Part shown: positions 1 through 64,000 of the stretch, in pieces | Position numbering within the stretch: the stretch's first letter is position 1 | How the letters are laid out: each line of letters begins with the position of its first letter | From: Candidatus Cloacimonadota bacterium | Lineage (GTDB): Bacteria > Muiribacteriota > UBA6191 | Direction of reading: 5' to 3' | Assembly (NCBI GenBank): GCA_023954715.1 | Contig: JAGSHD010000001.1 | Location: 236,468 to 300,467, forward strand | DNA: 64,000 bases | The notes under the pieces: generated by a model | The model's input: only the letters and a program-made list of their open reading frames with translations | Told to the model about the DNA's origin: nothing | The model's database searches: none | Program-made: the position numbers and the translations under genes

Positions 1-1
1 T

Positions 2-310
2 GCCGAAAACAGTGTGATAATATATATACCCATTTTATTGCTCGTAAGCTCCTTTGTCTTAGGACTTCTTAAAAGTCGAACAGCTAAAAATACCAATGTT
101 TCAGATATTGGCATGCTAGATGATTCTAAATTGAGTATATTCAGCCATTTTATCATTCGTCGAGCGAGTATCCTCATCTTTACTTTATTGATTTGTTACT
201 TTACATACCTACCCGATCTAATATTTAATATTTTACTTCCGATAACCTCTGCTCTATTTTTGTTAGGGATAATCATTGTCGTTGTCTGGGCGAGCTCCGA
301 AGAGCGCTGA
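2..310 (+). CDS. partial (5' end outside window) membrane protein; C-terminal 2-TM module paralogous to the C-terminus of the next gene
   Basis: The frame is open to the window edge. Hydrophobic segments are present. The tail ...LSIFSHFIIRRASILIFTLLICYF...LIFNILLPI... aligns with the tail of 327..1586 (...KSILSHFCIRRLSILLITIFYCSF...LVFNILVPI...). Confidence 0.4.
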   Translation, partial: AENSVIIYIPILLLVSSFVLGLLKSRTAKNTNVSDIGMLDDSKLSIFSHFIIRRASILIFTLLICYFTYLPDLIFNILLPITSALFLLGIIIVVVWASSEER

Positions 311-326
311 TATACCAAGGAACACC

Positions 327-1586
327 ATGTACAAAAAATTTGAAACTACTATTGTTACCATCGTTTTGGAAGAAGTTTATGCTGATGGATTCATTGAAGC
401 CTATGAAAGAGAAGCACTTAAAAAAGTATTAAAAAAGGTTGGTATAAACCGAGATGTTTTTCAAAACATTCATAAAAAAATAGCAATTGAGGCTAAAAAG
501 AAGAGTTTAGAGCCAAAGTTAGATGATCAAGGTGGATTTTTGATGAGAGTCTGTGATCGCTTGACAGAGTCTACCACCTCAGAAATTGCACAGGAGATCA
601 TCTCCCTATTAGCTGAGGAGTTTCAACTCGACATTCCTACCCAAACAGACACTGAGCCAAATAAAAATACAAGTGATATCACTGAACAAAGTAGTTTACC
701 CTCAGAAGATAACTCCAATGATCAATCACCCAAGATAAGTACCTTTGAAACTAGCGAAAGAGAAATAGTGCCCAGCTCTTTTGGTACTCCAGACATTGCT
801 CTGGAATCTCCAAAAATTACTACAAAATCAAGACAAAAATTAACTCAACCCAAAAAGTCCATCGGAGCGAAAAAGAAGAAAAATATTCCTAACGATCAAG
901 GAACTCTAAAGGTTTCTAGTCCAAACTATGGATTAGCTTGCTATTTACTTGGCAACGGATCTTTATCATGGATTTGTGTCTTTTCTTTAATGGCTATACT
1001 AATTAATCTAAATGTCCATGAACTATATACACAACATAGATACCTAAAGAAAACCACCACAAAGGTGGTAGGGACAGTACTTGGCAGTATGTTTGCCAGA
1101 AATGCATTGTTTGACCTTGAAATCGTTGAGGTTCATTATCATTATATAAAAGACGGAAAGAACTTTACAGGCTACTCCTATACACTAGATACCTACAAAA
1201 GAGCTGATAGCAAAGTCACTGTCATGGTAAACATAACAAATCCAAAGCTTTCTCGTTTGAAAGATGGTTCTTATTATGAATACGATGTTATAGTTTTCGT
1301 GCCTATTTTGGCACTTTTCTTTTTTCTCTTTACGGCTGTATACGGTACACTTAAAGCAAAGCATACTCCAGTGTCAGAGCTCAATATGATTGGCCAAGAT
1401 CTAAAAAGTATTTTATCGCATTTTTGCATTCGAAGATTAAGTATCCTTCTAATAACCATTTTTTACTGTTCCTTCTTTTCTGTAGGAGATCTTGTTTTCA
1501 ATATCCTAGTACCTATTTTTAATATGATTTTCATTTTTGCACTTATTGTATTAGCTATCATAGGGTCTTTATATGCTGATAGCTAA
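327..1586 (+). CDS. multidomain membrane protein: TerB/DjlA-like N-terminal helical domain, Ser/Thr/Pro/Lys-rich disordered linker, TM + DUF3592-like domain, C-terminal 2-TM module
   Basis: The ORF is long. An AAGGAA RBS lies 4 nt before the ATG at 327 (the ORF track starts at 276, overlapping the upstream gene). N-terminal motif: EEVYADGFIEAYEREALKKVLKKVGI. The low-complexity segment spans residues ~120-200. The block between TM helices (GTVLGSMFARNALFDLEIVEVHYHYIKDGKNFTGYSY...) resembles DUF3592. Confidence 0.5.
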   Translation: MYKKFETTIVTIVLEEVYADGFIEAYEREALKKVLKKVGINRDVFQNIHKKIAIEAKKKSLEPKLDDQGGFLMRVCDRLTESTTSEIAQEIISLLAEEFQLDIPTQTDTEPNKNTSDITEQSSLPSEDNSNDQSPKISTFETSEREIVPSSFGTPDIALESPKITTKSRQKLTQPKKSIGAKKKKNIPNDQGTLKVSSPNYGLACYLLGNGSLSWICVFSLMAILINLNVHELYTQHRYLKKTTTKVVGTVLGSMFARNALFDLEIVEVHYHYIKDGKNFTGYSYTLDTYKRADSKVTVMVNITNPKLSRLKDGSYYEYDVIVFVPILALFFFLFTAVYGTLKAKHTPVSELNMIGQDLKSILSHFCIRRLSILLITIFYCSFFSVGDLVFNILVPIFNMIFIFALIVLAIIGSLYADS

Positions 1587-1699
1587 TCATTAAATGAAAT
1601 CTAAAATTTCAAGTAAATCAACCTGAACAATTTCTAAATTTATTATTAAGACAAGGTAATACTACGCCTCTTGAGATACTTACAAGCATTGTCAGCACT

Positions 1700-2218
1700 C
1701 TACCTTATAATTTGCTCTTTATATTTAAATTCACCTAAATAATGATGGCTCAAATAATGCTGAACCAAGTAGTTTAAGGATGGTGGCATGGCAGGGCAAG
1801 AGTACTTAAAACTATCTCCATGTTTTTCAAATTTAAGATAATAGTGAAAAATTCGATACAAGCCTTCTTTAAAGTCCGACTTGGTAAATGTAAAACTACC
1901 TAAATAAGAGATGTCTTTACGCCTCCAAGCGTTCATGGGAGCATCAAAGCACTCTTGGGATATGGGCTCAAAATCAATAACTTCTTGAGCTATTGATTTT
2001 CCATAATGTATATAGGCCTCATCAAGCCAACGAAACACTACCGGTAAAAATGCTTCATAGGCTTTTATATCATTACGAGCCATAACCAGAGCATATTGAT
2101 AATGCTGTTCTGATTTATACATCACCGTCTTTTGTTTGTACTTTTGAAACTCTTCATCAAAAGAATAATAGCCAAATATTTTTTTTTCTAAACGATTTAA
2201 ATTGACTATTTTAGACAT
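1700..2218 (-). CDS. hypothetical protein (172 aa), downstream of and co-oriented with pta
   Basis: Clean ORF with a 35-nt spacing after pta. No recognisable motif. Confidence 0.45.
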   Translation of the reverse strand: MSKIVNLNRLEKKIFGYYSFDEEFQKYKQKTVMYKSEQHYQYALVMARNDIKAYEAFLPVVFRWLDEAYIHYGKSIAQEVIDFEPISQECFDAPMNAWRRKDISYLGSFTFTKSDFKEGLYRIFHYYLKFEKHGDSFKYSCPAMPPSLNYLVQHYLSHHYLGEFKYKEQIIR

Positions 2219-2253
2219 ACTTACCTTTGTGATAACAATCAGGAACTATAAAA

Positions 2254-3237
2254 TTAAGCTTGAATCGAAGTTAAAATAGCTACATTTACCACATCTTCAA
2301 ATGAGCATCCACGAGACAAATCGTTCATCGGTTTATTTAAACCTTGAATAATCGGGCCATAAGCCTCTGCTTTTGCCAATCTTTGAACTAATTTATATCC
2401 AATGTTACCAGCATCAAGTGTAGGAAATACCAAAACATTAGCACTACCTGCTACTTTAGAGTCTGGGGCCTTTTTAGATCCAACAGAAGGAACAATAGCC
2501 GCATCCAATTGCAACTCTGCATCTACTTGATAGGAGTTAGTATTTTTGCTTTGCAAAATTTTATAAGCATCGGTTACTTTATCAACATCAGGATGCTTAG
2601 CGGAACCCTTAGTTGAAAAACTCAACATGGCTACCTTAGGAGCTTGGCCTACTAGTTTTTCATAATTTTGAGCTGTAGCCAAAGCGATATCAGATAATTG
2701 ATTTGCATCAGGGTTAGGAATCACCCCACAATCCGCAAAAAATAATACTCCTTCTTCACCAAAAGATTTATCTGGTACTATCATAATAAAAAATGAAGAA
2801 ACAGTTTTGTTACCAGGTGTAGGCTTTATTATTTGAATTCCAGCTCTTAAAACATCTGCTGTAGGTGAAACCGCTCCTGATACTAATCCATCGACTTTTC
2901 CGACCTTAAGCAATAAAGATGCGAAATTGATAGGAGTCTTTAATTGTCGTTTTGCTTCAATCCAAGAAATGCCTTTCTTTTTTCTAAGGTCATAATAGAC
3001 CTCCACTAAATCTTTGGTAAGATTTTCGTCTTCTGGATCAAAAAAATGCGCTTTAGACACATCAAAACCTTTTGAACATAAATCAGCTTTTTTTCCAACC
3101 AATGAAACCTCACAAATATTATTAGCTAAGAGATATTCAGCAGCTTTTAAAATCCTTTCATCTTGAGATTCGGGTAGAATAATATTTTTAGTATTTGATT
3201 TAGCTTTATTCATTAAATTGACCATAAAAGGGTTCAT
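2254..3237 (-). CDS. pta: phosphate acetyltransferase (phosphotransacetylase)
   Basis: 327 aa with Pta/PTA_PTB-family character throughout, e.g. N-terminal KNIILPESQDERILKAAEYL and ...SRGCSFEDVVNVAILTSIQA at the C-terminus. Confidence 0.85.
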   Translation of the reverse strand: MNPFMVNLMNKAKSNTKNIILPESQDERILKAAEYLLANNICEVSLVGKKADLCSKGFDVSKAHFFDPEDENLTKDLVEVYYDLRKKKGISWIEAKRQLKTPINFASLLLKVGKVDGLVSGAVSPTADVLRAGIQIIKPTPGNKTVSSFFIMIVPDKSFGEEGVLFFADCGVIPNPDANQLSDIALATAQNYEKLVGQAPKVAMLSFSTKGSAKHPDVDKVTDAYKILQSKNTNSYQVDAELQLDAAIVPSVGSKKAPDSKVAGSANVLVFPTLDAGNIGYKLVQRLAKAEAYGPIIQGLNKPMNDLSRGCSFEDVVNVAILTSIQA

Positions 3238-3572
3238 AATTTGTCCTTAAAGTTTGTGGATAAAAGAGAGTCAATACATTTTCAATTTACATCTGTGATA
3301 TAAAGCACGACTCAAAAGTTTCAATTCATTTCTATGATTTCTATTGTAAATTAGTATATACTATAAATAAAAATCTACAGTGAATTACTTTCATAAATAT
3401 ACTACATTATTTTCAACGCGTATTTTACCTTGAACAAGTTAAAAATAAAACACAAAATCACAAAGTATTTATGCTAAATGTTTAAAAGCATTTATGATCG
3501 ATAAGTTTCCAATAGATGTGATCAAACTGTTTTGAAATAAATCTCTTGAATCTGTAGATAAAGGATCTATAA

Positions 3573-4907
3573 ATGACTAAAGTTTTAGTAATAGACGATG
3601 AAAAAATAATGGCTGGATCCATTAAAAATTTACTCATAAACAGAGGATATAGTGCAGAGTGCTTTTTCAATCCTATAACTGCACTCAATGTTTTGCAAAA
3701 AGAGCATTTTGATATTGTTTTAACTGACTTTAAGATGCCTAATATTGATGGCCTTGAAATGATCGAACGAATCAAAGACATCCGTCCCGAATCCAAAATT
3801 ATTTTAATGACTGCCTATTCCAGTATATCCAACGCAGTTGAAGCCATGAAAAAGGGAGCGGACGAGTATATCGCTAAACCTTTTGAAATCGAAGACCTTG
3901 AGCAAAAGCTACAAATTTTAGGGGGAGCTCTCCAAAAAAAGAAAAAATCAAAACAAGTTCAAGTTGAGTTACTTGGTAATTCTGCACCCATGCTTCATCT
4001 TAAATCTAAAATTAAAAAAATCGCTCAAAGTGATGCTACTGTTTTAATTACAGGTGAAAGTGGAACAGGTAAAGAGCTAGTAGCTCAACAAATCCATAAT
4101 TCTAGCAGGAGGGCTGAACAAGCCTTTATTCCAATCAACATGGCGGCTATTCCTTTAAACTTGATTGAGTCCGAGTTTTTCGGATATAAAAAGGGTAGTT
4201 TTACTGGAGCTGAAAAAGACTATCAAGGAAAGTTTTTAGCATCTAATGAAGGTAGTTTATTTATGGATGAGGTGGGCGAAATACCACTTGATTTGCAGGC
4301 TAAACTACTTAGAGTTTTGCAAGAGTCTAGCTTTCAAGCAGTAGGGAGCTCTGAAACTGTAAAAATAAACTCACGATTTATTGCTGCTACCAATCAAGAT
4401 CTATATAAACTTACTCAAGAAAACAAATTTCGTGAAGACTTATATTACCGACTCAACATTATAGAGCTAAAGCTACCTCCTTTAAGAGATCGACTTGAGG
4501 ATATTAAGCAGCTTGTAACCCATTTTGCAGTCAAACACGGGACCCAAGAGATTAAAATTCCACAAGAGTTTTTAGATTTATTACGCGCATATCATTGGCC
4601 CGGAAATGTTCGAGAACTCGAAAACATTATTCATCGATGTATCGTTCTTGTTGAAGGAAACACACTAGATATTCATGATTTACCTAAGCATATTTCTGGG
4701 TTGACTCCAAAGCAAGAAACTCCTTTAACTGACATTAGTTTTCAACAGATTAAAGAAGGGCTTAGTTTAATCGATCTTGAGAAGAAAATAATTCTTAAAG
4801 CGCTAGAAGAGTCACAAGGTAATAAGACAAATGCAGCTAAGTTACTAAAAATCACACGACGAAAATTATACTCTCGAATGGAAAAACATGGCATTGACTT
4901 ATCTTGA
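3573..4907 (+). CDS. sigma-54-dependent response regulator (NtrC family: receiver + AAA+ sigma54-interaction + HTH)
   Basis: Receiver domain with phospho-acceptor Asp (LTDFKMP). Walker [15 protein letters not shown]-like motif (GSFTGA). ESEFFGY motif. C-terminal Fis-type HTH ([20 protein letters not shown]). Confidence 0.85.
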
Positions 4908-5340
4908 TAGCTCACAAAAAAATCCTTATCCTACCGTTGATATTATTATCTACGATCAGGATCAACATCAAATTGTTTTGATTGAAAGGCTAAATGAACC
5001 CTTCGGTTGGGCTCTGCCTGGAGGATTTGTAGATGTAGGAGAAAGCCTTGAACAGGCTTGTGTTCGTGAAGCCAAAGAAGAGACCAATTTAGACTGTTCA
5101 CTTCTGTGCCAACTCTATACTTATTCTGATCCTACTCGTGATAATCGATGCCATACAATATCCACAGTATTTATAGCAACGGGAGTTGGAGAATTAAAAG
5201 CATTAGATGATGCTAAAAGTGCACAATGGTTCTCACTTAGTGATTTACCTTCTCTCGTATTTGACCATAAAAAAATTGTTAATGACTTCAAAACTAACTA
5301 TATTCATGGGACTAAATCCCTTTTTCTTTGCAAGGATTAA
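4888..5340 (+). CDS. NUDIX hydrolase
   Basis: Nudix box [26 protein letters not shown]. Overlaps the upstream gene end by 20 nt, which suggests an operon. Confidence 0.7.
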
Positions 5341-5343
5341 AAA

Positions 5344-6561
5344 ATGACTCAAACTTTTATTAATGCTCATCTTGTACCTGTTACATCTCCTGAAATCAAA
5401 AATGGCTTTATCACAATTAAAGATGATAAAATTGTAGCACTTGGGACCATGAAAGATTATAAAATCAATGGACAAGAATTTGATGTAAAAGGGGACTATT
5501 TGTTCCCTGGATTTATCGACTCACATTGTCACTTAGCCATGTCCGAGCATGGCGGAGGTGGCAGTCATGGTAATGAAATGAGTTCTCCCTGTACTGCCCA
5601 AGTCAATGCATTAGATTCAATTGTACCAGATGAAGAATATATGTACCGTGCTCATCAACGAGCAGGAATTACAACAGCATTAGTTACACCTGGTTCAGCC
5701 AATGTTTTTGGAGGAACTTCTACGGCAATTAAGTGCATACCAACTGTCGATGTAAATGAAATCGTTTTAAAAAATCCTGTACATTTAAAAATGGCATTTG
5801 GTGAGAATCCTGTTCGAGTCCATGGTGGAAAAGGGATGCCTGCCTCAAAAATGGGAGTTATTGAATATGCTCGCCAAAAATATGAACAAGCAAAACTTTA
5901 TGCTTACAAAAAAGAAAAACATTTTAATGACAACTCTAAAGACCCAAAAGAGTTTGAAATCAAACGTGATTTAGAAGTACTATGCAAAGCCTTAAATCGA
6001 GAGATCACTGTCGAACTACATGCACATAATTATGAAGATATGATAGCTGGAATTCGTTTAAAGAAAGAGTATAATTTAAGACTTCATATAGTTCATGGTT
6101 CAGAAGCATTTAAGATAATCGATCAATTAAAAGCAGATGACATGGCAATCACATTTTCACCCCAACTTAGTGTTGCTAGTAAAAAAGAAAACCGAACTAA
6201 AAATCTTCGAGGACCTAAATTAATGGCTGATGCTGGACTTTTATTTGCAATTTCAACGGATCACCCTGTATATCCTATAGACTTGTTGCCATTTGATGCT
6301 GCTCTTTCCATGAAAGCTGGTCTTAGTCTACAAGATGCAATTCAGTCAATTACTATCAATGCAGCTAAGATTATATGCTTAGAGGATAGAATAGGCAGCC
6401 TAGAGGCCGGGAAAGATGCTGATCTTGTTGTTTGGCATAAACATCCAATTCTAGAAACCCAAGCTACAGTTAAAAGAGTGATTATAAACGGAAAGACCAT
6501 ATTTGATGGAAAATATTCTCCAAATCAATTAGACTATTTATGGGACTCTTTTGAAAAATAG
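5344..6561 (+). CDS. metal-dependent amidohydrolase family protein
   Basis: N-terminal metal-binding signature GFIDSHCHLAM. C-terminal DADLVVW motif typical of the amidohydrolase superfamily. 405 aa. Confidence 0.7.
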   Translation: MTQTFINAHLVPVTSPEIKNGFITIKDDKIVALGTMKDYKINGQEFDVKGDYLFPGFIDSHCHLAMSEHGGGGSHGNEMSSPCTAQVNALDSIVPDEEYMYRAHQRAGITTALVTPGSANVFGGTSTAIKCIPTVDVNEIVLKNPVHLKMAFGENPVRVHGGKGMPASKMGVIEYARQKYEQAKLYAYKKEKHFNDNSKDPKEFEIKRDLEVLCKALNREITVELHAHNYEDMIAGIRLKKEYNLRLHIVHGSEAFKIIDQLKADDMAITFSPQLSVASKKENRTKNLRGPKLMADAGLLFAISTDHPVYPIDLLPFDAALSMKAGLSLQDAIQSITINAAKIICLEDRIGSLEAGKDADLVVWHKHPILETQATVKRVIINGKTIFDGKYSPNQLDYLWDSFEK

Positions 6562-6600
6562 AATGCAACTTATTTATTTAAACTACAATACGAAGGCACT

Positions 6601-6969
6601 ATGAAAAAGCTATTAATTATCGATGATGAAGAAGACTTTGTATTCATGCTACAAGAATTATTTGAAATGAGCGGATTTGAAGTTGTTCCTGCAAATGATG
6701 GAGAAGAGGCTATAAATATCCTCGCATCTAATGATAAAATTGATATGGTCCTAACAGATTTGTTTATGCCTGTACGAAACGGGATTGATGTTATAAAAGA
6801 AGTAAATGCTCATTATAGCCATCTACCTGTATTTGTTATTACTGCAGTCTCTTCGCAAAAAGAGGATGTAGAACAAATGGTTGGGGAGTTTGCTGTGGTT
6901 AAAAACATCTTTTTAAAGCCTGCTAAAATTAAGGATTTACTTGCTGAGGTCAAAGCCATATTTGCTTAA
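6601..6969 (+). CDS. stand-alone response-regulator receiver (CheY-like)
   Basis: 122 aa. LLIIDDEEDF...DMVLTDLFMP...KPAKI is a REC-domain pattern. It is the last gene of the + strand run beginning at 3573. Confidence 0.7.
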   Translation: MKKLLIIDDEEDFVFMLQELFEMSGFEVVPANDGEEAINILASNDKIDMVLTDLFMPVRNGIDVIKEVNAHYSHLPVFVITAVSSQKEDVEQMVGEFAVVKNIFLKPAKIKDLLAEVKAIFA

Positions 6970-7304
6970 CTCAAATCATACTGTAACTTCTAAAAATACA
7001 AATTTCTCATACTAAAGAGGGTTGATTTTTTATACTCCATTTATTAATTTGTGATAGGTTAATACCAATATCAATTGAAGACATAACTCTTAAAGATCTA
7101 TCGACTTCGCTCAATATTACCAACTTGTATACTATAACCATTATTGTAGCATTATTCCGATTTATGCGGAGGCATCTAAAAACAACTTATAAATATACTT
7201 TTAATTAAGATTACTATAAGAAATATTTTGACGTTCCATGTACAAATTGGGACAAACCTTTATATAATATACCTTAACAAAGTTAACATAATATATGGAG
7301 ACCC

Positions 7305-7937
7305 ATGAAGTACAATTATTATGCTGCTGTAGCTGCTTTTTTGATCACATTTAGTTATTTCATCTTAGCTATGCAATTTGATAATCAAGTCTCAAAAATT
7401 GATATACACAACAATCATAGCAAAAAAAAGATTAACTCATCTAAGACTCAGCCAATCAATTTACTTCAAATGAACCATAGCCTTTTACAACATATAGCTT
7501 TTACACAAATTAACATTACAACCAACAGCCCTAAGTTTAATTTACTTAGTAGTGGACCAAAACCATCGTTACTTATATCCAGCAAAGATAATCTAGATGA
7601 AATTGATCAACAAGTATCAAGCATTGAATCCACCTTGTTTACTACTATCAATCAATATGAGCTTCAACTTTCAAAGGTACATTTATCAGAAATTCAAAAC
7701 TATATCTTTCAAATGAATAGTAGCTTAACTGCTTTATATATCATTCAAAAAGATTTGTCTAGCACCTCGGATTTAGATGACTACAAAAGTGTTTTAATAA
7801 GGTTGGATCAAGCGATCCAATCATTCCAAAAGTACAACTTTCCTAACGACTTCATGATTTTGCTAGAGTCTTTTAATTTCAAACCTCAACTTGAGTCTTT
7901 GAGCAGTTTAGTTTTTAGCCTGAAAAATTCAAATTGA
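7305..7937 (+). CDS. hypothetical protein with N-terminal TM/signal anchor
   Basis: 210-aa ORF with a hydrophobic N-terminus (AAVAAFLITFSYFILA). No recognisable domain. Confidence 0.4.
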   Translation: MKYNYYAAVAAFLITFSYFILAMQFDNQVSKIDIHNNHSKKKINSSKTQPINLLQMNHSLLQHIAFTQINITTNSPKFNLLSSGPKPSLLISSKDNLDEIDQQVSSIESTLFTTINQYELQLSKVHLSEIQNYIFQMNSSLTALYIIQKDLSSTSDLDDYKSVLIRLDQAIQSFQKYNFPNDFMILLESFNFKPQLESLSSLVFSLKNSN

Positions 7938-8851
7938 TATGCGATCAGCCCAAATTCACTTAGAAATCTTTGAAACCCTCATCAATAAAGGCTCTTCAGA
8001 AAATATCGATTTTAAGCCGTTTTTAAGGGTTTTTGATGGTATAAGTCTAAAACATTAAAAAACATCAAATTTAAAATAGGGTGTTTTGTAAACTTTTTAT
8101 CACATTGTCTGAATAAGTAACTTAACTAACTTTTGTCATTGAAAACAAAGCCTACCTGAATCACCAATCCAAGGTTTCGATCATGATTAAATCTTTAAAA
8201 TGATATTGTGAGTTTGGAGATAAGTATAGTTTGTGTTAGTTTTTTAATATACAATCTATCAAGTTTACTCGATACAAAAGTAGACACTGAAATATATTAA
8301 GTAATCACATCGAAATCTCAAAAATAATATTCAGAAACAAAAAGCTAACCTTTATCAACATCATCGAATCCAGCAAATCATTTGAAGTGATTCAAAAACA
8401 TAAATTTCTATAAAAACTCTAGTGAATAATTTATCTTACAAAACCAATGCTAACCAATAGGGTTTTAAACTTATTGTACAGAACTATATCTTTGTAAAGC
8501 ACTATAACTAGGTATATAACAGCAAAGAGTTAATATCATAAAGTTAACATAAGATACATTATGCACAGTTTATTTGTAAGTCCAACATGTTAATGTCCTC
8601 TTTCTCCAATTTAGAAATGTCCTATTGTAAATAAATTATACTAGTTTTCCATAAGTTTGGAGGACCGAAAACATGCAGGATATTATAGCTATGAGTAAAA
8701 AGGAATTGCATCGAGTGGAGATGATTCAGAGGATAATTCCAGACTCACTTCTAAAATATGATTTACTCACCATGGTTACTTATAACTTTATTCGCTATCA
8801 TTTAACACAAAATCAACTGTTTGAAATTAAAAGATATTTTTGGAGTATAAT

Positions 8852-9391
8852 ATGACCATTGAAGCTGTTATTCAATTTTGGTTCGAAGACCTATCACCTA
8901 AAAATCGTTTTATGAAAAGTAACGATTTAGATGAAACTATCAGAAGAAGGTTTCATCAACTCTATATACAGGCTACATTAAATGAATTATATACTTGGAG
9001 ATCCACGGCGACTGGATGTTTGGCTGAAATTATTATTCTAGATCAATTCGCTAGAAATATGTTTCGAGATAGTCCCAAGGCCTTTCAATTTGATTCATTG
9101 GCATTGGCCTTAGCTCAAAATTCCGTCTCACTAGGCTTAGATCAACAACTTAGTCTAGAAAAACGTACATTTCTATATATGCCATATATGCATAGCGAAT
9201 CTTTAATCATACATGAACAAGCTATGAATTTATTCTCTCAAAAAGGATTAGAGATGAATTTTGAATATGAAAAAAGACATAAGGACATTATAGAACAATT
9301 TGGTCGCTATCCTCATCGAAACAAGGCGCTTAATAGAGAATCCACCACTGAAGAGATTGTTTATTTGTCAAAACCTGGTTCTAGCTTTTAA
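8852..9391 (+). CDS. DUF924-family protein
   Basis: The ATG at 8852 is preceded by GGAG (the ORF track gives an alternative TTG at 8840). IILDQFARNMFRD...LYMPYMHSE resembles the DUF924 (YbaA-like) family. Confidence 0.55.
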   Translation: MTIEAVIQFWFEDLSPKNRFMKSNDLDETIRRRFHQLYIQATLNELYTWRSTATGCLAEIIILDQFARNMFRDSPKAFQFDSLALALAQNSVSLGLDQQLSLEKRTFLYMPYMHSESLIIHEQAMNLFSQKGLEMNFEYEKRHKDIIEQFGRYPHRNKALNRESTTEEIVYLSKPGSSF

Positions 9392-9404
9392 CATTGGATT
9401 ATAA

Positions 9405-9959
9405 ATGATATTACTTATACACGGGCCTCCAGCATCCGGAAAAAGCACTCTAGCATCTCAACTCAGTAAGTCACTCAAGTTACCACACATCAGTAGAGAC
9501 AACTTGTGCGAGTGGATGAATGATTTTTTAAATAACCCTGATTCAAAAACTGCACAAGAACTCACCCACATAGGATATGATTTAATGTTCAAACTTCTTG
9601 GGGAACTATCTAAAGGATTAGGTAGTTTTATAATCGAAGGTTGTATAAATCCAGACTCTTCTAGCGAACGGATTTTAAAATTAATCAAAGATAGCCCGCA
9701 AGATCTAGTCGAAATTTTTGTATCAGCAGATCAAGATACATTAATTAATCGCTATCTAAATCGTAGTAAGTCAATAAAGAGACACAATGCCCATGGAGCC
9801 GAAAGTAAAAGAGGAGAAGAGTTAAGACAGCACTTAAATCAATGTATTTACCGCCCGTTAGAGATCAGTCCATATTCCATTAAAATTGACAATAGTATCG
9901 ACCCTTCTTCTACAATTGAAATTGCTCTAAATTTTTTAAAGCAAAATAAGTTAACATAA
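9405..9959 (+). CDS. P-loop kinase / AAA-domain protein (AAA_33-like small-molecule or nucleotide kinase)
   Basis: N-terminal Walker A ILLIHGPPASGKSTLAS. 184 aa. Confidence 0.5.
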   Translation: MILLIHGPPASGKSTLASQLSKSLKLPHISRDNLCEWMNDFLNNPDSKTAQELTHIGYDLMFKLLGELSKGLGSFIIEGCINPDSSSERILKLIKDSPQDLVEIFVSADQDTLINRYLNRSKSIKRHNAHGAESKRGEELRQHLNQCIYRPLEISPYSIKIDNSIDPSSTIEIALNFLKQNKLT

Positions 9960-9965
9960 TATGCT

Positions 9966-10559
9966 CTAAAAATCCCAATCTATAGATCCACCGATATTAA
10001 AGTTTCTAAAACCATGGGCTTTAGGATTAATAAAGGAGTGATTCATAGGGTCCTTTGTTGGCAAAGATATATGCTCTGCAAAGGTATATTCAAGCTCTAC
10101 GACTAATGGTGTTTTTTTGTTTCTTAGCTTTTGAATAAAACGAACATTATCTAATAATTTATATTTAGTGTTCAATGATAAATATGGTAACAAATCAGAA
10201 TCTACTTTATAACCTAAGGTTTTATAATATGTTTTAAAATTATTATTTAAGTGAGTTGAATTTAAACCAAATCCAATTCCTATACTTTGACGAGGATTAA
10301 TTTTACGATCGACACCTACATCTAATGTAAAAGAAGCTATCTTAAAATTATCAAAAGGATTGATTAAAGCAATTGGGCTAACTCCAAGGCCAAAGTAATA
10401 TTGTAGACTTTTTCTCCTCTTATTTTTTAGTAAGAAACGATTCCCAAAACTACTATTATACCCCTCTCCTGAAATACTCTGAATGTTGATCCATTCAAAT
10501 TTAGCTTTGGAGTGAGTTAATGAAATTAAGTTTAATAATAAGAGTAGTTTAATAATCAT
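9966..10559 (-). CDS. small outer-membrane beta-barrel protein
   Basis: Signal peptide MIIKLLLLLNLISLTHS from the ATG at complement(10557..10559). Alternating amphipathic strands. C-terminal ...GGSIDWDF ending in Phe is an OMP beta-signal. Confidence 0.5.
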   Translation of the reverse strand: MIIKLLLLLNLISLTHSKAKFEWINIQSISGEGYNSSFGNRFLLKNKRRKSLQYYFGLGVSPIALINPFDNFKIASFTLDVGVDRKINPRQSIGIGFGLNSTHLNNNFKTYYKTLGYKVDSDLLPYLSLNTKYKLLDNVRFIQKLRNKKTPLVVELEYTFAEHISLPTKDPMNHSFINPKAHGFRNFNIGGSIDWDF

Positions 10560-10912
10560 AAAGTGCTTTGGTGTATAGTGAGTTTTTATATGATATGTAA
10601 ATTTTAATATCGTCAATAATCCAATACTCTTTCATGACAAACAATATAGTAAACCATTTTTACAAAGACAATTTTGTTAGTAATAGTTTTTTAATTTTGC
10701 CTAAGCTATTTTCCCTATTTCGTAAGTCTCAACATTTGAGAGATAGCAATCTATATTTTTCAAAGTAAACTTATCTATAAATTTTCACATGGCATGACTA
10801 TCTAACAGTTTCAAGTAATACTATGCAATTGTTTCAAAGCTAGATAACAATCTTGTGACTTCTTTTGTATCATAGCTCTATCAAGAAAGAATGAAATTAC
10901 AAATCATCCAAT

Positions 10913-11755
10913 CTAAGATAGCTTAATCATCTCTTCACATTTAATAAACCAAGAGTCTTGTAATTTTAAATCTCTTTGGCTTTGCATGTATTGTGAAACT
11001 TGAACTAAAAAATAGTTTTCAAACAGATTGAAGTCTCTTAAGAGTAAATGTAGTTTTGTCAAATCACTTCTGTCAGTTGGCAGGTTATAATCCCACTTTT
11101 TAGAGATCGTGCTATAACAGTGAAGAACAAATTCACTAAACCCATCCTCAGATTTTTCTGCATATTGTAAAATACTATCCTTTTTACTCACAGCTTGATA
11201 GTCATGATGTAGCGCCAATAATGCTCCACAAATCCTAGCAGTAGCACTTACAAACCTCTTTAAACTAAAACCAAAGTCTGTTTGTTGTATTGTATATCCA
11301 TAAAATTCTGAGTTTTTATCCGGCAAAGGTAAAGGATACTGTAGTTGCTCAGCAGAGTCTCTTAAAAAAATATATAAAAAACGATACACACCATGGATAA
11401 ATCTATGACGACTTTGCTCTATCGACTCTAGGGGAATATTTTGAAAACTATCAACTCCATGAATATGTTTCGCATTTTTTGCCCAAGCAGGTAAAGTCTC
11501 TAAGTCTCGCAAATCAAAAGTACATGTTTCAATAATAGGATATGTGTTAAAGTCATTCAAAAAGTCACCAAAAGCCTTTTGAATCTCAATATCTACATCC
11601 TTATCAACCACCAAAATCAAATCTAAGTCACTATTTTGATTAGAAGAATCGTCTAAACGACTTCCACAAAAATAATAATCTACGAAAATATTTTCAAAGT
11701 CCTTCTCTGATGATTCGACGAAACTTTCTATTAACTGGCTTTCTTGAGAGTTCAT
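10913..11755 (-). CDS. Pol-beta superfamily nucleotidyltransferase, ANT(3'')/ANT(9) (AadA)-like
   Basis: Motif FCGSRLDDSSNQNSDLDLILVV matches the GS-x(n)-D-x-D nucleotidyltransferase signature and closely resembles AadA (LYGSAVDGGLKPHSDIDLLVTV). The downstream ...TLPAW also resembles AadA ...IIPW. 280 aa, as for ANT enzymes. Confidence 0.65.
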   Translation of the reverse strand: MNSQESQLIESFVESSEKDFENIFVDYYFCGSRLDDSSNQNSDLDLILVVDKDVDIEIQKAFGDFLNDFNTYPIIETCTFDLRDLETLPAWAKNAKHIHGVDSFQNIPLESIEQSRHRFIHGVYRFLYIFLRDSAEQLQYPLPLPDKNSEFYGYTIQQTDFGFSLKRFVSATARICGALLALHHDYQAVSKKDSILQYAEKSEDGFSEFVLHCYSTISKKWDYNLPTDRSDLTKLHLLLRDFNLFENYFLVQVSQYMQSQRDLKLQDSWFIKCEEMIKLS

Positions 11756-11769
11756 GAGATATCCAACGA

Positions 11770-12156
11770 CTAATGTGTTTTATATACGCCTACCATAACC
11801 CCGACACCCACAACAGACATCATTAAAGGACCACAAAAATAGGATGCTGCTATCAAGACAAGACCACCTACCAATGCCAAAGGCTTTTGAGACTTTTTTC
11901 CATAAATAAAGTATCCCGTACCTATAGATCCCCAAATCAAAGATGCAAATAAAAATGCTGTGTTAATCCCAGAGCTTGTTGGCTTTGCAACGGGCTCCGA
12001 AGATTGCGCCTTTTCTAGTTCGGCTAATTTATCTTTAAGTAAGTCTTGGTAGTTAGATACATTTTTTGATAAATCGTTAATATCTATTTCATTAGCAGCG
12101 TTCATGCTACAAAGTGCAAAAAAAACTATTAAAAACCGCAACATACGCCCTACCAT
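11770..12156 (-). CDS. small exported membrane protein with coiled-coil and glycine-zipper 2-TM segment
   Basis: Signal-like N-terminus. KDKLAELEKAQ coiled coil. GSIGTGYFIYG and VVGVGVMVGV glycine-zipper helices. 15-nt gap to the NTase gene. Confidence 0.5.
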   Translation of the reverse strand: MVGRMLRFLIVFFALCSMNAANEIDINDLSKNVSNYQDLLKDKLAELEKAQSSEPVAKPTSSGINTAFLFASLIWGSIGTGYFIYGKKSQKPLALVGGLVLIAASYFCGPLMMSVVGVGVMVGVYKTH

Positions 12157-12242
12157 TTTTTAACAATATAACTCTTAGTAAGTACTATACCTTGAAGTAT
12201 CAAACAATCACAAAAGTTCTTTTCAATAATTAATAGATAACC

Positions 12243-13190
12243 CTACTGATTATAGTCTTTGAGCTCCTGCCAAGCATTTTGATAAACATCTCTTTTGTAA
12301 GAAACAGCATTACCCAAAATTGTATCGATTGGCTCCCAAATATAAAAATCAAAATCATTTGATTTAGTAATCTGCTTTTTTTGCTCGTCATTTACTTCAA
12401 TCAAAAAATAATACTGTAATTGACCGATATAATGATCGTAGATCTGACCCTTTTTCCAATAATATGGTCTTGCTTGTTTGGTTTGTGCAAGAGTTTGATA
12501 ATCTTCTAAAAACAACTCTTCTAAAAGCTCCCGTTTGATTGTTTCTACAGGTATTTCAAAGGGTTCGATTCCACCTTGGGGTAACTGAAAGCCCTTATTT
12601 TTATTGGGAATATCTCTTCTATGACAAAACAAAAAGTTACCACTTGAGTCTTTGATGAACGCTGCCGCATTTAAGCGATGTTTTAGCTGAAAAAGTATAT
12701 GCTCTGTAATTTCTGATACAGATTTCCCGGAGCTCTCTACACTAATTCCGAGAGAAATATCATCTAAATAATTACTCTGTTGAGCTAAAATTTCATGAGT
12801 TCTAGTTTGCTCTAACTGAAAGTTTTCTCTGGCTCTGCTTGATATCCGATTTTCTATCTCTTGAGTATCTGCTTTTAAGTAAAAAACTCTCAACTCACCG
12901 ACTAAACCATGAAACAAGTCTTGCATGTATTTAATATGCTCTGGTTTTTCAAAAACAAAATCAATCACAACAGTCGATAAACCATGCTTCAAAGAATATT
13001 TGGCAATAGTAGCTATTTCTTCGATAGCTTTTTTAATTTTAGACTCACATCGAACATCCCAGTCTGGTATAGAATGAGTAACCGAATCCCCTTCTAAGTA
13101 GCAACTTCGATCGATACTCTGTGCTAAATCTTTTGCAACAGTGGATTTTCCGATACCCAAGGTGCCATTTATGATGATAATTCTTTTCAT
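12243..13190 (-). CDS. fusion protein: N-terminal P-loop kinase (AAA/CPT-like) + C-terminal NUDIX hydrolase
   Basis: Walker A IIIINGTLGIGKSTVAKD at the N-terminus. Nudix box QGGIEPFEIPVETIKRELLEELFLE at residues ~200-225. Confidence 0.6.
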   Translation of the reverse strand: MKRIIIINGTLGIGKSTVAKDLAQSIDRSCYLEGDSVTHSIPDWDVRCESKIKKAIEEIATIAKYSLKHGLSTVVIDFVFEKPEHIKYMQDLFHGLVGELRVFYLKADTQEIENRISSRARENFQLEQTRTHEILAQQSNYLDDISLGISVESSGKSVSEITEHILFQLKHRLNAAAFIKDSSGNFLFCHRRDIPNKNKGFQLPQGGIEPFEIPVETIKRELLEELFLEDYQTLAQTKQARPYYWKKGQIYDHYIGQLQYYFLIEVNDEQKKQITKSNDFDFYIWEPIDTILGNAVSYKRDVYQNAWQELKDYNQ

Positions 13191-13417
13191 AGTTAGTTTA
13201 AATTTTGTGCAGATTATTTTTTATACATTTATATTTTCTATTATAGCTAGAAAGCTATAAATTCACTAGCGTGAAAAAATATAATTTACATTTAAATCAA
13301 TTTCGTCTTCCAAAAACCCTTTTGTTTAATTAAAATTATGCTGTTATATCGTATCTAATAGACATAGTTTTTGATTATAATGAGTATAAACCCTAATTTA
13401 TACAAAAGACTCATCCT

Positions 13418-14107
13418 ATGAAATTTCTACTTTTTTTTATATTTACTATACAATCCTATATTTGTAATGATTTTTTTGTGTATCACTGTAAATATGTTTC
13501 TGCAAAGGCCCTAGTACAAAAAATTTCTATATTTAGAATTAAAGGAAAGTTCACTCCAAGTAATCATTCAACCATTATTTATTTTGGAGATAAATTAGGT
13601 TTTCAATTCTTCAAGAAATTCGCTAGTAGTTTTGATATTAAACCCATAATGATTTCAGGACAGGTTCAACTATCTACTCAGTATCTAAATTCCAAATTAA
13701 CTTTAACAGAGTATTCAAATCAAAATCAATCCCAATGGCAAACTGCTGCATTTAAAGGTTTAAGCGGAACAAACATTAAGATTCAACTGGGTGAACAAAC
13801 TGTAAAAAAACTTGAAAACTTGTATCAAATCACAAATAGCGGACTCTATCTAAATCTTATTCCTGTAAAAATTGGTGATCATTTTGAAGTAGATCTTAGT
13901 ATTCGATCATCCGCACTACATGATAAAACACTCTATAGCTCACAAAAGTTAATAGTAAACAATGGGTCTTGGACCAGCGTAAACAATTTTACTAGTTCTC
14001 AAAACTCTAAAACCAAACATCTAGGTGAACATCTTAAAGACTTAGTTAACAAGCAAAATAGTCTTTTAGGGTTAAAGGCACGTATTGTGCTTTACACAAA
14101 CGATTAG
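13418..14107 (+). CDS. hypothetical exported protein
   Basis: Signal-peptide-like N-terminus MKFLLFFIFTIQSYIC. Asn/Ser/Gln-rich. No known domain. Confidence 0.4.
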   Translation: MKFLLFFIFTIQSYICNDFFVYHCKYVSAKALVQKISIFRIKGKFTPSNHSTIIYFGDKLGFQFFKKFASSFDIKPIMISGQVQLSTQYLNSKLTLTEYSNQNQSQWQTAAFKGLSGTNIKIQLGEQTVKKLENLYQITNSGLYLNLIPVKIGDHFEVDLSIRSSALHDKTLYSSQKLIVNNGSWTSVNNFTSSQNSKTKHLGEHLKDLVNKQNSLLGLKARIVLYTND

Positions 14108-14220
14108 CTCTTTTCTTTTTCCTGTACTATGATAGAATCTGGCAACCCTAAGAAAGTAGTCGCAAACTTATACAGTCACTTCCATAGAAATTCAATACCT
14201 TAGCTATACAAGGAGATAGA

Positions 14221-16902
14221 ATGAAGGTAAATGTAAATAATACTAATTCTAACTTTAAACTTAGTCCCGAAATTCTCTCCAGCACTTTTAGTTTATTTTT
14301 GTTAACTACACTTTTAGTTATAATACACATCTGTTTTGGCCATCTTTTCTTTCACGCCATAGCAGAGCTATTTTCAGTATTTGTAGGAGTACTAATGTTA
14401 GTAGTTATTGCTAACACGAGTACCTTCATAAAAAATAGTTTTTTATTATATTTGTCCATTTCATACTTTTGGCTAGCGATTTTAGACGTTTTTCATACTT
14501 TTACGTTTCCTGGCATGATTTTATCTGATAACACTCATGGACAACTTACCCTGCAATTTTGGGTGTATGCAAGGTTCATTGAAAGTCTTGTGTTATTAAT
14601 TTGTCCAGTCTTTTTAAAAAAACACATCAATGGAAAACTCTATTTTTCAATAAGCTGTATCGTGTGCTGTATCATAGTTTGGGGTTCTTTAAACCTTAAA
14701 AATCCACAGATGATTACAGAAGAAGGCTTAACCCCTTTTAAAATTTATTCAGAATATTTAATCATGTTTATACTATTGCTGGCGCTTTTGAACTTTCTGA
14801 GACTTAGGACAAGTTTTAATCCCTCCGTGTTTTGGTATATTTTCAGTTCACTTTGTTTGACCATTGCATCTGAATACTTTCTTACCCTATATGAAGATGT
14901 CTATCATGTTTCAGTTATCATTGGTCATGTTCTCAAGTTTTTAAGTTTTTCGCTAATTTATCAAGCAGTGGTCAGAACCACGCTCCGAAGTCCATTTGAA
15001 AGCTTAGCTCAAGTCAGTAACAGTCATGATGCGATTCCACATCCATCTATAATTGTTAGTAAAGAATGTAAGATTTCTCAGGTAAACAACTCCGCTTTAC
15101 AATTAATAAAAATATCCCACGATAATATTAACAATGATCACATCCATCAGCACTTCCACCCCAATACTTTTATCGAAAGCCAATGTAGTTTTTGTCAATC
15201 TATCATAACTGGCACTACCCTTAGTCAAGAAACGGTTTATTTTCCTCAATACGATAAATGGTACCTGCTATCCCTAACACCTCTAAAGCTTCTAGATAAA
15301 GTTGAAGGCATGGTGCAAACTCTCACTGATATATCAGAACTCATAGCATCCAATGATAAACTAGAAAAAGAAACCAAAGAAAAAACAAGCGCCATAACCA
15401 AAACTCAAAATTTGCAAAAATATTTAGCCAGTATCTTTGATTCAATACCATCAATGTTAGTTGCAGTAGATACCAAATGTCTAATTACTCAATGGAATTT
15501 AAAAGCGCAAGAAACCATTAACCGTGAATTTAAGTCAGTGCAACACCAGCCTCTTGAAAAAGTTTTTCCTTTTCTTAAAGAAGATATAGATACCATACTA
15601 ACCTGTATAGATAAGAAACAAACTAAAATAATCAATAATCGCCAATGGACCAAATCTACCGATATAAAATATTTTGATATCATAATCTTTCCACTTGTAG
15701 TTGATACAATGGTGGAATCATTAATCATTATTGATGATGTAAGCACTCAGTTCAAATTAAAAGAACAGTTCGATATGGCTAAAAAAATGGAAACCATAGG
15801 GCAACTCAGTGGTGGTATTGCACATGATTTTAACAACATGCTAGGTGCTATTCTAGGGGCTGCTGAGCTTTTATCTTTAAAAAATGATAAGACTGATTCA
15901 GATAGATCTATCTATTTAGAAATTATAATAAATACAGTACAAAAAGCCACTGGTCTAACCTCAAAATTACTTAGCTTTAGTAGAAAGAAACAGCTCCACA
16001 AGACAGTAATTGACTTTCATGAGGTTATCGATGATACACTTCTTATTACTCAATGAACTACGGATCGAATTGTTAATTTTTGCAGTAAACTCAATGCGAC
16101 TAACTCAGTTGTAATTGGAGATTTTTCAGCATTGCAAAACGTCTTACTTAATCTAATTTTAAACGCAAGTTATGCAATCAAAGGCAATGGTGAAATATTA
16201 ATTCAAACCAAAAATGTTTATCTTGATGATAGATATTGTGATGAGTCTACTTTTGATGTTACACCTGGAAACTACTTGGAACTACTGATCAAAGACTCTG
16301 GAGAAGGTATATCACCTGAAAATATTTCTAAAGTGTTTGAACCTTTTTTCACTACCAAACCTCAAGTTGAAGGTACCGGACTAGGTCTATCTTCTGCTTA
16401 TGGTACAATTTTCGAACATCTTGGAGTAATTCAAGTGGATAGCAAATTAGAAGTAGGTACTGAGTTTAGGATTCTTTTAGCATGTACACAAGATACACCC
16501 TTTAAAAAACCAGAGCCTCACGCCTTACAAACTTTTAGCGGACTTATACTACTAGTTGATGATGAAGAAATTATTCGTATGACAGCTACATCTATGCTAG
16601 AAAATATGGGATTTAAAGTTATAAACGCAGCAAACGGCGCAGAAGCTATTGAAATCTACAAAAAACAAAGCCATGAGATCGACCTATGTATACTAGATAT
16701 GATTATGCCTAAGTTAAATGGTAAGGATACATTCTATGAACTTAAAGGCATAAATGCTGATTGCCAAGTTATTTTATCTTCTGGCTATGTAAAAGACGAT
16801 AAACTGAAGACTTTACTCAAAGACGGACTCAGTGGGTTTATTAGTAAACCCTATCGCTACAGTGATCTCAACAAAGTTATATCAGATATTAAAACCACTT
16901 GA
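14221..16902 (+). pseudogene. hybrid sensor histidine kinase (multi-TM sensor + PAS + HisKA + HATPase_c + REC) interrupted by one in-frame TGA at 16054..16056
   Basis: ORFs 14221..16056 and 16132..16902 are in the same frame. The first has ~8 TM helices, PAS-like regions and an H-box (SGGIAHDFNNMLGAIL). Reading through the TGA gives ...LLITQ*TTDRIVNFCSKLNATNSVVIGDFSALQNVLLNLILNASYA (N-box), then DSGEGISPE...GTGLGLS (G-boxes) and a receiver domain (LLVDDEEII...DLCILDMIMP). Confidence 0.6.
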
Positions 16903-17002
16903 GTAAATTTCTGCAAATCGTTTTTCTTTTTGGTATACTCTTGCTACATCCACTGTTTGGCCCAAATTCTCTAAATTAATTATTTTTACACTCAAATCTA
17001 CC

Positions 17003-17374
17003 ATGACTGACGTTAACCAAAGCAATCACCCCGAAATCGTAGCTATATTGAATATGATGGACTATCAACATCTTGTTGATTGGATCAATGAAAGCGCAAA
17101 AGTACACTCTCAAATTAATGATTTAAACGACAAAGACTTCAATCGACTCAGTACGCACTTAGTTCAATCGATAACATACCTCATCGTGACCAACTTATCA
17201 GAATTTGTCGAAGATGTTTCAGACCCAAAGATTCAAACAAAACTTCAAAAAAACATTGATGATTTAAAAGAGTTTTCTTGCGTGCAACTCCAAGGTGAAC
17301 AAGTCTATCACTTAATCTCTTTATGGAGCACAATGCGACGAGAGCTGTTAAGTGATCTAGGTGCCATCCAATAA
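17003..17374 (+). CDS. hypothetical protein (123 aa) immediately upstream of nhaC
   Basis: Clean ORF with a 9-nt gap to the next gene. Confidence 0.4.
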   Translation: MTDVNQSNHPEIVAILNMMDYQHLVDWINESAKVHSQINDLNDKDFNRLSTHLVQSITYLIVTNLSEFVEDVSDPKIQTKLQKNIDDLKEFSCVQLQGEQVYHLISLWSTMRRELLSDLGAIQ

Positions 17375-17383
17375 GGACACTCT

Positions 17384-18850
17384 ATGAACGAAACCAAACA
17401 ACCTAGCCTACTTATCTCCCTGACACCCGTCTGTTTTTTGATAATACTCTTAGTCTTTAATCAGCGTATATTTGAAGGTGATGCCACCTACGGCCCCAAT
17501 CAACTAGCTCTTTTATTATCTGGCATGCTCACTTTAGCCATTGGCTTTTTACACTTGAAGGTTCCGTATAAACAAGTAGAAAAAAATATTATTGAGTCCA
17601 TCAGTTTATCTCTTCAAGCTTGCTTAATACTTTTAGTTGTTGGCTCATTAATAGCAACTTGGATTTTATCTGGTATTGTCCCTACAATGATTTTTTATGG
17701 ATTAAAGATTATTAACCCTAGTTACTTTTTACCAGTTGCTTGTATCTCTTGTGCCATGGTTGCACTATCAACAGGATCGTCTTGGTCAACAACCGGTACC
17801 ATAGGAGTAGCACTCATGGGGATCGGCCAAGCACTCGGGATTCCAGTACCTATGTGTGCTGGAGCTATCATCTCGGGAGCTTATTTCGGAGATAAAATGT
17901 CTCCCTTATCTGACACAACTAATCTTGCTCCTGCTATGGCTGGAACAGATTTGTTTACCCATATACGACACATGTTATATACCTCTGGGCCGGCAATAGT
18001 AATTTCAATCATCGGTTTTTTTATACTTGGAATGTTTTACAAAGGGTCTGGAGCAAATTCAGATAATGTACAAGCTATCCTCAATGTGATTCAAAGTAAT
18101 TACAATATCGGACTTCATCTGTTTATTGTTCCAACTATTTTACTGGTATTGATTGCCAAAAAAATGCCAGCTTTTCCGGCACTTGTACTTGGAGCAGTTT
18201 TAGGTGCATTAGGAGCAATACTATTTCAGTCAGAGCTTTTAGCTAAAATCACGGGGCACGCTTTAGACATGGCAAATGTATATAAAGAGGTCATTAAAGT
18301 AGCTTTTTCTGGATTTAATTATGATTTTTCCAATGCTGTGGTAAACAAACTTTTTAATCGTGGTGGAATGCAAAATATGCTAGACACAGTGTGGCTCATT
18401 ATGATGGCCATGGTCTTTGGGGGAGCATTAGAAGGCACAGGGATGTTACAAAAAATAGCCAGTTCTGTTTTACAATTTGTCTCTGGTGCCGGAAGTTTAA
18501 TTGGAGCTACCTTAGGTACATGTTTATTTTTAAATATGACAGCTAGTGATCAATATTTGGCAATTGTAGTTCCAGGTAAAATGTTCAAAGGGGCTTATGA
18601 AGATATGGGTTTACATCCCAAAAACCTATCAAGAGCACTAGAAGACTCTGGTACTGTAACTTCGGTACTCATCCCATGGAACTCCGGTGGTGCATACAAC
18701 ACTAAAATATTAGGAGTTGGTCCAGATATGATTTATAGCTATCAAATATATTGTTTTTTTAATATATTAAGTCCTTTAATCTCACTCTTTTTAGGATCCA
18801 TGAACATAACCATTGAAAGAATCCACAATGAAAGAAAGTTGTCTCAATAA
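17384..18850 (+). CDS. nhaC: Na+/H+ antiporter NhaC family
   Basis: 488 aa with ~11-12 TM helices. N-terminal pattern (LLISLTPVCFLIILLVF..., GMLTLAIGF) and overall architecture are typical of the NhaC family. Confidence 0.7.
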   Translation: MNETKQPSLLISLTPVCFLIILLVFNQRIFEGDATYGPNQLALLLSGMLTLAIGFLHLKVPYKQVEKNIIESISLSLQACLILLVVGSLIATWILSGIVPTMIFYGLKIINPSYFLPVACISCAMVALSTGSSWSTTGTIGVALMGIGQALGIPVPMCAGAIISGAYFGDKMSPLSDTTNLAPAMAGTDLFTHIRHMLYTSGPAIVISIIGFFILGMFYKGSGANSDNVQAILNVIQSNYNIGLHLFIVPTILLVLIAKKMPAFPALVLGAVLGALGAILFQSELLAKITGHALDMANVYKEVIKVAFSGFNYDFSNAVVNKLFNRGGMQNMLDTVWLIMMAMVFGGALEGTGMLQKIASSVLQFVSGAGSLIGATLGTCLFLNMTASDQYLAIVVPGKMFKGAYEDMGLHPKNLSRALEDSGTVTSVLIPWNSGGAYNTKILGVGPDMIYSYQIYCFFNILSPLISLFLGSMNITIERIHNERKLSQ

Positions 18851-18857
18851 ATACCAA

Positions 18858-19907
18858 TGGATGGTTAGTCCAAAATTTGACCTATGTATATTTCTAGGTC
18901 CGGTATTTTTTGCTACACTTATTAGCCCAATCGCATATGCCTACTATCCAGATAGCATCCCTCTTTGGGCTTTTGTCTCCATTATTATCTTGTTTGACGT
19001 AGCTCACGTATGGGCTACCAATTATAAAGTATATTTTGACTCTGTTGAGATTAAAAGAAGACCATGGTTTTATCTCTTGCCTATACCTATCTTCTTTAGC
19101 CTATCTTTTGTACTTCTTTTATATTCAGAAAACCTCTATTGGACAATTTTGGCTTATGTAGCCGTGTTTCACTTTATCAAGCAACCTTGGGGTTTTGTAT
19201 CCATCTACAAAAGAAAGTTCAAAGAAAACTCAAAATTTGATCTACATTTTGATAAATACATGGTGTGGGCAGCTGGTCTATATCCTGTGTTTATATGGCA
19301 TAGTAGTCCCGCTAGAGTTTTTGATTGGTTTAACGCAGGAGAGAGTTTCATCGTTAAACTGCCCTATCAAATCATCCCCTATTTGATGTTTTTCTATGTG
19401 GCAGGGATCATCGTATATATCAGTCGACAAATCTATTTATATAAAAAAACATCAAAGATTAATTTACCTAAATTGATTTTAATGACTGCCATATATATCA
19501 CTTGGGCCGTAGGAATCTACATGACAAACCCCATTATCTCAGCCGCTTTTCTAAATTTGTTTCATGGAGTGCCATTTTTTGCAATCATCTGGATATACTC
19601 TAAAAACAAATATATAGACCAAGATTCAATCTACCCTAAACTATCTTTTATTTTTCAAAGAAAAACGATTTTTCTCTTTATAGCGATTGTTTTTATTCCG
19701 GCATTGATAGAAGAGTTTTTATGGGATCAGTTAATTTGGCATATTTATTTACCAAACACTAGTTTTATTGATCTTGGCTTTCAGTTAAAAGCACTTGTTA
19801 TTGCATTATTATCACTTCCACAAATTATTCATTATTGGCTTGATATGTTTATTTGGAAAATGGATGAAAACAAAAATCCAGATCTTAAAAAATATCTTTT
19901 GATTTAA
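18858..19907 (+). CDS. polytopic integral membrane protein, unknown function
   Basis: ~350 aa with >=8 hydrophobic helices. The start is uncertain (ORF track 18813; internal Met at 18858). Confidence 0.4.
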   Translation, partial: WMVSPKFDLCIFLGPVFFATLISPIAYAYYPDSIPLWAFVSIIILFDVAHVWATNYKVYFDSVEIKRRPWFYLLPIPIFFSLSFVLLLYSENLYWTILAYVAVFHFIKQPWGFVSIYKRKFKENSKFDLHFDKYMVWAAGLYPVFIWHSSPARVFDWFNAGESFIVKLPYQIIPYLMFFYVAGIIVYISRQIYLYKKTSKINLPKLILMTAIYITWAVGIYMTNPIISAAFLNLFHGVPFFAIIWIYSKNKYIDQDSIYPKLSFIFQRKTIFLFIAIVFIPALIEEFLWDQLIWHIYLPNTSFIDLGFQLKALVIALLSLPQIIHYWLDMFIWKMDENKNPDLKKYLLI

Positions 19908-20131
19908 TCCTCAGTTAAAAAAATTGTAATTATTCTAAAAAGATTACGACTAAGCACTAAAATTAAAATTACCCCACTTACTTCACCTTAAAAACTCAAA
20001 AGCTATATCTTTAAGATTTACATTTGTTTTTTCCGTCAATATCTAAATTAAATTATTTGTTAAATAACTTTGGCATTTTACATATTCATCATTATACTTA
20101 TAGTGGACTAATTTTTTTATTTTGGAGAACC

Positions 20132-21163
20132 ATGACACGACTATACACTCTTTTCTTATTCACCCTACTAATTCTAGTCAATCAATCTATTGCTGAGTCT
20201 GACATTTTCACCAGTTTTGATAATCGATATCAAGAAATCACCAATGAACCTGTTCAAAAAAATGTACAAATCCCAACAAGTAATGGAATAGCCGTCTTAG
20301 ATTTGAAATTGGCCCTTCTTTTACATCCCGCAATGAAAGATTATAACTTTACTATTCATAGTTTCATCAAACCCATACCTAAAAATTTAAATGTACCAAT
20401 CAACTTCTACCTAAAAAATAGGATCAAAGAGTCTAGTGAAATGGTACTGAAATCCAAAAAAACATATAAAGATTTACGACTTAAACAACTCGAAGTACAG
20501 CAAAAAATCTCTTCATTGATATATAATAAGTCCAGTAATATCCGTAAGATTATGTCCAGTAATCGAGGTGACACAGAAAGCCAACTAGAAAAGTTTCGTA
20601 GTGACTATCAAAAAAAGCTCAAAAGATACCAATTACAAAAGTTAAGTATCACCAAAGACATTGTAAATACTTTTGATACTTCTTATGGTATCCATTACAT
20701 GACCCGAACCGACCGTGATCGACTATTGAAAAAGATAGAGAAAGAGGTCTTACTTGCTGCTAAAAAAGTACTTAATTCTCAAAACTTATCTGTACTTCTA
20801 AATGGTAACTATCTAGAAGATGTAGCTCCTCAAACAATCTCCAAATTAGCATGGGTAGATAAAAATTTTACTGGGGTGAATGCTTTAAGTTTTTACTTTC
20901 AACGCCAACATCAAGTTATAGATGACGAAATACAATCGTACTCAGAACAGATCGGAGCTGACTTGTTTGATCCTTATTACAAAAACCTAAATAAAATCCC
21001 TGCGATTTTCGGTAAAAATTATAATGATCAATTTATTTTACTTGGTGGAAAAAACATAACAAAAGCAACCCTTCAAGTTTTATATCAAAAATATAACAAA
21101 TTAAATCTAATCAAAGACATTTTAAGTTTCGTTCAAAAAATAAAAGAGAATCAACATGAATAA
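20132..21163 (+). CDS. exported coiled-coil protein, possibly Skp/OmpH-like periplasmic chaperone; translationally coupled to the giant gene
   Basis: The ATG at 20132 follows a GGAG RBS. Signal peptide MTRLYTLFLFTLLILVNQSIA. Skp-like N-terminal block NGIAVLDLKLALLLHPAMK. Long K/Q/E-rich coiled coil. The stop TAA overlaps the next ATG (ATGAATAA). Confidence 0.5.
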   Translation: MTRLYTLFLFTLLILVNQSIAESDIFTSFDNRYQEITNEPVQKNVQIPTSNGIAVLDLKLALLLHPAMKDYNFTIHSFIKPIPKNLNVPINFYLKNRIKESSEMVLKSKKTYKDLRLKQLEVQQKISSLIYNKSSNIRKIMSSNRGDTESQLEKFRSDYQKKLKRYQLQKLSITKDIVNTFDTSYGIHYMTRTDRDRLLKKIEKEVLLAAKKVLNSQNLSVLLNGNYLEDVAPQTISKLAWVDKNFTGVNALSFYFQRQHQVIDDEIQSYSEQIGADLFDPYYKNLNKIPAIFGKNYNDQFILLGGKNITKATLQVLYQKYNKLNLIKDILSFVQKIKENQHE

Positions 21164-24100
21164 ACATATCCTATTTATCACTGTATTTTTTTATCTCGCA
21201 ATACAATGTAGTTATGCAGTCATTGGCAATAAAGACGATGCCATCAACCAAATTAAAATCAGAAACGGTGACGTTTATGTTTTAGTAAATCCCAACCTTG
21301 CTTCAGGCGTACCTACCTCGAGTGCTTATGGACTTTGGAGATTTTATCGTGGGAATGACTATCCTGATGATACAAAATATAAACGACAAAAAATGTCTAA
21401 GTTTCCTGTACCAAACAACACCAATAAATATTCTGGTTTAACAGTAGATAAGTTTGCTAAGGTTTACGTCTTTAAAGAAATTCCAGACGCGGGTCAGACT
21501 TCCTTGGTTACTCTTGGTAACACTCACCCTATTTTAGAAACTGGCACTTTTCCTGGTTTTGTAGATACAGATAATTCAAAGATGAAAGTAGGAACCGATT
21601 GCGCATCAGAAAGAGCTGTAAAAGGATCCCCTCCTGGTTGGGTTTATGTCATCACAGATGACGGAAATGAAGGTTGGGTAAAGTACTACGATACAACAAC
21701 TCATGGTAGCCTAGGAATGGTGGAAACACTCACTGAAAAACCAGGAGTTAAAAATGCTATTGATGGGCTAGGCGGAACGATTTTACCTCCTGCTTTTAAA
21801 TCTTCGGCTGCAAACTTTTATTATACAGCTCACGGAGGCTTTTGGACGGGTAGTGCATCAAACCCTACCCACGGAATAGAAATCGCTGGTGCTACTGGTA
21901 GCCCAGGAAGACCTGCTCCAAACCCAACCTTTTGTGGAAATCCTGGTAAAGCCAATGGTGATCCAAGATATCCTGAATGGGGATATAATAAATGGCCTGG
22001 ATCTCCTTGTGGATCTAAATTATATCCAAGTCTTGGAGCCTTTTTTATGACTCCTGCTAAGTCTACTCATGCCGCTGATGGTGGTAAGGGGACTAATGTT
22101 GCAGCCGTTCGAGTTTGTTCTGTAAGTAAAGAAGTACGTAAGTTATTCTTTGATAGATATATCGAAGGTACAGATCACGATATTTTAAAAGACTCTAAAC
22201 CTTTTTTGGGCTTGACCAATGATGATCTTTTTTCTGGTCCACCAAGTGGAGTTGGGGACGGTAAACTAATATCAGGGACAATCCCTGTTTCTGTATCAGT
22301 AGGTTCACTCACTCGATATGCCCGATTCAATCATTGTGGAGATATGTGTGGAGCACCAGGTCAAAGTTCACCTCCTATTCCAACAACTCCAGGTAAAGCA
22401 GTTGGAGCTATGTCATCCTTTGGTACTAAAGATAGTGAACAGCGAAAATACGTTTTAAAATCATCTAGCTCTGGTGGAAACCCCGAGACTTGGGTGATGC
22501 AAATTGATGGAAATGGTTCTACAGGTACCTTAGGTCGTACTCCATTAGTAAAAAGAGACGGTGGTGTTTTTGATTTTAATGGAGCTACTGGTATAGACTT
22601 TGACCCAGAAACAAGTGCACTTGGATCTAGATTTGCAGCCAGCGAGTATATTGGTTTTAGAGATACTGGGTCAGGAATTGGTCACATTTCAACAATTCAA
22701 GTTTCTAAAAGAGATGATACAAAGGATTGGGTATATACTTCTAACCCAGCTAACCCTCAATTTTTCAGAGTATCTGAAAGCTTTTGGGGAACAGGCGGAA
22801 TCCAGTGGATCTTAAAAAACCCAAATAATGCTACTATCGAGTGGTTACAAGTCAACCACGAAACCGGTATTGAAATTTCTAAAGATAGTATGGATGTTAA
22901 CAATGCCAATCCTATTGTAGCTTTTGGGGTGGATGGTGACGGTAAGGTTTATTGGCTAGAAAAATCTTTCCAAGAAAGTCTTGTCCAACTTACAGACACT
23001 CTAGGTGGAACCTCTCCTACATGGGAGAAAATCTCTAATTCTGGTAAATTAGTAGCTCCTACTGTTACTCCTGTGTTAACTCCGAGTGCCGGCGAATCTG
23101 GTGTACCCATTTTAGTAAAAATCTCAAGAGATAGTGGGCTTGGTCTCTTTAAATCAGCCATCGGTGTAACTACTCCATTTTTTATTGGTACCTTACCAAC
23201 TGGTGGCGTAATATGTGAGCGAACTTTCATCTCTGTTTCTGGTGATCCTACTAAAGCAGGATATTGGTCTGAAGCTGCGTGGAGTGGTCAATTTTGTGAT
23301 ACACCAGACAACACTTTAGCTGTTGATGTAGAAATGGCTGTAATCAACGTGGCTAACCCTCCATTATCTGAAGGGGATTTTGTTTTAGATATTGTTGATG
23401 TACCTGACATTTTAGAGGGACAAAAAGTAACTTTTTACATGGAAAACCCTCCTAGATTTAATGGGCAAAAAGCTCAACTAGCCGGAGCAGGAAGCAACAC
23501 TGCTTTTGCTCCATACAATTGCGCTCCGGATGCTGTACTACGATCTTTCTCAGAAAGTCCAGGTGCCTTTGATGGTTATGTTCGTATGGTATCTAACGAA
23601 AATGCTACAGGGTCAAGACCTGTATTAGACGAGTTAAAGCTTTTAACTGAAGTGCGAAACACTGGTGTTCAAACAAAATCAGGTACTGCTTGGACTTATG
23701 AAGACTCTGATGTAGTCATTGGACAAAACCTTCCTGCTTTTGTTTATGAAGATATTCCAAGCCCTCTGATCTCAAGCTCTGGTCCTTGTGCTGGAGGATT
23801 TCCTGTAAAAAAACTGGGAGTTAATAATAAAACACTTAGATATAGATGGATGGTAAAAGCTTTGACTCCTCCCATGAGTAAAAAAACAAATCATCCAAAG
23901 TTAACCGAGCTTGGTTTACCTAACCAATGTGATAACCCAACAACTGACCCAGCTTATGTTGAGCCAAAGTTAAAAGAAATTCCTGGTCTTATTTTCGCCA
24001 GTTGTTTTGAGGATGTCCCTCTTCACTCTGATCCTGCAATGGCAGCACTTGATCAAACAGAAGTCAAATCTCCAGATATCGAGTTTCCAGATCCTGGATC

Positions 24101-27100
24101 TTATGAAGTAATCTTAGAGTTAGTTGGATTAAGATGGGATGCAGATGGGCTAACCTTTGCGGATGACTCCACTGGTGTATCTTATGAAGTTACAAAAGCT
24201 GTAGCTAGCTACATTGTAAATGTTCATCCAATGCAAGCCCAGCTAGATGGTTCTGTAAGTGATGTACACATCATGAACAACTACGGATCATATACCTCTC
24301 CTGACTCTACTTGGGATGGTACTCCTTTAGTTGAAAATAGCGTTACTGGTAATGCAGCCCACCTTGAAGTAGTAGAAGGGTCTCCTTTTCCTATGGTTGC
24401 AGAAGTTACCATTGATTTTTTTAGAGCTCCAGATAAAGAGTATGCGAGTGACTCAACGGACAAAACCATGAAAAAGTATGATGGTGTTGGAGTCTGGGAT
24501 TACACTTATCCAGGAACAGTTCATGACAAAACAATGGTCCATCCTATGAACTTCGCTAGTGGCCCTACTGGATTACCTGGTGAAGTTGGAGAAGTAGACC
24601 AAGATGCCGGAAATGATGCCACAGCAAATTATGATACAAGTCCCGTACTTTCTCAAGCAGGAACAGTTCTTACCCCTATCTTTTATGACCCCAATGATAT
24701 ATCTCTATCTACTAAATTAAACCATATTCAAGGCACCTATAGTTTAGATCGTTACTACTCCCATGGTGTAGGAGGAGCAACACCTAACGGCCTAGAAAAT
24801 ACTTATGAGTCTATGTTTGATTGGTATGAAATAAAATACTATTGGTTTTACAGATACAAAGACCCAGTGTCCGGTCAAAAAACTGCTCCAAAATTATTTA
24901 GAAAAGGAAACTTATCTGAAATATGGGCAATACATAATTTAGCATCAGTAGCTGGTAAAGACTCCATCATGCCAAATGATATCCAAGATTCATCCAACTT
25001 CTGGAACGATGGTGAGTTGATTAAAGTCCTTGACCCAGATCGTCGTACCTATAAAGTTCGTATTCCGCTGTTTAAAAACCAGTTACTACTGGATGATGGC
25101 TCTCCTGTTGAAGACCGAGTTATGGATTGGACTAAATTAGGTAATCCAGACTTTTCTGCTCTTACTCCTGCCAATGTAGTAGCAGGTGGCGTCAATCGAG
25201 TGGATGCAAACTTAGGTTTATATGATTTTAAAGTTCCAAGTGAGCCTAGCTCTATCGAGTTTAGCTTTTATATTGACTACCCTATTGTTAAATGGTCAAA
25301 GCGAAACCAGCAAGGACATACTTTAGATGCTGATCATGTAAACGAAACCGTTTCTTCTGATATAGCAGCTGAACAAGGTACAACCGACAAAGCAACACTT
25401 TTAGCTAATATGGACCTAGATGCAACTTATTATGATTTGGTTCCTTGGGGACCACGTTCTGATGCTCTTGGTGGAAACAACTCTGATATGAACGATTCTA
25501 TCCGATCTTATAACAGTAATGATCCTAGACTTTTGGCAAACTCTGTATCTGGTTGGGGAAACATCGGTGCATATCGTACCAAAGGTGGACTCTACACAGC
25601 TACCGAAGCTAGCAGTGGAGGAATGAATGCTGATGGTAGCTACTCCAAAGATGATGGCACCGAAAACGATCATTGGTTTGATGTAATCGTATTGGATAAT
25701 ACCCCTCCTTCCATATCTTATGTAAACAATCTTGGAGATGAACCTTCAATGACAGGAGCTTTCTCCACATTTAGTTTTGAATCAAAAGTCGGAGGTATGT
25801 GGGATAGTAATGATGGAGTTGTAATTTCTGTAATGGATAACAACCCCTACCAGCACTGGTTAAACTACAAAGCATTTGATGCTGCTTCTCCAGAGATTGA
25901 GCCTTATAGTCCATATCTTCAACAATTTTACTATGATCTAGGACCAGATCCTAGAAACCTTCTCGGTTTAGGAGCAAAAGATAATGGCTCAACAGCACAA
26001 CCATGTGTTTGGGGGTATTCCATCTCTAATCCCCTATCTCCACTTAAAGCAGAAGCTGGCAATGGAGCTGGGTGGCTTAATCCTTTTGGACAAGAAGAAA
26101 ATCACTTTAACACCAATATCGTGACGCACCAGCAACCAGGATGTAGTTATCAGCACCCATTTACTTCTATGGCCTTTAGTGATCAAAGCTTCGTACGGCA
26201 TGATACTGGTACATTTAATCTTGCCAATATTTTAGATAGTGGTACAGTAAAGTTTACTCCACCAGCTACTCTTTTAAGTGGATCAATCTACGATGAAGGA
26301 GTGGTCGCTCCCGTAAATAATAGCTATTACTCAATACAATTTAAAACTAAAGTTGATAATGTATCTGGAATCCCTATCCCAACCGAGTATGGTGCTGAAG
26401 CGGGAGGAGAAATCAAGTTTATCGACAATCCTGGTAATTATCAAGCCATGGATGGCAGCTCAGTAAATATATCATTTCAAACTACTTCGTTTTTTGCTGG
26501 AAACTTTGATGCTACAGGAGACACGGGAGTTTTAACACCTCAAGAGACCTTTAGAGATCAAGCATATCGTACAGCTTTTTATTGGGTGCCAAAAGATGCA
26601 CTTATATCTCCATATTTCTTTGGTGCTAACTCTGGAGGACAAGAAACATATAAGGCCTATGCTAGAGCTTATGATATCTCTAGAAAACATGGTAGCTTAG
26701 CTCATCAAGGTTTAGCACGTGAAGACGTGGGTACTTCTTTAGGCACACTCGATCAAAGACCAAACTTAAAGGCTACTGAAATTGGGGACTATACTATCCA
26801 TGACAATAGAGAACCCAACATTAAAGTTACATTTTTCGATTACAAAATGAACTCATTATTCAAATTTATCATTTTAAATGATGCTAGCCACCATCATCAA
26901 CAGTCACAAGCTGGACTATTTAGTAAACACAGTATTTTACTTAAATCAAAAGATCCTCGAGATAGCTATTATTTAAAAGCTGGAGATCAAGCACAAGCAA
27001 CGATTTCATCTGGTAAATTAACAGTTACTAGTGACTATGATCTAGCAAATCCAAGCTCTGTTACTGGTCTTGCCGCTTATGGGACAGATGCTTCTGGTTT

Positions 27101-27476
27101 GGGTAACTTTCTTGTAAAGATTCCTGAAGATGTACGGTTTAGAATTAAAGCAGAAGCTGTAGACAATGTGACTTTACCGGCCAATCTCAATATCACTGTC
27201 GAAAGTGATATGACTGGATTTAGCCTTAATACTTCTCAAGGTGCTTTAGTACCTACAGAAGATCCCTTTGAAGCAAAAGTTACTACGGTTAGAGATTATC
27301 AATTTCAAGGGTTTACATCTAACTTTTGGCAGTACCCTAGACCTGGTAGATATGATGTAATTAAAATCACTGTTTCAGATGAGCAAGGTAATACTCGTAT
27401 GATTCGATTTCCAATTGAAATTATGCCACAAGACCTACACTTTAGAAAAATCGGTGATAACTCAAGAATTAAATAG
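21156..27476 (+). CDS. giant exported protein (2106 aa), unknown function; Gly/Thr/Ser/Asp/Pro/Trp-rich, non-repetitive
   Basis: 6.3-kb uninterrupted ORF in a stop-rich AT genome. Signal peptide MNKHILFITVFFYLAIQCSYA. No obvious internal tandem repeats or known catalytic motifs. Confidence 0.75.
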   Translation: MNKHILFITVFFYLAIQCSYAVIGNKDDAINQIKIRNGDVYVLVNPNLASGVPTSSAYGLWRFYRGNDYPDDTKYKRQKMSKFPVPNNTNKYSGLTVDKFAKVYVFKEIPDAGQTSLVTLGNTHPILETGTFPGFVDTDNSKMKVGTDCASERAVKGSPPGWVYVITDDGNEGWVKYYDTTTHGSLGMVETLTEKPGVKNAIDGLGGTILPPAFKSSAANFYYTAHGGFWTGSASNPTHGIEIAGATGSPGRPAPNPTFCGNPGKANGDPRYPEWGYNKWPGSPCGSKLYPSLGAFFMTPAKSTHAADGGKGTNVAAVRVCSVSKEVRKLFFDRYIEGTDHDILKDSKPFLGLTNDDLFSGPPSGVGDGKLISGTIPVSVSVGSLTRYARFNHCGDMCGAPGQSSPPIPTTPGKAVGAMSSFGTKDSEQRKYVLKSSSSGGNPETWVMQIDGNGSTGTLGRTPLVKRDGGVFDFNGATGIDFDPETSALGSRFAASEYIGFRDTGSGIGHISTIQVSKRDDTKDWVYTSNPANPQFFRVSESFWGTGGIQWILKNPNNATIEWLQVNHETGIEISKDSMDVNNANPIVAFGVDGDGKVYWLEKSFQESLVQLTDTLGGTSPTWEKISNSGKLVAPTVTPVLTPSAGESGVPILVKISRDSGLGLFKSAIGVTTPFFIGTLPTGGVICERTFISVSGDPTKAGYWSEAAWSGQFCDTPDNTLAVDVEMAVINVANPPLSEGDFVLDIVDVPDILEGQKVTFYMENPPRFNGQKAQLAGAGSNTAFAPYNCAPDAVLRSFSESPGAFDGYVRMVSNENATGSRPVLDELKLLTEVRNTGVQTKSGTAWTYEDSDVVIGQNLPAFVYEDIPSPLISSSGPCAGGFPVKKLGVNNKTLRYRWMVKALTPPMSKKTNHPKLTELGLPNQCDNPTTDPAYVEPKLKEIPGLIFASCFEDVPLHSDPAMAALDQTEVKSPDIEFPDPGSYEVILELVGLRWDADGLTFADDSTGVSYEVTKAVASYIVNVHPMQAQLDGSVSDVHIMNNYGSYTSPDSTWDGTPLVENSVTGNAAHLEVVEGSPFPMVAEVTIDFFRAPDKEYASDSTDKTMKKYDGVGVWDYTYPGTVHDKTMVHPMNFASGPTGLPGEVGEVDQDAGNDATANYDTSPVLSQAGTVLTPIFYDPNDISLSTKLNHIQGTYSLDRYYSHGVGGATPNGLENTYESMFDWYEIKYYWFYRYKDPVSGQKTAPKLFRKGNLSEIWAIHNLASVAGKDSIMPNDIQDSSNFWNDGELIKVLDPDRRTYKVRIPLFKNQLLLDDGSPVEDRVMDWTKLGNPDFSALTPANVVAGGVNRVDANLGLYDFKVPSEPSSIEFSFYIDYPIVKWSKRNQQGHTLDADHVNETVSSDIAAEQGTTDKATLLANMDLDATYYDLVPWGPRSDALGGNNSDMNDSIRSYNSNDPRLLANSVSGWGNIGAYRTKGGLYTATEASSGGMNADGSYSKDDGTENDHWFDVIVLDNTPPSISYVNNLGDEPSMTGAFSTFSFESKVGGMWDSNDGVVISVMDNNPYQHWLNYKAFDAASPEIEPYSPYLQQFYYDLGPDPRNLLGLGAKDNGSTAQPCVWGYSISNPLSPLKAEAGNGAGWLNPFGQEENHFNTNIVTHQQPGCSYQHPFTSMAFSDQSFVRHDTGTFNLANILDSGTVKFTPPATLLSGSIYDEGVVAPVNNSYYSIQFKTKVDNVSGIPIPTEYGAEAGGEIKFIDNPGNYQAMDGSSVNISFQTTSFFAGNFDATGDTGVLTPQETFRDQAYRTAFYWVPKDALISPYFFGANSGGQETYKAYARAYDISRKHGSLAHQGLAREDVGTSLGTLDQRPNLKATEIGDYTIHDNREPNIKVTFFDYKMNSLFKFIILNDASHHHQQSQAGLFSKHSILLKSKDPRDSYYLKAGDQAQATISSGKLTVTSDYDLANPSSVTGLAAYGTDASGLGNFLVKIPEDVRFRIKAEAVDNVTLPANLNITVESDMTGFSLNTSQGALVPTEDPFEAKVTTVRDYQFQGFTSNFWQYPRPGRYDVIKITVSDEQGNTRMIRFPIEIMPQDLHFRKIGDNSRIK

Positions 27477-27542
27477 TATACTGCGAGCTCTACTTGTCTA
27501 AGTAAAGCTCGCTTGTATCTATAACGCATACCATAATCAACA

Positions 27543-28439
27543 ATGAACATATTTTATAAAGAACCAATATATCGACCTCCTTCTGAGGCCAACTCTCTAT
27601 TAATCCATGCAACACTTGGCTGTCAATATGACTGCGATTTTTGTGGAATGTATACTTCAAAAAGATTTCAAGTCCGACCTGTTAAAGAGATTATAAAAGA
27701 CTTAGATGCTGCAAAACTTAACTACGGGTCCTCCGTCAGAAGAATTTTTCTTTTAGATGGAAATGCATTTGTCTGTCATCCTAAAGTATTACTACAAGTC
27801 GCTGAGCACGCTAATAAGATATTTCCAAATTTAAACCGAATCAGCGCCTATACACACGCCTCTGATGTACTCCGACGAAGCCCAGAGGACTTAAAAAAAT
27901 TATCCGATCACAAAATGAATATGTTGTATCTCGGAATAGAAACGGGAGACTCTGACCTACTTCATAAAATAAATAAAGAAACTGATAAAGAACAATTAAT
28001 AGAAGCTGCTCAAAAGTTACACCAAGCAGATATCAAAATGTCGGGTACTATCATGCTAGGTATAGCAGGAAATGATCCTAAAAAGTCTTTTCAACATGCC
28101 AAAGAAACTGCTGATTTGATCAATCAAATGAAACCTAGTATTAAAAAACCTTGGTATATTTCTGCATTAACTACCATGATCGCTCCAGATACAAAGCTTG
28201 AAAAAGACTTAAGTTTTAAATTGCAAAACACTATTGAGGTCTTACAAGAGTTAAAGACCCTCTTTATGTTTTTAAAGGATGACTTACACGGTCTAATATT
28301 TAGATCAAACCATGCATCCAACTATTTAAACTTACAAAGTAACGACTTATCCAAAAACAAAAATGATCTGTTAAGACAAATAGATTATGCCTTAGATCAT
28401 CCTGAGGTACTCAAAGCTGATTGGATGAGAGGGCTATAA
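27543..28439 (+). CDS. radical SAM domain protein
   Basis: CX3CX2C motif CQYDCDFCGMY near the N-terminus. LLDGNAF and GIETGD resemble the glycine-rich SAM-binding region of radical SAM enzymes. 298 aa. Confidence 0.7.
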   Translation: MNIFYKEPIYRPPSEANSLLIHATLGCQYDCDFCGMYTSKRFQVRPVKEIIKDLDAAKLNYGSSVRRIFLLDGNAFVCHPKVLLQVAEHANKIFPNLNRISAYTHASDVLRRSPEDLKKLSDHKMNMLYLGIETGDSDLLHKINKETDKEQLIEAAQKLHQADIKMSGTIMLGIAGNDPKKSFQHAKETADLINQMKPSIKKPWYISALTTMIAPDTKLEKDLSFKLQNTIEVLQELKTLFMFLKDDLHGLIFRSNHASNYLNLQSNDLSKNKNDLLRQIDYALDHPEVLKADWMRGL

Positions 28440-29216
28440 CTACTCTTTGACGTAGATCATAATTTTATTGTGAAGTTTTAATTTTTTCGCTGCATAATCA
28501 ATTATAATAAAAGCACAAGAACATATTTTCATTAAAAAGTCATCGTGATAATCCTTGTTTAATAACATAGAAAATAATATCACTTGCCCTTTGTTAGTCT
28601 CAACTTTCAACCTATCATTTTGAATCTGTATAACAAGATCTTTACTCTGGAAATTTGGCGTAGATTGTAGTTCATAAGACATTCCTAAGTCATTAAACAT
28701 ACTAATTAAAAGAGAAGCTTGTGTGTAATTTGCTAGGACTTGTTTTTTATTGTCCGTTTCAAGAAAACGATCAACCCATTTATTTGTGCAATAATCCGAA
28801 CAAATCAAGATAAAAAAGTCACACAAAACAAACTGATCCTCATGACTAAATTCATCAAAAAAATGTAGCTCTAACATATTAAGAGCATTTTTGGGATTAA
28901 CAACTTTTCTGCTATGTCCGCCGATCCAATGAAAATATGCGGTAGGATCTACAACACTTTCTTTTTTTAGTGGATTCCAACAAGTTACCATGTCGTTGCG
29001 GTTTTTCCAGTTACAAAAGATGCTTAATCTCGAGTCACTTATATCAATAGCTGGTATATAATCTTGTTGAACAACAATCACATTATAGTTATATGAGAAG
29101 TTTATTAGTCCCCGTGTTACCAGAATATCCTTGATTTGCTCAAATCGATCTTCATTCAAAATATGTCGTTTTCCTTTTAAAGTTAACATTACAATACCCA
29201 AAAAAAAAGAGCCCAA
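28440..29216 (-). CDS. hypothetical protein (probable start at internal Met, complement 29187..29189)
   Basis: Clean ORF convergent with the radical SAM gene, with stop codons abutting (28439/28440). No recognised domain. Confidence 0.4.
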   Translation of the reverse strand: MGSFFLGIVMLTLKGKRHILNEDRFEQIKDILVTRGLINFSYNYNVIVVQQDYIPAIDISDSRLSIFCNWKNRNDMVTCWNPLKKESVVDPTAYFHWIGGHSRKVVNPKNALNMLELHFFDEFSHEDQFVLCDFFILICSDYCTNKWVDRFLETDNKKQVLANYTQASLLISMFNDLGMSYELQSTPNFQSKDLVIQIQNDRLKVETNKGQVILFSMLLNKDYHDDFLMKICSCAFIIIDYAAKKLKLHNKIMIYVKE

Positions 29217-29236
29217 TCCGAAAGACGAGCTCTTCT
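29201..29236 (-). terminator. putative rho-independent terminator for the cNMP-binding gene
   Basis: On the minus strand: AAGAGC-(16-nt loop)-GCTCTT followed by T9 (plus strand: a9 gagc...gctctt). Confidence 0.45.
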
Positions 29237-29250
29237 AGTAACTTATATAG

Positions 29251-30198
29251 TTATACTCTGCGACGCTTATATTTAGCCATAGCTTCAGCTTCTTCTCGGT
29301 GTCTAGCATTTTCAATAGCACTAGATACTTGAGTAGAAACACCACTAACTAAGTTGATATCAGCATCAGAAAAAGGGACTTCTTTACGGGCAAGGATTAT
29401 TGCACCGTATACTTTTCCATTTTTCATCAGTGGTACGGACATTAATACAGACATGTCCTCACTGATCGTATCTTTTGAAGCATCGGTTTCATCAAATAAA
29501 TCTTTATAAGATATGATTGTTTGATCTTCTTCTAGTTTAGATATCAAATCTAGACCTAAAGTAAAGTCAATGGAGTTTCCATCATTGCTGATTACTTCTT
29601 CGTAAGAGCCAGATAAATCATTATAAACAATTAAACTACCATGAGTTACGCCTAAATTATTACAAAGACGGTTCATGATTTGATCGGATAAGGATACGAG
29701 AGATGCAGATTGAGAAATGATTTTCCCTGTATCGTATAAAACAACTAGCTCCATATTCGTTTTACGTAAACGACCAGATATAACATTGATAACAGAAAAC
29801 AACAATCTTGAAGCTACTTCTACGTCTGTCAAAACCAACTCTTGAAAAACTTCTCGTGAAATTTTAATCAAATAGCAATCATCTTGAGCAATAACAGCCG
29901 CAGATCTAGGAGCATTATCAAATAATGACATTTCTCCAAAGTATTCGTGGGAGTGTAAAGTTGCTAGAGGTTTAGCACGCTTGGTTTCTTCATCAATTAT
30001 TTTTGCAATCATAACTGATCCAGAAACTACAATATATAAAGCCCCGCCATCATCATCACCTTCATTGATAATGACATCTCCTTCAACAAAATGCTCAATC
30101 TGAGCACGATTCATCAAAGAAGCTAATTTATGAGGAAACTCTTCAAAGGCATGAAAAACAGGTATTTTTAAAACATCTCTTAGGGTGATTTGCATCAT
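29251..30198 (-). CDS. cyclic-nucleotide-binding domain protein (cNMP-binding + C-terminal GAF-like region)
   Basis: cNMP-binding core FGEMSLFDNAPRSAAVIA with the preceding beta-roll. A GGAG RBS overlaps the stop of pilT (TAATGGAGAAATG). Confidence 0.65.
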   Translation of the reverse strand: MMQITLRDVLKIPVFHAFEEFPHKLASLMNRAQIEHFVEGDVIINEGDDDGGALYIVVSGSVMIAKIIDEETKRAKPLATLHSHEYFGEMSLFDNAPRSAAVIAQDDCYLIKISREVFQELVLTDVEVASRLLFSVINVISGRLRKTNMELVVLYDTGKIISQSASLVSLSDQIMNRLCNNLGVTHGSLIVYNDLSGSYEEVISNDGNSIDFTLGLDLISKLEEDQTIISYKDLFDETDASKDTISEDMSVLMSVPLMKNGKVYGAIILARKEVPFSDADINLVSGVSTQVSSAIENARHREEAEAMAKYKRRRV

Positions 30199-30209
30199 TT
30201 CTCCATTAA

Positions 30210-31517
30210 TTAAATATTAGGTTTAATATTTTCACGATATATAGCTTTAGCGATAGCATCTTCATAAGTAATGATATTTTGATGATATAAACTATTTAAA
30301 CAAGCATCCATAGAAATCATTCCTAGTTTAGTCCCTGTTTGAATCGCTGAATTTATTTGATAAGTTTTACCTTCCCGAATCAAGTTGGCAATAGCACTTG
30401 TTACAAGTAAAATCTCTCTAGCTGCCACTCGGCCACCACCAATTTTAGGGATCAATTGCTGAGAAATAATCCCCCGTAAAGTCGTTGAGAGTTGAGCTCG
30501 AATCTGATCTTGCTGGAAAGAAGGAAAAACATCTACAATTCTATCTACAGTTTGTGCCGCATCTTGTGTATGTAATGTTGATAAAACCATGTGACCCGTC
30601 TCAGCAGCTGATATAGCAGCACTAATGGTCTCTAAATCTCTCATCTCTCCCACTAAAATTGTATCTGGATCTTGTCTCAAAACATATCTTAGAGCTACAG
30701 TAAAAGACTCTGTATCAGTTTTTAACTCTCGTTGATCAACGATACAGTTTTTATGTTTGTGCACGTACTCAATAGGGTCTTCAACGGTAATAATATGACC
30801 ATGTTTCTTTTCGTTAATCAAATCAACCATCGCCGCCAAAGTTGAGGATTTACCTGAACCAGTTGGACCTGTAACCAAAACTAATCCTCTAGGCAATAAA
30901 GCTAAAGATTCGATCGGCTTACTTAAACCAAGCTCTTTAAAAGTAGGGATGCTCTCTGTAATTGCTCTAAATGCAGCACTTACACATCTTTTTTGACGAT
31001 AAACATTAACTCTGTATCTAGCAATACCAGGTACAGATAAAGATAAATCTAACTCATGGGTTGCTTCGTACTCTGCTATTTGGTCCTGCCGCAAGATGGA
31101 ATAAACCATCTTTTTAACCATATCACTGTTTAAAATTGGGAACTTATCTCTTTCAATCTTACCGTTAACTCTAAACATTGGAGGTAAACCAACTGAAAAG
31201 ATAATATCAGAACTTCCTCTGTCTTTACTTCTTGCAAGACATTTAAACATTTCTTCTTGAGAGGTTCCGAACCCTTGTGGGCTCTTAGATACTTCTTGTT
31301 GAGGGTTGCCTGAACTTTGAGAAGATACTGCTTGTGGTGGAGCACTTGTTGGTGCTGCAGCTTGAGGCCGTTGAGTTTGCTGAGGTCTTTGAGCTTGTGG
31401 TGCTGCTGTACCGGTCGGTCTGGCAACTCTTTGCTCTGGACGAGCCTGTCTTTGCTGATTTTGCTCTGCATTTGGATTTGGTTTACTTTTTCCGAGTCTG
31501 GGCAAACTGATAGCCAT
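30210..31517 (-). CDS. pilT: type IV pilus retraction ATPase PilT family, with ~95-aa Gln/Pro/Ala-rich N-terminal extension
   Basis: Walker A VLVTGPTGSGKSST. GEMRD, HTQDA and other PilT/PilU signatures. The preferred start is the ATG at complement(31515..31517), preceded by AAGGAGAGAGAT. The extension sequence is ...QRQARPEQRVARPTGTAAPQAQRPQQTQRPQAAAPTSAPPQAVSSQ.... Confidence 0.85.
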   Translation of the reverse strand: MAISLPRLGKSKPNPNAEQNQQRQARPEQRVARPTGTAAPQAQRPQQTQRPQAAAPTSAPPQAVSSQSSGNPQQEVSKSPQGFGTSQEEMFKCLARSKDRGSSDIIFSVGLPPMFRVNGKIERDKFPILNSDMVKKMVYSILRQDQIAEYEATHELDLSLSVPGIARYRVNVYRQKRCVSAAFRAITESIPTFKELGLSKPIESLALLPRGLVLVTGPTGSGKSSTLAAMVDLINEKKHGHIITVEDPIEYVHKHKNCIVDQRELKTDTESFTVALRYVLRQDPDTILVGEMRDLETISAAISAAETGHMVLSTLHTQDAAQTVDRIVDVFPSFQQDQIRAQLSTTLRGIISQQLIPKIGGGRVAAREILLVTSAIANLIREGKTYQINSAIQTGTKLGMISMDACLNSLYHQNIITYEDAIAKAIYRENIKPNI

Positions 31518-31785
31518 ATCTCTCTCCTTTTGATTCATTATCGGTCTTACCTAAACACACATTTAGCAGATACAGAAACTAAACTTGCTAAATTCTGGAA
31601 TCAAAAATCTTGTGATAAAGATAAGTAGTTCAAAATGGTATCAAATTAATCCATAAAAAGAAATTCGATTGACGGCTATTAAGTGCTTTGTTACACTTCC
31701 CGATTCAAAAAATATAACAATATAAATAATAAATAAATAATTTAACAACAATTAAAACATTCACTTGAATGTCTGGAGCTAACAA

Positions 31786-33345
31786 ATGAAAAACTTATTA
31801 AAAGGTTTAGCAGTATCAGCTTGTATCGCAGGTCTATCCACAAATATATACGCAGGAACATTTTCTGACGTTCCTCAAGGACATTGGTCTTACAAAGCTG
31901 TTGAAGAAGTATCAGCTAAAGGTATCATCAAAGGATACAAAGAAAAATTTGGTGGAGAACGAAACGTTTCTCGATACGAAATGGCATTAATCGTTTCTAG
32001 ATTATTGAATGCAGTATCAAAGGGAGCAACAGTTCCTGCTGGAGCAAACGCTGACTTAGTAGAGTTAGTTCAAGAGTTTGGTAACGAACTTGCTTTAATG
32101 GGCGCTAAAGTTGATGTAGTTGCTGCAAAAGCTGACAAAAACGAAAAAAGAATCGAAGCACTTGAGTCTTCATCATCAAATATTGGTGTTGGTGGAATCA
32201 AAATGAAAGGTTACATGGGCTTAAGATGGCAAGGTCATTTTGCTGATGGAATGTCAGATGTAGTAAGCAGTGATCCTCAAGCTAAAATTGATTTAGGTTT
32301 CTCTGGAAAGTTAAACGATAAATCTAACTGGGGTATCAACTTCGGAACTGGATCTACTCAAAAGCCTAACTCATCATGGACTACATTTGGTGGATCATCT
32401 GCTTTTGGTAAGACTGATTTCAACCTAACTAAATTCTTTTTTGATTACCAAGCAACAGATGATTTAAAATTTGTAGTTGGAAAGCAAGATAATCCTTTCA
32501 AAAACACTGAACTTGTATTTGATGCAGACGTTAAGCCTGCTGGTATCAGTGAAAGCTACAAAATCAATGATAAGTGGTCTGTATCTGCTGGACAATACTT
32601 TGTAAAAGAAGGTTATGCTAATGGTACTGGTGGAACTGGTGTTGCTGCAGCTGCTGGAGCAAAACTAGGACAAGAAGACGTTGGTTTATTTGCTCACGGT
32701 GTTAGCTTTAACGATAAGCGTGGAAACAGCGCATGGACAGTTAATGCTAGTAACTTAAACTTTACTGGAGAGCAATACTTACATCCAGCTCAAACCGGTG
32801 GTGAAGGCGTAATTAATAGAATCGCTTCTGCAACAGGAACTACTTTTGCTGATTCTAACTCTGCAAGATCTGGTAACTATTATAACCAAGATGCAACAGG
32901 TGCTGCTCATACTCGAAATGCAACTACTGCAAACAGAGCAAATAGATTATTATCTGATTTCAACTTGTTCAACATCTTCATCGGATGGGAAAATCAAGCT
33001 AATGCGAATGACCCATGGGGTGTTAAGTTGGATTACGTTGTAAACAACTCAGCATGGAATGGCGATGATTCTGGACTTTGGTTCGAAATCTACAGAGGTC
33101 GATTATCTCAAAAAGGTGACGTAAGATACGGTTACCAGTACAAGCGTGTTGAAGCTGACGCTACTCTTGCTTGGATGAACGAAGATCAACTAGGAACAAA
33201 CGTTAAAGGTTCTGCAGTTTATGTACAAAATAGACTACGTGACAACATTGACTGGGTTACAACATATTTCTTGTTTGAGCCAGTACATGGTGTAAGCACA
33301 GATAAGTCTGGATTCTTACGAACTGGATTTGCTTTAACATTCTAA
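31786..33345 (+). CDS. SLH-domain outer-membrane protein (N-terminal SLH + coiled-coil linker + C-terminal beta-barrel; OmpM/Slp-like)
   Basis: Signal peptide. SLH motif FSDVPQGHWSYKAVEEVSAKGIIKGY...VSRYEMALIVSRLL. Coiled-coil ADKNEKRIEALESS. Gly/aromatic-rich amphipathic strands ending ...LRTGFALTF (OMP beta-signal). Confidence 0.7.
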   Translation: MKNLLKGLAVSACIAGLSTNIYAGTFSDVPQGHWSYKAVEEVSAKGIIKGYKEKFGGERNVSRYEMALIVSRLLNAVSKGATVPAGANADLVELVQEFGNELALMGAKVDVVAAKADKNEKRIEALESSSSNIGVGGIKMKGYMGLRWQGHFADGMSDVVSSDPQAKIDLGFSGKLNDKSNWGINFGTGSTQKPNSSWTTFGGSSAFGKTDFNLTKFFFDYQATDDLKFVVGKQDNPFKNTELVFDADVKPAGISESYKINDKWSVSAGQYFVKEGYANGTGGTGVAAAAGAKLGQEDVGLFAHGVSFNDKRGNSAWTVNASNLNFTGEQYLHPAQTGGEGVINRIASATGTTFADSNSARSGNYYNQDATGAAHTRNATTANRANRLLSDFNLFNIFIGWENQANANDPWGVKLDYVVNNSAWNGDDSGLWFEIYRGRLSQKGDVRYGYQYKRVEADATLAWMNEDQLGTNVKGSAVYVQNRLRDNIDWVTTYFLFEPVHGVSTDKSGFLRTGFALTF

Positions 33346-33354
33346 GTTAAACAC

Positions 33355-33393
33355 AAAAAGCCCTCTATTCTTTTGAGTAGAGGGCTTTTTTTT
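33355..33393 (+). terminator. rho-independent terminator
   Basis: aaaaaGCCCTCTAttcttttgagTAGAGGGCtttttttt directly after the SLH-porin stop. Confidence 0.8.
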
Positions 33394-33614
33394 ATACTTT
33401 CAAATCAACGTAAATGTTAGTTGTAAAAAAATAAGCCTTAAACTAACTTAAAGCTTACATAAAAACTATGTAACTATTAAGCTACAATTTTTCAATTTGT
33501 CCACAATGGTATATACCATTTAGATACATCAACAAAGTAGAAACTGCGAAAAACTTGTAACTTCCTCTCCTTTTATCGGAGTGACAACTTAAATAATTAC
33601 AAAACTATAATGAT

Positions 33615-34763
33615 TTAATATAGTGAATAGTTCTCCATAACATCAAAGATATGTTGTCCCTCTTGTACAGCACTCGAGGAAGTCATATTAATCATAATAC
33701 AATCATCATTACAAACAACAGGAGTCAAAGCTTGATTTAGATTTAAGTCCTCATTCAAATGAGATAGATTTAATAATCTAACTATAGAGTCCCCTTTTTT
33801 AGAAAACTCTCCCGGTAGGGTATCGTAGTGTAAAAAACCTCCAGATGGAGCATAATAGGTCTTAAAATCATCCAGATTGCAGTAATATTGATGGATTTGC
33901 GTGTCTACTTTTGGGTCCTCTAACAAAAACCCCTTTTTATAGAGATAATTTAAAACACCTTGTAAATCTTGCTGCGCTTTATCTAAATCAATTTTTTCTT
34001 GTGAACCTAACTCCAGAGTATAAGCTTCTTGATCAACTTTAAAGTCTCTATTTTGCTTTTTCAACTCACTAGCCAAATTTAGCCAAGGCATAAAAGAAGC
34101 TTCATCTAAGGCCCCCGAAAAATCATGTGGTATGAGTAAAGTATGTTTAAAAAGTAAATCTTTAGCAGAATCTTTAGAATACTCAGGCGCGTATAACCAT
34201 CGAGTTGCCACTCCCCCAGTATGTAAGTCCAAAACATAATCAGCTTGAGTTGACATTAGCTGTAAATGAATAGCTAGTAGATCATCATCACTAACTCCAT
34301 ATGAAGAGTGTAAACAACCTTCAAGATGCTTTTTCATAAAAGATTTGTAGGCAATAACAATCTCTTTATCTGATAGAGATAAGTTCTTTTTTATAAAATC
34401 GGGTAAGTTAAAATCATCTTTAGAGTATTCATCTTTCAACTCACTAAAATTTAGATAATTTCGGTTCCAGTTATTACCCGAATTTGGATTATATCTACCA
34501 ACCGTATAGTCCCCTGATTTTAAGTTTACACCAACTGGATTAGCCATAGGGTTGATAGTGATAGAACCACAAAAAGAGTGGGACTTTAAATAGGCTAACA
34601 AATGATAGATTAGAGCGTTTCCTTGTAGCTCCGCTCCATGAAGCGAAGATTGTACATAGACGTGAGGACCTTCTTGATCACTCTCTATATCAAACACCGT
34701 TAATTTATGATTTTCTCCATTAGTTCGTTCTTTTAAAGGAACCGTTCTTTTGGTTACTTTCAT
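33615..34763 (-). CDS. AstE/AspA-family (succinylglutamate desuccinylase/aspartoacylase-like) zinc deacylase; last gene of the lys/dap operon
   Basis: HVYVQSSLHGAELQGNALIYHLLAYL resembles the Zn-binding H-x-x-E region of the AstE_AspA family. There is an 8-nt gap after lysA on the same strand. Confidence 0.55.
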   Translation of the reverse strand: MKVTKRTVPLKERTNGENHKLTVFDIESDQEGPHVYVQSSLHGAELQGNALIYHLLAYLKSHSFCGSITINPMANPVGVNLKSGDYTVGRYNPNSGNNWNRNYLNFSELKDEYSKDDFNLPDFIKKNLSLSDKEIVIAYKSFMKKHLEGCLHSSYGVSDDDLLAIHLQLMSTQADYVLDLHTGGVATRWLYAPEYSKDSAKDLLFKHTLLIPHDFSGALDEASFMPWLNLASELKKQNRDFKVDQEAYTLELGSQEKIDLDKAQQDLQGVLNYLYKKGFLLEDPKVDTQIHQYYCNLDDFKTYYAPSGGFLHYDTLPGEFSKKGDSIVRLLNLSHLNEDLNLNQALTPVVCNDDCIMINMTSSSAVQEGQHIFDVMENYSLY

Positions 34764-34771
34764 TATTTCTC

Positions 34772-35965
34772 CTATCTAAGCCACCATGAGGCATCAACAC
34801 TATCTCTTAATATCTTTGTTTTTTTATCTTTTACGATTACTTCTGCTGGTAAATCATGACATAAAAAAAATGGCATGCTTTCAGTAAAGCCATAAGCTCC
34901 GCATTGAGAAAATAACAACACATCCCCTATTTTTGTATCGTCTGGCAAGTTGTGTAGTCCTACAGTATCTAAAGAGCTACACAAAGGTCCATGTAATTGA
35001 AACTCTCTCAATTCGTCTTTCGAACTAGATAAAGATTTTATAGGAAAAGATTGATTTGTTAAAACAGGTCGAATCAAATGATTCATTCCCCCTTCTAAAA
35101 CCAAAATATCTTTACCTCGAACTATCTTTCTATCAATTACATGACTCATGTAATAACCAAATTCACCAATAGCAAAACGCCCTAATTCAATGTAGATCTC
35201 TTCAAAAATATTTTCACTTAAAACTTTTGATAAGTAGGTGCAGACTTGAGTCATATCAAGAGGACTCCCATTGGCATAAGGAATCCCCCATCCTCCTCCA
35301 AAATCAATCACTTTACAAGCTACATTGATTTGTGTAGCCAAATTTTGACACTCATGAATTATGCTTTTCCATATAGTGTATAACTCTTGAGCATCTAGGA
35401 TGTTTCCCCACTGAAAAACATGAAACCCTTCAAATCTTAAAAAAGAGTATTTATCTACAGCAACCTCTTGCCATTGATCTATATCCAAACCAAAAGCTGT
35501 AATATTATTGCCTCCAAGCACTGACTCTCCAGACTCAGGCCAGACTAGCTGAACTCGCAATAATACTCTTGGGGTTAGATCTAGAGACTCTGATAACTCA
35601 TTCAAGTCATATAATTGAGTTTTACTCTCAATAACAAATAGATTAACACCTTTTTTTAAATAAATTTCTAAATGTTTTTTACTTTTTGCTGGTCCTGTTA
35701 CAATAATATCTTGTGGATTTACCCCGCAAGACAAAGCTTGTTTAAACTCTCCAATACTAGCTACATCAATCCCAATTTTATTTTTATTTACACATTTTAT
35801 AACAGAGGATAAAGGGTTTGCTTTTGTTGCATAATAAGCTTTCACCTGTGTTGGTAACGATTGGACTAGATCATTTAAGTGGATATCAAAACTATCAATA
35901 TCATAAACAAATGTTGAACCCTGTTGCTGAGAATAAATCTCTCTAAACTGATCCTCTTGAATCAT
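34772..35965 (-). CDS. lysA: diaminopimelate decarboxylase (fold-III PLP decarboxylase)
   Basis: PLP-lysine motif YATKANP. Orn/DAP/Arg decarboxylase architecture. Sits in the dap operon and overlaps dapD by 4 nt. Confidence 0.7.
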   Translation of the reverse strand: MIQEDQFREIYSQQQGSTFVYDIDSFDIHLNDLVQSLPTQVKAYYATKANPLSSVIKCVNKNKIGIDVASIGEFKQALSCGVNPQDIIVTGPAKSKKHLEIYLKKGVNLFVIESKTQLYDLNELSESLDLTPRVLLRVQLVWPESGESVLGGNNITAFGLDIDQWQEVAVDKYSFLRFEGFHVFQWGNILDAQELYTIWKSIIHECQNLATQINVACKVIDFGGGWGIPYANGSPLDMTQVCTYLSKVLSENIFEEIYIELGRFAIGEFGYYMSHVIDRKIVRGKDILVLEGGMNHLIRPVLTNQSFPIKSLSSSKDELREFQLHGPLCSSLDTVGLHNLPDDTKIGDVLLFSQCGAYGFTESMPFFLCHDLPAEVIVKDKKTKILRDSVDASWWLR

Positions 35966-36705
35966 CTTAGAGCTTCTTCAAGGGTTAATGATGCATCACT
36001 TTTATCATCTCTATATTTAATAATGATAGGACAATTTAACTGAAGACCCTGAACATTTGCCCATTTATTACTTGGATTAAATGGTCGTGTCCCTGAGACT
36101 ACAACAGCTCCCGTTGGAACATCAGCCCCTCTTTCTAAAATTTCATTATTTACTGCATCATAGATAGATACGCCTCTAGACAAAGTTACTCCAGGAGCAA
36201 TCACAGCTCTTTCTCTCACAACGATTCCTTCAACGATAACACTACCAGCTCCCACAAATACATTATCTTCTAGTACTACAGGAGCCATTCCAATAGGCTC
36301 TAAAACTCCACCGATTTGCACTCCAGCCGATAGATGAACATGTTTCCCTATTTGGGCACATGATCCAACTAATGCGTGAGAGTCCACCATAGAGCCTTCA
36401 TCTACATAAGCTCCCACATTGATATAGGCTGGAGGCATGATAATTACACCCTTAGCAACATAAGCACCTCGTCGTACAGAAGACCCTCCTGGTACTAAAC
36501 GAACACCATCATCTACAGTAAACTCTCTAGGCATTAAAGTATCTTTATCTACAAAACCATTAAAAGCTACACTAGCTCCTGCTTTGAATGCTTCTAAAAT
36601 AGAGTGTTTTACTCGTATATCTGCTTCCCATTGCCCTTTTTCATTTTTATTGGCTGATCTCAGCTCACCACTCTCTAATTTATCTAATACTTCATCAAAA
36701 GTCAT
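35962..36705 (-). CDS. dapD: 2,3,4,5-tetrahydropyridine-2,6-dicarboxylate N-succinyltransferase
   Basis: Strong identity to E. coli DapD across the hexapeptide-repeat core ([40 protein letters not shown] vs [40 protein letters not shown]). Confidence 0.85.
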   Translation of the reverse strand: [247 protein letters not shown]

Positions 36706-36739
36706 ATAATATCCGTTTGTAAATAATGTTTGTATCTAA

Positions 36740-37654
36740 CTATCTCTCAAAAACTAAAGGCGCACTAAATTTTTGCATTTCAGTGTCGTACCATGCCATC
36801 ATTTTAGCATGAGCTTTTGCCACTAATACATGGTTATCAAAATCTAAAATTGTTAACGGAGCTTTTAAATTAGGAGTCGAAATTTTATTCAAAGAGTCCA
36901 GCAACGCTTTAACAGGAATTGGGTTAGTCGAACAAAACATGGCAGCAGAACAAAAGTCCCAGGTTTCTTCTGATGAGAAACTTCCCTCTAAACACTGCTT
37001 TACGTAAAGGTTTGTCTCGTGGGGCCAAACGTTTGAAGAAACAGAAACAAGACCTTTTGCGCCATGTTTTGCAAATTGGGGTAAAAGTCCATCATCGCCT
37101 GAATACACTCTAATCTTTGGCGCTGCTTCTACGAACTCTGCAAAACTCTCAACAGATCCGCTTGCTTCTTTTATAGCCCAAAAGTTTTCATGGTTTTGTA
37201 AATCTTTAACCGTCTCTATGTGTAAAGATATACCGGTTCTTGATGGGACATTGTAAAGCATACATGGTTTTATTGCTAAATCCAAAAGTTGTTGAAACCA
37301 CGCTGTCTGACCATGTCTAGAAGGTTTCATGTATAAGGGAGTCACTAATAGATAAGCATCCAAATTTAAAGTATTAATATACTCTACCCAATTTGTAGTA
37401 TTTTCTATATTTATACCACCAACTCCTACCATTAAAGGAGTATCTGGAGCTAAATTAATAACATAACTTAAAATAGACTTTTTTTCTTCTAAAGATAAGC
37501 AAAGAGATTCACCCGTTGAACCTAGTAACAGTATTCCATTTTTAGCTCTTGATTGCTCCTCTACCAAAGTAGACAAACTTATAAAATCAATAGAACCATT
37601 GTCATTCAAAGGGGTTACTAATGCTGTCCAGCATTTAACTTCATTCAATTTCAT
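36740..37654 (-). CDS. dapA: 4-hydroxy-tetrahydrodipicolinate synthase
   Basis: TALVTPLNDNGSIDF...LLLGSTGESLCLSLEEK...YNVPSRTG are DapA/DHDPS motifs. Confidence 0.8.
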   Translation of the reverse strand: MKLNEVKCWTALVTPLNDNGSIDFISLSTLVEEQSRAKNGILLLGSTGESLCLSLEEKKSILSYVINLAPDTPLMVGVGGINIENTTNWVEYINTLNLDAYLLVTPLYMKPSRHGQTAWFQQLLDLAIKPCMLYNVPSRTGISLHIETVKDLQNHENFWAIKEASGSVESFAEFVEAAPKIRVYSGDDGLLPQFAKHGAKGLVSVSSNVWPHETNLYVKQCLEGSFSSEETWDFCSAAMFCSTNPIPVKALLDSLNKISTPNLKAPLTILDFDNHVLVAKAHAKMMAWYDTEMQKFSAPLVFER

Positions 37655-38316
37655 CTCATTCCTTCCAAAACCAAATCTCTAAACTCATATAAACCTGGTT
37701 GTCTTTTTTTAAGCAGTTGATTTGCTGCCCATATTGCACCACTAGCAAACAATGCCCTATCCTGTGCATCATGACTTATTTTCAAGGTTTCATAAGGTGT
37801 TTCAACTTTTAGCTCATGAAACCCTATTACATCACCTTCTCTTGCAGAAGATATCTCACAGTCCTGAGACACCCAATCCTGCCATTTAAGCGCCGTACCA
37901 CTCGGAGCATCAAGTTTTTTAGTATGATGTACTTCGTGAATACTATAATTAGAGTTTTCAAATAGATCCGAAAATCCATTTAAAGACTCTAGTATTGACT
38001 GGACCACATTCATAACTAAACTAAAATTGGCTGCTAAAACCCATTTGGATTGGCTAGCTATAATATTAGCCTCCAAATCATCTGGTAAATCAAAGCCTGT
38101 CGAACCGCTTACTACTGGTATTTTACTATCAAGTAAAATGGGGATGATTGACACAAACACGTCCCCTGACACAAACACAATAGCAACATCACACAGCAGT
38201 AAGCGTTCAACACTAACCTTATTTTTTGAATCAAAAACTACAACTTCGTAATCTTTTGATAACTCAGCTACTTTAGAGCCAGTTTTACCATTACCTATCA
38301 GAGCAATTTTTTTCAT
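37651..38316 (-). CDS. dapB: 4-hydroxy-tetrahydrodipicolinate reductase (short form)
   Basis: N-terminal dinucleotide-binding KIALIGNGKTGSKV. Positioned between lysC and dapA with 4-nt overlaps. Shorter than canonical DapB (221 aa), hence moderate confidence. Confidence 0.55.
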   Translation of the reverse strand: MKKIALIGNGKTGSKVAELSKDYEVVVFDSKNKVSVERLLLCDVAIVFVSGDVFVSIIPILLDSKIPVVSGSTGFDLPDDLEANIIASQSKWVLAANFSLVMNVVQSILESLNGFSDLFENSNYSIHEVHHTKKLDAPSGTALKWQDWVSQDCEISSAREGDVIGFHELKVETPYETLKISHDAQDRALFASGAIWAANQLLKKRQPGLYEFRDLVLEGMR

Positions 38317-39656
38317 TGCTCTGCCTCTTCTAAAAATTCTTTATGTAGAATTTTAACGACTTCTTTACTATTTGAACTATCTACTAAAAAGCATACATTA
38401 TGAGAGCTAGCCCCCATACACAACATTCTAATATTATGATTTGTTAAGTTTAAAAATAGCTTTTGGGCTATACCTTTAGTGTGAGTAATGTTGTTTCCAA
38501 CCAAAGCTATAATACTAAGGTTTTCTTCGAAGTCGATTTGTCCAAACTTAGCTAACTCTTTAATAAACTCTTCATTTTCTTTTATATCCTTATCAATACT
38601 AACAGCTATAGAAATTTCACTCGTAGTAATAAGATCAACACTAATTTTAAAGTTAGAAAAAACTTCAAAAACACTAGCCAAGAAACCACACGCTTCTAGC
38701 ATTCTAGGGTTTTTTATGGTAAGTAAATATTGATCTTGTTTTAAAGCAATGGCTCTAACTATGGGTTTTTGATCCACATGACTTTTTATATATGTCCCTA
38801 AAGTGTCTGGTTCAAAACTTGATGCTAAATAAACCGGAATATCACATTGAATTGCCGGAATCAAAGTACTAGGATGTAATATTTTTGCCCCAAACGTAGC
38901 TAACTCAGCAGCTTCGTCAAAGCTTAACTCATTAATTGATAAGACATTTTCTACAATCCTAGGATCTGTAGTTTTCATTCCCGCCACATCAGTATAAATT
39001 TTAAGTTCTTTTGCTTGTAAGGCTTGTGCCATTAATGCTGCGCTCAAGTCACTTCCACCGCGGCCTAAGGTAGTTGTCACCCCTTTGGCATTGCTCCCAA
39101 TGAAACCTTGCGAAACAATTATGTAATCCTCATTTAATAGAGGATACATCAAGTCATTCACTTTATTTTTGATCTCATCAATCTGAGGTTTTGCACTACA
39201 ATGATTTGAGTCAGTCATCATAACATTTCGAATATCAAAGTTTTTACACAAGCGGTCTCTTTGCTGAATCACATAGCTAAGTAGTAATGAAGAAAGCCTC
39301 TCTCCAATCGAAAGAATCCGATCTTTGGTTCTACTAGAGCAATCATGCAAATATGAAATCCCAAGGGCCAAAGTATGTAGCTCATTGATTAAGGTATCGA
39401 TGGCATAAAACACATCTCTAGAACAGCTTAAATCAGAAGCGATTTGATAATGCTTTTCTTTTAATTTAGTGACTATAGCAACAGATTGAGAAAAATCCTG
39501 ACAAATCTGAACTAGATCATTAGTAGTGCCGCTTGTTGCCGATACCAAAACAACTTTATGGAGAGGGTCAGACAAAACTATGTCAGCGCATCGAGTAATA
39601 CACTCAGCATCTCCAACGGATGTTCCACCAAATTTACAAACTATATAATTTTTCAA
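38313..39656 (-). CDS. lysC: aspartate kinase
   Basis: N-terminal IVCKFGGTSV signature. ACT domains at the C-terminus. The preferred start is the TTG at complement(39654..39656), preceded by a GAGGAAAG RBS. The ORF-track start (GTG at 39737) lies inside the riboswitch. Confidence 0.85.
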   Translation of the reverse strand: MKNYIVCKFGGTSVGDAECITRCADIVLSDPLHKVVLVSATSGTTNDLVQICQDFSQSVAIVTKLKEKHYQIASDLSCSRDVFYAIDTLINELHTLALGISYLHDCSSRTKDRILSIGERLSSLLLSYVIQQRDRLCKNFDIRNVMMTDSNHCSAKPQIDEIKNKVNDLMYPLLNEDYIIVSQGFIGSNAKGVTTTLGRGGSDLSAALMAQALQAKELKIYTDVAGMKTTDPRIVENVLSINELSFDEAAELATFGAKILHPSTLIPAIQCDIPVYLASSFEPDTLGTYIKSHVDQKPIVRAIALKQDQYLLTIKNPRMLEACGFLASVFEVFSNFKISVDLITTSEISIAVSIDKDIKENEEFIKELAKFGQIDFEENLSIIALVGNNITHTKGIAQKLFLNLTNHNIRMLCMGASSHNVCFLVDSSNSKEVVKILHKEFLEEAEQ

Positions 39657-39720
39657 GATCTTTCCTCTATATAATAAGAAGAGGAGGAAAGTTTTAAGAA
39701 TTTGAGTTTTATAAACCCAT

Positions 39721-39882
39721 CTTAAGAAGCTCCCCACATGAATTGTGACAGTTTATAGCGTTCAAACATACAAACCAGCTAATAAATACTTCAATTATTT
39801 ATCGCTTCGGCGGCAATTCCGTTATCACTGGTCCTTGGATATTGAGATCCTAACAGTGACTATCTAATTGTCGCTCCTCTTC
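39721..39882 (-). ncRNA. lysine riboswitch (L-box) in the lysC leader
   Basis: Minus-strand sequence AAGAGGAGCGAC...TTGCCGCCGAAGCGATAAATAA...TATTAGCTGG...CTGTCACAATTCATGTGGGGAGCTTCTT matches B. subtilis lysC L-box blocks (AGAGGTGCGAAC / GTCGCCGAAGCAAATAAAAC / TATTTGCTGG / CTGTCAAG...TGGAGGGCT). It is followed by CTTTCCTCCTC...GAGGAAAG, which could pair to sequester the RBS. Confidence 0.7.
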
Positions 39883-40323
39883 TTTGTTTTGACTGGATAG
39901 TAAGACATACTCCGTAAGTAAGCCTCCCTAACCATTCAATTCATATACATATTACTTGATTTTTTCAAAATTGCAAGGGTCAGTATAAAATCCTTACTAT
40001 AAGAGTTCAGTTCCTTACTACCTAAAACCAAAATCAAAGCTTAAAACTTTGTAACTATTCAGCTATAATTTTTCATTTTATTCACAAAGGCTGATTACCC
40101 ATAGGTTTTTGATCTTTGTTATATTTTGTATTTACAGCTTTTGAAGTGTAGTGAACTACTCGAAAAAAAACTTTAGATACAAAGGATGATGATGAGCTAA
40201 ACCGCATCAATAAAGCTAAAAATGCGAAAAGCTTGTATGCTCCTCGCATTTTATCAAAGAGATCACCTGAATAATTACAAAACTTTTTTATATGATTAGA
40301 GTGGATTAAATCTACTGTTAGCT

Positions 40324-41394
40324 TTATTCAAGGACAATCTTAGTTTTTGAAGCTATATATTGATCTATAATATCAGTAAAACGCTTAGAGTCATTAATTT
40401 TTAAATCTAATCTTGAAGTCAAAACTTGATTACTCTCACTTTTAAACTTAGGTCTATCTTTCTCAGTAATCAATAGATAATCAATCTCGTTTTTCTCAAC
40501 ATATTCTTGAATCTGATTTTTATCCTCAGCGGTGTATAAATGATGGTCAGGAAAATCAAAACTATGGACTAACTCTATTCCTAGTGCTTCTATACTATTT
40601 TTAAAAGACTCTGGATGAGCAATACTACAAACTGAAATACACTTCATTTTTTTCAGCTCAGAAATCCTAATCAGCTCTCCTGATTTATCCTCAAAACTCA
40701 TGATCTTTTGAAAAGCAAAAAATAGATTTGTAGTCCCTAAATAGTCTTCATAATACTCTTGAGAGTGCTCAGGAGAGTAAACAATAACAATGGAAGCTCG
40801 TTTTAACTCTTCAATGTCTTCTCTTAATGGGCCATGCGGAAATCTCTCTTTGTTTCCAAACAAATATTTACCATGTACCAAAATGATTTGAAAGTCTTTT
40901 TTTAATCTCCAATACTGCAATGCATCATCTAAAATATAAACTTGTCTATACACTGACTTAGAATACTTGTGGATCAATAATCCTCTTTGCTTACCAACAG
41001 ATAAACGCGCATCAGGAAGACGTGAAATATAGGATTCAACTTCATCCCCAAAAAAGCCTGGTTTATCCCATTGTCCATCGTAGTGAGCAAACTGACCATG
41101 ATAATCTGAGCCATAACCTCTAGAAACAATATGGCAATTAAACTCTAGGCTTTGAAGATACTCCGCTATATACATTGTTAATGGAGTTTTACCAGATCCA
41201 CCTACAGTTAAATTACCTATGGTTATAACAGGATCATCAACAATTATTTGCTTAAAGGTCCATCTTTCAAAAAAGCCCCTTTTTAGATAACTGCCAATCC
41301 TGTACAATAAACTCAAGGGCCAACAAATTAAACTAAGTAGAAAAGATTTTTCATGATAAGCATGTTGCTTCCAAATAGTTTCCAGATTATTCAT
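40324..41394 (-). CDS. lpxK: tetraacyldisaccharide 4'-kinase
   Basis: P-loop GNLTVGGSGKTP and conserved LpxK N-terminal membrane anchor. 356 aa. Confidence 0.8.
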   Translation of the reverse strand: MNNLETIWKQHAYHEKSFLLSLICWPLSLLYRIGSYLKRGFFERWTFKQIIVDDPVITIGNLTVGGSGKTPLTMYIAEYLQSLEFNCHIVSRGYGSDYHGQFAHYDGQWDKPGFFGDEVESYISRLPDARLSVGKQRGLLIHKYSKSVYRQVYILDDALQYWRLKKDFQIILVHGKYLFGNKERFPHGPLREDIEELKRASIVIVYSPEHSQEYYEDYLGTTNLFFAFQKIMSFEDKSGELIRISELKKMKCISVCSIAHPESFKNSIEALGIELVHSFDFPDHHLYTAEDKNQIQEYVEKNEIDYLLITEKDRPKFKSESNQVLTSRLDLKINDSKRFTDIIDQYIASKTKIVLE

Positions 41395-41409
41395 AAACTT
41401 TTATCTTGT

Positions 41410-42090
41410 ATGATGGTTTTTACAATATTTAATGGTTCACTTGTATTTTCATGTGACCCCATATTAGAGTCATTAATTTTGTCTAAAAGCTCTATTAACT
41501 CTATAGACATGTTGTTTCGAGAGTTTAGCACAAAATTAGGTCAATTAGGTAGAGAGGCTCGAAACAGTAAAATTGATATGGATACTTTAGTAAACACTAA
41601 ATTAGTCTGGTTAAAGGTCTATGAAAAGTATTATTTGTATCCACCAGATACCATCAATCATAAACATTGGACTCAGTCGATTGATAAGATAGCTAAACTG
41701 ATAAAATCGATTAGTTTAGGTGCCTCAACTTCAGACTTCGAAACTACTCATACTGATATCTTAAAAATTCAAACAACATTGGTCTCCATTTATGATGGAT
41801 CACAAAACAAAAGCTTTTTCGCTAAAAGTAAAATGATTCAACACCTCTTTCATCTACACAAAAAGTCTAAACTTGAAGAGTTAGAAGAGGATGCCAAATT
41901 GATAAAAGATAGACTCCACATAGAGTGGAATGAGCTAGTTAACTATTTTTCTACCAAGGACAAAATACTCTTAAATTTAGATACAAAGTTTTCTAAATTG
42001 CAAAATATGGGCCTTGATGAATATAACGTGCAAAAAGAAACAATCTTTAAACAACTAGACGAAATGTATTGGAACTCACAAGATCAATAA
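41410..42090 (+). CDS. hypothetical protein (start moved to Met 41410 to avoid antisense overlap with lpxK)
   Basis: Clean ORF with a signal-like N-terminus MMVFTIFNGSLVFS. No known domain. Confidence 0.4.
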   Translation: MMVFTIFNGSLVFSCDPILESLILSKSSINSIDMLFREFSTKLGQLGREARNSKIDMDTLVNTKLVWLKVYEKYYLYPPDTINHKHWTQSIDKIAKLIKSISLGASTSDFETTHTDILKIQTTLVSIYDGSQNKSFFAKSKMIQHLFHLHKKSKLEELEEDAKLIKDRLHIEWNELVNYFSTKDKILLNLDTKFSKLQNMGLDEYNVQKETIFKQLDEMYWNSQDQ

Positions 42091-42187
42091 ATCTTATGTG
42101 GCAAAAGTCCAGTCTCCCCTTGCATTGAAACAAATAAATACGGTAAACTTTGTTTACTCAACCCTAGTCCTCATAAAAAGGAAACCC

Positions 42188-42436
42188 ATGAAACAACTCT
42201 ATACTTTCGGAAGCCAAAAAACAACTTGTAAAAATTGTCGAAAAGCAGAAGCCCTTATCGAAGAAATAATTCAAGGACGCGAACAAGATTTTGATTACAG
42301 AAAACTCCATTTAGATTCAAAAGAAGCCGAAGAATTAGGTGTACTATGTACTCCAACGATCCTCTTAGACGGAAACATTATCGCTTTGGGAGAGATTCCG
42401 AGTAAGGAGAGTTTAAAACATGTCCTCTTATCCTAA
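42188..42436 (+). CDS. thioredoxin-fold (glutaredoxin-like) small redox protein
   Basis: AAGGAA RBS before the ATG at 42188. CxxC motif TCKNC in MKQLYTFGSQKTTCKNCRKAEALIEE. ~83 aa. Confidence 0.5.
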   Translation: MKQLYTFGSQKTTCKNCRKAEALIEEIIQGREQDFDYRKLHLDSKEAEELGVLCTPTILLDGNIIALGEIPSKESLKHVLLS

Positions 42437-42695
42437 AAAACAATGGAGCCTTGGAGCAAAGTCTCTAAAGTCCAAACTTCTCAAGGAGTTTGATGAAGTT
42501 TTCACTCAATCTTGCGAAGATTTTATCGAACTAGAAAATAGGTCCACAGTTAACGAAGAAGATTTAAAAATCAGTCTTTTAGACTTACTCAAAAAGATGG
42601 CTGAACAACACATCACATTACCTTCAGCTAAATTTACTGAGCGAGAGTTTTTAAACAGTTTAAAAGTAGTACACAAGTTAGTAAAAAAGGGATAA
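42420..42695 (+). CDS. hypothetical protein (91 aa)
   Basis: ORF overlapping the previous stop, which suggests an operon. No domain. Confidence 0.35.
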   Translation: MSSYPKKQWSLGAKSLKSKLLKEFDEVFTQSCEDFIELENRSTVNEEDLKISLLDLLKKMAEQHITLPSAKFTEREFLNSLKVVHKLVKKG

Positions 42696-42720
42696 ACCAT
42701 CTCAAATAAAAGGATATACA

Positions 42721-42954
42721 ATGCAACAAATGTTTAAAGGAACCCTTCTTGGAGTAGCAATTACAGTAATTTTTAGTTTTGTTATCAACCATACCAGTCA
42801 TGCAGAATGGTTTAACTCAAGTGCACCCTACTCAGACTCTGGTAACTTAAAAGCCATGCGGCAGAGTATGGATGAAATCAATGATAAACTAGAGAGATTG
42901 ATTGCAGTTCAAAAAGAACTTGTCACTGCCACTAGAGAGCAAAAAGACAACTAA
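42721..42954 (+). CDS. small exported protein (77 aa)
   Basis: Signal peptide MQQMFKGTLLGVAITVIFSFVINHTSHA, then a coiled coil. Followed by a strong terminator. Confidence 0.4.
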   Translation: MQQMFKGTLLGVAITVIFSFVINHTSHAEWFNSSAPYSDSGNLKAMRQSMDEINDKLERLIAVQKELVTATREQKDN

Positions 42955-42968
42955 CAAAGTTTTTGGAC

Positions 42969-43001
42969 AAAAAAAAGAGGCCTTTCGGCCTCTTTTTTTT
43001 T
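42969..43001. terminator. bidirectional rho-independent terminator
   Basis: aaaaaaAGAGGCCtttcGGCCTCTttttttttt between the convergent genes 42721..42954(+) and 43013..43600(-). Confidence 0.85.
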
Positions 43002-43012
43002 ATCTCATCAAA

Positions 43013-43600
43013 TTAATCTAATTTTGAGAAATACTCTTTTGATCCTTCTGGATCTGGTTTCATTGTATCAGCACCCTTTACCCAGTTAGCTGGACAAACT
43101 TCTCCATGCTCATCAGTAAATTGGAAAGCTTCTAATACTCTTAAAGCTTCATCAACGTTTCTTCCAACAGGTAGATCATTGATAGTTGAATGTCGGATAA
43201 CTCCACTAGGATCGATTAAAAATAATCCTCTAAGTGCGATTCCTGCATCTAACAATACACCGTAATCTCTAGCGATTGATTTGTCTAAATCAGCTACCAA
43301 TGGAAAGTTAATTCCACCCAATCCACCATCTTTTCTAGCTGTATTTACCCATGCCAAGTGAGTAAAGTGAGAATCAACTGAAACACCAATTAATTGAGCG
43401 TTAGCATCAGTGAAGTCTTTTGCTCTTTCAGAGAATGCGATAATTTCTGTTGGGCAAACAAAAGTAAAATCCAATGGGTAGAAAAATAAGATTTTCCATT
43501 TACCATCATAATCATTTAAACCGATTTCTTTGATTTGACCATCAACAACTGCTTGTGCTCTAAACTCAGGTGCTTGTGAAGTAACTTGTGGCATTGCCAT
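43013..43600 (-). CDS. typical 2-Cys peroxiredoxin (AhpC/Tsa/Prx1 family)
   Basis: Peroxidatic Cys motif FTFVCPTEI, a resolving Cys near the C-terminus (GEVCPANW), and high overall AhpC-like conservation. Confidence 0.85.
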
Positions 43601-43645
43601 CTCCTTATTTTAATTTAACGTCTCCAGTATTTTTACCTTTGACTA

Positions 43646-43665
43646 GTAATAATATGTAATAATAT
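43646..43665. promoter_or_regulatory. tandem direct repeat GTAATAATAT x2 in the peroxiredoxin promoter region
   Basis: Two exact adjacent 10-mers at 43646..43655 and 43656..43665, ~45 bp upstream of the peroxiredoxin start. Confidence 0.3.
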
Positions 43666-43764
43666 ATCTTACAATATCAACTAAAAATCTAACAAAATAG
43701 CTAGTTATTGTTAAGAGTTATTTAAAATAACTCCTTCAGTGCAAGATGAGATACATATTATATG

Positions 43765-43786
43765 CTATTGATTCAATTATCAATAG
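43765..43786. promoter_or_regulatory. perfect 8-6-8 inverted repeat CTATTGAT-tcaatt-ATCAATAG (candidate operator) in the divergent peroxiredoxin/kamA intergenic region
   Basis: Read directly from the sequence. 165 bp from the peroxiredoxin start and 213 bp from the kamA start. Confidence 0.4.
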
Positions 43787-43998
43787 TAATTATAATTTAA
43801 TTTACTTTCTATAGTTAGAATAGTTCTACTTTCTTCCAAAAGCACACTATCTCTTGTAAAAAAATCTGTTTTTCTGTATAAAAGTTAGACACAAACACGA
43901 TTTATATAGGATCTTGATCGACACAATCAATATTTTATAAATAATCACCCTCTTATCATGTAGAGTCACATCAAACAACTCTACGCTATAATAATATT

Positions 43999-45189
43999 TT
44001 GCTAAACGGAGATTATGATTATATGAAAAAAGAAACAGAAAACTCAGCACAAGTAGGCCGACTAAAATTTGAATCACATCACAGAAACATCTGGGATGAA
44101 ACGCCAGAAGAAGACTGGAACAACTGGATGTGGCAACAAAGTAAACGAGTTAAGACTATTCAAGCATGTGAAAAAGTTATCAACCTTTCAGAAGGTGAAA
44201 TAAAAGCATTTAAAGAGTCATCCGATAAATTTAATGTAGGGATCACTCCTTATTATGCAAGTTTAATGGATAAAGATGATGCTAACTGTCCAATTAGACA
44301 ACAATCTGTGCCACAAGTTGGAGAGCTATTAACTTTACCAGAAGATTTAGCAGATCCACTAAACGAAGAAGGAGATATGCCAACTCCTTGTATTACTCAC
44401 AGATACCCTGATCGAGTATTATTTTATGTAACTCATAACTGCCCTGTTTATTGTAGACACTGTACTAGAAAAAGAAAAGTAGCTGATCCTAGTTCAGCAA
44501 CTATGAACAAGCAGCTTGAAGATGCTTTTCAATATATTGAGTCCCACCCTGAAATTAGAGATATTGTTATTTCTGGTGGGGATCCACTTAGTTTAAGTGA
44601 CAAAAAATTGGATATGATCCTTACTCGATTACGATCTATACCTCATATTGAAATGTTTAGATTAGGTACTAGAAACTTAGTAACTCTACCTCAAAGAGTA
44701 ACTGATGAATTTTGTGAAATGCTAAAAAAACATCAGCCTGTTTATGTAAACACTCACTTTAACCATCCAAAGGAGTGTACTTATGAAGCTTATATTGCTT
44801 GTAAGAAGCTTGCTGATGCAGGATGTGTTATTGGTAATCAATCTGTGTTACTAAAGGGTGTAAACGATGACCCTGAAGTAATGAAAGAGCTTTCTCATAA
44901 ACTATTGGCCATGAGAGTTCGTCCTTATTATATTTACCAATGTGATCTTTCTGAAGGAATTTCTCACTTTCGAACCACAATTGAAGATGGTATTAATATT
45001 ATCGAGCACTTGAGAGGTCATACTTCTGGTTTGGCTAACCCTACTTTTGTTGTAGATGCTCCTGGTGGTGGTGGTAAAATCCCTCTACTACCTGAGTACC
45101 TAGTCAAAAAAGAAGGTAGAGAGTACACCCTAAGAAACTACGAAAATAAAGAGTTTGTTTACGTAGAACCAGAAAACAACAAAAACTAA
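43999..45189 (+). CDS. kamA: L-lysine 2,3-aminomutase (radical SAM, KamA family)
   Basis: CPVYCRHCTRKR (CX3CX2C) and end-to-end similarity to Clostridium KamA (ITPYY, THRYPDRVL, GGDPL, PHIEMFRLGTR, VRPYYIYQCDLS, HLRGHTSG, FVVDAPGGGGK). Confidence 0.85.
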   Translation: MLNGDYDYMKKETENSAQVGRLKFESHHRNIWDETPEEDWNNWMWQQSKRVKTIQACEKVINLSEGEIKAFKESSDKFNVGITPYYASLMDKDDANCPIRQQSVPQVGELLTLPEDLADPLNEEGDMPTPCITHRYPDRVLFYVTHNCPVYCRHCTRKRKVADPSSATMNKQLEDAFQYIESHPEIRDIVISGGDPLSLSDKKLDMILTRLRSIPHIEMFRLGTRNLVTLPQRVTDEFCEMLKKHQPVYVNTHFNHPKECTYEAYIACKKLADAGCVIGNQSVLLKGVNDDPEVMKELSHKLLAMRVRPYYIYQCDLSEGISHFRTTIEDGINIIEHLRGHTSGLANPTFVVDAPGGGGKIPLLPEYLVKKEGREYTLRNYENKEFVYVEPENNKN

Positions 45190-45261
45190 AAGTCCTGTCT
45201 TGTCTAATTTATTAAATTAATTGGACAAGACACTTTACTTTTATACCCTTTTTTAAAAGCA

Positions 45262-45963
45262 ATGAAAAAAAAATATCTTATCATCGCCCCAACTCCATGG
45301 GAGCTTCAAGCTATCTTAGATGTCTTTAAACCCTATATGAGTTTAAAAAAACATCCATTTACAATTCATTTATGTAGACATGATCATGTGGAAGTAAATA
45401 TCTATGCTAGTGGTATGGGAGTAGCTTCTACAGCATTTGCTGTGGGTTATGCCATGCAAAATTTTCATGTTTCAGAATTAGTATTAATGGGATTTGGTGG
45501 CATTACAAAAGATAGAAGTAATCTACTTGGAAAAATGACTATCGCGGCATCAGATAGGTACTTAAAATTTGGTGCTAAATCTCACAACGGATTTGAAGAC
45601 TTAAGTATTAAATATGATCTCTTATGTGATCACAATAACAAGCCTCCTTTTACATTTCATTCTCATCCTTGGATGCATGATATGTACGAGTCTCTTCATT
45701 ATGGTACTTGCGATGAACTTAGTAGCTCAGAGCCCGATTTAGACTTTTTAAGTAAAGTCTATCCAGATGTTTCTGTTGAAAATATGGAAGGTGCAGCCTG
45801 TGCACAAATTGCAAACCTATATAATATTCCATGTATACAAGCTAGAGCCATTACTAATATGGTAGCTAATCGAGATACAAAATCTTGGTTGATGGAGCAA
45901 GCTAAAGCTGAAATCTCCAATTTTTCAAAGCATTTACTATCGTATTGGACTCAGCTGAAATAA
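45262..45963 (+). CDS. PNP/MTA-nucleosidase-superfamily hydrolase, probably futalosine hydrolase (MqnB-like)
   Basis: PNP_UDP_1-like pattern IYASGMGVASTAFAVGY...LMGFGG. Adjacent to, and overlapping, the MqnA/MqnD-family gene. Confidence 0.5.
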   Translation: MKKKYLIIAPTPWELQAILDVFKPYMSLKKHPFTIHLCRHDHVEVNIYASGMGVASTAFAVGYAMQNFHVSELVLMGFGGITKDRSNLLGKMTIAASDRYLKFGAKSHNGFEDLSIKYDLLCDHNNKPPFTFHSHPWMHDMYESLHYGTCDELSSSEPDLDFLSKVYPDVSVENMEGAACAQIANLYNIPCIQARAITNMVANRDTKSWLMEQAKAEISNFSKHLLSYWTQLK

Positions 45964-46736
45964 TGAAGCTTGCGATTTCTCCTTGTCCAAATGATACCTT
46001 CATTTTTTATGCTCTATTACACCAAAAAATTAAAATAGATTTTGATATTAATGTGCAGTATGAAGACATCGCCACATTAAATCAGTGGGCTATTGATCAA
46101 AAATTTGATTTTATTAAGTTAAGCTTTGGATGTTACCCATATATTAAAGATAACTATCACTATCTACAGTCAGGATCGGCATTAGGACATGGCTGTGGTC
46201 CTTTACTGTTAGCTAAGGGTGACAAGACGGTTTTCGATAATCAAAGTCGAGTGGATATTCCTGGTAAATATACTACGGCCAATTTATTGCTAAACCATTT
46301 CTATCCAAATTTGACAAATAAAACAGTCTGCCTATTTTCTGAAATTACCGAGCGGCTACTACAAAACAAAAGTGATCTAGGATTAGTTATTCATGAAACT
46401 CGTTTTACATATCACTTACAAAATTTAAACAAGATTGCCGACCTTGGACAGTTATGGGAAGAAAAGTATAACTTACCAATACCCCTTGGTGGAATATTCT
46501 ATAAAAAGTCCATATCTCAAGATATGGTCCTTGAAATGCAAACAGCAATAGAAAAAAGTATCGAGTACTCTTGGAACAATCAAGATGAAGTCCTTGAGTT
46601 TTGTCAGCAATATGCCCAAGAAATGGATAAAGATGTAATGCTTCAACATATAAAATTGTATGTTAATGAGTACTCTTTAAAACTTGGATCCTTAGGTAAT
46701 CAAGCAATCGAACACTTGTTTAACACAGCACCCTAA
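45963..46736 (+). CDS. menaquinone-via-futalosine protein, MqnA/MqnD family
   Basis: Family motif LAISPCPNDTF from the ATG at 45963, overlapping the upstream stop as TAATG. ~257 aa, typical for MqnA/MqnD. Confidence 0.6.
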   Translation: MKLAISPCPNDTFIFYALLHQKIKIDFDINVQYEDIATLNQWAIDQKFDFIKLSFGCYPYIKDNYHYLQSGSALGHGCGPLLLAKGDKTVFDNQSRVDIPGKYTTANLLLNHFYPNLTNKTVCLFSEITERLLQNKSDLGLVIHETRFTYHLQNLNKIADLGQLWEEKYNLPIPLGGIFYKKSISQDMVLEMQTAIEKSIEYSWNNQDEVLEFCQQYAQEMDKDVMLQHIKLYVNEYSLKLGSLGNQAIEHLFNTAP

Positions 46737-46744
46737 ACCAATAA

Positions 46745-48391
46745 TTACTCTAACTCTTGATCAAGCTCTTCAATTTTATCCTCAAACTCACTAGAGCTCG
46801 GATTTAAATTGAATACATTTTGCCCTTTTTCAATTTTAACTCTAAGAGATTGAAAATACTCTTTGAAATAATAGTTATCTACTAAATCAATTTTAAAGGG
46901 AGGACCAATACTAGACTCTTTTACACATCGAAAATTAGCCCGAGTCCATGGCATAGCAGTTACCTTACGCGATACCTTGCTTTTATAATCCGAGATACTC
47001 GAAGGCCCCTTAGTATATCTAAAAAGACCTTCAGCTATAGAAGGATTTTTAAAGCCTTCTTTATCTTTACTATAAGTACCTAAATAATCTTTCATCCATT
47101 CTGTAGTGTTTTCTTTGAATAAAATCCCAAAAGAGCCTCTTAACTCTCCTTTTTTATCATAATCATTAGAAAATCGATTTGCCTTGATCGACCTCTCCCA
47201 CTGGGCTTCTGTTGGTAAATCTTTTTGTATCGCTTCACAATACTCCCTAGCTTCGTCAAACGATAAACGTGCTGCTTGGGATGTGTTTTTTAACTCTTTT
47301 CTTGAAAATGGAATCAATAAATCAATGCTATTACTTTTGAAAATAGAGATCACTTCTTGAATAGTAACTAAATTTTTATCTATCTGATAAGCATCTAAAT
47401 AAGTTAAATTAGATTTATCTAAGCGAGCTTCGCTATTTGCTGAAAACAAAAACATACCGTAAGGAATATGAATCATCCCAGAAACACTAGAGATCATTGG
47501 CGTTGATACTAATTTTTGTCTTTTTTCAATCTCCATTAGCAGTAGTTTTTTCAAGTAAAGCTTTTGCTTTTCTTCATCTCTCTTTTTTTCACGAACTTTT
47601 ATATTTTTAACTACGCTCTTTTTTTTGATCTTTATAAAATCATTATTAGAAATATTATCCTTAAATGCCAATGCCTTTAAATCTTCAGGTGCCATTTGCT
47701 TTATTGAACTAATAACGATTTCATCAGAATGGGTTCTAGCACATCGAAAACCAACTGTTTTTAAAGTATTTTCATTAGGGGGTACTCCTTTAAATGAGCC
47801 AACCCGAATCTCATCAATGTCTGAAATATAACTTCCGCCATATACTTTCTTTAATTTTTTTCTTTTATCTGAAACCCAATCAAAAGTCCATTCAGCAGCA
47901 TTTCCAGCCAAGTTTAACACTCCATTTAAACTTGATAAGTCTTTAAACTCATGTACTTTTAAAGGAAATTTTGGCCGATAAGCTTGAGTTACAAAAGGAG
48001 CCTTTTCATAGGCTGGAAACTCATTACCAAACGGAAAACTCTGCACTTCTTGACCCTGAGAAGCATAAATATACTCTAGATAACTTGGTAATCTTTTGCC
48101 ATTATATCGACAATACAAGTTGGCTTCATACCAATCTATTCCGACTACAGCTTGATCATCTTGATTATAGCCATCTACATACATATAAGTGGGAGACTTA
48201 AATTTCGAAAGATTTAAAAATGTACTATAGTCTTTATTGCTAACTTCAAACTCATCTAAAAAAAATGCCTTAACAGCAACATGCTTACCTTGATTAAAAA
48301 CATTTCCTTGATCAAAAAAAATCTCTTCTGCATAAGATACTCTAAGCAAAAAAAAGGCTATCAGGATATTTAATATATAAGTAAGTTTCAT
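46745..48391 (-). CDS. exported protein with two tandem formylglycine-generating-enzyme (SUMF1/FGE-sulfatase) domains
   Basis: Signal peptide MKLTYILNILIAFFLLRVSYA. The two domains end with the characteristic ...TVGFRCAR and ...ANFRCVKE. WTFDW/EWM-like Trp motifs are present. Confidence 0.7.
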   Translation of the reverse strand: MKLTYILNILIAFFLLRVSYAEEIFFDQGNVFNQGKHVAVKAFFLDEFEVSNKDYSTFLNLSKFKSPTYMYVDGYNQDDQAVVGIDWYEANLYCRYNGKRLPSYLEYIYASQGQEVQSFPFGNEFPAYEKAPFVTQAYRPKFPLKVHEFKDLSSLNGVLNLAGNAAEWTFDWVSDKRKKLKKVYGGSYISDIDEIRVGSFKGVPPNENTLKTVGFRCARTHSDEIVISSIKQMAPEDLKALAFKDNISNNDFIKIKKKSVVKNIKVREKKRDEEKQKLYLKKLLLMEIEKRQKLVSTPMISSVSGMIHIPYGMFLFSANSEARLDKSNLTYLDAYQIDKNLVTIQEVISIFKSNSIDLLIPFSRKELKNTSQAARLSFDEAREYCEAIQKDLPTEAQWERSIKANRFSNDYDKKGELRGSFGILFKENTTEWMKDYLGTYSKDKEGFKNPSIAEGLFRYTKGPSSISDYKSKVSRKVTAMPWTRANFRCVKESSIGPPFKIDLVDNYYFKEYFQSLRVKIEKGQNVFNLNPSSSEFEDKIEELDQELE

Positions 48392-48404
48392 GAAAATGTT
48401 TATA

Positions 48405-49451
48405 CTACATCCATAGTTCTTTTCGATTGGCACTTACATAAAGTATTTTATCTCCAGAATTTAAAAGAGAAGAATGGTCTACAGATATCCCTTTTCCGCC
48501 AACCAAATGTCCTATGATAGTTAACTGCGAACAAGATTTAGAAAACTTACTTACCAAGTCTCCAAAAGTCTTTTTTTGATGAGACGCTGGCACAAAATCC
48601 ATATAAAATTGTACACCGGTACTATTAGTGATTAAATCTCTTATAATTGGATTAATACCGTTAGATGCCATACCTTGAACCACTAAACCAGCCAAGAGAG
48701 CTTCGGTCACAATAACTTCATCTGCTCCAGCTTGGTGAAAATTAGCTTCATTTGTTGGATCCATACATTCAGCAATAATATAAACATATTTCATATCTAA
48801 TGCTTTTTTTGCATTTAAAATACGCATTAAACTAACTCCATCGGACTCGGTGTTACTATGATCATCAACTAAGATAATAATTTTATGTGCTTCACCAATG
48901 TTGGCTTTTTCTAATGAGTCTAATTTGGACGGGTTTCCGTGAACGAAATGTACACCTTTTGCTTTTAGAGTTGCTGGAATCAAATCTATCATGGCAGTAA
49001 CAAAACATATACTGTGGCCCTTTAAATGAGAGTCTAATTGTAACTCCGTAATAATCTCAAGCATGGCACTTTCACCAGGATAACCTAGTATAAGGATATG
49101 ATTTTCTTCTTTCATTACTAATAAACCTCTTTCTTTTTTAGACCGCTTTGTTAGGTTTTCTTGAATTTTATCCAAAAATATAGCCAAACATGCGATTCCT
49201 AATAACATTGTAGGAATACCTACTAGAAATCTCCCATAAAACGATTGCGGATATAAGTCACCATAACCAACAGTAGTCATCGTTACAATAGACCACCATA
49301 TACAATCCCAAACACTCAAATTTTCATGACTACCATGCTCAAAATAATAAAAGCCTGCGCTAGATAATATTATCAATAAAACTAGCCAGATAAAAACCAG
49401 ATAGGATCGGTCTTTTGATTTCGATTTTATAAAGTCTAAAAATACAAACAT
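48405..49451 (-). CDS. K+ channel (2-TM pore, TVGYGD filter) with C-terminal RCK/TrkA-N domain (MthK-like)
   Basis: Selectivity filter TMTTVGYGD. The RCK Rossmann-like region begins HILILGYPGE. 13 nt upstream of the FGE-domain gene on the same strand. Confidence 0.75.
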   Translation of the reverse strand: MFVFLDFIKSKSKDRSYLVFIWLVLLIILSSAGFYYFEHGSHENLSVWDCIWWSIVTMTTVGYGDLYPQSFYGRFLVGIPTMLLGIACLAIFLDKIQENLTKRSKKERGLLVMKEENHILILGYPGESAMLEIITELQLDSHLKGHSICFVTAMIDLIPATLKAKGVHFVHGNPSKLDSLEKANIGEAHKIIILVDDHSNTESDGVSLMRILNAKKALDMKYVYIIAECMDPTNEANFHQAGADEVIVTEALLAGLVVQGMASNGINPIIRDLITNSTGVQFYMDFVPASHQKKTFGDLVSKFSKSCSQLTIIGHLVGGKGISVDHSSLLNSGDKILYVSANRKELWM

Positions 49452-49807
49452 TCGTTACTTTCCTGTTTCTTGTCAAACTATGCATACTAATCTAATAGAT
49501 GACCAAAATAGCAATACAATCGGCTGTATTTAAAGTTCTTTCACTAATAAATTAATCCAGATCTTTAAGGCTATTTTAGCGATCTATCCTAAAACTAGAA
49601 TCATCTACGTTTAGGTATCGACCATTTCAGTCATAACTTGGATTATTTTACCGTTTATGGTTATACTAGGCAACAATTCTAAGACTAAAATTATTTCAAA
49701 TTTCACTTTTGAATTTGGAGTCTATAATCAAAAGTCTATTTATAAAAAGCTCACACAACATTTAAACTTTCTCTTGAATGAGAACCTATGATTTGCTGTA
49801 CTAAAAG

Positions 49808-51025
49808 TTGGAGACTATTTTGCGTTACACAAGATTTAAAAGATATCAAATAAATAAAAAGGCTACTCGTGGAGTTGCTAAAAAGCATCCATGGATTTTT
49901 TCTGGAAACCTATCTAGTGCTGCCGAGAGTTTTCAAGACGGAGAGTATCTCAAATTATATGATGGTGAAAACAATTTACTAGCTTTTGGGATTTTATCAA
50001 AAGACGAAAAAATAGCCGTTCGACTTTTTCACTTTGGTGAAACTCTAAAAAACCGATTTTTCTTTAAAAAACTTAGAGATATCTGGAGCAAAAAAGAAAA
50101 GTTATGCGACGAAACAAATGCTATTCGATATGTAAATGGTGAATGTGATCAATTACCTGGTTTATTTGTTGATCTTTATAATGATGTTGCTGTTGTATCT
50201 TATGCCTCTCCTTCACTTTACCGTATGGCTAGGCTCATTGCTTTTTTACTTCCTCAAGTTTTACCGGAGCATCTATCTAAACATATACTTGTACGTGGTA
50301 AGCCATGTAATGGATCTAGAATTGATTTCAAGCCTGCTCGTTGGGTCAGAGGACAAGCTCAAGAAAAAGTTGAAATATTTGAAACCAAAAACAAATTTGA
50401 AGTATACCCAAACAATCCACAAAGTAGTGGCTTTTTTATGGACCTTCGAGCAGCTAGAAGAGAGCTCAGTAAACACGATTTCAATGGCATGAGAGTCTTA
50501 AATTTGTTTTCTTATACTGGTGCTTTTTCTGTTCTTTTACAAAAGCTTGGAGCTAGAGAGGTCGTTTCTGTTGAATCCAACCGAGCCGCGATTCAACTTC
50601 ATAACAATAATATAAAGCTAAATGATTTAGATCCTGCAGGGCAAGAGATAGTTTGTGCTGATGTTCATCAATATTTATCTAAACTAGATGATTCAGAAAA
50701 GTTCGATTTTATAATTTTTGATCCCACTTCTATGACTTCTAGTAAAAATCGACTCAATCAAGCCTTACAAAAGCACTCTGTGTATCACAAACTTGCTCTA
50801 AAACATCTTAACCCAGAGTCACTTTGGCTATCTTGCTGTAGATCACATCATGTACCTAAAGCAGAGTTACTTAAAGTTATTGGTCAAGCCTCAAAAGAGA
50901 TTATAGGTAAGGGTAATACTCAAATAGTTGTAGAAATCAAAGAAGATATTGATTTTTCTGTTCCGGGTAACTTCTCTGAAGGCCACTACCTTAAACAAGT
51001 ATTGTTCAGCAATTTTAAATTATAA
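49808..51025 (+). CDS. class I SAM-dependent rRNA methyltransferase (RlmI/RlmK-like, PUA-like N-domain)
   Basis: KHPWIFSGNL N-terminal motif. Methyltransferase motif I VLNLFSYTGAFSV. D-P motif IIFDPTS. Confidence 0.6.
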   Translation: METILRYTRFKRYQINKKATRGVAKKHPWIFSGNLSSAAESFQDGEYLKLYDGENNLLAFGILSKDEKIAVRLFHFGETLKNRFFFKKLRDIWSKKEKLCDETNAIRYVNGECDQLPGLFVDLYNDVAVVSYASPSLYRMARLIAFLLPQVLPEHLSKHILVRGKPCNGSRIDFKPARWVRGQAQEKVEIFETKNKFEVYPNNPQSSGFFMDLRAARRELSKHDFNGMRVLNLFSYTGAFSVLLQKLGAREVVSVESNRAAIQLHNNNIKLNDLDPAGQEIVCADVHQYLSKLDDSEKFDFIIFDPTSMTSSKNRLNQALQKHSVYHKLALKHLNPESLWLSCCRSHHVPKAELLKVIGQASKEIIGKGNTQIVVEIKEDIDFSVPGNFSEGHYLKQVLFSNFKL

Positions 51026-51030
51026 ATTTT

Positions 51031-51879
51031 ATGAACTTTTCGCTATTGGACGGTATACCTTTTACCATAGGATGTGTATTGCTATATACATCCTGTTCAA
51101 AAGCAAATTTTAGTAAACCCTTTTTTCAGCATCTATTGAGATATGGTATTACTTCAAACCACCTTGCTTCAATTGTAGTACTATTCATAGTATTCATTGA
51201 GATTATCTGCGCTCTGCTTTTGCTACTAGCTCCACACTATTTGTATAGTGTGAGCATAGCCTTATTGTTATTTAGTATTTTCACTCTTTCTTCTTTATTA
51301 AATAAGTTCAGAGGTTATACTTATACATGCTCTTGTTATGGACTTATGCTTCCTCTCAGCATTGATGAAAGTATTCGCTTCAACGTAGCTTATATGATTA
51401 CTTTAATGATATATCGTTTTAATTTGCTTGATCCTCATTTAAAATTAAATAATGATTTGATTCTATCCATTGGAGTAGTCTCGATTATTTTTGTTTATTG
51501 TACTTCAAGGTCATTAGCCCAACCCTTTTTCGATTTTTCTCCCATGAAAGTGGGACGATCTTTACCACACATATTCAAAGAGCATTTTAATCCTCCCCAA
51601 CAACCATACATCCTCGCTTTTATGAACCCTGATTGTGAAGACTGTGTCAAATGGCTAAAACCTCTTAAGGACTTTCATCAAGAAGGAGTAGAAGTCGTTG
51701 TAATAGTCTCAAAAGATCACAATAAAAATAGACTCTTTTATAAATACAAACTTCACGTGATTAAACCACTACATTATTTTTGGTTAGTGTTTGAATCTCC
51801 AAGTATTTACTACATCAAATCGTCCCTAATCAGTCAAAAATTAAAATTAGATGACTCAATCCATACACTCGAACGCTAA
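51031..51879 (+). CDS. integral membrane protein, unknown function (DoxX/MauE-like N-half + Cys-rich C-half)
   Basis: 4-5 hydrophobic helices. NPDCEDCVKW motif. 282 aa. Confidence 0.4.
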   Translation: MNFSLLDGIPFTIGCVLLYTSCSKANFSKPFFQHLLRYGITSNHLASIVVLFIVFIEIICALLLLLAPHYLYSVSIALLLFSIFTLSSLLNKFRGYTYTCSCYGLMLPLSIDESIRFNVAYMITLMIYRFNLLDPHLKLNNDLILSIGVVSIIFVYCTSRSLAQPFFDFSPMKVGRSLPHIFKEHFNPPQQPYILAFMNPDCEDCVKWLKPLKDFHQEGVEVVVIVSKDHNKNRLFYKYKLHVIKPLHYFWLVFESPSIYYIKSSLISQKLKLDDSIHTLER

Positions 51880-52059
51880 TTATAACGATTTTACTACCTT
51901 TTAAACTTGGCATGACTCTTGTTATTGATACTGCGTAGACAACGTTACTCAAAAGATTTTTATACTAGACTTAAACACTTGTTATAATTATTTGATTGTT
52001 ATGATAAAACTACTACAACATCTGTCATAGCTACTAGTTCTGTTTTCTATTGATTTAAC

Positions 52060-52114
52060 AAATCTCTGATTTTTTCAACCCCAAATTATACTTGAAGAAA
52101 TCAGAGATTTTTTT
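52060..52114 (+). terminator. long perfect hairpin (19-bp stem, 13-nt loop) followed by T-run
   Basis: Positions 52060..52078 (aaatctctgatttttcaa) pair with 52092..52110 (ttgaagaaatcagagattt); TTTT follows at 52111..52114. Confidence 0.55.
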
Positions 52115-52298
52115 GTATAGCCCCATTTGCTTATTTTAAACTAACATTTAATATCAAAATCTTTACTGTATAAATATAATTTACTTTGGAGTATAACTTT
52201 CAACAAGTAACAGACCTTACACACACTAAAAAAGTATCATTAAAAATTTGCATATTCTAAGTAAAATCGATTAACATTATTAAAAAGGGGGAAATAAT

Positions 52299-55013
52299 AT
52301 GGGGGTATTATTTTACAAGCTTAGGACTAACTCTGTCTCTAGACTTTTCGTATTTTTCACATTGATCTGTTTTTTTGTGGGGACAAAACATACATATCAA
52401 CCTGGGTGGTCAATGATCCCAGGACAAAGTATCTCAATGACTGAGTTCACTTCAGCTCATCCAGAGGTCGATCGGATTTTTGAATTTTATCAGGATCAAT
52501 GGATAGTATGGAGTAGTATAAATCATCCACAGTTTCAAAACCTACTCAGTCTTGATGACATGAGTGTCAATAAAGCATATTGGGTCCATTCATCTATATT
52601 TACACAATCTTTTATTGTAAGCCAACACACCGGTGACACTTATAAAGATGATATCCAAATTAGATATAGTCTAAATGATCTAAAAGCTTCTAATGTTCAG
52701 CTATTACTACAATACTCGCTCAATGGAGGACTCAGCTATCAGCAATCTCCTAGTATATCTGGAGACATACTTAATGTAGTTAATAATAGTAGTGGTACTC
52801 TTACATGGCATTCTGGCTCTGACATTCAAACTAATGAAGATAATGTCATTATTAAAATTCTTGCTTCTTATAACAATAAACAATATGAAGCACTTTTTTC
52901 TCCAATTCAGATTCAAAACTTTCAAGGGACAAATTTTTCTAGTGGACCAAATGTTCAATCGGTATCACCTACTCCTAATTCGAGTAATGTTAGTAGCAAG
53001 CCACTAATCACTATAGTTTTCAAAGAGGATTTAGACCAAGCATCAATATTAAACAATATTAGATTAATCCATAATGATAAGTTGGTAAATACCAGCATGA
53101 GCTATGACAATAAAACGGTAAGTCTACAAGTATTAACCGAGTTATCGTATAACTCTGACTACAGAATACAGCTTGATACAGGATTAATGGACTACCAACT
53201 TCAACCCTTAGAGCAAAGACTTATATATCACTTTAAAGTGAAAAGTTACGATGGTTTTTCAGAAATACCTATGATTCCTGCTGAACAATGGGACCAAGCA
53301 GCAGTAAGAAAAGTTTTACATACATTTAGTTTTGGTGGATTTGCCAGTGACTCTCAAATAGAAGAATGGGCTAAGATGACTCCCATACAAGCTTCCGAAG
53401 AAATCTTGAGAATGGATCCAATTAATACAAGATTATCGCCGGCCGATGACTATGATGGTTTGGATAAGAGAGCGCAAAGTCTCCAAAGTTTATCAGCTTT
53501 CCTACAAACTGAATTTGGCCCAATTAAATCCACTAATCGCTCCTACTATCAAACTACAAACTGGAATGGTCCTGAAAACCTATTTTTAATTGCAGCCACA
53601 AAAAGAGGTTTAAACCCCTTTTTCCACCGTATTGGGCTCATGGAAACAAATTATCACATGGCAGTAAACCAAAATGTCGGTGTATCAACAAAACAGCTCA
53701 TTTCATACTACGACGATGTTATGGTACAACATCAAGCGGCTCAGCCATATCAAGATGTTTTAGGACATATGGCAGCATCCCCTGCCATCGCTGTACAATA
53801 TAATCATAGACGAAATCGCTTCAATGGTACTTTTTCTGGCAATGAGGATTTTGCAAGAGAGTTTCATCAATTATTTTTTGGAATTTTAGGAAAAGAAGAT
53901 CAACAGTTTGCCACATACCCTAGCTACCCTAGCTATCAGGATGATTATCAAAAATATCACGAAAATGTGACAATTCGTAATACGGCACGAGCCTTAACAG
54001 ATATGGAGGTAGATGGAGACAACTACTCCATAAGGTATGGAGAATCAAATCATCATACCTCGAGCTTAGAAATTATCGGACAAAGTGTTAACGGTAACCA
54101 AGCTTATGAAAAGCTATTAAATCTCGCTAGGCAAGCAATTCATCATGAGGAAAGTGAAAAGAATCTCCCTCTTTTGATCATACGACATTTGGCTGATGAC
54201 AATATGGATCAAGAAACTCAAAACACTATCGTTGAGGCATGGAAAAAGATGGATGAAAAAAGCTTGATTCAATTTTTACGGAATTATGCTGTTTCTACAT
54301 TGTTTCATAATTCTAAGAGAGTCAAATATTGGACAAGTTTTGAAAGAAACATCATGATAAACAACTTATCAAATCTTAACAACCTAAGTAATTACGATCG
54401 TGGAGCCATAATATCATCTAACTTATCTAACGAAGATGTATCTGTATTTCGTCCGTCTCATGATGTCTTTGGAGGACAAACCAGTATTGAAGCTGCGTCT
54501 AGTGGAGCAATCTTTCAAGCTGCTCATGATTATAATGTCTCAAGAACATGGTCTAGTCTAAGAGTACACGGAGAATATAATAATCAAAATTGGACTCAAG
54601 ACTGGTCTAAAGTTATCCCACGTCGTGATGATGGTCGCTACTACGTTAAAGATGTAGCAGAGTGGCTCTGGAATCGGTATGTAGCTGATAATTTGAAAAA
54701 CTTTGGAGAACTAGAAAGAGCACAAGTATATGCATTTTTAGCTACTGGTGATGATTTTTCACGAGCTGTCAATATTGAAAATACTAATGTGGTTTACTCC
54801 TTAGACGAGATACGAAACAATGACCTAGTTCACCAAATATATACGGATCTATCAAACTCTACTATGAACACCCTCGGTAACCCTGCATTACCATTCAACT
54901 GCGAAAGCCGCTGTAGTTCAGATGAAGAGCAAGAGACAGACAATCGAAGAATCCAATTGGCTGTAAACTTTATTTCAATCACTCCATTTATGTTTGTACA
55001 AGAAGGTAGATAA
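52299..55013 (+). CDS. large exported protein: N-terminal Trp-rich module + SbsA-like Ig domain + C-terminal DUF1800-like region
   Basis: Signal/TM N-terminus. Module PGWSMIPGQ...IFEFYQDQWIVW...AYWVHSS. NVQSVSPTPNSSNVSSKPLITIVFKEDLDQAS resembles the SbsA Ig-like domain. Immediately upstream of, and overlapping by 1 nt, a Tat-signal DUF1501 gene (the canonical DUF1800/DUF1501 pairing). Confidence 0.5.
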   Translation: MGVLFYKLRTNSVSRLFVFFTLICFFVGTKHTYQPGWSMIPGQSISMTEFTSAHPEVDRIFEFYQDQWIVWSSINHPQFQNLLSLDDMSVNKAYWVHSSIFTQSFIVSQHTGDTYKDDIQIRYSLNDLKASNVQLLLQYSLNGGLSYQQSPSISGDILNVVNNSSGTLTWHSGSDIQTNEDNVIIKILASYNNKQYEALFSPIQIQNFQGTNFSSGPNVQSVSPTPNSSNVSSKPLITIVFKEDLDQASILNNIRLIHNDKLVNTSMSYDNKTVSLQVLTELSYNSDYRIQLDTGLMDYQLQPLEQRLIYHFKVKSYDGFSEIPMIPAEQWDQAAVRKVLHTFSFGGFASDSQIEEWAKMTPIQASEEILRMDPINTRLSPADDYDGLDKRAQSLQSLSAFLQTEFGPIKSTNRSYYQTTNWNGPENLFLIAATKRGLNPFFHRIGLMETNYHMAVNQNVGVSTKQLISYYDDVMVQHQAAQPYQDVLGHMAASPAIAVQYNHRRNRFNGTFSGNEDFAREFHQLFFGILGKEDQQFATYPSYPSYQDDYQKYHENVTIRNTARALTDMEVDGDNYSIRYGESNHHTSSLEIIGQSVNGNQAYEKLLNLARQAIHHEESEKNLPLLIIRHLADDNMDQETQNTIVEAWKKMDEKSLIQFLRNYAVSTLFHNSKRVKYWTSFERNIMINNLSNLNNLSNYDRGAIISSNLSNEDVSVFRPSHDVFGGQTSIEAASSGAIFQAAHDYNVSRTWSSLRVHGEYNNQNWTQDWSKVIPRRDDGRYYVKDVAEWLWNRYVADNLKNFGELERAQVYAFLATGDDFSRAVNIENTNVVYSLDEIRNNDLVHQIYTDLSNSTMNTLGNPALPFNCESRCSSDEEQETDNRRIQLAVNFISITPFMFVQEGR

Positions 55014-56512
55014 TGAATAGAAGAACATTTATTAAATCAACTTTGGGCTTTGGCTTGTATCATTTAAGCGGAGCAAGTAACTTTTCGCATGCTGCCTTTC
55101 CTACACAATTTAACAAAACTGTACTTCATATTATGCTTGAAGGTGGACCAGACTTCAGACATTTGATTGTTCCAGTGCCTCCTAGTACTGATCCTTCTCC
55201 AGGAAGTGAGGATAATTATGCCAGTGCTTGGTGGAAGTCTAGATCTTCTCTTATTGAGATAGAAGAAGGAAACTGGTCACAATATCGTAACTACTTTTCA
55301 CAGCATTATGATCAAATAACTGTCAGTGGTAAAACTTTTGGAATTTTAAAGGTTGCTGGATTTTTAAAAGAGCTATTGACCAGTAACCAAGCAGCCTATA
55401 TTTGTAATGTAATCGGAAGTAAAAATAGAAATCACAGTCATAGCCAACTCATCTGGGAAAGCGGTAGTTTATCTACCGGCTCACATGATGCCTCTGTAAG
55501 TGGATGGGGAGGAAGACTTGCGGTACTTAGTAACAAAAAACTTTTGTCAGTTTCAAGTCGTGTGAAGTTATTTGCAAACGGACCCCATGCTACTAACCCT
55601 CAAGACCACGAAAATAGCCATGTAATCTCTGCTTCTAACATGGAGAATATCGCCCTTGCCTATAATGCTAGTTGGTTTGAAAACGAAAACCAGTGGGGCA
55701 TATCAGATCAAGGTGCTATGTATAGAGCTGTAAAAAACTATTATGAAGCAAAAAGAGAGTCTATACCACCTAGCTCACCATATTATCAGTTTATGGTTCA
55801 TGAAAAAAACCTTAGAGAGTTTGGACAACTTGTTGACTCACATTTAACCACAGGTATTGATCCGGCTAGTGGGTATGTAACAAATAACTCTAGCTATCAA
55901 AAGCGTCGTCCAGTTTTGTTTGATAACTTACTAAAGTCTGGAGTATTACGAAATCGCGGTTTTGGAAGACAAATGTTAAATGCATATTATGGGCTAGCAT
56001 GTAATGACTTACCAAACCTAGCTAGCAATGTTATCTCAGCAAATTATGGAGGCTGGGATTCACACAAGTTTGAACATAACTCTAACTCAGGTATTATCCC
56101 CAAAATAGAAGACATATTTGGAGTAGACAAAGGCTTACATACCCTATTTAAGGCTTTAGGCGAAGATATGCCAAATGCGTTATCTCAACTTACTATTGTC
56201 ATTGGTGGAGAGTTTGGTCGCCAATTGCGATCCAACGGCGATGATGGAACAGACCACGGTAGAGGTAACGGTATGTTTGTTTTAGGGCCAGCCGTAAACG
56301 GTGGGATCTATGGAGATTTGTTTCCTGACTCTGAAATTGAGCGAATGTCTCAATTTAATCAAGATATTGAAGGTAAAACATCTGTAATCCAAGTTTGTAA
56401 AAGGATTTGTGACTGGGCTCAAGCCGATAGCGGCTCTCAAGTATTTACAGATAGCTCCAGTGATGCAAATTTACTTGAGTCTGATCAAATACTAAACTTT
56501 TTAACGACCTAA
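55013..56512 (+). CDS. DUF1501-family protein with twin-arginine (Tat) signal
   Basis: Tat motif MNRRTFIKSTLGFG. GGWDSH and DDGTDHGRGN motifs match the sulfatase-like DUF1501 family. Confidence 0.55.
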   Translation: MNRRTFIKSTLGFGLYHLSGASNFSHAAFPTQFNKTVLHIMLEGGPDFRHLIVPVPPSTDPSPGSEDNYASAWWKSRSSLIEIEEGNWSQYRNYFSQHYDQITVSGKTFGILKVAGFLKELLTSNQAAYICNVIGSKNRNHSHSQLIWESGSLSTGSHDASVSGWGGRLAVLSNKKLLSVSSRVKLFANGPHATNPQDHENSHVISASNMENIALAYNASWFENENQWGISDQGAMYRAVKNYYEAKRESIPPSSPYYQFMVHEKNLREFGQLVDSHLTTGIDPASGYVTNNSSYQKRRPVLFDNLLKSGVLRNRGFGRQMLNAYYGLACNDLPNLASNVISANYGGWDSHKFEHNSNSGIIPKIEDIFGVDKGLHTLFKALGEDMPNALSQLTIVIGGEFGRQLRSNGDDGTDHGRGNGMFVLGPAVNGGIYGDLFPDSEIERMSQFNQDIEGKTSVIQVCKRICDWAQADSGSQVFTDSSSDANLLESDQILNFLTT

Positions 56513-56545
56513 AAAAAAGCCACACTATTAATAGTGTGGCTTTCT
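56511..56545. terminator. bidirectional rho-independent terminator
   Basis: aaaaaaaaGCCACACTattaatAGTGTGGCtttct between the convergent DUF1501(+) and SDR(-) genes. Confidence 0.8.
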
Positions 56546-56558
56546 AATTTACTAAGCT

Positions 56559-57389
56559 TTATTTTCCTTTAGCCATTAGTTCACCGATCATAGCTGAAAA
56601 CATACCTGAACCGTTTAAGTTCATGCCACCATCTACTTTTAAAACTGTACCAGTTATATAGGATGCCAAAGGAGAGCATAAAAATGCTGCTGCTGCACCG
56701 ATATCATCTTTAGTACCCATTCGTCCAGCAGGGATCATTCTTTTTAGTTTTTTACCTATTTCTCCTGGTGCTAGCCTTTTCATTCCTTCAGTACCTTCAA
56801 TTGGGCCTGGTGCAATACTATTCACACGAATCCCGTAAGCACCCCACTCTAATGCTAAATTTTGCATTAAATTATCAATACCTGCTTTAGCTGCACCCAC
56901 GTGACATTGTGCATAATAAGGAATAAATGCTTGCCCAGCAGATATATATATCATTGAACCTTGAGATTCTTTTAACTGCTCAAATGCAGCTGTACTTGCA
57001 TTAAAAGTACCCATTAAATCTATATCAATCACAGTTTTAAATGCATTTTCGCTCATTTTATTTGCAGGACAAATAAAGTTGCCTGCTGCACCACAAACTA
57101 AAACATCTAAGTTACCAATGGCTTCTTTCATATTTTTCAAAAATGATGCTAGCCCATCGTAATCACGAACATCACAGGACTCAATGAATACCTCAGCCCC
57201 TAGCTCTTCTAACTCTTTTTTTGCGCCTTCTAATCTCTCTAGTGATCTACCACACAGAGCTAGTTTTGCACCTAATTTAGCAAAGACCTTTGCTACACCA
57301 AGGTTGATTCCGCTTCCACCACCTGTAATAAATACTACTTTATCTTTATATAATTCTTTTGATAATATGCTTGTAATGTCCATCGCCAT
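56559..57389 (-). CDS. SDR-family oxidoreductase, 2,4-dienoyl-CoA reductase-like
   Basis: TGGGSGINLG cofactor-binding motif. SDR catalytic region. Similarity to DECR-type reductases. 276 aa. Confidence 0.7.
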   Translation of the reverse strand: MAMDITSILSKELYKDKVVFITGGGSGINLGVAKVFAKLGAKLALCGRSLERLEGAKKELEELGAEVFIESCDVRDYDGLASFLKNMKEAIGNLDVLVCGAAGNFICPANKMSENAFKTVIDIDLMGTFNASTAAFEQLKESQGSMIYISAGQAFIPYYAQCHVGAAKAGIDNLMQNLALEWGAYGIRVNSIAPGPIEGTEGMKRLAPGEIGKKLKRMIPAGRMGTKDDIGAAAAFLCSPLASYITGTVLKVDGGMNLNGSGMFSAMIGELMAKGK

Positions 57390-57437
57390 CTCCTAAATCT
57401 AAATTCAAGTCATCCAATATTGACTGTATCGTTGAAT

Positions 57438-59090
57438 TTAGTTATATGTGCCTGTTTCTAATATTTTTGATCTAATTTCTTTTTTATTGATTTTTCCTAC
57501 GCTGGTTTTTGGAATAGCATCTACTATTTCGACGGACTCTGGTATAGCCCACTTATTTATAGTGCCATCTTCTACATATTGAGTTAAATGCTTTGAAATA
57601 TCCTCAGGCGATATTTTGGCTCCTGAAGTATGTAATAAAGCATAAGGTCTTTCTCCCCATTTTTCATCGGGTAAGCCCACAATAGCTACTTCTACAATTC
57701 CTGACATTTTACTGATCATGGACTCTAACTCCAAAGAAGATATCCACTCTCCACCAGTTTTTATAACATCTTTCAATCGATCTGTAATATTCAAAAACCC
57801 GTGTTGATCGAAATATCCGATATCTCCAGTATGCAACCAACCGCCATCCCAAAGCTTTTTACTAGCCTCTTCATTTTTATAATACGACTGAGTTAACCAA
57901 GGAGTTCTAACTACAATCTCACCCGTTTGATCACTTTGATTTGTATAGTCTTCGCCATTACCACCTAAAATTTTAATTTCAACTAAGCCTAGAGGTTTAC
58001 CTGCTCTCATACGAATAGGAAGTTGCTCTTCAACACTAAGCCCAAGTTGCTCTTGAGTCATGTTTGTAAGAGTTAAAACTGGACAAGTTTCAGATAAACC
58101 ATAACCAGTAAAGATATCAATACCCCTTTCCATGGCTTTATGAGCCAAACCATAAGGTAAGGCCGATCCTCCGATTACTACGCTCCATCCATTAAGATCA
58201 TAGTCTTCTGAATCTGGATGCTGTAAAAGCATGTTCATAATAGCAGGTACACAATGGGAAAAGGTGATTTTGTGTTTTTTTATGGACTCCAAAATTGATT
58301 TAGGATCGTATCGTCCAGGAAATATCTGTTTTGTTCCTAAAAATGTTGTAATGTAAGGTAATCCCCATGCGTGAACATGAAACATTGGTGTTAATGGTAT
58401 ATAAACTGAGTCAGATCGTAATCGTTGCTCAATTTGGATACCACCCATAGTAGCTATTATTGAAAAGGTATGTAAAACTAATTGTCTATGAGTAAAAGTA
58501 ACTCCCTTTGGATCCCCTGTAGTACCTGTTGTATAAAATAAAGTTGCTACACTTCTTTCATCAAAATCCGGAAACTCATATTGTTTTGACTGATCTTTTA
58601 AAAGTGTGTCATAGTCACCAGAATGATTTTTTATTGCACTGCAATCTGCACTGTCAGAAATACTGATTACATTTTCAACCGTTTCAAAACCAGCTTGGAT
58701 TCCTTGGATAATAGGTAAAAAGTCTTCTGATACAATCACTAATTTATCTTCAGCGTGATTCATAGTGTATAAGATTTGTTGTGGAGATAATCTTACATTA
58801 ACAGTATGTAATACTGCCCCAATCATTGGCACTGCAAAAAACAGTTCTAAATATCTATGAGTATCCCAATCTAAAACGGCAACCACATCACCCGCACCAA
58901 CCCCTGAATTAGTCAACATGTTAGCTACTTGAGCTACACGGTCATAAAACTCTAAATAAGTGTATGACCCTCCATCATGATGATGAATTGTTTGATTTGG
59001 AGCATTGTATCTAGCATTGTATATAATTTTTTTTATAAGAAGTGGATAATCGTAATTTTCGTCAGACTTAACGGCTAATTTTGTTTTCAT
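57438..59090 (-). CDS. AMP-dependent synthetase/ligase (fatty-acyl-CoA ligase)
   Basis: AMP-binding motif YTTGTTGDPKGV, plus GYGLSET and the C-terminal GKI lysine motif (SVGKINKKEIR). 550 aa. Confidence 0.8.
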   Translation of the reverse strand: MKTKLAVKSDENYDYPLLIKKIIYNARYNAPNQTIHHHDGGSYTYLEFYDRVAQVANMLTNSGVGAGDVVAVLDWDTHRYLELFFAVPMIGAVLHTVNVRLSPQQILYTMNHAEDKLVIVSEDFLPIIQGIQAGFETVENVISISDSADCSAIKNHSGDYDTLLKDQSKQYEFPDFDERSVATLFYTTGTTGDPKGVTFTHRQLVLHTFSIIATMGGIQIEQRLRSDSVYIPLTPMFHVHAWGLPYITTFLGTKQIFPGRYDPKSILESIKKHKITFSHCVPAIMNMLLQHPDSEDYDLNGWSVVIGGSALPYGLAHKAMERGIDIFTGYGLSETCPVLTLTNMTQEQLGLSVEEQLPIRMRAGKPLGLVEIKILGGNGEDYTNQSDQTGEIVVRTPWLTQSYYKNEEASKKLWDGGWLHTGDIGYFDQHGFLNITDRLKDVIKTGGEWISSLELESMISKMSGIVEVAIVGLPDEKWGERPYALLHTSGAKISPEDISKHLTQYVEDGTINKWAIPESVEIVDAIPKTSVGKINKKEIRSKILETGTYN

Positions 59091-59284
59091 TGTTACCTAT
59101 AAATTTAGAAGTGTTTACCATCAAAAGAAGTTTATTTGTCTCAAGCGATGGCATTATATAACAATTGATAGGTGTTTTGCTATTAAATCTGTGGGATATT
59201 TATCTAGGAATAGGCTTTAAAAACTAACAGCTTTCTTGTAAATTTGTCATGTAAACCTTTATCAATCTAAATAGCAGTCAAAAG

Positions 59285-61957
59285 TTATTTTAACGTTCTC
59301 TTTCCTTTAATGTTTGTAACAGGCTTTCCATTATGTTCTAAGGGAAAGTCATAAAATGTTAAAGAGTAATTAAAATTCTTTGCTAAAGGAAAATTTGAAA
59401 TGTATCCAGGCATTACACTTTGTAAGTAGTTAGGGATTTCACTACTTAAAGATTTATAATATTTAACTAGATCAAAAGTAATTGAACAGTTTTCATAAAC
59501 TACCACTTGATCATTAACTTTAGTAAATCCTCCTGGGTGGCTAAACTCATAATACAATCCTTCTTCACTAGGCTCAAATTGGCATTGTCTATTACCTACA
59601 CTAGATTTCATATTTATGTTGTTAACACTTATACGACCAAAAAACGAATCACTTATAACCTGAAAAGAAAAATTAATTGGTCTAGAGCTCTTTCCTAATT
59701 CAGAATTATAATTAAATTTTATTTGTAAGTTCCCACCCTCTTTAACTATATGGTCACTTACTATGTATTCCCCGCTTCGCTCTAAGCTATAGTCCAAAAT
59801 GTTCTCATTCAATTGCACCGAATGAACATACAACTTACTGACCCCTAATTGATCTACATTGAATTCAATAACGCTATTTTCCTCATTTATTTTGATTTCT
59901 TTAAACAAAAAGTGTAATAACTTATCATTTCTTATAAATATCGAATACTCTTGATTTTGGAGGCCTTCAAAAGTTAAAATCTCCGATTTATTTGCAGCAT
60001 TCAAACTTCCAAGATTATAAAAAACTCCCCCTCTTCTACCTGCATAAACATGGTAAGTTATATTTTGACTAGAAGAACTAGCTATAGATATCTTCACCGG
60101 CTTTACTTTAGTAATACTAGTAAAAGGAATAGTAATTTGATGAGCCTCATCTATACAAAAATCATCCTTCTCAATTTTAAAGATTTCGTATCCTAGATAG
60201 TTTATAGAGTATTCGAATCTCTTTCCTTTAGGGGCATTACTAAAAAGGATAGGTTCAATCCTACCATCAATCATCTCGATTTTTTTTCTCTTAAAAGCAG
60301 TATTACTCATATAAAAAAGCCATTTAAGCTCTTTAGTACCTGCCAAATCCGGCTCATCTCCAATCACATTAAACTCAATGCTACCATCGCACTTTTCATC
60401 AGAAAACCAATCTAAATTATAGTAACTCAAGTGGTCCGTTTGAAAAGTAATCTCAAAGTTATTTTTAGCGTTAGGCCCTACAGCCAAGCCAAAACCTTCT
60501 GATGTCCATTGACCTGTCTCTGGACTATACGACCAGATAGGAAACTGATCATTTGCTTTTAGTGGTACTCCTGTTTCTGGATTGATGGTAGAGGAAGGAA
60601 CTTCCATTTTTACTGAAATCGGCTGAGAAAAAGTTTTAACATGGGTCTTATTTTGATCAAGAATTTCAATGGCTGTAAATCCACCACTAATAAAATAACC
60701 TTGTTTCTTTTCGCCATCAACTTCAATATTTATATTGTTTAAGCCACCCGGAAAGGCATTTAAAGAGCTGGTCTCTGTAGGACTAAAGTAGGTTGCTTGT
60801 AAATTTAACTTCCCCGTTAAAACATTGCCCTCATTATCACTCATTTGTACACCGGCTGGTACCACAATCTCTACTTGCCCATTTACATTTGGACTACTAG
60901 TCACAAGCGTTACAGCTGAACCTAATATTCCAGATATTGGGATATCTAAACTCACTTTATTGGTTACAATACCACTTGCTTGAAAGTTTGAATTTAGATT
61001 TACCATAGGTACGTCTAATTGAATCTCTTGTGAAGTGGCAATGGTGAAAGAAGCACTTGTAGATAAGTAATCTTTATTTTCTTCAATGATTAATCTCAAG
61101 TTTTTCTTTTTAGAAAGTGATGCTGAGATACCTTTGATCCAAAACTCAAACTGACCATCTGTAGTTGTAAATTGGTTTCTTTGACTGTTAGCTGAGTCAT
61201 ACACTAAATTTTGATCATCACCTAGAACGCTGAGTTGTAAAACTCGTGTTGTAAACAAACCAATAGGAGCTAAACTCAAGGAGTCGATGATACTCCCTGA
61301 AACTTTAACATCAAAAGTAGAGTTAGTAGTTGCATCACTAGAGTCAGTAGATACAGGATCAATCATCAATGGATTATTGGTAGATATCAAATTTTCAGTA
61401 TTAACTGCCTTGATCCAATAACCCATACCAGGCTCTAAACTTAGTAATGAGCCTACCCCATCATTGGGACGTAAGCTCCTCCATGATTGGTCAAAACCCC
61501 ATATTTTAGAGATATTACTTAAACTATGGCTACTTTTGATAGATTTACTGTTAAAAATATCTGTTTTAAAGCTCTTTTCACTACTTTGATTAAATGAGGA
61601 TAAATGCCAGCCACTCTTTGTAATTGATAGCGGACTCATCTTTGAACTATCATCGATAGTTAACTGTGCTCCATTGGGACCAACCTGAATCCAAAACGCA
61701 CTATTTTTTTTTATTACCTGTAGATCATTTCCATCTATAAATGGATTATACTTCTTCCATTCCCCATCATAGGCCCACATTTTATAAAACACACCATCAA
61801 TATGTGTGCGAATATAACTCGATGCTTCTGAATCTACCTGTACCGGCATAGAGATTAAGTTCCAGCCAGCTGAAAGGTCTCTTGTCAGTGCATAGCTCAT
61901 TGAGCAGCAAATACAAGAAGAAGCGAATAGTAATATAAAGTAGAGCATTTTAATCAT
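59285..61957 (-). CDS. large exported protein (890 aa) with two N-terminal copies of a Trp-rich module; unknown function
   Basis: Signal peptide MIKMLYFILLFASSCICCSMSYA. Copies SAGWNLISMPVQ...VFYKMWAYDGEWKKY...AFWIQV and KSGWHLSSF...IWGFDQSWRSL...GYWIKAV. Confidence 0.6.
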   Translation of the reverse strand: MIKMLYFILLFASSCICCSMSYALTRDLSAGWNLISMPVQVDSEASSYIRTHIDGVFYKMWAYDGEWKKYNPFIDGNDLQVIKKNSAFWIQVGPNGAQLTIDDSSKMSPLSITKSGWHLSSFNQSSEKSFKTDIFNSKSIKSSHSLSNISKIWGFDQSWRSLRPNDGVGSLLSLEPGMGYWIKAVNTENLISTNNPLMIDPVSTDSSDATTNSTFDVKVSGSIIDSLSLAPIGLFTTRVLQLSVLGDDQNLVYDSANSQRNQFTTTDGQFEFWIKGISASLSKKKNLRLIIEENKDYLSTSASFTIATSQEIQLDVPMVNLNSNFQASGIVTNKVSLDIPISGILGSAVTLVTSSPNVNGQVEIVVPAGVQMSDNEGNVLTGKLNLQATYFSPTETSSLNAFPGGLNNINIEVDGEKKQGYFISGGFTAIEILDQNKTHVKTFSQPISVKMEVPSSTINPETGVPLKANDQFPIWSYSPETGQWTSEGFGLAVGPNAKNNFEITFQTDHLSYYNLDWFSDEKCDGSIEFNVIGDEPDLAGTKELKWLFYMSNTAFKRKKIEMIDGRIEPILFSNAPKGKRFEYSINYLGYEIFKIEKDDFCIDEAHQITIPFTSITKVKPVKISIASSSSQNITYHVYAGRRGGVFYNLGSLNAANKSEILTFEGLQNQEYSIFIRNDKLLHFLFKEIKINEENSVIEFNVDQLGVSKLYVHSVQLNENILDYSLERSGEYIVSDHIVKEGGNLQIKFNYNSELGKSSRPINFSFQVISDSFFGRISVNNINMKSSVGNRQCQFEPSEEGLYYEFSHPGGFTKVNDQVVVYENCSITFDLVKYYKSLSSEIPNYLQSVMPGYISNFPLAKNFNYSLTFYDFPLEHNGKPVTNIKGKRTLK

Positions 61958-62040
61958 AAAAATAATTGTATTTAAAGGGTTTATTCTCTATCAATACTAC
62001 CACAATACCCCAATTAAAGTAACCACCTGCAAATAAGACC

Positions 62041-62085
62041 TACAACAAAAAAGCCTCAAGCCAAACTAAATTGACTTGGGGCTTT
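62041..62085 (-). terminator. putative terminator downstream of the acyl-CoA dehydrogenase gene
   Basis: aagcctcaag...cttggggctt forms a 10-bp stem with one mismatch or wobble, flanked by A/T runs. Confidence 0.4.
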
Positions 62086-62118
62086 TAAAATCTATATCAA
62101 ATAATATATTTTATTGAA

Positions 62119-63987
62119 TTATTCAGAACCTAAAGGAGCTCTCTCAGCTTTACCAGCTTTGATGATTCCTTCTTCTAGCCACTCTAAGTTACCAGCGATT
62201 ACTGAGTCTGCCATCTTGTTAGATAGTTCATCATGATTGCTTGATAAATCCTTAAAGTAACCATTGATTCTTGTTCTTGCTAACTCACAAAAGTGGTTTG
62301 CTAGCTTATATGGCTCTTTGTTTGATTTGTCTTTGTCCATCATGCTTTTAGCATAAGCGCAAGTAACAGACATTACAAATAACTCGGTGCCAATATCAAC
62401 TAGTCGTCCAAGAATCATTTGCTTCTTCTCTAATTTATCTTGATACATTCCCATGTAATAGATAAATGATCTAGCTAACTTGTGAGATGCTTTCTCAACA
62501 AACTTATAATGTCTTGCTAATGGACCCATTTTTGAGTGTCCACCTACAAATAAAGGAGCGATATACTGCTTTGGCAACCAAGTAGAATAGAATCCTAAGA
62601 TTTTACCAACTGCACCCATTTTATCTCCAAAAGAAGAACTAGCTTTCATCATTGGTCCTGCAATCTGAATATGCGGATCCATTGCTTCTCTTGCTAAAAA
62701 TAGTTTCATAATTTCAGAAGAACCTTCTAAAATCATGTTAATTCTACAATCTCTCATAGCTCTTTCAACAGGAAATACATCTTCACCACGAGTTCTTAGT
62801 GAATCAGCTCTTTCATATCCTCTACCACCTCTAAATTGCATAGTAGTATCAATAACTTTCCAAGCAACTTCAGTTGAAAATAATTTAGCCATAGCAGCTT
62901 CAATACGAAGATCAGCTTCACCTTGATCTGTCCAGTGAGAAGTTGATTTAGTTACAGCATCTAAAGCAAAAGTCATACTAGCAATATATGCTAACTTTTG
63001 ACGACCTTCTTCGTGCTCACCAATTGGTCTTCCCCATTGCTCTCTCTCTTTACCCCATTTAGTACACATGTGTAAACACTGCTTAGCTAAACCAGCACTA
63101 GCTGCAGGTAATGTTAATCGACCAGCATTTAATGTTCTAAGTGCAAGAGCAAGTCCACGGCCTTCTGCCCATAGAATATCTGATTTATGAACCTTAACAT
63201 CAGTAAACTTCATTAATCCGTTATAGATTCCTCTAAGACCCATGAAATCACATCGGTGTAAAGTCTCAACACCAGGTGCTGTACCTTCTACAATAAAAGC
63301 TGTAATCTGCTTACGCTCTCTACCACGTACAATTTTTGGCTTAGTTTGAGTCATTACAACAATCAAGTCAGCAATAGGACCATTAGTACACCATAATTTA
63401 GTACCATTAATCAAAAAGTGCTCTCCATCATCCATTGGATCAGCAACAGTAGTCATTTTTGAAGGATCAGATCCTACGTCAGGCTCTGTTAATGCAAATG
63501 CAGAAATTGATTTAGATGCTAATCTAGGAAAATATTTTTTCTTTTGCTCCGGAGTACCAAACATCTTTAATGGGTTTGGAACACCAATCGATTGGTGAGC
63601 TGAAATCAAAGTAGCTGTCGCTCCATCATAAGATGCGATCAATTGAGCTGCTCTGTTATAGTTAACCTGAGAAAAACCAAGGCCACCATATTCTTTAGGT
63701 ACTTTCATTCCAAAAGCCCCTACTTCAAATAATTTAGCTCTGTACTCTTCAGGTAACTCACCTGTTCTATCTACTTCTTCAGGATCAACCGTTTTTAATA
63801 CAGCTTCAAGCTTTACTAAAAATTCGTCTCCAATTTTTTTATCTTCTTCATTTTGCTCAGGAAAAGGATATAGAAAAGACGTATCAAAGTCTCCCATAAA
63901 CAACTTACTAGCAAAACTAGGCTTAGTCCATTCAGTTTCTCTAGCTGACTCAGCAACTTCCATAGATGAAATTTGCTCTTCCGTCAT
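62119..63987 (-). CDS. acyl-CoA dehydrogenase, long (~620 aa) FadE/ACAD-like
   Basis: ACAD N-, middle and C-terminal domain patterns (e.g. LTEPDVGSDPS, GTKLWCTNG, RGGRGYE) plus a long C-terminal extension. Confidence 0.8.
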   Translation of the reverse strand: MTEEQISSMEVAESARETEWTKPSFASKLFMGDFDTSFLYPFPEQNEEDKKIGDEFLVKLEAVLKTVDPEEVDRTGELPEEYRAKLFEVGAFGMKVPKEYGGLGFSQVNYNRAAQLIASYDGATATLISAHQSIGVPNPLKMFGTPEQKKKYFPRLASKSISAFALTEPDVGSDPSKMTTVADPMDDGEHFLINGTKLWCTNGPIADLIVVMTQTKPKIVRGRERKQITAFIVEGTAPGVETLHRCDFMGLRGIYNGLMKFTDVKVHKSDILWAEGRGLALALRTLNAGRLTLPAASAGLAKQCLHMCTKWGKEREQWGRPIGEHEEGRQKLAYIASMTFALDAVTKSTSHWTDQGEADLRIEAAMAKLFSTEVAWKVIDTTMQFRGGRGYERADSLRTRGEDVFPVERAMRDCRINMILEGSSEIMKLFLAREAMDPHIQIAGPMMKASSSFGDKMGAVGKILGFYSTWLPKQYIAPLFVGGHSKMGPLARHYKFVEKASHKLARSFIYYMGMYQDKLEKKQMILGRLVDIGTELFVMSVTCAYAKSMMDKDKSNKEPYKLANHFCELARTRINGYFKDLSSNHDELSNKMADSVIAGNLEWLEEGIIKAGKAERAPLGSE

Positions 63988-64000
63988 TTTACTAGTATCC

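Follow-up and report, generated by a model that had tools for sequence, protein, structure and literature searches.

A lysine-riboswitch operon that links a non-canonical LysA-like decarboxylase to a CphZ-like zinc deacylase: a possible variant of lysine biosynthesis

In the succinylase diaminopimelate (DAP) pathway, the succinyl group added by DapD is usually removed by DapE, an N-succinyl-LL-DAP desuccinylase whose product feeds DapF and cell-wall meso-DAP. A precedent for lysine biosynthesis ending in deacylation of an N2-acyl-L-lysine is the LysK/ArgE-type N2-acetyl-lysine deacetylase of the aminoadipate pathway. Two other enzymes bear on the locus described here: AstE, the N-succinylglutamate desuccinylase, and CphZ/AotO, which hydrolyzes the cyanophycin dipeptides β-Asp-Arg and β-Asp-Lys (PDB 8EIN, 8EIP; Sharon et al. 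2023). A relative of these, X, is encoded at the end of a riboswitch-controlled lysine operon, next to a LysA-like decarboxylase, LysA*.

Operon layout and leader

Within the window (the whole 64-kb stretch of DNA analyzed), the operon and its flanks comprise the following features:

40043-40284: upstream copy of a direct repeat bracketing the operon, between lpxK and the riboswitch
39719-39889, minus strand: lysine riboswitch aptamer RF00168 (Rfam cmscan, 80 bits, E=2.7e-19)
39657-39718, minus strand: expression platform (sequence, RNA fold)
38313-39656, minus strand: lysC, lysine-sensitive aspartokinase (NF006570, 553 bits against a cutoff of 455; AA_kinase and ACT domains)
37651-38316, minus strand: dapB, short (221 aa) 4-hydroxy-tetrahydrodipicolinate reductase (DapB_C 85.9 bits, DapB_N 28 bits)
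36740-37654, minus strand: dapA, 4-hydroxy-tetrahydrodipicolinate synthase (TIGR00674, 268 bits against 206)
35962-36705, minus strand: dapD, tetrahydrodipicolinate N-succinyltransferase, short form (NF008808, 286 bits against 204)
34772-35965, minus strand: LysA*, non-canonical fold-type III PLP decarboxylase (TIGR01048 lysA, 193 bits against 298)
33615-34763, minus strand: X, CphZ-like member of the AstE/AspA zinc-deacylase family (PF24827, 72.9 bits against 25)
33462-33606: downstream copy of the direct repeat (window-versus-itself blastn)
33355-33390: bidirectional terminator hairpin shared by the operon and a convergent porin gene (terminator scan and sequence)

As a sequence-only reading of this DNA had proposed, the six ORFs are co-directional and stand under a lysine riboswitch, the Rfam match covering the full model (1-182; gathering score 30). 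Its description of 4-8-nt overlaps or gaps fits four of the five junctions, with 4-nt overlaps at lysC/dapB, dapB/dapA and dapD/LysA* and an 8-nt gap at LysA*/X, but not dapA/dapD, where the gap is 34 nt. The gene labels it gave to LysC, DapA and DapD are borne out by scores above the family cutoffs; the label LysA needs qualifying, as the family score and the residues described below are non-canonical. DapD scored only 91 bits with the acetyl-type model TIGR03532 (cutoff 232), and DapB scored 99 bits with TIGR00036, under its cutoff of 122; DapB proteins of equal length (221 aa) occur in related operons. The two copies of the bracketing repeat are 77-85% identical and are the only two that blastn of the window against itself detected.

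The lysC start codon is TTG, with the Shine-Dalgarno (SD) sequence GAGGA; a longer alternative ORF, with a GTG start and extending to 39737, would overlap the riboswitch. The expression platform probably acts at the level of translation. It contains an anti-SD stretch, CUUUCCUCCUCU, that is complementary to the SD AGAGGAAAG and has the 5′ P1 strand AAGAAGAGGAG as its alternative partner, and a terminator scan found no terminator-like site between the aptamer and lysC. The leader RNA folds with −62.5 kcal/mol (z=−2.9).

The operon is without asd, dapC, dapF and dapE. Neither tblastn with E. coli DapE, DapF and ArgD nor Pfam annotation of 39 of the 40 other ORFs of ≥150 aa (all but a 2106-aa ORF at 21156-27476) revealed an M20 peptidase, DapF or aminotransferase in the window, in agreement with the earlier statement that an M20-family DapE is lacking there. 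The further claim that the operon is missing only the desuccinylase step fails: dapC, dapF and asd are also missing, so that nothing in the context points to the DapE step in particular. Likewise, dapF, dapE and an ArgD-like gene are absent from every related operon, including the fullest, in which asd is adjacent, and none of 80 X loci has an M20 DapE. Canonical-pathway riboswitch operons of Thermotogae contain dapF, an aminotransferase and an amidohydrolase (PMC5584792).

Active sites of the deacylase and the decarboxylase

The assignment of X to the succinylglutamate-desuccinylase/aspartoacylase family of zinc deacylases proved correct: the PF24827 match is accompanied by an intact Zn-hydrolase site, and the peptide quoted in support, HVYVQSSLHGAELQGN, is present in the protein, which had no match to the NCBIfam AstE model. 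X matched PDB entries 3LWU and 3FMC with E ~1e-75, and its AF2 model (pLDDT 89.9) superposed on 3FMC with TM 0.91-0.96 and on CphZ with TM 0.80-0.84. All 73 X sequences compared share with CphZ the Zn triad (H42/E45/H181), catalytic E251, the residues R90/N100/R101 that clamp the α-carboxylate, and D220/E221 of the cation pocket. Two positions that are invariant in 119 CphZ sequences have changed: Asp181 is Gly in 72/73 X sequences and Ser216 is Phe in 71/73. In CphZ, two residues are close enough to the aspartyl moiety of the substrate for hydrogen bonding; D181 is one of them, and we infer that it contacts the aspartyl amino group specifically. CphZ K366 contacts the acyl carboxylate; at the corresponding position, gammaproteobacterial X has Lys, most Bacteriovoracaceae have Gln and the window protein has Asp. 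Lys82 is invariant and peculiar to the X clade, and there are no further invariant basic residues beyond R90, R101, K82 and the Zn-binding His.

X thus appears to keep the basic-side-chain pocket of CphZ and to have lost the putative contacts for the aspartyl amino group, and N2-succinyl-lysine is the CphZ substrate β-Asp-Lys minus that amino group. Judged from these residues, the active site seems shaped to take a basic amino acid with an N-acyl group, and we propose that X is an N2-succinyl-L-lysine (or N-succinyl-DAP) amidohydrolase. The acidic Asp/Glu pocket fits an N2-acyl-lysine better than N-succinyl-DAP because the distal end of the latter also carries a carboxylate.

LysA*, which NCBI names only 'PLP-dependent decarboxylase', had its best PDB matches in BtrK (142 bits) and SbnH (135 bits); true LysA enzymes scored ≤119 bits (E. 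coli LysA 47), and the match of LysA* to FslC was far lower, 33 bits in the PDB comparison and 43 bits, against a cutoff of 500, in the comparison with family models. Instead of the LysA motif C-E-S-G-D, the window copy has C-S-S-L-D and the clade C-T-x-L-D, and RPxxT replaces RPxxY. With residue roles taken from PMC8277567, both Arg residues for the distal carboxylate of DAP are retained, but the Glu position that reads the distal amine is Thr in 59/59 locus copies and Ser in the window copy, and among the 120 best-matching database homologs 118 have Thr or Ser there. The equivalent change in Thermotoga LysA, E315T, lowered meso-DAP activity from 675 to 26 mU/mg and produced a preference for a substrate lacking the distal amine (PMC8277567). 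The lack of a residue reading the free distal amine of DAP suggests that decarboxylation precedes desuccinylation, and we propose, from sequence, that LysA* is an N-succinyl-LL-DAP decarboxylase.

Conservation of the cassette and possible roles of X

In a survey of 80 species-level genomes of Bacteriovoracaceae and marine Gammaproteobacteria, X lies directly 3′ of lysine-biosynthesis genes in 76, usually starting 1-8 nt past the end of the LysA* gene; of the 72 loci having upstream sequence, 67 carry a lysine riboswitch ahead of the cluster. Besides the window, X in riboswitch-lysine operons is known from ~75 other marine bacterial species. The architectures include dapA-dapD-lysA*-X (34 loci), lysC-dapB-dapA-dapD-lysA*-X (16), lysC-dapA-dapD-lysA*-X (3), dapD-lysA*-X (2) and, in Ferrimonas, lysC-dapD-lysA*-X, so that dapD-lysA*-X, the three putative succinyl-handling steps, recurs as a contiguous block (57/80 loci, plus Ferrimonas). 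X follows the riboswitch with lysC alone in 15 Shewanella operons and with dapA alone in two (Thalassotalea, Thalassomonas), none of which has LysA* or DapD within 10 kb. Among more distant family members, a cyanobacterial homolog neighbors an ABC transporter and an acidobacterial one a TonB receptor, both of them uptake systems.

Our best explanation, which we hold tentatively at a little under an even chance, is that DapD succinylates, LysA* decarboxylates N-succinyl-LL-DAP and X hydrolyzes N2-succinyl-L-lysine; we infer the substrates of LysA* and X as well as the sequence of these reactions. The operon would then be a lysine-repressed branch of the succinylase DAP pathway with its last steps reordered: LysC, DapA and DapB, with Asd encoded elsewhere, would supply tetrahydrodipicolinate for succinylation by DapD, an unlinked aminotransferase would make N-succinyl-LL-DAP, LysA* would decarboxylate its free L-centre to N2-succinyl-L-lysine, and X would release L-lysine and succinate. 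As DapE, DapF and meso-DAP would be bypassed, lysine could shut the branch off via the riboswitch. If true, this would be an undescribed variant of the lysine pathway in which X, instead of the usual DapE, removes the succinyl group; we found no report in the literature of N2-succinyl-lysine as a biosynthetic intermediate. Several points weigh against it. L-centre decarboxylation by LysA* is argued by analogy with BtrK and SbnH, and some DAP activity (~4%) survives in TmDAPDC E315T, so LysA* may yet be a decarboxylase of DAP. The existence of lysC-X and dapA-X operons implies that X is useful even where no LysA* lies next to it, unless those genomes encode LysA* at another locus, and in one lineage (L087, L096) a lysC-dapB-dapA-dapD-lysA* operon bearing the Thr motif has no X within 10 kb. 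The variability of the K366 equivalent is a further point. It seems reasonably probable that the desuccinylase of this lysine branch is X, be its substrate N2-succinyl-L-lysine or N-succinyl-LL-DAP.

The sequence-only reading had X replacing DapE. Its place in a lysine operon stands; the pocket and the LysA* residues speak against the substitution itself, which we consider unlikely. X would convert N-succinyl-LL-DAP to LL-DAP, with DapF elsewhere and LysA* a divergent but genuine meso-DAP decarboxylase. The riboswitch-controlled linkage to dapD and lysA-like genes suits this as well as our preferred pathway, and the absence of M20 DapE from the window and the 80 loci, together with a true N-succinyl-amino-acid desuccinylase in the AstE/AspA family, favors it, but the pocket for the side chain consists of the acidic Asp-Glu pair with which CphZ binds Lys/Arg, and LysA* is without the Glu needed to read the free amine of meso-DAP. 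Lys82 could, speculatively, bind the distal carboxylate; X has no other invariant basic residue to offer beyond the clamp and Zn ligands. The lysC-X and dapA-X operons would be easier to explain if the substrate were a normal-pathway intermediate, yet dapF is in no operon, and Pseudoalteromonas, Shewanella, Photobacterium and other Gammaproteobacteria with X in riboswitch cassettes presumably carry a canonical dapE, so that X there is not a simple replacement.

X might instead free lysine from N-α-acylated lysine of outside origin (cyanophycin β-Asp-Lys, N-acetyl- or N-succinyl-lysine, or the C-terminal Lys of a short peptide), co-regulated by the riboswitch. We give such salvage slightly more weight than the replacement of DapE but still regard it as rather unlikely. 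The closest characterized enzyme is CphZ, and the study describing it proposed that 3FMC and 3LWU are likewise CphZs (PMC9974463); these two are 70-76% identical to the X that follows lysC in Shewanella. The two residues changed in X lie near the β-aspartyl group, and AbCphZ cannot cleave N2-succinyl-Arg, indicating that the acyl pocket decides specificity. Lysine riboswitches also commonly govern lysine transporters (PMC5584792), and the uptake systems beside distant family members and the retention of X with lysC or dapA alone would accord with salvage; neither a transporter nor a cyanophycin gene lies beside X in the Pfam-annotated loci (L042, L074, L086, L089, L093-L095), the other loci having been screened just for lysine-pathway genes. 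Salvage would also leave the non-canonical LysA* unexplained, as well as the translational coupling of X to it at 1-8 nt in most loci. X might also be a passenger in the operon with no part in lysine release, for instance a metabolite-repair enzyme or a housekeeping peptidase. This would agree with the lack of functional annotation of 3FMC and 3LWU but is very unlikely, given a linkage to lysine genes and riboswitch kept over five operon architectures and two phyla, and an active site seemingly made for an N-acylated basic amino acid.

Comparison with characterized enzymes

CphZ resembles X in fold, Zn triad, catalytic Glu, Arg/Asn/Arg clamp and Asp-Glu cation pocket, at ~21-22% identity in the Foldseek structural alignment, and differs around the acyl group (D181, S216 and K366) and in context, being found in cyanophycin or aot clusters rather than lysine-riboswitch dap/lys operons. 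The Shewanella structural-genomics proteins 3FMC (Sama_0604) and 3LWU are orthologs of X, but there the gene comes after lysC only, without dapD or lysA*. AstE shares the Pfam superfamily and hydrolyzes an N2-succinyl-L-amino acid, as proposed for X, but is structurally distant (TM ~0.45-0.55) and takes an acidic side chain where the X pocket suits a basic one. DapE, with an unrelated fold and a two-metal M20 site, occupies the same or an adjacent pathway position in removing the DapD-added succinyl group; X probably releases lysine directly. The LysK/ArgE-type enzymes also differ in family (M20), in acting on an acetyl group or LysW carrier, and in serving the aminoadipate route, not that through DAP. 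Three features unite LysA* with BtrK and SbnH: the C-T motif, a Phe/Tyr replacing the second His and a C-terminal FLxH motif. These two and FslC act on L-centres of substrates with an acylated or carrier-bound distal group; unlike these three, which belong to siderophore or antibiotic clusters, LysA* lies in a lysine operon and retains, for the distal carboxylate, the Arg that the RP motif has in LysA.

The lysine-riboswitch operon

Six ORFs, all on the minus strand, fill positions 33615-39656 of the window. Their families were called with Pfam and NCBIfam models, and the riboswitch with Rfam.

39719-39889, minus strand (that of the operon): full-length lysine riboswitch RF00168, 80 bits, above the gathering score
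38313-39656, minus strand: lysC, lysine-sensitive aspartokinase (NF006570, 553 bits, cutoff 455)
37651-38316, minus strand: dapB, short 221-aa form (TIGR00036, 99 bits, below the cutoff of 122)
36740-37654, minus strand: dapA (TIGR00674, 268 bits, cutoff 206)
35962-36705, minus strand: dapD, short form (NF008808, 286 bits, cutoff 204)
34772-35965, minus strand: LysA-like decarboxylase, here LysA* (TIGR01048, 193 bits, below the cutoff of 298)
33615-34763, minus strand: AstE/AspA-family gene, here X (PF24827, 72.9 bits, cutoff 25)

From 5' to 3' the junctions measure -4, -4, +34, -4 and +8 nt, and a bidirectional hairpin (33355-33390) forms the operon end. The riboswitch lies directly upstream of lysC, which starts with a TTG at 39656 preceded by a GAGGA Shine-Dalgarno sequence. 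The stretch from aptamer to lysC holds an anti-Shine-Dalgarno segment whose alternative partners are the Shine-Dalgarno sequence or the 5' strand of P1. Because a terminator scan found no terminator between the aptamer and the lysC start, control of lysC is probably translational. At 221 aa, against ~270, DapB is unusually short, and its N-terminal domain is shortened; this short form (221-227 aa) recurs in related operons.

The sequence-only reading, in which a lysine-riboswitch operon ends in an AstE/AspA-family gene, is borne out for ORFs, families and riboswitch alike. Its observation that no M20-type DapE accompanies the operon also stands in the window: E. coli DapE, DapF and ArgD gave no tblastn match, and Pfam detected no M20 peptidase, aminotransferase or DapF in 39 of the 40 other ORFs of at least 150 aa, all except a 2106-aa ORF (21156-27476, plus strand). 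The description of the operon as missing only the desuccinylase step does not hold, since asd, dapC and dapF are lacking too.

An intergenic direct-repeat pair (33462-33606 and 40043-40284, 77-85% identical, with no further copy in the window) brackets the riboswitch and the six genes. The pair would be consistent with a REP-like element, or with the operon having inserted as a cassette between lpxK and a porin gene. Four kilobases from the operon, 43999-45189 encodes a lysine 2,3-aminomutase-like radical SAM protein (LAM_C plus Radical_SAM) that may be an EpmB-type enzyme, and the adjacent PNP_UDP_1 and VitK2_biosynth (MqnA/MqnD-type) genes at 45262-46736 suggest menaquinone synthesis via the futalosine route. 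Several flanking ORFs had no Pfam match.

Distribution and gene neighbourhood of X

Surveying a single genome for each species yielded 80 X loci, whose neighbour genes were called by tblastn with the window's own enzymes. In 76 of the 80, X directly follows lysine genes. Rfam detected a lysine riboswitch in six of seven loci, from every tested architecture class, and an nhmmer profile detected one in 67 of the 72 loci having upstream sequence. X is therefore linked to lysine supply far beyond chance.

Gene order upstream of X, with number of loci and taxa
dapA-dapD-lysA*-X; 34; Pseudoalteromonas, Photobacterium, Cognaticolwellia and others
lysC-dapB-dapA-dapD-lysA*-X; 16; Bacteriovoracaceae
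lysC-X; 15; Shewanella
lysC-dapA-dapD-lysA*-X; 3; Psychrobium and relatives
dapD-lysA*-X; 2; Thalassotalea eurytherma (L071) and an Alteromonadaceae MAG (L041)
dapA-X; 2; Thalassotalea and Thalassomonas
Loci at contig ends; 4; dapB-dapA-dapD-lysA*-X in one, lysA*-X in three

Ferrimonas has lysC-dapD-lysA*-X, Facilibium has the full set of six genes, and asd is divergently adjacent in 13 Bacteriovoracaceae-type loci overall. The spacing from LysA* to X is mostly 1-8 nt. Neither dapE, dapF nor argD was found beside the cassette, in the window or within 10 kb on either side in the 80 loci, and Pfam-annotated flanks of further loci held no aminotransferase. Around the Shewanella and Thalassomonas loci, a search of the flanks for functional clues met only unrelated genes. 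The 'hypothetical2' gene of Mukherjee et al. 2017 was considered as a conserved fifth gene and rejected, because the genes downstream of X vary among Pseudoalteromonas species.

In a neighbour-joining tree, riboswitch-linked X proteins form one clade, apart from cyanobacterial homologs and from the cyanophycin dipeptide (beta-Asp-Arg/Lys) hydrolase CphZ, and the dapA-X cases nest within cassette-bearing lineages. Distant homologs (cyanobacterial, ~30% identity; one acidobacterial protein, 41%) have neither riboswitch nor lysine genes and adjoin an ABC transporter or TonB receptor. The window X groups with a Bacteriovoracaceae MAG. The operon and its nearest named relatives (Halobacteriovorax, Bacteriovoracaceae) are of that type too, and the label 'Candidatus Cloacimonetes bacterium' of the source MAG, which encodes a protein 100% identical to X, is probably wrong. 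Relatedly, MAGs labelled Sulfitobacter, Flavobacteriaceae and Bacteroidota (L004, L014, L066) carry a full Bacteriovoracaceae-type operon with X nested in Bacteriovoracaceae, and look mis-binned or mislabelled.

Some loci depart from the common arrangement. Three of one lineage (L087, L088, L096) have asd divergent from lysC-dapB-dapA-dapD-lysA*, a C-T-A-L-D motif and the riboswitch; X is absent within 10 kb, and a PilZ gene on the opposite strand takes its place after lysA*. In L095 an ADP-ribosyltransferase toxin-like gene (7230-7928; PF01129, PF03496) separates lysA* from X and runs on the opposite strand. In L010 (Bacteriovoracaceae) the riboswitch match (3800-3963) precedes lysC by ~1 kb, and a stretch weakly resembling Asd (28% identity) lies between the two on the same strand; an extra gene may have joined this operon.

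Active sites of X and of the adjacent decarboxylase

The AstE/AspA-family assignment of X proposed from sequence holds: its catalytic domain matches PF24827 with E = 3.3e-20, above the gathering score. The AlphaFold model has two domains (pLDDT 89.9) and is closest to 3FMC and 3LWU (TM 0.91-0.96), followed by CphZ (0.80-0.84), DoeB-type enzymes (0.65-0.75), and true AstE (1YW6, 2BCO) and aspartoacylase (~0.45-0.55). The best solved relatives by sequence are again 3LWU and 3FMC, structural-genomics proteins from Shewanella (E ~1e-75) that are 70-76% identical to the Shewanella X encoded after lysC; AbCphZ, the CphZ of PDB entries 8EIN and 8EIP, comes next. No curated AstE equivalog matched X, the sole NCBIfam match being DoeB at 16 bits against a cutoff of 403; this result and a TM of only ~0.5 rule out a bona fide AstE or aspartoacylase.

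Residues of CphZ, their roles (Sharon et al., PMC9974463) and their counterparts in X, from 119 CphZ-family proteins aligned with 73 X proteins
H50/E53/H179; Zn ligands; H42/E45/H181 in X, identical in 73/73
E251; catalytic base; E251 in X, identical in 73/73
R102/N112/R113; clamp on the C-terminal residue's alpha-carboxylate; R90/N100/R101 in X, identical in 73/73
D222/E223; Arg/Lys cation pocket; D220/E221 in X, identical in 73/73
D181; beta-aspartyl contact; Asp in 119/119 CphZ, Gly in 72/73 X
S216; activity halved by mutation (location with respect to the substrate not given in PMC9974463); Ser in 119/119 CphZ, Phe in 71/73 X
K366; beta-aspartyl contact; Lys in 119/119 CphZ, Lys, Gln or (window) Asp in X

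N2-succinyl-arginine is not a substrate of AbCphZ (PMC9974463); therefore the acyl pocket sets specificity. Judged by these residues, the active site of X is predicted to be built for a basic amino acid acylated at N-alpha with a group that lacks the aspartyl amino group. The suggestion that 3FMC and 3LWU are CphZs (PMC9974463) clashes with the Gly at D181, the Phe at S216 and the context of lysC and a lysine riboswitch, and for X a canonical CphZ is ruled out by the same two replacements and its gene context.

LysA* is doubtful as an ordinary LysA on account of its score, its best matches and a change beside the catalytic cysteine. The top NCBIfam match is TIGR03099, an exosortase-associated decarboxylase model, and NCBI names the clade only 'PLP-dependent decarboxylase'. 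PDB matches are BtrK, a glutamyl-ACP decarboxylase (142 bits), SbnH (135), and the LysA enzymes of Aquifex (119), Thermotoga (107) and E. coli (47); SbnH is annotated in the PDB as 'probable diaminopimelate decarboxylase', and we take it to be the N-citryl-Dap decarboxylase of staphyloferrin B synthesis. The PLP lysine K48, the catalytic C329, R263 (ELGR) and R299 (RP) are kept in at least 99% of 174 clade members, the two arginines being by alignment those for the distal carboxylate of DAP. Where LysA has C-E-S-G-D, the Glu next to the catalytic Cys gives way to Ser in the window protein, and 98% of the clade carry Thr there; the residue is Thr in 59 of 59 locus copies, and 118 of the 120 top database homologs have Thr or Ser. 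Thr replaces the Tyr of RPxxY, and LysA* matches BtrK and SbnH in having Phe/Tyr for the second His and in the FLxH motif. As extra basic residues that might hold a succinyl carboxylate, only His296 and His370 emerged, both common to BtrK and SbnH.

In Thermotoga LysA, E315 binds the distal amino group, and E315T lowers activity on meso-DAP from 675 to 26 mU/mg and makes the enzyme a 2-aminopimelate decarboxylase (PMC8277567). Because the distal-carboxylate arginines are kept and the amine-reading Glu is changed, as in that precedent, LysA* is predicted to prefer a substrate with a distal carboxylate and no free distal amine. N-succinyl-LL-DAP would be the only intermediate downstream of DapD to fit.

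A possible succinyl-lysine route and its alternatives

We tentatively favour a route in which DapD, predicted from a score above its equivalog cutoff, would carry out succinylation, an unlinked aminotransferase would yield N-succinyl-LL-DAP, LysA* would decarboxylate this to N2-succinyl-L-lysine, and X, as a CphZ-like AstE/AspA-family amidohydrolase, would free lysine. The proposed last substrate is beta-Asp-Lys minus its amino group, precisely what the active site of X looks made to accept. Such a route may amount to a fifth variant of the DAP pathway, a lysine-only shunt needing neither DapE, DapF nor meso-DAP and encoded by a dapD-lysA*-X cassette that is under riboswitch control, apparently mobile, and carried by Bacteriovoracaceae and marine Gammaproteobacteria. 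It would explain the recurring dapD-lysA*-X core, as well as retention of the cassette in gammaproteobacteria, which should already own a complete pathway. It would also explain why dapF and dapE are missing from every operon, even the fullest; Thermotogae riboswitch operons for the canonical pathway carry dapF, an aminotransferase and an amidohydrolase (PMC5584792). Counting against the shunt are the lysC-X and dapA-X operons, which have no LysA* nearby, the one lineage with LysA* in which X is absent within 10 kb, and the variability at K366.

Those two-gene operons are better accommodated if X is an analogue of DapE, as the sequence-only reading had it. That explanation fits the gene context as well as the shunt does; we nevertheless think it unlikely, as it sits less well with the acidic side-chain pocket of X and with the altered LysA*. 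Rather improbable too is salvage of lysine by X from an N-acyl-lysine such as beta-Asp-Lys: it would leave unexplained the changed acyl pocket and the tight coupling of X to LysA*, and transporters are missing, no cyanophycin or aot transport genes having been found in the annotated flanks of X loci, even though this role agrees with other family members and with the two-gene operons. That X is a biosynthetic desuccinylase, acting on one or the other succinylated substrate, is moderately probable.

The operon itself is already known, having been listed in PMC5584792 with its hypothetical genes left without comment, as are the two crystal structures in the X clade. Our literature search found no account of an N2-succinyl-lysine route or of a role for X in lysine synthesis. 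Lysine/DAP biosynthesis is textbook biochemistry, with four variants of the pathway accepted, and antibiotic development pursues DapE as a target. If true, the shunt would be a new variant in which an unrelated enzyme removes the succinyl group, possibly after rather than before decarboxylation. Lysine supply would be separable from cell-wall meso-DAP, so that the riboswitch could stop the one and not starve the other. The shunt would also give a function to the clade of the orphan structures 3FMC and 3LWU, correct the published cyanophycin-dipeptidase guess for them, account for the noncommittal NCBI name of the adjacent decarboxylase, and bear on how metabolism is reconstructed, and its gaps filled, for predatory and marine bacteria.

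Compared with known systems, X has the AstE/AspA (M14-like) fold, unlike DapE, an M20 peptidase, and could therefore take the DapE role only as a non-orthologous analogue. With CphZ it has in common the zinc triad, the catalytic Glu, the Arg/Asn/Arg clamp and the Asp-Glu pocket, whereas CphZ D181 and S216 are replaced, K366 varies, and the neighbours of X are lys and dap genes in 76 of 80 loci rather than cyanophycin or aot genes.
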